Shown: positions 1 to 28,038, counted from the first letter of the stretch. The stretch: DNA of 28,038 nucleotides from Methanotrichaceae archaeon (GCA_963754945.1 CAVWIG010000049.1:1-28038), one strand, 5' to 3'. The notes: generated by a model from the sequence alone, not told the origin. Translations and numbers: made by a program.

Positions 1-47
1 ATAAAGGATTACGCCTGTTTTTGAGGGCAAAGTCCTTCCAGAACCAT

Positions 48-320
48 CTAATCGATTTTAACTTTTACGTCGCCTTGGAAGGGTACCTTGTACGGAACGT
101 TAAGCTGAGATGCCGTTTGCATATTTTGCAATGGCCTTATCCTGTTGAACCGGACACATCCGAGCATAGGAGCCATGTACTTTGTGCTTTCTTTTTCGCT
201 ACCAAGTAAAATCCTTCATCGAAGAAGCGCAGATCGATGTCCTTCTTATCCACGCCCGGAAGCTCGATCTGGATGTTCGATGTTTCAAGATTGTCGTCAT
301 CTCTTAGCCAAACCGCATCA
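48..320 (-). pseudogene. Hsp20/alpha-crystallin small heat-shock protein, frameshifted remnant
   Basis: Minus-strand translation across three frames gives DDNLETSNIQIELPGVDKKDIDLRFFDEGFYLVAKK / TKYM / CPVQQDKAIAKYANGI / LNVPYKVPFQGDVKVKID* (stop at 48-50). ELPGVxKxDI and AKYxNG are Hsp20 hallmarks. At least 3 frameshifts. Confidence 0.75.
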
Positions 321-534
321 CCCTCTCCTGAAATGTCGTTAATAAGCCCTCTAACGATTTATATATCTCCTAAAATTAAAAGTACTTTGATAAGTTATTA
401 ATGAAATCGATCTCAAAGGACCTGCGGAGATGGTAGAGGGCCTTCAAGTTGTCATCCTCTTTTCCAATTCCAAATATACTGCTTCTAACATTTTTCAGAA
501 AAGTATTTTAGCATTAAATGTAATAGTTATACCT

Positions 535-789
535 ATGACTCAAGAGGATTATAAGGAATTTATCTGTAGTCGTATCGGTACTGAGTGCGGCTTCCAGGTA
601 CGTGCAAAGACTGAGGCTGAGATCATGGAGTATGTGAAAATGCATGCCGACAAGGCTCACGGTTTTAAGGAAATATGGCCAGAGACGGAAAAGAAGATTA
701 AAGAAAATATCAAAACAGTATCGGTGGATGTGCCCAAGAAGACAGAAGAGAACATCCACACAACCAGGCAGGACTTTAAATTTAAATAA
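535..789 (+). CDS. DUF1059-family small metal-binding protein
   Basis: MTQEDYKEFICSRIGTECGFQVRAKTEAEIMEYVKMHADKAHG has the C-x6-C...H-x4-HG pattern of DUF1059. ATG 535 is preferred over 430 because the extension is AT-rich, promoter-like sequence. Confidence 0.75.
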   Translation: MTQEDYKEFICSRIGTECGFQVRAKTEAEIMEYVKMHADKAHGFKEIWPETEKKIKENIKTVSVDVPKKTEENIHTTRQDFKFK

Positions 790-837
790 GGAACCTTGCA
801 CGGATCAGTACATGTAGGCATTTGAATATACGGTCGC

Positions 838-873
838 CTGCTTGCAGCGGGGTCCGCCGCCGCAACGTTTGAT
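838..873. repeat. Isolated end fragment of an IS200/IS605-type palindromic element
   Basis: CTGCTTGCAGCGGGGTCCGCCGCCGCAACGTT is the reverse complement, with 1 mismatch, of about 14204-14235. Confidence 0.75.
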
Positions 874-1053
874 ATCGCAGCCTTATACTATTCACATGTT
901 AGGCTCGTGATATTTCATCTATTGCGTGGCGATTGTTTTGACCCTGCAGCAGGCAAGATCCCAACCGAAATTTAAGAGTTGGCAAGAGCTGGGATAGAAA
1001 GCGTCCGGGCATTTTCTGGGACGGTGCAAACCAAAAATCAGGAAGAATAGGCA

Positions 1054-2265
1054 ATGCGAATAGGAATGTTCAGCTGGGAGAGCCTTTATTCCACCAAAGT
1101 GGGTGGCATAGCGCCCCATGTATCAGAGCTCTCCGAAGCCCTGGCTAAAAGAGGCCATGAGATTCATGTATTCACCAGGCGTGGCGATTTTGATGCCTAT
1201 GACAGGATCAACGGAGTTCATTATCAGAGGGTGGACTTCGATAAAACAGGAAGCTTCGTAGATCAGATGGACAGGATGAGCGCTGCCATGTATGAGCGCT
1301 TTCTCAAGGCCCAGAAGATCTTCGGCAAATTCGATATCGTCCACGGCCACGACTGGCATCCCGTTCCTGCCCTGAACCTGATCAAGAAGGATCAAGGCAT
1401 ACCATATGTTCTGACAGTACACAGCACGGAGTGGGGCCGAAATGGAAACAACCCCGGAAACACCGAGATCTCTCACCGGGAGTGGCTGGGCGGCTATGAG
1501 TCTTCAAGGCTGATAGTAACTACCAGGTGTATGCAGGATGAGTTGAAATCAGTTTATTCCATTCCGGAGAGCAAGATCAGTATCATACCCAACGGCGTAG
1601 TAAGCGGAAAGGTCCGCAAGGCCTTAGATCCCGCCCGGGTGAAAGAGCGGTATGGCATACATCCCCTGGCTCCTGTAGTCCTATTTTGCGGGCGTATATC
1701 CTATCAGAAAGGCCCTGACCTCCTGGTCGAGGCCGTGCCTCTGATCCTCAGAGAGCGCCAGGATGTCCGGTTCATTTTTGTGGGAGAAGGAGATATGAGC
1801 ACCTACTGCAAGGACAGTGCCAGGGATCTTGCCGTAGCAGATGCCTGCAGATTTCTCGGCTACGTCTCCAGTGCAGAGAAGCAGGAGCTGATGAATGCCT
1901 GCGATCTGGTGTGCGTACCCAGCCGAAACGAGCCGTTCGGTGTGGTCGTTTTAGAGGCCTGGGATGCTGGCAAGCCCGTGGTGGCCACAGAAGCGGTAAG
2001 CATCATAAGAAACTTCCAGGACGGCCTTCTGGCCTACACCCAGCCGGAATCCATCGCATGGTGCATAAACCGGCTGCTCAAGAGCCCTGAGGAGATGAAG
2101 AAGCTGGCTGAGGCTGGACAGAGCAGAATCGAAAAAGAGTTCAGCTGGGACAGAATCGCTGAAAAGACCGAGGAAGTTTATGCCGAGGTTCTGGGGCTGA
2201 ATCGAGATGCAAAGGAGCAGGTAGTGAACTCCAAATCTCGGCGGAGAAAGACTTATAAAATTTAA
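1054..2265 (+). CDS. Glycosyltransferase family 4 (GT-B fold, glycogen synthase-like)
   Basis: N-terminal SWE...KVGG, HGHDW, GRISYQKG, and the PSRNEPFGVVVLEAW EX7E motif. Confidence 0.92.
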   Translation: MRIGMFSWESLYSTKVGGIAPHVSELSEALAKRGHEIHVFTRRGDFDAYDRINGVHYQRVDFDKTGSFVDQMDRMSAAMYERFLKAQKIFGKFDIVHGHDWHPVPALNLIKKDQGIPYVLTVHSTEWGRNGNNPGNTEISHREWLGGYESSRLIVTTRCMQDELKSVYSIPESKISIIPNGVVSGKVRKALDPARVKERYGIHPLAPVVLFCGRISYQKGPDLLVEAVPLILRERQDVRFIFVGEGDMSTYCKDSARDLAVADACRFLGYVSSAEKQELMNACDLVCVPSRNEPFGVVVLEAWDAGKPVVATEAVSIIRNFQDGLLAYTQPESIAWCINRLLKSPEEMKKLAEAGQSRIEKEFSWDRIAEKTEEVYAEVLGLNRDAKEQVVNSKSRRRKTYKI

Positions 2266-2538
2266 TATAAATAATTAAAGGAACCAAAAGAGGTATCTCA
2301 TTCCAACCACCTGTCCGTACTGCGGGTACTGGATGCAGTTTATACTTGGTCGTCAGCGATAACTGGTTACTTGGGTAAGTTTATAGGAGTCCTCTGCAGT
2401 ATGCCTGAACAGCTGTCCTAACTTTTTTGCGTCCATGCCCTGCTTTAGGCGTTTAAGCCCGTATCTAAGCAAGGGAACTCATAACGACATTTGTATTGGG
2501 ACGTATACTTATTTTGAGTTGTCGAGCGCATGAACCAC

Positions 2539-2745
2539 TTAAACGATCAATCCATCCACCTTGTAACCTTCAACATCTTGGCGTTTAGCTGGTGGTAGCT
2601 TTTTCAATGGATATCCTACAGCACATCCGTTTATTTCAACTTCTCTGAAAGGAATGCCCAGAAGATTGCAGAATTCTTTATCCATTGCCATATCAGCTGT
2701 CGCCGATACCAGGTGAAATCCTAGATCAAGCGCTGTGGCGATACG
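2539..2745 (-). pseudogene. Nitroreductase-family C-terminal remnant
   Basis: Minus strand reads IATALDLGFHLVSATADMAMDKEFCNLLGIPFREVEINGCAVGYPLKKLPPAKRQDVE, then TRWMD* after a frameshift. ATALxLG, LLGIP and AVGYP...KR are nitroreductase C-terminal motifs. The 5' part is missing where the MFS gene begins. Confidence 0.7.
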
Positions 2746-2805
2746 TTGATGAAGAGGATAAAGGCATCATTGGATCGCTTTAGACATCGAGAGCGAGATT
2801 CACGT

Positions 2806-4272
2806 ATGAACAAGGATAGCGAAAATTGGCAAGGATACGAATGGACTGCACTCTCAGTCACTACAATAGGCACCTTCCTCGCTTCTGTCCAGGGTTCTGC
2901 GTTGCTCATTGCACTACCTGAGATCTTGACCCATTTGCAGACCGACTTCATAACTATAATGTGGGTGATCCTGAGCTTCATGCTCATCACCACGGCCCTT
3001 GTACCTGTGGTTGGACGACTAGCTGACATGTTCGGGCGCAAGAACCTATACAATGCAGGCTTTGCCATCTTCACGCTGGGCTCTCTTCTATGCGCTTTGT
3101 CTCAGCCCCAGTTCCATGGCTGGGATCTTGTGCTCTATCGCATTGTCCAGGGTGTAGGCGGCGCCATGCTCTTCGCAAATGGTGCGGCCATAGTAACGGA
3201 TGCCTTCCGCAAAGGCAGGATTGGACTGGGCCTAGGCGTGAACCAGATCGCGTTAGCTGCAGGATTCCTGCTAGGGCCGGTTATAGGCGGGATCTTGACC
3301 GCCATCTCCTGGCAATGGGTGTTCCTGATCAATGTACCTTTGGGTGCTATAGGCACCGTCTGGGGCTTTTTAAAGCTGCGAGAACCCGTCAGTCTGGCCG
3401 TAAACCAACGCTTTGACTGGATGGGCAGCTTCACATTTACAATTGGCCTGGGATCGTTATTGCTATCAGTCTCCCTGATCGCCTTCCCGCTGATAAGCAT
3501 CAAATACGTCTATGCTTTGTTTATTTGCGCTATTCTTGCCCTAACTGTATTCTTTGTTGTGGAGAGACGCGTTGATCAACCCATGCTGGACTTCAAGCTC
3601 TTCAAGGACAAGCTCTTTGCCCACGCCTCTGCTGCTAATGCCCTAAATGGGCTTGCCCGGGGAGCTGTGCTATTTGTTCTGATCTTCTTCCTCCAGGGGC
3701 CTTACGGTCAGGACCCTCTATGGGCAGGAATAATGATGGCCCCCTTCGGTGCGGCTTTCATGCTTGTCGGCCCAATTTCAGGTTACCTCTCAGACAGATA
3801 TGGCTCAAGGGGGCTGGCTACTGCCGGTCTGTTGGTATCGGCTATTGGATTGGCTGGTTTAAGTACAGTTGTTAGCACTACATCCTATTGGATTCTAGCT
3901 GTGTTTATGGCCCTGATGGGTGGAGGTTCAGGACTTTTTGCCTCCCCTAACATGAACGCTATTATGTCAGCGGTCCAACCAGGCCAGAGGGGTATAGCAG
4001 CAGGTACCAACACTATGCTCATGAACACTGGGCAGATGCTCAGCATAGCCATAGCTTTCCCTTTGGTGCTCAGCCGCATACCTTTGGATGTTATGTTTCG
4101 TGTCTTCCTATATGGCGGAGGCATGAGTGGCACGCCTCAGGCCCTACTAGATTTTGAGATGGGGACGCATGAGGCGTTCTTGGTATCCTTTGCTGTAACT
4201 TTGGTCGCGGCCGTAGTATCCTTCCTGAGACCTTCATTTGATCAAAAATCACCAATCGATAAGCACGACTAG
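2806..4272 (+). CDS. MFS transporter, DHA2/14-TMS drug:H+ antiporter-like (copy 1)
   Basis: Motif A GRLADMFGRK, motif C GFLLGPVIGG, second motif A GYLSDRYGSR and about 14 hydrophobic segments. Start placed at ATG 2806 by alignment with the paralogues. Confidence 0.92.
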   Translation: MNKDSENWQGYEWTALSVTTIGTFLASVQGSALLIALPEILTHLQTDFITIMWVILSFMLITTALVPVVGRLADMFGRKNLYNAGFAIFTLGSLLCALSQPQFHGWDLVLYRIVQGVGGAMLFANGAAIVTDAFRKGRIGLGLGVNQIALAAGFLLGPVIGGILTAISWQWVFLINVPLGAIGTVWGFLKLREPVSLAVNQRFDWMGSFTFTIGLGSLLLSVSLIAFPLISIKYVYALFICAILALTVFFVVERRVDQPMLDFKLFKDKLFAHASAANALNGLARGAVLFVLIFFLQGPYGQDPLWAGIMMAPFGAAFMLVGPISGYLSDRYGSRGLATAGLLVSAIGLAGLSTVVSTTSYWILAVFMALMGGGSGLFASPNMNAIMSAVQPGQRGIAAGTNTMLMNTGQMLSIAIAFPLVLSRIPLDVMFRVFLYGGGMSGTPQALLDFEMGTHEAFLVSFAVTLVAAVVSFLRPSFDQKSPIDKHD

Positions 4273-4431
4273 GCAGGTCCAGAAGATCCAGAAGGAGAGG
4301 CAATATTCGGACTAGATAGAGAATTGATCTATTTTAGCCTGTGATTTCGCATGTAAATCGAAATCGTGATGTCGATACCTTTCGATTTTCATCCGTCACG
4401 TGTGAGCCCCGTCCTGAAGCTCATGGGCGTT

Positions 4432-4878
4432 TCAGCGAACTATTAGGACAGGCAGCTTTGAGTTGTGAACTACTTTTTCCGCTACGCTGCCCATGAGGAA
4501 CTTTTCCAGTCCAGTCTTTCCGATGCTGCCCATTACTATCGTATCTATCTTCTCGTCTTCTGCAATCCTCAATATCTCGCTGGGAGGATTTCCCTCGACA
4601 ATCTGCCTTTCACTTATAACGCCGGAAGCTCTTGCTAGTTCGCTCACTTGAAGCGTAACCGTTTCTCCAGTTTCCCTGATGCTTGCCACTACGCTATCGA
4701 TTGCTTCTGGGCTGACTCCTCCAAAGGGAGGGATAAAAGATGCTGAATACTTGCCGATATCTGCAACATAGACAATAATGACTTTTCCTCCTGAGAGCTT
4801 GGCGAGTTCAATGCCGACCTTTGCCGCTTTTTCGCTAAATTTCGACCCATCAGTTGCGATAAGAATACGCTCAAACAT
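4432..4878 (-). CDS. Universal stress protein (UspA family)
   Basis: ILIATDGS, IVMGSIG, MGSVAEKVV and LPVLIVR motifs. Confidence 0.95.
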   Translation of the reverse strand: MFERILIATDGSKFSEKAAKVGIELAKLSGGKVIIVYVADIGKYSASFIPPFGGVSPEAIDSVVASIRETGETVTLQVSELARASGVISERQIVEGNPPSEILRIAEDEKIDTIVMGSIGKTGLEKFLMGSVAEKVVHNSKLPVLIVR

Positions 4879-4980
4879 GAGTTCATCATTGGTGTTTGAA
4901 CATGATAATTATTTTGGTGATAAACACGGATGGATATGGATACAAGTTATTCGTAAATGAAGCCGAACACTAACCAAGCC

Positions 4981-4995
4981 TTGAAATAATTTCAA
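4981..4995. promoter_or_regulatory. Perfect inverted repeat TTGAAAT-A-ATTTCAA, candidate operator
   Basis: 7-1-7 palindrome in the divergent usp/flavoprotein intergenic region, ending 44 nt before the flavoprotein ATG. Confidence 0.45.
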
Positions 4996-5038
4996 TTTCA
5001 ATACAAAAGGCTGAGCTAAGAACTATAGAGGTTTTGAT

Positions 5039-5701
5039 ATGAAGATTCTAGGAATAAATGGAAGCCCCAGGGGCTCTAAGAGCCAGACCCTAACACTTGT
5101 CAAGGCAGTATTGGAGGGTGCAAAAGCTTCCGGCGCAGATGTCGAGCTAGTGGATGCTTGCAATCTGAGGATAAATTATTGCAATGCTTGCGACGTATGT
5201 TACGCCAAAGGCAGGTGTATTCACGAAGATGATTTCGAGGGTCTCTATCGCAAGATGCTAGATAGTGAAGGACTGATCCTGGCATCTCCTGTGTATTTCA
5301 GATCCATCACCGCTCAGCTAAAGACATTGATAGACCGAATGGCGGATGCTATTCACTGTCAGCTTCTAACAGGGAAGTATGGGTGTGCAGTTGCGACCGC
5401 AGGAAGCCCTAATTATGCAGAGGTAACGGATTACCTTAGCCGGATAATTATAGGATTTGGTGCATCCGCAGTAGGTAGTGTTGGTGCTACTCCATCAATT
5501 CCTGGCGATATAGAAGCTAAGAAGAAGGAGGCTTTCAAGCTCGGGCAAACACTAGCCGAAGCAATAAAGACAAAGCGTACCTATCCTGAACAAGATGTGA
5601 TACATAATGAAACGCGCAAACGCTTTAAATTGCTAGTGGAGATGAATAAAGATATTTGGACTCATGAATATGAGCATTGGAAGAAGATGGGTTGGCTTTG
5701 A
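5039..5701 (+). CDS. Iron-sulfur flavoprotein / NADPH-dependent FMN reductase family
   Basis: INGSPR FMN-binding loop, CNACDVCYAKGRC (Cx2Cx2Cx5C) cluster motif, ASPVY and LKTLIDR. Confidence 0.9.
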   Translation: MKILGINGSPRGSKSQTLTLVKAVLEGAKASGADVELVDACNLRINYCNACDVCYAKGRCIHEDDFEGLYRKMLDSEGLILASPVYFRSITAQLKTLIDRMADAIHCQLLTGKYGCAVATAGSPNYAEVTDYLSRIIIGFGASAVGSVGATPSIPGDIEAKKKEAFKLGQTLAEAIKTKRTYPEQDVIHNETRKRFKLLVEMNKDIWTHEYEHWKKMGWL

Positions 5702-5773
5702 GGGGTTGCTTCTATGAATCCAGGGATGATTCTTTTGGTGAATTCATGATGATTCACGTATCAGGATTAAAGC

Positions 5774-5821
5774 ATGAGCGATGATTCTGCGAATTGGCAG
5801 GGCTACGAGTGGACGACGCTC
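5774..5821 (+). pseudogene. 5' fragment (16 codons) of a fourth MFS paralogue
   Basis: MSDDSANWQGYEWTTL matches MNKDSENWQGYEWTAL (copy 1) and MNDDPENLEGYEWTAL (copy 2). Similarity stops abruptly after this point. Confidence 0.85.
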
Positions 5822-5984
5822 CATCACCAGGTTCGACTTATAGTCAAGAACCTAAAGATTCATACTTATAGACCATCCAGATGAGTCGTCGCATGCCGTT
5901 ATTAGTATCGATCTTAAGGTGCTACACTATAATTTCCTCGCCGTTCTCACTTTGATCTGCCCTAATTTTGTTGGAATGGTCTTG

Positions 5985-6003
5985 CTATCGATTTTTTCGA
6001 TAG
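5985..6003. terminator. Hairpin CTATCGA-TTTTT-TCGATAG just downstream of the tetR stop
   Basis: Perfect 7-bp stem 6 nt past the TetR stop codon. Function is inferred. Confidence 0.3.
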
Positions 6004-6009
6004 AGGGAT

Positions 6010-6633
6010 TCACTGGATTTTTACTTTGATTCCATTTAGTAACGTCGAAATCATTACTGTAATAACCGATTCGTTGTCCAATGTATTTGTGAGTAAGTGG
6101 TACCAGTTGAAGCCAAAAAAGAGATCAATAAGAACCTCATAATTGGCTCTCTCAATTTCTTCCCGTGCCATTGCACGATCAAGCAATTGCTGCAAGAACA
6201 TCCGTTGTCTTGGCATAAATGCAGCCTGCAATTGGTTAAGCGATTGAACATTGGACTGCGCACTGGCGATCAAATGCCGAAATGCTTTACCTCTTGCAGT
6301 TTCCCGCCACAAATGCCAGATTCGTAGCGAAAGTTCATTTAATTCTTCCTCCAGGGAACCCATATCTGGGATGCATATCTTGCTGGCAACGTCTGAATCA
6401 TATAGGTCTATGAATAATGAGGCCTTGTCTGGGTACCACCGGTATATGGTTTGCTTTCCAACACCCGCACGTTTAGCGATTGCCTCAATGCTGATAGTAC
6501 TAAGTGGCTGTTCGGTTAACAAATCTGCGAGGGCCGTTAACACTGCTTGGCGAGCTCGTTGGCATCTGCGGCGCTCGTCTGGCTGTGAGCGATGATCGTG
6601 AGGATTGCTTTTCTTCGTTGTGGAGTGTGCCAT
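6010..6633 (-). CDS. TetR/AcrR family transcriptional regulator
   Basis: HTH SIEAIAKRAGVGKQTIYRWYPDK. The C-terminal domain resembles the TetR_C_11 type. Start placed at ATG 6633 (MAHSTTKK). Confidence 0.92.
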   Translation of the reverse strand: MAHSTTKKSNPHDHRSQPDERRRCQRARQAVLTALADLLTEQPLSTISIEAIAKRAGVGKQTIYRWYPDKASLFIDLYDSDVASKICIPDMGSLEEELNELSLRIWHLWRETARGKAFRHLIASAQSNVQSLNQLQAAFMPRQRMFLQQLLDRAMAREEIERANYEVLIDLFFGFNWYHLLTNTLDNESVITVMISTLLNGIKVKIQ

Positions 6634-6677
6634 AGATCTAATTAAACAATGCTTAATGTATTTAATTCTAGGCAAAG

Positions 6678-6695
6678 AGACGAGACGTACCGTCT
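6678..6695. promoter_or_regulatory. Candidate TetR operator AGACG-N8-CGTCT
   Basis: Inverted repeat AGACGagacgtacCGTCT about 45 nt upstream of tetR, in the divergent region before the radical SAM operon. Confidence 0.5.
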
Positions 6696-6913
6696 AATTT
6701 TTATAGCATCAATTCACATGCAGAATAATTAGATACAAGACATTCGGATAGCTGAATAGGATACTCCACAACTTCGATCTAGAACAGGTGCTAGCTGTTG
6801 CATTCACAACGCGATGCCGAGGCCGGGTCAACCCGTTTGTTCCTGCAACACCGACAGGAAATCAATAGAGAGAGTTCGCGCAACCATCGAGACTCGCAGA
6901 AGGAGGTTAATGC

Positions 6914-8347
6914 TTGGAGGACGAAATTGCCGCTTCATTTAGCACAGTAAAAAAATGGATAGGCAACCCGGTCTCAATAGGCTTGCTCAAATTTATCGCA
7001 AGAGAGGATAAATGCGGGAACAGGCTATCGCTGGCCATCGACTATTACCTCGGCGAGCCGGTCGAAGCGTGCTGGAAGTGCAGGCTGGCCGGTCGGCTCG
7101 TGTGCCGCATTCTCAGCACAGGTGAGAATTTTTTCGGTGTTCGGGACAACGACGTCAGAAACGCGTTTAAACAGCCGCCATTTAAGATGGGCTTAGTGAA
7201 CATCCTGCGAAGCATATCTATCTACGGTGTCACTAGGCCTCAAAAGATCTATGCGCCCATCCTCGTCGTCTGGGACTGCACGCACGCCTGCAACCTGATG
7301 TGCAAGCACTGCTACCAGGACGCGCAAAAGAAGCTCCCTGATGAGCTGTCCACAGAGGAATCAAAACGGATGATCGACGGGCTGGCCAGTGCTGGAGTGA
7401 TCGTTCTGGCATTTTCGGGCGGTGAGCCGCTCATGAGAAAGGATTTTTTTGAAATAGCTGAGTACGCACATGAGAAAGGCCTGTACCTGTCCCTGGCCAC
7501 TAATGGAACCCTGATCACGAGGGAAATAGCCAAAAAACTAAAAGAATCTGGCTTAGAGTACGTTGAGATCTCCATCGACGGTAAAGACGCCCCCAACCAT
7601 GATGGATTCAGAGGGGTGCAGGGTATGTTCGAGAGATCTGTTGAAGGAATCAAAAATTGTGTGGCAGAGGAACTGTACACTTGCATCGCCACGACCCCTA
7701 CTAAACAAAACCTCCAGGATATCCCCCGGATATACGATCTGGCGTGCGAACTGAAGGCTGCCAGGATAGTCTTGTTCAACTTCATACCAACCGGCAGGGG
7801 TGCCGGGATGGCTGGGAGCGATCTATCGCCAGAAGAGAGAGAAGCGTTGTTGAAGCAGATGTTCAAAAAGAACTACGAAGGTGCGACCGAGGTGTTATCC
7901 ACCGCACCGCAATATGCTAGGGTGGCATTGGGGCTGGATGGATTGTCTGTCGGGCATTTTTTGACATACAAAAACGTCGATAACTGCATGCTGACGCTGC
8001 TCGAGTTCATCGGTGGGTGTGGCGCAGGAAGGCACTACTGCTGCATCAGACCCAATGGTGATATCGAACCGTGTGTGTTCATGCGGCTGAAAGTAGGGAA
8101 CGTCCGAGAAAGCGATCGGTTAGACATCTGGCATAATTCGCCGGTACTCGATCGGTTGAGGGATAGGAGCAAGCTTCAAGGCCACTGTGCAGTGTGCGAT
8201 CATAAATACGTGTGCGGTGGTTGTCGAGCAAGAGCCCTGGCGTACTTCGGAGACCTGAACGCCCCTGATCCAGGATGCATAAATAACATGAACAGCTGGA
8301 ACATGCTCTGCAAATCTCCTGTTTACTCAACGGAGCTTAAAGCTTGA
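6914..8347 (+). CDS. Radical SAM/SPASM protein, resembling the GMGT synthase (Gms) family
   Basis: CNLMCKHC (CxxxCxxC), FSGGEP, and SPASM cysteines GCGAG...EPC...CAVC...CGGCR...DPGC. A ~110-aa N-terminal extension (GNPxxxxLL...CWKC...YGVTRPQ) is recalled from archaeal Gms-like proteins. AGGAGG lies 7 nt before the TTG start. Radical SAM/SPASM is secure; Gms is an inference. Confidence 0.65.
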   Translation: MEDEIAASFSTVKKWIGNPVSIGLLKFIAREDKCGNRLSLAIDYYLGEPVEACWKCRLAGRLVCRILSTGENFFGVRDNDVRNAFKQPPFKMGLVNILRSISIYGVTRPQKIYAPILVVWDCTHACNLMCKHCYQDAQKKLPDELSTEESKRMIDGLASAGVIVLAFSGGEPLMRKDFFEIAEYAHEKGLYLSLATNGTLITREIAKKLKESGLEYVEISIDGKDAPNHDGFRGVQGMFERSVEGIKNCVAEELYTCIATTPTKQNLQDIPRIYDLACELKAARIVLFNFIPTGRGAGMAGSDLSPEEREALLKQMFKKNYEGATEVLSTAPQYARVALGLDGLSVGHFLTYKNVDNCMLTLLEFIGGCGAGRHYCCIRPNGDIEPCVFMRLKVGNVRESDRLDIWHNSPVLDRLRDRSKLQGHCAVCDHKYVCGGCRARALAYFGDLNAPDPGCINNMNSWNMLCKSPVYSTELKA

Positions 8348-9801
8348 ACGATGATCCTGAGAATTTGGAGGGCTACGAGTGGACTGCTCTCTCTGTCACC
8401 ACCGTGGGAGCTCTGCTCGCCTCGATCCAGGGTTCAGCCCTCATTATTGCCCTGCCAGACATCTTGACCCGTTTGCATACCGATTTCATAACCATCATGT
8501 GGGTGCTCCTGGGCTACCTCCTCATCACCACTGCGGTTGTGCCCGTTGTAGGACGGTTGGCCGATATGTTCGGTCGCAAGAACCTGTACAATGCAGGCTT
8601 CGCTGTCTTCACCCTAGGTTCATTGCTTTGCGCCTTATCTCAACCCCAGTTCCACGGCTGGGACCTGGTAGGCTATCGTCTTATCCAGGGAGTTGGTGGA
8701 GCCTTACTCTTCACCAACAGCGCGGCCATAGTGACAGATGCCTTCCGACATGGTCGCGTTGGACTGGGGCTAGGGGTGAACCAGATTGCCGCAGCGGCTG
8801 GATTCCTGATCGGTCCGGTTGTTGGAGGACTTCTAACAGCCTTCTCCTGGCAATGGGTTTTCTTGGTCAACGTTCCCTTGGGCATTGCTGGAACTGTTTG
8901 GGGAATACTCAGGTTGCGTGAACCGGTCTCTTTGCCTACAAACCAGCACTTTGATTGGCTAGGCAGTCTGACATTCGTCTTTGGCCTGGGATCGCTTCTT
9001 CTGGCCGTATCCCTGGTAGCCTTTCCGCTAATTAGCATTTCATACGTCTACATTCTCTTCGTCTGCGCTGTCGTCGGCCTGGCCGTCTTCTTCGTGGTGG
9101 AGAGGCGCGTTGATCAGCCCATGCTGGACTTCGGACTCTTTAGGGACAGGTTGTTTGCTTATGCATCAGCAGCCAGATTTCTGAATAGCCTTGCCAGAGG
9201 TGCGGTGCTTTTCGTCCTGATCTTTTTCCTTCAGGGTCCTTACAGACTCGACCCGCTAAGCGCTGGGATCATGATGGCCCCTTTCGGTGCGGCTTTCATG
9301 CTGGTCGGGCCGGTATCAGGCCATCTCTCAGATAGGTACGGCTCTAGAGGACTGGCTACAGCTGGCCTGATGGTCTCAGCCATCGGGCTACTGGGCCTGG
9401 CAACAGTGGTAGGCACCACGCCCTACTGGCGGATTGCCCTATACATGATCCTCATGGGTGGGGGCTCGGGCCTTTTCGCTTCTCCCAACACGAACGCCAT
9501 CATGTCCTCGGTTCCCCCAGAAAAGAGGGGTATGGCCTCGGGCACTAACGTCATGCTGATGAACACGGGCAGCATGCTCAGCATAGCCATAGGCTTCCCT
9601 CTAGTGCTCAGCCGCATTCCTGTGGATGTTATGTTCCATGTATTTCTTTATGGAGGCGGCATGAGCGGTACGTCTCTTGCTGACTTCGAAACGGGTATGC
9701 ACGAGGCATTTCTGGTATCGTTCGTCGTAACCCTTGTGGCAGCTATGGTATCCTTCCTGAGGCCTTCTCGGCGATCTGTAGAACATGGAGGACTGGAATA
9801 A
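8344..9801 (+). CDS. MFS transporter, DHA2/14-TMS (copy 2)
   Basis: Same motifs as copy 1. TTG start overlaps the radical SAM stop (TTGA). Confidence 0.92.
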   Translation: MNDDPENLEGYEWTALSVTTVGALLASIQGSALIIALPDILTRLHTDFITIMWVLLGYLLITTAVVPVVGRLADMFGRKNLYNAGFAVFTLGSLLCALSQPQFHGWDLVGYRLIQGVGGALLFTNSAAIVTDAFRHGRVGLGLGVNQIAAAAGFLIGPVVGGLLTAFSWQWVFLVNVPLGIAGTVWGILRLREPVSLPTNQHFDWLGSLTFVFGLGSLLLAVSLVAFPLISISYVYILFVCAVVGLAVFFVVERRVDQPMLDFGLFRDRLFAYASAARFLNSLARGAVLFVLIFFLQGPYRLDPLSAGIMMAPFGAAFMLVGPVSGHLSDRYGSRGLATAGLMVSAIGLLGLATVVGTTPYWRIALYMILMGGGSGLFASPNTNAIMSSVPPEKRGMASGTNVMLMNTGSMLSIAIGFPLVLSRIPVDVMFHVFLYGGGMSGTSLADFETGMHEAFLVSFVVTLVAAMVSFLRPSRRSVEHGGLE

Positions 9802-9803
9802 GC

Positions 9804-11267
9804 ATGAACAATGTTGTTCATCCTCTTATTAAAGAAAGGACAGTTTCCTCCCTGTGTCCCACCTGCCTGAAGGTCATCAATGCCCGTATATTTCAGGAGG
9901 GCGAGGCAGTTATGATCGATAAGCGATGCGAGGAGCATGGCAATTTCAGAGATACATACTGGTCAGACGTAACCCTTTATGAAAGGTTTATGAGATACTG
10001 GATTGACGGATCAGGCATCGATGGTTCATCCCAGGCTCGTCAAGGCTGCCCATTCGATTGCGGCATATGCGAGAACCACAAAACAGGAACCCTGCTGGGG
10101 AACATCGATGTTACCAGCAGGTGCAACCTGTCCTGCCCGGTCTGTTTTGCCGATGCAGGTAATAGTGCAGACGAGCCGACAATGGACCAGCTCAGGACTA
10201 TGATGCAGATCCTGAGGGATCAGAGGCCAGTTCCCTGCTCCGCAATCCAGTTCTCCGGCGGCGAGCCTACCATGAGAGATGACCTGCCGGAGATTGTGGC
10301 ACTGGCAAGAAAATTGGGCTTCTTTCAGATTCAACTAGCAACCAATGGTATTAAGCTCGCCAGCAGGCCAAATCTCTGCAGGGACTTAGTGCGAAATGGG
10401 CTCACAACCATCTACCTTCAGTTCGATGGAGTCACGCCAGAGCCCTACGAGACATTGCGAGGCGGTGACCTCTTGCCGATGAAATACCAGGCCATCGAGA
10501 ACCTGAGAGCAGCAAAACAAATGAGCATAGTGTTGGTTCCTACTCTGGCAAAGGGCGTAAATGACGGCCAGATAGGTGATATCGTGAAATTCGCCTTCAG
10601 CAACTCGGACGTGGTAAAGGGCGTGAACTTCCAGCCTATCTCCTTTGCGGGAAGGATCGATCAGGTGGAAAGGGCAAAGAAGAGGATTACCATACCGGAC
10701 ATTCTCGCACTGCTGGAGGATCAGACGGATAACGAAATAACCAGAGACGACTTCTACCCTGTTCCTTTTGTAGCACCTATATCAAGACTCATAGCCGCTG
10801 AGACCGGCGTGCTCCAGCCTTCTCTGACCGTTCACCCTTGCTGCGGTGCAGGTACATACGTTTACCGTGTCAACGGCCGTATGATTCCTATTACCAGGTT
10901 TGTAGATGTCGAGGGGCTCATGGAGAGCATCAAAGAGGCAGTCCAGGATTATGATGGATCAAGGGTGGGCAGGCTGAGGATGAACGGCATGATCCTTAAA
11001 GAGATGCGGAAATTCATAGATGAGTCGAGAATGCCTGGCAGTCTGAACCTCACCGCACTGCTCCTGAGCGTCTTCAGGAATGGGACTTGGGAATCCCTGG
11101 CCGAGTTCCATAATAATAGCCTCTTTCTCGGCATAATGCACTTCCAGGACTTGTATAACATGGACCTGGAGAGATTGCAGAGGTGCGGAATTCACTACGT
11201 CCTGCCGGACGGCAGGATAGTACCCTTTTGCTCCTACAACACTGTTCATCGCTGTTCGATCATCTAA
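9804..11267 (+). CDS. tes: Tetraether lipid synthase Tes (GDGT-MAS, MJ0619 family radical SAM)
   Basis: Rubredoxin-like SLCPTC...CEEHG, auxiliary CPFDCGICENH, radical SAM CNLSCPVC, then YLQFDG, LVPTLAKGVND, NFQPISFAGR, DFYPVP, HPCCG, MHFQDLYN and RCGIHY...DGRIVPFCSYN. Colinear with the MJ0619 sequence as I recall it. Confidence 0.9.
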   Translation: MNNVVHPLIKERTVSSLCPTCLKVINARIFQEGEAVMIDKRCEEHGNFRDTYWSDVTLYERFMRYWIDGSGIDGSSQARQGCPFDCGICENHKTGTLLGNIDVTSRCNLSCPVCFADAGNSADEPTMDQLRTMMQILRDQRPVPCSAIQFSGGEPTMRDDLPEIVALARKLGFFQIQLATNGIKLASRPNLCRDLVRNGLTTIYLQFDGVTPEPYETLRGGDLLPMKYQAIENLRAAKQMSIVLVPTLAKGVNDGQIGDIVKFAFSNSDVVKGVNFQPISFAGRIDQVERAKKRITIPDILALLEDQTDNEITRDDFYPVPFVAPISRLIAAETGVLQPSLTVHPCCGAGTYVYRVNGRMIPITRFVDVEGLMESIKEAVQDYDGSRVGRLRMNGMILKEMRKFIDESRMPGSLNLTALLLSVFRNGTWESLAEFHNNSLFLGIMHFQDLYNMDLERLQRCGIHYVLPDGRIVPFCSYNTVHRCSII

Positions 11268-11295
11268 TGAATAGAGTAGCATGGGATTGATGTAG

Positions 11296-11645
11296 ATGAT
11301 TATGGCAATGCTTCTCGTTACGCTGGGAATTGTTTGCATCGGATTGACTCTGGCCGGCTTCATGAACAGCCTGGAGTGCTATGGTACCATACCATAATGA
11401 CATTCGTAAACCTGCCTATGTTCTTACTCAGTGGCGCGCCTATTTCCCGTGAATAACCTTCCGTCCCGGCTTAAGGGGTCGTTTACATCAACCCTCTTAC
11501 GTATGATGTAGATGCGCTGAGGGCGGTTATACTCAGCAATGCATATGTTTCGCCCTTCACAATCCAAGTCGATGTGCTATTCCTTCTTATCTTCGATGTT
11601 GTCATGATACTGGTAGGAACTTATGAGCTCAGCCTCCGTAAATAA
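11296..11645 (+). pseudogene. ABC-2 type permease C-terminal remnant
   Basis: MIMAMLLVTLGIVCIGLTLAGFMNSLE / IMTFVNLPMFLLSGA / LFPVNNLP / YINPLTYDVDALRAVIL...GTYELSLRK*. LSGAxFP and NPLTYxVDALR are ABC-2 motifs. Contains a 5-bp ACCAT duplication and further frameshifts. Confidence 0.85.
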
Positions 11646-11650
11646 TCTAA

Positions 11651-13060
11651 CTGTACTTTCCAAGTTTCTCCTTTATTTATATTTTCTAAATTATATCAAA
11701 TTATATTTTCAATCCCATGCTTCTGAGTATATAAAGCAATCCGCCTTCCGGTACGGGTATATTAAAATACATCAGCACATATTCAAATGTTTCACCTAAT
11801 GCTTGCATTTTTACTAGGTCGATCATGTCGCCCATAGTTCTTGGATTTGAACCGTCCCCAGATGGCGGATTGTCTATTTCCCATAAGAGAATCGCAGTCC
11901 ATACTGAGAAGACTAGCTGAATAAATCTTTCAATTGATTGTTTTTCTCTTAATTGGTAACCTTTGAATCCTAATTTTTGATTTGTCTCTCTGTGGGCCGT
12001 CTCGATATCCCATCTATCCTCGTAAATTGAGAGTATTTCTTTCGACGAAAGCGATTCATTAGTGCTTATAAAATATTTTGTAGTGCTCTCCTTTTTTCTC
12101 TTTGAGACTACAAGTTTAACTTCGCCTACCTTGTCTATGACTACCTTCTTTTCAAATGCATAGTAGGTCTTCTTTTTGCCCCGAACACTAATAGTTGTCT
12201 TAATAAAATACTTATCCTCAATTTGGTTTGCTAAGTCTCTAACCTGAAAACACATGTCCTTATTTATCCTGATTTTCTTATCAGATTTGATTTGGCAGAC
12301 TATATTATGCCCTAATTTGAGACACTTGTTAAAGAGATCAGAAGAAAACCACCAGCTATCGAAAACGATATAAAGGTCCATGCTTTTTGGTACTTCTAAT
12401 GGTTCAATGATCTCGTCCAAGGCAATCTCCATTTTTGTTCTAAAATTCTCATTTTCGTCATCATTCTTGATATACATCTTAGCTTTATGTGGTATGAATA
12501 ATCCTTTGGATTGGATAACAGAGGTAACAAAATTGTTACCCCAAATGTAGGTTTCTTTACTATGATCATAAAATTTTCCTACACCTTCCGTTTGAGTTCC
12601 TTCCTTCTCATTGTATGTGTCATCAATTATTAACAACATTCTATCATTTTCTTTTAAACATAATTTCTCAATAAAAAGGTCCACTTTGCGTTGAGCAACT
12701 TCATCCTCGTCCCAATTCGCATCGCTAAAGAACCAATTGTACGAAGAGCGTGCTTTTTTTCCTTTCCTACATTCGGCCATAGTATCACAAAGGTTGGAAA
12801 CGGTCTTGGATTTATCACACACGCTTAACGCTCCACACAAATCTCGAAACGATCCATAACTCGGTTTCGTAAAAAGATCCTGAAATTCATTCAAGAACGG
12901 CTCTAATTGCAATGGTACCTTTATTATTTTGATCATTCTACTCCCAAAAGAGAGAATTTGATCCTAGTATAAAACCCTTACTTTTTATTTTTTTTATTAA
13001 ATTTATATTCTAATTTAATCTGATGATATTATAAATATACGAAAAAGTTGGAAAGTACAG
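11651..13060 (-). mobile_element. Complete 1410-bp IS, IS701-like DDE family
   Basis: Terminal inverted repeats CTGTACTTTCCAAGTTTCTC (11651) and GAAAAAGTTGGAAAGTACAG (ends 13060), 18/20 match. Direct repeat TAATCTAA at 11643-11650 and 13061-13068. Confidence 0.92.
11701..12936 (-). CDS. DDE transposase (IS701-like)
   Basis: LIIDDT, VFDSWW and YEDRWDIETAHR (Y-2-R-3-E signature). Enclosed by terminal inverted repeats. Confidence 0.9.
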   Translation of the reverse strand: MIKIIKVPLQLEPFLNEFQDLFTKPSYGSFRDLCGALSVCDKSKTVSNLCDTMAECRKGKKARSSYNWFFSDANWDEDEVAQRKVDLFIEKLCLKENDRMLLIIDDTYNEKEGTQTEGVGKFYDHSKETYIWGNNFVTSVIQSKGLFIPHKAKMYIKNDDENENFRTKMEIALDEIIEPLEVPKSMDLYIVFDSWWFSSDLFNKCLKLGHNIVCQIKSDKKIRINKDMCFQVRDLANQIEDKYFIKTTISVRGKKKTYYAFEKKVVIDKVGEVKLVVSKRKKESTTKYFISTNESLSSKEILSIYEDRWDIETAHRETNQKLGFKGYQLREKQSIERFIQLVFSVWTAILLWEIDNPPSGDGSNPRTMGDMIDLVKMQALGETFEYVLMYFNIPVPEGGLLYILRSMGLKI

Positions 13061-13202
13061 TAATCTAAATGAAATAAAATAATATCCTAATCCGCCAGCT
13101 CTTGCGTGTAGAATTCTTTCCCCAACAGGTCCATTCAAGAGAACGAGTGCGTCTATGAGCACAAAAAGTATTAAGTTTGATCTCACAATATAAAGTGATT
13201 TT

Positions 13203-13796
13203 ATGTCACAGGACTTGGTTATCGATAAAAGTAAGACCGCCCTTGTAGTTATTGATCTACAAAAGGGCGTTACAGCTCTGCCGAGCAGGCCACACACTGC
13301 CCAAGAAGTAATTGCAAATGCGGCCGAGTTGGTGAATGCATTTAGAAAGAACAACATGCCTGTATTCCTTGTGCACGTGCAAATGACAAACGAAACGATG
13401 CTGAATGTCATAAGCGACCAGACATTCTCTAGACCTCAACCAGCTTCTTCAGACTGGACTGAGTTCGTTCCGGAGCTTACACCTACTCCATCGGATGTAG
13501 TGATTACAAAGAGGCAGTGGGGAGCTTTTTATGGAACAGATCTAGATTTGCAGCTGAGAAGGAGGAAAATAGACACAATAGTGCTATGCGGAATATCAAC
13601 TGACTTCGGTGTGGAGAGTACCGCGAGATTCGCCTATGAGTATGGCTATCAGCAGATTTTTGCAGAGGATGCGATGGCCTCAAGGTCGGATGAGCAGCAT
13701 AATGCAGCAATCAACTTCATATTCAAGAGAATAGGCAGGGTTAGGAAAACTGACGAAATATTGGAGGTTATAAACGGGTTCAGCAACAGTTCTTGA
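13203..13796 (+). CDS. Isochorismatase/cysteine-hydrolase family protein (YecD-like)
   Basis: ALVVIDLQKG, KRQWGAFYGTDL and GISTDFGVESTAR. Confidence 0.92.
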   Translation: MSQDLVIDKSKTALVVIDLQKGVTALPSRPHTAQEVIANAAELVNAFRKNNMPVFLVHVQMTNETMLNVISDQTFSRPQPASSDWTEFVPELTPTPSDVVITKRQWGAFYGTDLDLQLRRRKIDTIVLCGISTDFGVESTARFAYEYGYQQIFAEDAMASRSDEQHNAAINFIFKRIGRVRKTDEILEVINGFSNSS

Positions 13797-13943
13797 AAAA
13801 TTAAGTATTTTTTATCAAACTATGAACAAGAACTAAATCGCCGATGACAAAAATTTGCCAGTAAACTGGGCTGGTTCCGTCCCACAAGCACTATTCAGAT
13901 CGATTTATATCTATATTAAGTCCCAAGTTGCAGAGTATTTATT

Positions 13944-14194
13944 ACATTGGGAGCGCGGAGGGTCACGAATACCCCGACCTTCAGGTCGGGGATGAAGTGA
14001 ACCCTCGCACATTTTTTGTGCTCTCTTAAATCGATAAACCATTGCTTCTGGAAACCAAAAGCAGAGGTTCAATTGCGCAGACCAAGGGGATCTAGGCAAC
14101 TAAGACTTGACGATTTCTGAAATCCGGAAAAAACGAGCGTGCGGCCCGAAGCATACCCCGTCCTTTAGGGCGGGGTGGCCGCACGCAGTTTGAT
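13944..14194 (+). mobile_element. Non-autonomous IS200/IS605 derivative (PATE-like) A
   Basis: Hairpins CCCCGACC-TTCA-GGTCGGGG+ATGAA (13972-13996) and ACCCCGTCC-TTTA-GGGCGGGGT (14155-14176) resemble the left and right hairpins of the tnpB element at 25322-26584. No ORF between them. Boundaries approximate. Confidence 0.65.
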
Positions 14195-14200
14195 TTTAAA

Positions 14201-14344
14201 GTCAACGTTGCGTCGGCGGACCCCGCTGCAAGCAGCGGGGCATGTTCCCGCCGACGCATAAAAATGCTCTACAAAATCTGAAGCATCCTTAAGTTGGAGT
14301 TACATGCTCTTTATCCCAGCCGCAGCAAGCTGCGGGGTATTGCG
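14201..14344 (-). mobile_element. Non-autonomous IS200/IS605 derivative (PATE-like) B
   Basis: Hairpins CCCCGCTGC-AA-GCAGCGGGG (14221-14240, inside the outer stem TGCGTCGGCGG/CCGCCGACGCA) and CCGCAGC-AA-GCTGCGG (about 14319-14334). One end recurs at 838-873. Confidence 0.65.
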
Positions 14345-14370
14345 TTTTAAAATAAAAATAGTTCTAGTCC

Positions 14371-14514
14371 CTACTTCTTCCCGGATGAGGATGTGTAGCA
14401 GGTGTCTAGCAGGGAACTCTTCCTTACAATCCGCGGGTCACCAGGCTTAATTGGCTCTACCGAGGCGGCCTTCTCCTCTGTTTTCTCTTCTTTCTTAGGT
14501 TCGTGATGGGTCAT
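14371..14514 (-). CDS. 47-aa hypothetical small protein (not in the ORF track)
   Basis: MTHHEPKKEEKTEEKAASVEPIKPGDPRIVRKSSLLDTCYTSSSGKK*. Archaeal-type RBS GGTGA 6 nt before the ATG and an AT-rich TATA-like element (ATATAATAAA) about 35-45 nt upstream. Confidence 0.6.
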   Translation of the reverse strand: MTHHEPKKEEKTEEKAASVEPIKPGDPRIVRKSSLLDTCYTSSSGKK

Positions 14515-14698
14515 AACACTTCACCGTATCTACTTCTGCGCTGATGTTTATTATATCTTACGGTGAACAATACAAGAATTTTAAGCTATCCGAACCTAGA
14601 CTCCAAAGGAAAACCGTGCAAAGATAACAGCAAGACAGGACCAAAGAGGTGAAATATCGCTTCTCGCAGCCTTTTTTCGTATAACAGTTCGTGAATCT

Positions 14699-15892
14699 TC
14701 ACAGAGTGGTTGGCGAACCCGGGACACGGTTCTGAGGGCTCTTCTCCAGGATGCAGGTAGGGTCCTCGCCCAGCATGTCGCCAAGAAAGTGAAACGCCTT
14801 CTGCCTGCACCCTCCACACAGGTCCAGGTACTCGCAGCCCCCGCAGGCCCCTTTGAGGTTGTTCCTCATCTCACGAAGCGCCTTCAACTCTTCGACCGGG
14901 TTATCTATCCAGATATCGCGGAAGCTGCGCTCACGAACATTGCCTACAACCACCTGAGGCATGAAGTGACAGGGATGGACATCTCCACGATGGTTAATGT
15001 TGGCCACTTTCGATCCCGTCGAGCAGCCTCCAGCATTTGTCAGCAGCTGGCGAACTGTCTCACGCCTGGGGTCGTCCTTCAACAGCTCCAGTAGATAGGC
15101 TCCATCCATTGGTGAGTCAGTGGTCAGTATCTCGATCTCCTGGTCCTTCAGCTCCACGGCTGCTTCCGCCAACAGCTTGATCACGCTTCTGCGCTGCTCA
15201 GGTGTGACATCCTTCTCAGCAATCCCGGCCCCGCGTCCAGTAGGCACCAGATGGTACAGACAGAACCGGGGGATGTCCTCCTTCAGGGCCAGGTCAAGAA
15301 GTGCAGGTATCTCAAACCAGTTATCTCTGGTCAATGTGACCCGTAGCCCGGTCTTAAGGCCCGCCTCACGAGCGTTGCGGATGCCCTGCAAGGCTCTAGC
15401 ATGGGCTCCCTTGACCCCTCGAAACTTGTCGTGCGACTCTGGCCTAGCAGAATCCAAGCTGACACCGACGTACCTGATCTTCGCCTCGGCCAGAAGCCTG
15501 GCTACCTCAGGAGTGATTTGTGTACCGTTAGTGGATAAGGCCGTCCCCAGACCGGCTTCACGGGCGTGAAAGGCATAGGCATAAAAATTCTTGCTGAGGA
15601 GGGGCTCACCGCCGGTGAAGATCAGTACTGGAACCTTCATTTCTGCAAGGTCGTCAATTAGCCGAACTCCTTCTTCCAGACCAAGTTCGTCTCGGGCTTC
15701 GTCCTGAGCGTCCAGATAGCAGTGATCACAAGAAAGGTTGCATTTCCTGGTCAGGTTCCACATGATTACAGGCCGAGCCATTCCAGAGAACCTGGCCAAG
15801 TCGGGAGGCAGGTTTTCACAGGTCTCCGATGATGCCCTCAGAGCTTTCCAGACTGTGGCCTGGTCGGCGAGGGCCTTGGAGAATATTATCAT
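14699..15892 (-). CDS. ahbC: Radical SAM/SPASM protein, AhbC/NirJ1-like (Fe-coproporphyrin synthase of the alternative heme pathway)
   Basis: LPPDLARFSG.ARPVIMWNLTRKCNLSCDHCY, YVGVSLD, RFCLYHLVPTGRG and SPASM cysteines. Start overlaps the cobA/hemD stop. Confidence 0.75.
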   Translation of the reverse strand: MIIFSKALADQATVWKALRASSETCENLPPDLARFSGMARPVIMWNLTRKCNLSCDHCYLDAQDEARDELGLEEGVRLIDDLAEMKVPVLIFTGGEPLLSKNFYAYAFHAREAGLGTALSTNGTQITPEVARLLAEAKIRYVGVSLDSARPESHDKFRGVKGAHARALQGIRNAREAGLKTGLRVTLTRDNWFEIPALLDLALKEDIPRFCLYHLVPTGRGAGIAEKDVTPEQRRSVIKLLAEAAVELKDQEIEILTTDSPMDGAYLLELLKDDPRRETVRQLLTNAGGCSTGSKVANINHRGDVHPCHFMPQVVVGNVRERSFRDIWIDNPVEELKALREMRNNLKGACGGCEYLDLCGGCRQKAFHFLGDMLGEDPTCILEKSPQNRVPGSPTTL

Positions 15893-17361
15893 TATTCGGA
15901 CCTCTTACTCTTGCGCAGAGCTCGTAGAAGTGCCTCGAAGGTGAACTCCTCAGGCATAACATCCACCCTAACCCTGAGCCGCTCAAGCTCTGCCGCCGTA
16001 GGCTTTCCTATTGCTGCCACTTTGGCCTTGGCCAACGCCTCTCTAAGAGGTGCCTCTAGGCCAAGCTCACCTGCTCGTTCGACCAGACATTTGGCAGTCG
16101 ATGAGCTGGTGAAGGCGAAGATGTCTATTGCCGAGGCTCTCCTGATAAGGTCATCCAGCCTTGGGTCGTTTGAGCCGGTCACTTCGTAGAGGGGAATATC
16201 GTCTATCGTTAGTCCAGCGAGCATCAAGTCATCCGACAGGTACTGGCTGCCCCGGGCGCTTCTCAGGAAGAGTACATTTTTGCACCGGTTCCTGAGCAGA
16301 ATCTCCAGACCCTTTGAGCTGTACTCCTCCGGCACCTCAGAAGTCAGGCCGTGCCTGTCCAGCGCCTGTCGGGTCTTAGGACCGATAGAGACTATCATCT
16401 TACCCTTCAGCCCTGCCCTTATTGGGTCATTTTCAAGGGCTATATCCACTCCGTTTGCGCTTGTGAAGACCACACACTCCGCTGCCTTAACTCTCTGGAC
16501 AAGGTCGCCTGGGAGGGGCCTTTTTACAAGGGAGATGGAAGGAGCGCATATGGCCTGAAACCCGTAATCTCGGGCCAACTCGGCAGAGTCCTGCATCTGT
16601 GCATCGGGCCGGAATATTGCTATCTTTTTTGGCGCTAATTGCTCAGCCAACTTCACCACGTCTCCGACCACAAGGATAGCTGGAGGCTCTATCCCGGCAT
16701 CCTTTGCCTTGGACGCGATATTCTCCAGGGTGCCTGAGATCATCCTCTGTTCCGCCCATCCGCCTTTCTCAACGATAGCTGCAGGAGTCTCTGAAGACCG
16801 TCCGCCGGAGATAAGGGCGGATACATTCTTCTCAAGCCGGGATACGCCCATTAGAACAACAAGGGTCCCGTTCAGCCTGGCCAGGGCGCTCCAGTCCAGA
16901 GGGCTATCCTTTCCCGGCTCCTCGTGGCCGGTCACTATCGTAAGTGAAGAGGTCACACCCCTGTGAGTGACGGGAATGCCGGCCAGCTCAGGGGCAGCAA
17001 TGGCCGATGTGACTCCGGGAACTACCTCGAAGGGAATTCCCCGCTCCAGCAGGGCCAGGGCCTCCTCGCCTCCGCGGCCGAAGAGGTATGGGTCTCCTCC
17101 CTTGAGCCGAACTACAACCTTCCCCTCTTCTGCCTTGTCAATCAGAAGCTGGTTGATCTCCTCCTGGGTCATCTTGTGGTTTCCCGCAGTCTTGCCAACG
17201 TCTATCAGCTCCGTGCCCTCCAGGCCCTTCAACATCTCCGGGCTCAGCAGCCGGTCGAACAAAACGACTTCCGCCTCCGAGAGAAGCCTTTTAGCCTTTA
17301 GGGTCATCAGCTCCGGGTCTCCTGGACCGGCGCCCACAAGATAGACTTTACCTCTTGCCAA
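15892..17361 (-). CDS. cobA: Fused uroporphyrinogen-III C-methyltransferase / uroporphyrinogen-III synthase (CobA-HemD)
   Basis: VYLVGAGPGDPELMT, RLKGGDP and VPGVTSA in the N-terminal part. HemD domain with FTSANGV, IGPKT and FTSSSTA in the C-terminal part. Confidence 0.95.
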   Translation of the reverse strand: MARGKVYLVGAGPGDPELMTLKAKRLLSEAEVVLFDRLLSPEMLKGLEGTELIDVGKTAGNHKMTQEEINQLLIDKAEEGKVVVRLKGGDPYLFGRGGEEALALLERGIPFEVVPGVTSAIAAPELAGIPVTHRGVTSSLTIVTGHEEPGKDSPLDWSALARLNGTLVVLMGVSRLEKNVSALISGGRSSETPAAIVEKGGWAEQRMISGTLENIASKAKDAGIEPPAILVVGDVVKLAEQLAPKKIAIFRPDAQMQDSAELARDYGFQAICAPSISLVKRPLPGDLVQRVKAAECVVFTSANGVDIALENDPIRAGLKGKMIVSIGPKTRQALDRHGLTSEVPEEYSSKGLEILLRNRCKNVLFLRSARGSQYLSDDLMLAGLTIDDIPLYEVTGSNDPRLDDLIRRASAIDIFAFTSSSTAKCLVERAGELGLEAPLREALAKAKVAAIGKPTAAELERLRVRVDVMPEEFTFEALLRALRKSKRSE

Positions 17362-18253
17362 CCGCCCTCACCGCCTCATCTACCAGGGTTCTCCCGCCCA
17401 TCTCTAACAACCTTCTGCCCAGCTCCGACGCCCGCTCCAGGCTGCACGCAGGTATCACCTCATCGATGCGAACAAACCTGGTACCGTCAAGGGAGAGGAC
17501 CTCAGCCACCACCTGCGCCTCGTCGTCACTCACTTGGGCGTGAATCGCCACTGGAACTACGCACCCACCCCCCACAGTCTCTAGGATTCTTCGCTCGATC
17601 ATCGTCTCTGTCCTTGTGGGCAAGTCGTCTAAGGATCGCGCCAGCCTATCTGCCACAGTTCCTTTTTTGGCTACGGCCACTATAGTTCCCTGATTGGCTG
17701 ATGGCACGAACTTTTCAGGATCAAGTACGGTGTACTCCAGCTCTATGCCCATCCGCTGTACTCCTGCCTCGGCCAGGACTATTGCATCGTAATCTCCTTG
17801 GTTCAGCTTCCGGAGCCTTGTTTGCAGGTTTCCCCGCAAGCTATGGATCTGAAGATCGGGCCTAGCCCGCTTTAGCTGAGCTGATCTGCGCATGCTTGAT
17901 GTACCGACGGCTGCTCCATTCGGGATATCATCCAGCTTCAAACCGTCCCTGGTTACCAGGATGTCGTAGGGCGAGTCGCGCTTTAGAATCGCCACGATGT
18001 CAAGCTCTTCCGGCCTCTTGGTGGGGATATCCTTCATGCTGTGAACCGCCAGGTCGATCTCTCCCGAGAGCATTCTGTCGTCTATCTCGGCCACAAACAC
18101 TCCCCAGCCGGAGAGCTGATAGAGGGGCTTGTCAAGGAAAACGTCTCCACTGGTCTTGACTATGCATAGATCAACGTCTACACCCAACTCCTTCAATCGG
18201 TTTACGACTATCTCCGTCTGCCGTAGGGCCAGAGGGCTTCCCCGGCTTCCCAC
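17348..18253 (-). CDS. hemC: Hydroxymethylbilane synthase (porphobilinogen deaminase)
   Basis: GSRGSPLAL, DLAVHSMKD, GTSSMRR, LRGNLQTRL and GGGCVVP. Confidence 0.97.
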   Translation of the reverse strand: MGSRGSPLALRQTEIVVNRLKELGVDVDLCIVKTSGDVFLDKPLYQLSGWGVFVAEIDDRMLSGEIDLAVHSMKDIPTKRPEELDIVAILKRDSPYDILVTRDGLKLDDIPNGAAVGTSSMRRSAQLKRARPDLQIHSLRGNLQTRLRKLNQGDYDAIVLAEAGVQRMGIELEYTVLDPEKFVPSANQGTIVAVAKKGTVADRLARSLDDLPTRTETMIERRILETVGGGCVVPVAIHAQVSDDEAQVVAEVLSLDGTRFVRIDEVIPACSLERASELGRRLLEMGGRTLVDEAVRAVGKR

Positions 18254-18255
18254 GG

Positions 18256-19524
18256 TTAGCCTTTCAGGTTTGACTTATAGGCCTCCAGTGTCTTATCAAT
18301 ATCATCCTTGGAGTGGGCAGCAGATATAAAGTCTGTCTCAAACTGGCTAGGGGTCAGGAATATCCCTGAGTCCAACATCCTGCGGAAGAAGCTTATGTAT
18401 CCGGACTTATCGCACCTAAGGGCGCTCTCGTAGTCCCAGGGCAGAGGGCCAAAAAAGACCTTGAACATTGACGCTATGCCAGTGACGCTGTACCCTAGAT
18501 TAAGGTCGCTTACGATCTCAGACAATGCCTTGCGCATTTCGTTCCCAACGGCGTTAAGCTTCTCTAAGATATTCTCCTTCTCCAAGATATCAAGGGTCGC
18601 CGAGCCCGCTGCCAGGGAGACAGGACTTCCGTTGAAAGTCCCAGCCTGGTACACGCCGCCGCTGGGAGCCACCTGCTCCATGAGGTCTCTTCTGCCGCCG
18701 AAGACACCCACAGGGAAGCCGCCGCCGATGATCTTTCCTAGAGTAGTAAGGTCGGGCTTGACTTCGTAATACTCCTGGGCTCCACCCAGACTCAGCCGAA
18801 AGCCAGTTATGACCTCGTCGAAGATCAAGAGAACGTCGTTCTCCTCCGTAAGAGCGCGCACTCCCTGCAGGTAGCCATCCTTGGGAAGAACGGTGCCTAT
18901 GTTTCCAAGCACCGGCTCAATTATCAAAGCTGCGATCTGCCCTGGAAAGCGCTTTAGTATTTTTTCAAGCGATGCAAGATCGTTGTAAGGAACTTGAAGG
19001 GTGTTTTTTGCGGTGTCCAGGGGCACGCCCTTCGAGTCGGGGACGCCTAGAGTTGTGGCTCCAGATCCTGCTTTTATGAGAACACTGTCATGGGCTCCAT
19101 GAAAACCGCCCTCGATCTTGATTATCTTATCCCGTCCTGTTGTACCTCTGGCTACTCTGAGTGCTGCCATTGTAGCCTCAGTGCCGGTGGAAACGAACCT
19201 GAGCATCTCCATGCTCGGATACAGGCGACTTATTCTTCCCGCCAGGATGACCTCCATCTCGCTTGGTGTGCCGTAAAGCCAGCCCCTCTGAAGCTGGTCC
19301 ACAACAGCCTTCATGACCTCAGGATTCCTGTGTCCAAGGATCATGGGACCGTAGGCCAGACAATAATCGATCAGCCTGTTCCCTTCAAGGTCCCAGAGGT
19401 AAGGCCCTTCGGCCCGTGAGGTGTAGAACGGAGCAGGAGAAATGGCCCGAACTGGGCTACTAACCCCACCGGGCATCAGTTTTTTGGCGGACTCGAAGAT
19501 CTTCGTTGAGGCATCAAAACGCAT
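18256..19524 (-). CDS. hemL: Glutamate-1-semialdehyde 2,1-aminomutase
   Basis: [29 protein letters not shown] and YQAGTFNG. Confidence 0.97.
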
Positions 19525-19970
19525 GAGAGGAGCACCAATTAAGCAACCTGGTTTAGATTAATCAAGGTTACGATCGATTGTACCACCATCTTGGATGAAT
19601 CAGTCAAGCTGAAAAGATAACAAGGATCTATAAAATATTATATTCTAGAACATCATGTAAAATGCGTAACTTCTTAAAAATTATGATCCATACATTTGGA
19701 AAATATAAGGCACAAAATTCGATAACTTAGATCTTAGAAAACTTTATATAAAGGTACTTCCCATCTAAACTGTAGTAGTATTATGAGATAGTTATGGGCT
19801 GTGGATGAGCTCAGACAGGTAAAATATTGAGGTGCAGTCAGATCAACCTGCATGGCTCGTGGCTATCCCTAGTTACTCGGAGAAGAGTCAGATGAGGAAG
19901 GCATCAGCAATTCTTGAAATCGTGGTGAAAGCTATGCATAGCCTTCATCATCAAGGTTCGAGGGAGATTC

Positions 19971-22013
19971 ATGAAACGCGAATTTAACTGTTTTGAAGCT
20001 GTGTTCCTGGCATTAGTGGTCCTTTTGGCCCTTTTTGGCGTCGTCCAGGCTGCTGGACCTTACCAGGTGGTAATTGTAGGAGACAGTCCGCCCCACTCAT
20101 CTTCAGTGGAGGTTGGACCAGGAAAGAGCATAGACATGCGGATGGTAATCCTGAATGTGACGGATTGGCCTGTGGCAGGGTCAAGCCTCTACCTGAACTA
20201 CGATCCCAAGGTGATCTCCAGTGTCTCGTGTGTGAGGTCGATCTTTAAAGAGTTCAATAAATGCGAGGAAGTCGAGCCGGGCAGATTCCTGTTCGAAGGT
20301 TACGATACTTTCGCCAAGTATACGGGAGATGTGGTCGTGGAGGTGCTCAGGATCACGGCCAACGCTTCCGCGCCAGAAGGCAGCTCGACTACCCTGCGGA
20401 TATCCGGTCCAAGACCTGGTGCGGTTTCGGGGGGAACTCCTGTTTGGGGCCCCTTCTGGCAGGGGATAGAGACATCCTTTGGGAGCGGCATGCTAACAGT
20501 AAAGCAGCAGGAGACTTTGGCCGGCATCCAGGTCAGCAAGACCGTCTATCCCGGGTCTGGTTCTCCTTCCACCAACGTCACCTTCAACATCACCGTTAAC
20601 AACACCGGAACTGCGGACCTGAATAACGTCACAGCCATTGATACTCTTCCGGAAGGCATGAGATACGTGTCAAGCTCGCCCGTCACCGGAAATGTCTCCG
20701 GTAGGGTTGTGACCTGGGACAACATAGGTCCGTTGCTTTCAAACAGCTCGCCCGTATCCCTTGTGCTGGTAGCTCATGTGAATCAGGGTGCCTCGGGGAA
20801 CCTGAGGAACTCGGTGAAAGCAACAGGCAAACCTGAGCGCGGCGGAGTGGTTACCTCTACGGCCACAGCTAATTTCACAGCTCTAGAGGCAGGGATACAA
20901 GTCAACAAGACCGTCTATCCTAGGGCTGGCGCTCCTTCCACCAACGTCACCTTCAACATCACCGTGAACAACACCGGCACTGCGGACCTGGGTAAAGTCG
21001 CCGTCGTCGATACGCTTCCGGTGGGATTGAGCTATGTGTCTAGCATGCCTGTTGCAGAGAACATCTCTGACAGAGAGATAACTTGGAAAATCGGTCAGTT
21101 ACTATCTAACAGCTCGCCGGTCTCACTTGAGCTGGTGGCTAATGTAGACCGGGGTGCTTCAGGAGAATTGGTAAACTCCGTGGAGGCAATAGGTGTGCCC
21201 GAGCATGGAGGCATTGTTACTTCAACGGCCACGGCAAATTTCACAGCTCTAGAGGCAGGGATACAAGTCAACAAAGCCGTCTATCCCAGTTCTGGCGCTC
21301 CTTCCACCAACGTCACCTTCAACATAACAGTGAGCAACCCCGGCACTGCGGACCTGGGTAACGTTGCAGTCGTCGATACGCTTCCGGAAGGCATGAGATA
21401 CGTGTCAAGCTCGCCCGTCACCGGAAATGTCTCCGGTGGAGTAGTTACATGGGACAACATAGGTCCGTTGCTTTCCAACAGCTCACCTGTTTCTCTTGAG
21501 CTGGTGGCCCAAGTAGGGCCGGATGCTTCAGGAGAATTGGTAAACTCCGTGGAAGCAATAGGTATGCCCGAGCATGGAGGCATTGTTACTTCAACGGCCA
21601 CGGCGGATTTCACAGCTCTAGAGGCAGGGATACAGGTCAGAAAGATCGCCAATCCCAAGGTTGTGGGAGTGCTGTTCCCCGTTGCCTTCGAAATACAGGT
21701 GAAAAACACGGGGGAAATCGCCCTGGACAATGTCACTCTAAGGGATACGCTACCTTCGGGGATGTTCTACTTGTCCAGTTCGCCTCATGGAAAGATAAAT
21801 TCCGGGAATGTCAACTGGGATCTGGGAACGTTGGAACCTCATGAATCCAGGTTAATAGAGCTAATCGCAAAGATAGGATTCCGGGCGGGGGATTGCCTCA
21901 GGAACGAAGTAATTGCAGAGGGATCTCCCATATCTGGCGCTGACGTAACCAGCTCTGCCTTCGCCGTAGTAAAGGTTGATAGGGAGTTGAACATGGCCTA
22001 CATCGCCGGTTGA
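19971..22013 (+). CDS. Secreted/surface protein: signal peptide, cohesin-like domain and four DUF11 (Ig-like) repeats
   Basis: Signal peptide ending VQA, LNYDPKVI (cohesin-like), and repeated VxKTV...VTFNITVxNTGTADL..V...DTLPxG..YVSS. Many N-X-S/T sequons. Confidence 0.8.
   Translation: MKREFNCFEAVFLALVVLLALFGVVQAAGPYQVVIVGDSPPHSSSVEVGPGKSIDMRMVILNVTDWPVAGSSLYLNYDPKVISSVSCVRSIFKEFNKCEEVEPGRFLFEGYDTFAKYTGDVVVEVLRITANASAPEGSSTTLRISGPRPGAVSGGTPVWGPFWQGIETSFGSGMLTVKQQETLAGIQVSKTVYPGSGSPSTNVTFNITVNNTGTADLNNVTAIDTLPEGMRYVSSSPVTGNVSGRVVTWDNIGPLLSNSSPVSLVLVAHVNQGASGNLRNSVKATGKPERGGVVTSTATANFTALEAGIQVNKTVYPRAGAPSTNVTFNITVNNTGTADLGKVAVVDTLPVGLSYVSSMPVAENISDREITWKIGQLLSNSSPVSLELVANVDRGASGELVNSVEAIGVPEHGGIVTSTATANFTALEAGIQVNKAVYPSSGAPSTNVTFNITVSNPGTADLGNVAVVDTLPEGMRYVSSSPVTGNVSGGVVTWDNIGPLLSNSSPVSLELVAQVGPDASGELVNSVEAIGMPEHGGIVTSTATADFTALEAGIQVRKIANPKVVGVLFPVAFEIQVKNTGEIALDNVTLRDTLPSGMFYLSSSPHGKINSGNVNWDLGTLEPHESRLIELIAKIGFRAGDCLRNEVIAEGSPISGADVTSSAFAVVKVDRELNMAYIAG
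20521..21990 (+). repeat. Tandem 366-369-bp intragenic repeats (3 close copies and 1 diverged copy)
   Basis: CTCTAGAGGCAGGGATACA recurs at 20881, 21247 and 21616. Confidence 0.9.
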
Positions 22014-22075
22014 TTCAGGAGGTCCTCAATCAAACAGAACAATAAATATCCGCCAGCAGGAAAGGGACTAACAGT

Positions 22076-23254
22076 CTAGATCCCTTTCCTTCCCCCATCT
22101 TCCACTCTTTTTATCACCGCTCTCAGAGGCATGCCGGTCTTGGTAGCAATCCTTTTGCAATCCTCGAACTCCGGCTTGATGTTGAGGACGGTGTCCCCGA
22201 GCCGGCTGACCTTAACAGAGGCCTGGTAGAGTGAGCCGTTGATCTCCACTGTCACAGTCCTCGACTCCCTCTTCGCCACATTGCGGTGTACACTTGGAAA
22301 GACCCTGATGCCCAGGGATCCAGTCTCCAGCATTATCAAACGGGTGAGATCTTCTGTATCATCCTGTCTAGCTATGACTGTAATCACGTTTCCAGGCCTA
22401 CCCTTCTTCATTACAGCCGGGACGATCGAGACATCCAAGGCTCCTGCTTGCATCAGAAGCTCTATCAGATTACCAAGAACCTCGCCGGTCACGTCGTCCA
22501 CGTTGGTTTCAAGCTGAACCACCCGATCAGGAGTTAAACGATGCCAATTTATCTCACCGATCACGCCCCTAAGGGCATTGGGAAGGGCGGCGTCTCCGCT
22601 CCCAGCTCCGTAGCCTACGGATTCAGCAATGATGTCTGGATAGGTGTCCAGGAACTGATGAACGATGTTAACAAATATGGCTGCTCCTGTTGGGGTTAGA
22701 AGCTCCTTGTCAACAGGTCCGCCCTTCCATGGGGCCCTGTGGGATCGCAGGATCTCAAGAACTGCCGGCCCTGGGACAGGCAAGAGGCCGTGAGCCGACT
22801 GAACAAAACCTCCTCCCACTGAGATGGGTAAAGAGAAGATCTTTCCTACTTCTAGGCTGTGCAGTGCGGCGCAGCTCCCGGCGATGTCCGCCAGAGCATC
22901 GAGGGCGCCTATCTCGTGAAACCTGGCCTCCTCCTTGGGCACGCCATGGACTGTGCTCTCCGCAGTGGCAAGAGTGTCCATGATTTTAAGGGCTCGATCT
23001 TTGGCAGAAGTCTCCAGATTAGCATCCTGGAGCAAGGACACTGCTTCCTCAAGGCTACGGTATCTTTTGTCCGATGTCACTGTCGCCCTTGTGGCCAGGA
23101 TGTGGCTCTTCTGCTCTTTGGAAATCTCCAACTTGCAGCCCAAGGATTCTATGGCATCTCTTACGTCGCTAGGGTCTGCCCCCAGATCGAGAAGGCAGCC
23201 GATGGTCATGTCGCCAGATGCGCCTGCAAAAGGATCGAAGAGGAGGACTTTCAT
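22076..23254 (-). CDS. larC: Nickel pincer cofactor biosynthesis protein LarC
   Basis: FDPFAGASGDM, FHEIGALDALADI, HGLLPVPGPA, ELLTPTGAA, LETNVDD, MKKGRPG and KPEFED. Start placed at ATG 23254. Confidence 0.93.
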   Translation of the reverse strand: MKVLLFDPFAGASGDMTIGCLLDLGADPSDVRDAIESLGCKLEISKEQKSHILATRATVTSDKRYRSLEEAVSLLQDANLETSAKDRALKIMDTLATAESTVHGVPKEEARFHEIGALDALADIAGSCAALHSLEVGKIFSLPISVGGGFVQSAHGLLPVPGPAVLEILRSHRAPWKGGPVDKELLTPTGAAIFVNIVHQFLDTYPDIIAESVGYGAGSGDAALPNALRGVIGEINWHRLTPDRVVQLETNVDDVTGEVLGNLIELLMQAGALDVSIVPAVMKKGRPGNVITVIARQDDTEDLTRLIMLETGSLGIRVFPSVHRNVAKRESRTVTVEINGSLYQASVKVSRLGDTVLNIKPEFEDCKRIATKTGMPLRAVIKRVEDGGRKGI

Positions 23255-23536
23255 AGCTAGAATAATCTTGCTTGAAGTGTTAAATAACAATCTGGTCTTT
23301 GAACTCCACCGCCAGCCTAACGAGTAGCATGCCTGTAGTGAGAACCACCAGAATCTCAAGCGGGTAATTCTTCAAGGCACTGATCGTCCCCACCAGCTGG
23401 TTCATGTTGGCGTTGCCTGAGCCCAGATTTGCGTCTCCGATCACGCAAATATGGGGATCTTTCCCTCGGTGAGATGAAATTACATCTGTTGTTAAATACT
23501 CCTTCTTACCTGGAATCATCCACAGTGAGTGTTCAA

Positions 23537-24990
23537 ATGACGGAAGAAGTCGATGCGGAGTGGAAAGGCTACGAGTGGGTGGCCCTATCGGTGACAACAG
23601 TTGGCGCTCTGCTGGCCTCGATTCAGGGATCAGCGCTGCTCATAGCCCTGCCAGAGATCATGACCCACCTTCAGACCAGCTTTTTGACCATCATGTGGGT
23701 CATCCTGAGCTTCATGCTGATCACCACCGCTGTGGTCCCAGTGGTAGGCAGGCTGGCCGACATGTTCGGCAGGAAGAATCTCTACAACGCAGGCTTCGCA
23801 GTCTTCACTCTTGGGTCGCTACTGGCCGGTCTCTCCCAGCCTCAGTATCACGGCTGGGACTTGGTCCTTTTCCGTGTGGTCCAGGGAATAGGAGGCGCAC
23901 TGCTATTAACGAACAGCGCTGCCATAGTCACCGATGCTTTCCGGCACGGTCGCATCGGTTTCGGCTTAGGGGTGAACCAGATCGCATTCGCCGCAGGCTT
24001 CCTGGTGGGACCCGTCGTTGGTGGCATACTGGCAGCAATCTCGTGGCGATGGATATTCCTGGTCAATGTGCCTTTAGGGATCTTCGGCACTATCTGGGGA
24101 ATGGCAAGATTGCGCGAGCCCGTCTCTCTTCCTGGAAACCAGAAGTTTGACTGGCTGGGCAGCCTCAGCTTCACAGCGGGCCTGGGTGCTCTGCTCCTGG
24201 CCGCGTCCTTGGTGGCCTTCCCCATGGTCAGCATGAACGCCGTTTATTTGTTGTTCGTTGTCGGTGCCTTAGGTCTGATCGCCTTCTTCATCGTCGAGAG
24301 GCGTGTACACCAGCCGATGCTCGATCTTCGGCTTTTCAGGGACAAGCTCTTTGCCTATGCTTCCGCAGCCAACGGCCTGAACGGCCTAGCTCGCGGGGCA
24401 GTGCTCTTTATCCTGATCTTCTTCCTCCAGGGACCTTACGGGCTTGACCCTCTGTGGGCAGGCATCCTGATGGCTCCTTTCGGTGCCGCTTTCATGCTGG
24501 TAGGGCCGGTCTCTGGCTACCTCTCTGATAAGATCGGCTCCAGAGGGCTGGCCACGGCCGGACTCCTGGTCTCTGCGGTTGCACTGCTTGGCCTCGCAAC
24601 GGTTGTCAGCACCACTCCCTACTGGTTGCTTGCTGTCTACATGGTCCTGATGGGCGGAGGCTCAGGCCTGTTCAGCTCTCCGAACATCAGCGCCGTCATG
24701 TCCTCAGTACGGCCGGAGCAGCGCGGAATGGCAGCAGGAATAAACTCCATGCTCATGAACACAGGAATGATGCTGTCCATTGTGGTGGCTTTTCCCTGGT
24801 TCTCGCCAGGATCCCAGAGGACGTGATGTTCCACGTTTTCCTGTACGGAGGAGGCATGGCCAGTTCGCCCCAGGCGCTGGCCGCATTCGAGATGGGAATG
24901 CATCAGGCATTCCTGGTCTCTTTCGCCATAACCATGGTCGCAGCAGTTGTATCCTACCTACGGCCATCCGGCCATCGTGACTTGCCATAA
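23537..24990 (+). pseudogene. MFS transporter copy 3, single frameshift near the 3' end
   Basis: Aligns with copies 1 and 2. One base is missing at CCC 24794-24796. The -1 frame continues LVLARIPEDVMFHVFLYGGGM...VSYLRPSGHRDLP* to 24990. Confidence 0.85.
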
Positions 24991-25321
24991 CGTGTGCTTT
25001 AACGAATAGTTTCATTAAGGGCGTATTAATGAAAATAATTGGATTAATCGGTTGCGGTAATTGGGGTTCCAATATTTTGAGGGATTTAATTCAATTAAGC
25101 TGCGAAGTGTATGTAGTTGATATTGATTTTCAAGCCAGATCACGAGCTGCAGCAAATGGAGCCCAGCAAGTTTTTTCTAAAACAGATGACTTACCCGTTT
25201 GTGACGGCTATGTGGTCGCAGTTCCTATTCCGGATTTAACCAAAGAGACGGCAGGTTTGTTGAGATTTAAAAAACCGATATTTTCAGAAAAGACCTTATG
25301 TCTGTCGATGGAAGATTTTAA

Positions 25322-26584
25322 CTTGTAGGATTGCGAAGGACGAAGCGAGAAGTCCCCATCCTTTAGGGTGGGGATGAAAGTGGAGTCCTTTGCCCTATTT
25401 TCAGTCTAACAATAACTATTTAACCTTTAAACGCAATTAACTGTCAATGCTTAAATCGTATCGCTATAGGCTTTTCCCAAGCAAACTTCAAGCCCGTATT
25501 CTCGAAAGGCAACTTGAGCTTTGTAGGCAAGTCTACAACGATACCTTAGCATATCGGAAGAATGCCTGGGAGAAAGAACAAAGAACGGTCAAGCGTTTTG
25601 AGACTCAAGATAGATTGCCCCAATTGAAGGTCAACCGTCCTGAGTTCAAAGAGGTTCATTCCCTAACTCTTCAGAACGTGGTTTTGAGAGTGGAGCTTGC
25701 GTTCAAAGCGTTCTTTCGACGAGTCCAATCAGGAGAGAACCCAGGATATCCCAGATTCAAAGGCAAAGGGCGGTATGACAGCATAACGTACCCTCAATCT
25801 GGTTTTGGGTTAGCTTCTGGTAAGCTTCATCTCTCCAAGATCGGTGATATCAAGGTCAAGCTCCATAGAACAATCGAAGGCAAAATCAAGACTTGCACTA
25901 TTCGCAAGATGCCTACGGGGAAATGGTTTGCCTGTTTCTCGGTTGATGTTGGTGACATTCAGCTTCCTCCCTGGAAAGATGGCTCAGTTGTCGGAATCGA
26001 TGTAGGCTTAGAGAGTTTTGCGACGCTCTCCAATGGTGAGAAGATCGCTAACCCTCGATTCTTCCGAGATGGAGAGAGAGAGCTTGCCAGAGTCCAAAGG
26101 AAGCTCTCAAAAGTTTCGAAAGGCACGCCTGAGAGGAAAGCTGCCTTGAAGGTTGTTGAACGAGTCCATGAAAGGATCGCTAATAGGCGAAACGATTTTG
26201 CCAACCAAGTTAGCCGTCAATTAGTAGATCGATTTGGCGTAATAGTCTTTGAAGATCTTGATATCCGAAACATGCTCAAGAACCACTACCTAGCAAAATC
26301 AATCTCAGATGTGGCTTGGAATTTGCTAGTGAAAGCAACCGAGAGCAAAGCAGCATATGCTGGCTCAAAAGTTGTTTTAGTTGATCCAAGAAATACATCT
26401 CAGATGTGTTCTAGGTGTGGCCTAATAGTGAAAAAGGATCTCTCTGAAAGAGTCCATAGCTGCTCGGAATGTGGCTTGTCTATGGATAGAGATCTCAATG
26501 CAGCTATCAACATTCTGAGATTGGGGATGCAATCTCTTCGCAAAAACGATAGAAGCCCCGCCCTTTAGGGCGGGGAGCATTCAC
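25322..26584 (+). mobile_element. tnpB-only IS200/IS605 element (IS1341-like)
   Basis: Preceded by TTTAA. Left hairpin TCCCCATCC-TTTA-GGGTGGGGA, right hairpin CCCCGCCC-TTTA-GGGCGGGG, ends TTCAC. No tnpA. Confidence 0.9.
25447..26568 (+). CDS. tnpB: RNA-guided endonuclease TnpB
   Basis: YRYRLFP HTH, GYPRFK, RuvC GIDVG / FEDL / DRDLNAA, and zinc finger CSRC...CSEC. Confidence 0.96.
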   Translation: MLKSYRYRLFPSKLQARILERQLELCRQVYNDTLAYRKNAWEKEQRTVKRFETQDRLPQLKVNRPEFKEVHSLTLQNVVLRVELAFKAFFRRVQSGENPGYPRFKGKGRYDSITYPQSGFGLASGKLHLSKIGDIKVKLHRTIEGKIKTCTIRKMPTGKWFACFSVDVGDIQLPPWKDGSVVGIDVGLESFATLSNGEKIANPRFFRDGERELARVQRKLSKVSKGTPERKAALKVVERVHERIANRRNDFANQVSRQLVDRFGVIVFEDLDIRNMLKNHYLAKSISDVAWNLLVKATESKAAYAGSKVVLVDPRNTSQMCSRCGLIVKKDLSERVHSCSECGLSMDRDLNAAINILRLGMQSLRKNDRSPAL

Positions 26585-27147
26585 CTTGCTGAAGAGTTTA
26601 GGAGGATTGGAATATGTTTTTTGTATGCATAAATGGCATTACCATCCTGGTATTGAGGCGTTGCGTCTTATTGCTCGATCAGGAAAGATTGGAGAAATTG
26701 AGGAATTAGATACCACGAGGCATGGCTGGGTAAATGATTTTCATGGCGGGGATATTTTTTGGACTCTAGCGGTTCACGATCTTACGATTATCAAACATAT
26801 TTTAGGCTATATTCCGGACAAGATTAAAGCCATAGACGTTATTTGTAACGAAAAAGGATTACCTGTCAGTTTAATTGCTCAATTAGGAGATAAACCTGCG
26901 GTTTTTATATCGGTCAACGGGAGGGAGAATAAAAAAATAAGCGGCGTAAGTATTCATGGAGAAAAAGGCTCCGCCGAACTTCAAAATGCTTATGACGGCT
27001 ATATCACTTTAAAAAATGATGCAGGTGAAGAGATGGTACCCATTGACACTACATTTCCTCTTTTCCTGGAATTAAAGGAATTTGTGAGATATCTGGATAA
27101 TGGTCCTAAGCCGCGATGCGATCTTTATAGCGCCGAGGAAGTAACTA

Positions 27148-28038
27148 GTGTCGCGTCAATATTGAAGTGACATAAGGTTTAAGATATATTATCTTCATAT
27201 CCAATGTGGGGTAATAGCAATGAAGAAATATATCGTAACGCTTACTGAGGACGAGCGCAAAGCTCTTAGCGACCTTACAGTCAAGGGAAAGCAAAAATCA
27301 CAGAAGATCCTCAATGCATTAATATTGCTCGGTTGTGATGAAGGTGAGTACCAAACAGAGGGCTCGACGAATGAAGAAATAGCCCGTGTGCTCCATATAA
27401 GCATGAGAAAGATAGACCGTTTAAAAAAGCGATTTGTAGAGGGAGGTCTTGATTCAGCTCTTGAAAGAAGAACGGGAAACCGCATCTATGCCAAGAAGAC
27501 CGATGGAGATTTTGAAGCCCATTTAGTTGCATTGAGTTGCAGCGAACCACCAGATGGTTTTGCGCGGTGGTCTTTGAGGCTGTTAGCCGATAAGGTCGTC
27601 GAGCTCAACTACATTGACAGCATTTCTCATGAAGCTGTGCGTCAAATTTTAAAAAAACGAGATCAAGCCATGGCAACGCAAAGGATGGGTAATTCCGCCA
27701 AATCAAAACGGTAGCTTCGTCGCAAATATGGAAAGGGTATTGGATGTTTATAAGCGTCCGTTTGATTCATATCATCCGGTTGTATGCATGGACGAATCTC
27801 CAAAGCAGCTGATATCCGAGACAAGAGTACCTATTGCAATATCTCCAGGGCGGGCTGCCAAACACGACTATGAATACAAACGCTGCGGCTTATCAAATAT
27901 TTTCCTTGCATGCGAACCGTTGGCCGGGAAGCGTATGGTAAAGGTCACTGAAAGAAAAACTGCGCTGGACTGGGCTTGCTTTATGGAAGATGTCGCCGCC
28001 CAATACGAACATGCAGAAAAGATAACATTGGTGATGGA
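27148..28038 (+). mobile_element. IS630 family element (runs off the window)
   Basis: Probable left end after TA at 27146-27147, followed by a two-frame transposase. The right end is not in the window, so the left boundary is inferred. Confidence 0.8.
27220..28038 (+). CDS. IS630 transposase, orfA/orfB joined by a -1 frameshift (partial)
   Basis: orfA HTH with RWSLRLLAD. A7C slippery site at 27651-27658. The -1 frame reads NEIKPWQRKGWVIPP...VVCMDE...DYEYKRCG...KITLVM to the window end. Confidence 0.92.

Follow-up and report, generated by a model that had tools for sequence, protein, structure and literature searches.

A TetR-linked gms-MFS-tes gene module in Methanotrichaceae with a possible role in an inducible envelope response

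In a 28,038-nucleotide stretch of DNA from a Methanotrichaceae archaeon (GCA_963754945.1 CAVWIG010000049.1:1-28038; hereafter the window), genes for a Gms-type radical SAM enzyme, an MFS pump, and a tetraether synthase (Tes) follow each other on one strand, with a divergent TetR-family regulator gene upstream (Table 1). Our best reading is that the four genes form an accessory module of Methanotrichaceae. As to function, we favor, with a probability of roughly 45%, an inducible "harden and pump" response of the envelope, in which the membrane would be hardened and a toxic compound expelled jointly. TetR bound to a palindrome would keep the promoter shut. With a lipophilic or amphiphilic compound as ligand it would be released, and the three proteins would be produced together. 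Tes would join diether lipid tails to form membrane-spanning GDGT, the Gms-type enzyme would cross-link the two biphytanyl chains to give H-shaped GMGT, and the DHA2-type MFS protein would expel the offending compound via proton antiport. The net effect would be a decrease in both membrane permeability and compound concentration. A constitutive supply of tetraethers would come from a housekeeping tes beside UbiA.

Table 1. Features of the window discussed in the text (positions counted from its first nucleotide)
Feature	Position	Strand	Basis or remark
MFS_a and Usp, native pump-and-stress-protein cassette	MFS_a 2746-4272; Usp 4432-4878	MFS_a +; Usp -	MFS_a/MFS_b 80% identity
FMN_red-family flavoprotein	5039..5701	+	Pfam
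TetR-family regulator, divergent from operon	6010..6633	-	Pfam TetR_N + TetR_C_11
Candidate operator and promoter	6683..6705		palindrome AGACG-TAC-CGTCT at 6683-6695, then TATA-like TTTTTATA at 6698-6705
Leader stretch of ~156 nt, missing from G019 and G028	6744..6899		alignment of three loci
gms-type radical SAM/SPASM gene, P0001, 477 aa	6914..8347	+	Pfam, alignment, tree, AF2
MFS_b, DHA2/QacA-like major facilitator, module-specific paralogue, P0002, 485 aa	8344..9801	+	Pfam MFS_1, E 7e-57
tes, tetraether synthase paralogue of accessory clade, P0003, 487 aa	9804..11267	+	NF045702; 7TOL alignment; tree
ISC1217-like DDE transposase, multi-copy IS	11650..12936 (transposase 11701-12936)	-	Pfam; ~380 nt downstream of tes

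An earlier note on this DNA had described three ORFs joined by a TTGA overlap and a 2-nt gap, and re-reading of the sequence showed these details to be exact. The first two ORFs start with TTG and the third with ATG. At the first junction, the TTG at 8344-8346 overlaps the TGA at 8345-8347; at the second, the TAA at 9799-9801 is separated by GC from the ATG at 9804. Shine-Dalgarno-like GGAGG/GGAG motifs are located 8-12 nt upstream of each of the three starts. According to Pfam and NCBIfam, the domain order is radical SAM plus SPASM, MFS_1, and Tes. This layout is consistent with a compact operon-like unit, as the earlier note had proposed. A Logan contig of run X1, which is possibly the source sample, spans positions 7839-8913 and includes the junction of the first two genes; a search for RNA runs containing this DNA gave none.

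The divergent TetR gene had been overlooked before. Its ORF is open as far as a TTG at 6675; translation more likely begins with the ATG at 6633-6631, which is conserved in the alignment with G019 and G028, two genomes of a sister genus that both have a stop upstream of it. TetR orthologues were limited to 3 of 61 related genomes, precisely the module carriers. The regulator combines a TetR_N HTH with a C-terminal ligand domain, and the intergenic region that it shares with the operon contains a palindrome, as is characteristic of TetR genes with a divergent operon. The palindrome and the TATA-like element directly next to it were invariant across the window, G028, and G019, with adjoining coding DNA that is ~20% divergent, and the 15-mer from this block had a single site in the 2.97-Mb assembly, even with 2 mismatches allowed. 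The two elements may represent the TetR operator and the TATA box, respectively. No second copy of the leader stretch was found in the genome. The arrangement resembles the TetR-regulated DHA2 pumps of the QacR/QacA type, where QacR controls qacA: both have a divergent TetR gene, an intergenic palindrome, and a DHA2-like pump. In contrast to that type, the predicted transcript of the module is shared with two lipid-modifying radical SAM genes, and the promoter is of the archaeal TATA type.

The earlier note had suggested searching other genomes for the gms-MFS-tes order. The same order, with TetR on the opposite strand, was present in independent assemblies: G028 has one copy (L025) and G019 has two (L026 and L027). 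The MFS gene is therefore linked to tes in more than one genome, and an assembly artefact is ruled out. Protein identities between the window and these modules were 83% for the radical SAM protein, 91-92% for the MFS protein, and 82% for Tes. For TetR, gms, MFS_b, and tes, dS was 0.8-1.0 and dN/dS 0.06-0.13 (0.10-0.13 for TetR); judged from these substitution rates, the four genes have been kept as one unit with purifying selection on each. By sequence relationships, the origin of the module is a mosaic. Its gms groups within sequences from Methanocellales and Methanomicrobiales, its tes is a duplicate that arose within Methanotrichaceae, and MFS_b is a duplicate from the local pump family. 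The location of the operon in an accessory patch, also proposed earlier, was confirmed in part. IS elements and a frameshifted MFS gene are present, and the terminal 50 nt of the IS downstream of tes recur on 10 or more further contigs. However, the G019 module lies within ~20 kb of the same heme cluster, and Tes is common in the family (19 of 36 genomes).

The product of gene 1, P0001, consists of a six-helix N-terminal domain, a radical SAM core whose CxxxCxxC motif comprises C126/C130/C133, bridging helices with a beta-hairpin, and a seven-Cys SPASM domain. Ten cysteines (C126, C130, C133, C369, C387, C425, C428, C434, C437, and C455) showed no or almost no variation among 36 family members, and all of them align with Gms of M. 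okinawensis. P0001 thus contains the CxxxCxxC motif and the seven-Cys SPASM domain that mark Gms as a protein with three [4Fe-4S] clusters. The M. okinawensis protein, which bears the UniRef name GMGT synthase, was 43% identical to P0001 over 469 aa (E 6e-122), values that with the length of 477 aa lie within the BLAST limits of Li et al. for Gms (E < 1e-50, identity > 30%, length > 420 aa). Aligned separately, its first 116 residues were collinear with the N terminus of the same enzyme (E 3e-8); no Pfam model exists for this six-helix domain, to which Garcia et al. 2024 (PMC11214058) refer as COG4001. The AF2 model of P0001 (pLDDT 89) showed six N-terminal helices (2-17, 19-28, 37-45, 54-74, 78-85, and 88-104), two bridging helices, the hairpin, and SPASM, matching the description of Gms given by Li et al. 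2024 (PMC11186832).

In a phylogenetic tree, 46 N-extended proteins including P0001 were split from 16 AhbD/NirJ-like proteins at an SH-aLRT of 96, and the AhbD-like gene of the host genome (14699-15892) grouped with the AhbD/NirJ outgroup. The full-length match, the N-terminal domain, and this split agree with the earlier assignment of gene 1 as Gms-like and not AhbC/AhbD/PqqE-like. In the tree, which was built without Thermococcales references, the P0001 clade was sister (support 80) to a clade of M. okinawensis Gms and Archaeoglobus and Geoglobus proteins; a position as the earliest branch of the family was not rejected in an AU test (p 0.51). The P0001 clade is of the Methanomicrobia type and is not bracketed by validated enzymes. 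Compared with the validated or reference Gms enzymes (M. okinawensis METOK_RS04425, T. guaymasensis, T. celer, and P. furiosus PF0647; PMC11186832, PMC11214058), P0001 is alike in architecture, SPASM cysteines, and separation from AhbD, and it matches the M. okinawensis enzyme over its full length. It differs in its clade and its mesophilic Methanothrix-family host, and its gene stands in an operon with tes and MFS under TetR, not with gmm or grs. By homology, P0001 would be a cross-linker of the GMGT synthase type that converts GDGT to GMGT; the product is assigned from homology because the clade has no validated enzyme and a first-branch position was not rejected.

P0003, the product of gene 3, scored 649.2 bits against the NCBIfam equivalog NF045702 (cut-off 450), and its residues 11-485 aligned with residues 22-499 of GDGT-MAS in PDB 7TOL (E 1.8e-157). 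The aligned motifs comprised the zinc ribbon, CPxDCxxC, CNLxCPxC, and the C-terminal Cys; the N-terminal zinc ribbon corresponds to PF23545. Both scores support the earlier identification of gene 3 as a Tes-family enzyme, and P0003 would join archaeol-type lipids into GDGT. With the known Tes/GDGT-MAS proteins (MA_1486, Maeo_0574, and MJ0619; 7TOL) it shares the equivalog model and full-length homology, as well as the Cys motifs of the zinc ribbon and the Fe-S clusters. What sets it apart is that its genome has four paralogues and that it falls, in the tree, into an accessory clade confined to two genera. A second, housekeeping tes had been suggested as a target for a search, and further copies were indeed found: the host genome encodes three accessory paralogues, including P0003, and a housekeeping copy adjoining UbiA. 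In the survey of 322 methanogen genomes by Zeng et al., two Tes copies at most were given per genome.

MA_1114, which is a second homologue of Tes in M. acetivorans, formed no GDGT and only traces of macrocyclic archaeol (PMC8941075), and therefore the product of an accessory Tes may differ. Cultured Methanosaetaceae are described as archaeol and hydroxyarchaeol producers (PMC6581649), in agreement with the earlier statement that relatives of the host are mainly diether producers. It is conceivable, if quite improbable, that both radical SAM enzymes act on another isoprenoid or lipid and make something other than GDGT and GMGT, for example macrocyclic archaeol or hydroxyarchaeol-derived species, and that the pump exports this product. 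The behavior of MA_1114, the hydroxyarchaeol of cultured relatives, the three accessory Tes copies, and the placement of P0001 in a clade that lacks a validated member and may branch first would all fit such an activity. However, both enzymes retain every cluster-binding Cys motif and their complete architecture, the Tes score is well beyond the equivalog cut-off, and 67 Methanomicrobia sequences lie inside the Gms clade in section 7 of Garcia et al. 2024.

P0002 matched Pfam MFS_1 with 193 bits (cut-off 33) and remained below the cut-off of the NCBIfam subfamily TIGR00711 (DHA2; 197.5 versus 230.2 bits). Its best PDB match was QacA (1.7e-38); EfpA (3.7e-29) and 8PNL, a "putative triacylglyceride transporter" (E 2.9e-18), were also matched. 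Since the TIGR00711 cut-off was missed, while MFS_1 was passed with QacA as best PDB match, P0002 was filed as DHA2-like. A crude hydropathy scan gave 13 hydrophobic segments, one of them at 454-472. The host genome contains four MFS copies at 78-80% identity, three of them within the window, and an N-terminal MFS remnant lies at 5762-5821. The surroundings of the module are a hot spot for MFS duplication, and MFS_b was probably duplicated from the MFS_a-Usp cassette. In G019, MFS_a-Usp-FMN_red is positioned after tes.

Because of this hot spot, with three copies and a remnant in the window, the pump is possibly a passenger. It would then be a working exporter of a drug or metabolite that was placed in the operon by local duplication and rearrangement, with a substrate unrelated to the lipid enzymes, co-transcribed by historical accident and at most loosely co-regulated. 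Pairs of MFS_a-Usp and LarC-MFS_c occur in relatives without gms, and the closest outside relative, G136, has tes-gms minus MFS, as expected for a passenger. An MFS gene adjoined gms in just 3 of 102 non-module Gms loci, a rate barely above that expected from the density of such pumps. We nevertheless regard a passenger as rather unlikely. MFS_b forms a distinct orthologue group (91%) confined to the module genomes (3 of 61); among the four module genes it shows the highest conservation (91-92% identity, dN/dS 0.06-0.07), and it was found between gms and tes in 4 of 4 module copies. Moreover, the three other loci (L137, marR-MFS-gms; L134, hxlR | gms-gmm-MFS; L028, MFS-gms-gmm) are operon-like and come from three independent lineages with regulators other than TetR. 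Archaeal tes-gms pairs without a pump were present in G136/L119, L147, and L156. The FMN_red gene also adjoins the module in G028 and G019 and is near Gms genes in L137, L138, L123, and L057; it may be an accessory part that donates electrons to the radical SAM enzymes.

A published parallel also argues against a passenger. In a preprint, Garcia et al. 2025 (10.1101/2025.10.20.683597) described MFS genes beside the GDGT methylase genes cgm/pgm, read them as amphiphile exporters, found PF07690 in 56% of the methylase neighborhoods, and reported induction of lipid tailoring by amphiphiles. The module appears to parallel this link. In both, a radical SAM gene for tetraether tailoring is accompanied by a PF07690 pump gene and by a regulator that senses small molecules, and the proposed logic is an answer to membrane-destabilizing compounds in each case. 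In contrast to the cgm/pgm-MFS-MarR arrangement, the module has Tes and Gms instead of B12 methylases, a pump inside the operon, and a TetR regulator, and its response would create tetraethers beyond decorating them. The bacterial gms-tes and gms-mss clusters (Garcia et al. 2024, section 7) likewise place gms with an enzyme for membrane-spanning lipids; the module differs in its archaeal host, the pump gene between the enzymes, and the TetR switch. Overall, the "harden and pump" response is favored by the enzyme identities, the conservation of the unit, the invariant and unique palindrome with its TATA, the efflux-type MFS relatives, the MarR and Usp genes beside the MFS paralogues, and the parallels in L137, L134, and L028 and in the preprint. 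The adjacency in 3 of 102 loci, the MFS duplication hot spot, the unbracketed P0001 clade, the result for MA_1114, and the TIGR00711 score below cut-off speak against it.

The earlier note had proposed a dedicated transporter for tetraether synthesis. The analysis did not support this proposal. The MFS protein is a homologue of DHA2/QacA-type efflux pumps and one of four copies in the genome, and of 102 other Gms loci only 3 have an MFS gene next to gms. A transporter of this kind would resemble EfpA or Rv1410, two mycobacterial lipid transporters of the MFS type. It would serve Tes and Gms by flipping or handing over the lipids concerned (diether substrates, tetraether products, or their polar-headgroup forms) across or within the membrane. 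EfpA is a lipid carrier, and it and 8PNL are among the PDB relatives of P0002; the position between two lipid enzymes, the strong purifying selection, and the recurrence of MFS beside gms-gmm in L134 and L028 point in the same direction. However, the top matches are the drug pumps QacA and EmrB, 99 of 102 Gms loci lack the gene, the housekeeping tes beside UbiA has no MFS neighbor, and close paralogues of MFS_b accompany MarR and Usp genes, not lipid genes. In addition, validated Gms and Tes were reported to be active in heterologous hosts without such a partner (PMC11186832, PMC8941075). A lipid-transporting role is therefore improbable. If it were true, the MFS protein would be no drug exporter but the first transporter of tetraether biogenesis, acting on bipolar lipids, and the module would be a switchable, self-contained kit by which a mesophilic methanogen could convert a diether bilayer into a cross-linked monolayer.

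The predicted operon is real as a gene arrangement and conserved. The three open reading frames proposed in the earlier note were found at exactly the positions it gave, and the overlap and the 2-nt gap it described were seen in the sequence: the TTG start of the MFS gene (8344-8346) overlaps the TGA stop of gms (8345-8347), and two nucleotides, GC, separate the TAA stop of the MFS gene (9799-9801) from the ATG of tes at 9804. Every start codon of the three genes is preceded by GGAGG or GGAG at a distance of 8-12 nt, and the homologous position of the TTG start is ATG in two other genomes, G028 and G019. Linkage of MFS and tes extends to these genomes as well, with TetR plus gms-MFS-tes present in G028 and twice in G019. 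Orthologues of TetR occur in 3/61 genomes, exactly those carrying the module, and in one of the two G019 copies the heme cluster known from the window is found at a distance of 15-20 kb. In G001, of the same genus, gms is reduced to a 96-aa remnant adjoining an accessory tes. Across all four module genes dS was 0.8-1.0 and dN/dS 0.06-0.13, with the strongest constraint on the pump. Between two genera the module genes share 78-92% identity, compared with 77-78% for the housekeeping protein HemL and 64-65% for LarC. The assembly from which the window comes (as contig C49) totals 2.97 Mb in 54 contigs and is 87.7% complete; assembly chimerism through the MFS paralogues was rejected because the gene order is kept in G019 and G028. 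The gms-MFS junction is bridged by a Logan contig (these contigs are short) and was the sole junction bridged among the records listed. A search of RNA runs for window positions 5900-11700 listed none that contains them.

Features of the window and of related loci (G000, the genome of the window)
Feature	Location	Strand	Remarks
FMN_red-family flavoprotein	window 5039-5701		
MFS N-terminus remnant	window 5762-5821		20 residues; between FMN_red and TetR
TetR	window 6010-6633	-	divergent from operon
Palindrome	window 6683-6695		
Leader stretch	window 6744-6899		156 nt
Gene 1 (gms type, P0001)	window 6914-8347	+	
Gene 2 (MFS_b)	window 8344-9801	+	
Gene 3 (tes)	window 9804-11267	+	one of four Tes genes of G000
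Second Tes gene of G000	C24:78280-79773		
Third Tes gene of G000	C24:115095-116639		
Fourth Tes gene of G000	C46:38139-39776		
ISC1217-like IS	window 11650-12936		at least 10 further contigs carry its 50-nt end
AhbD/NirJ-like radical SAM/SPASM + cobA-hemD, hemC, hemL	window 14699-19524		heme/siroheme cluster
AhbD-like gene of this cluster	window 14699-15892		
MFS_c, third MFS copy	window 23429-24972		adjoins LarC; frameshift near 24790, C-terminal 60 residues in other frame
TnpB/IS605 OrfB gene	window 25447-26568		mobile element
IS630-like HTH + DDE_3 pair	window 27220-28036		also adjoins MFS copy on contig C45
Further AhbD/NirJ-like paralogue	G000:C24:93948-94937		
Second Gms-type gene, L030	G019:C2:200341-201708		
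Second Gms-type gene, L033	G005:C102		
L137, marR-MFS-gms			divergent FMN_red; operon-like
L134, hxlR + gms-gmm-MFS			operon-like
L028, MFS-gms-gmm			operon-like

The assignments of the tes and gms-type enzymes are solid at the family level. Gene 3 scored 649 bits on the NCBIfam Tes equivalog (cut-off, 450) and aligned end to end with GDGT-MAS (7TOL; E 1.8e-157), with all Cys motifs in register. Four Tes genes of the genome exceed the NCBIfam cut-off, whereas Zeng et al. 2022 (PMC8941075) report 0, 1 or 2 copies in each of 322 methanogen genomes; one second copy in that work, MA_1114, is described there as making no GDGT. In a 27-row tree, the Tes proteins of the family Methanotrichaceae formed one clade (support 99) with a core group, holding one copy per genus, and an accessory group. 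The accessory clade (support 100, 8 rows) is restricted to two genera, g1 and g4, and includes three copies of this genome, one of them the module Tes. The second, housekeeping tes that the earlier note had proposed to look for is present: the core copy of this genome adjoins genes for UbiA and GT2, and a polyprenyl synthetase gene follows ~2 kb further. Although the lipids that Methanosaetaceae are described as producing are archaeol and hydroxyarchaeol (Koga et al., cited in PMC6581649), Tes was detected at E <= 1e-80 in 19 of the 36 other genomes of the family searched.

For gene 1 (P0001), NCBIfam returned only sub-threshold AhbD/NirJ matches, starting at residue 117. The reference protein P0304 (M. 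okinawensis WP_013867022.1, named GMGT synthase in UniRef) was reached via a Methanococci locus; M. okinawensis Gms has been validated in vivo and in vitro (Li et al. 2024, PMC11186832). P0001 is 43% identical to P0304 over 469 aa (E 6e-122), and its N-terminal 116 aa alone gave a collinear alignment (E 3e-8). This N-terminal domain had no Pfam match even at E 10, the PDB search yielded no Gms structure, and all clusters obtained from the ESM Atlas were of generic radical SAM/SPASM type. The AF2 model (pLDDT 89.3) predicts six N-terminal helices, a radical SAM core, two bridging helices with a hairpin, and SPASM, the layout described for Gms by Li et al. (PMC11186832). The proposal that gene 1 is Gms-like was upheld in a 62-row tree, where 46 N-extended proteins were split from 16 AhbD/NirJ-like proteins (SH-aLRT 96); this outgroup included the window's own AhbD-like gene, and the Gms proteins of the Thermococcales T. 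guaymasensis, T. celer and P. furiosus were left out. P0001 falls in a clade (support 100) with putative Gms proteins of Methanocella, Methanoregula, Methanomicrobium, Methanoculleus and Methanospirillum. Its sister (support 80) holds the validated M. okinawensis Gms, which lies outside the P0001 clade, and Archaeoglobus and Geoglobus proteins. An AU test did not reject the P0001 clade as first branch of the family (p 0.51); as the constraint joins this clade to the outgroup, it asks only for the position of the root and has no bearing on AhbD membership. Garcia et al. 2024 (PMC11214058, section 7) place 67 Methanomicrobia sequences, which may be those of the P0001 clade, inside the Gms clade. 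The best match in a metagenome scan with P0001 was 63%, a scan that did not return the 69-84% relatives known from another search. Some Methanotrichaceae have an additional Gms-type gene (L030, L033 and L055) with 38-40% identity to P0001; its grouping with Hyperthermus and Acidilobaceae sequences (support 100) suggests a separate lateral acquisition.

The divergent TetR gene had been missed in the earlier note. When the intergenic region was aligned among the window, G028 and G019, an invariant block emerged that includes the palindrome AGACG-TAC-CGTCT, directly followed by TTTTTATA. The palindrome occurs once in the genome and is a candidate TetR operator. The leader stretch is without counterpart in G019 and G028 and unique in the genome, where it is neither a repeat nor a MITE.

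Gene 2 has a clear Pfam MFS_1 match, and its top NCBIfam model is DHA2, with a score under the cut-off. Its PDB relatives are QacA, EfpA, EmrB and a putative triacylglyceride transporter, and a function as lipid transporter appears improbable. Transport of the by-product 5'-deoxyadenosine, suggested in the earlier note, was rejected for lack of any evidence and of any known tie between this compound and DHA2 pumps. Three more MFS copies are encoded in the genome (78-80% identity), two of them within the window; genes adjoining these copies encode MarR, Usp and LarC. The frameshift in MFS_c comes either from decay to a pseudogene or from faulty assembly, and the remnant beside TetR is a scar of rearrangement among pump copies. 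Orthologues of MFS_b (91%) are restricted to module-bearing genomes, and copies at 73-80% occur in 12/61 genomes, all of the family. The module has parts of mixed origins, with gms among Methanocellales-type sequences and tes and MFS as within-family duplicates.

Outside the module lineage, a DHA2-like MFS gene lies within 3 kb of gms at 3 of 102 Gms-type loci, on the same strand each time, and at 0/47 AhbD-like loci; 31 more metagenome loci were left uncounted for want of a Gms-HMM match at E <= 1e-60. The three loci (L137, L134 and L028) have regulators that differ from the TetR of the module. This recurrence is suggestive, statistically not strong. At six of the 102 loci gms has a Tes gene within 7 kb, and bacterial gms-tes and gms-mss clusters have been described (Garcia et al. 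2024, PMC11214058, section 7). The literature search found no description of a gms-MFS-tes operon; the nearest published case is that of GDGT methylases, with PF07690 in 56% of their neighbourhoods, often with MarR, and with methylation and cyclisation reported to be inducible by penicillin G and hexanoic acid (Garcia et al. 2025 preprint, 10.1101/2025.10.20.683597). The nearest outside relative of gms (77%, genome G136) is in a tes-gms arrangement without the pump. It seems rather unlikely that the pump is a passenger, in which case the finding would shrink to a new genomic context of two known enzymes. The best-supported mechanism, held tentatively at a probability of about 0.45, is a TetR-gated "harden and pump" response, in which membrane cross-linking by Tes and Gms would be induced together with efflux by the DHA2-type pump.

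The FMN_red-family flavoprotein gene adjoins the module in all carrier genomes (loci L025 and L027 included), and several lineages unrelated to one another also have such a gene in the vicinity of Gms (L137, L138, L123 and L057). The flavoprotein could be the electron donor for the radical SAM enzymes of the module. The heme/siroheme cluster, conserved in relatives (e.g. L236), contains the true Ahb-type paralogue of gene 1. The further AhbD/NirJ-like paralogue has homologues in many genomes of the family, and in many relatives the match is interrupted in frame by one or two stop codons (TGA, TAG or TAA); the search probably ran past the natural end of the gene.

In wetlands, peat and digesters, relatives of Methanothrix rank among the most abundant methanogens, and textbooks treat them as producers of diethers; the GMGTs of peat and sediments serve as environmental proxies. 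If Methanotrichaceae have an inducible tes-gms module, GDGT-0 and GMGT would gain a further source, one that is mesophilic and depends on conditions. With its defined candidate operator, TetR would be a rare handle on archaeal control of tetraether formation, and the pump on the same predicted transcript offers a testable way to tie efflux and the remodelling of the membrane to chemical stress. The module would thereby extend to Tes and Gms what was proposed for GDGT methylases in the Garcia et al. 2025 preprint.
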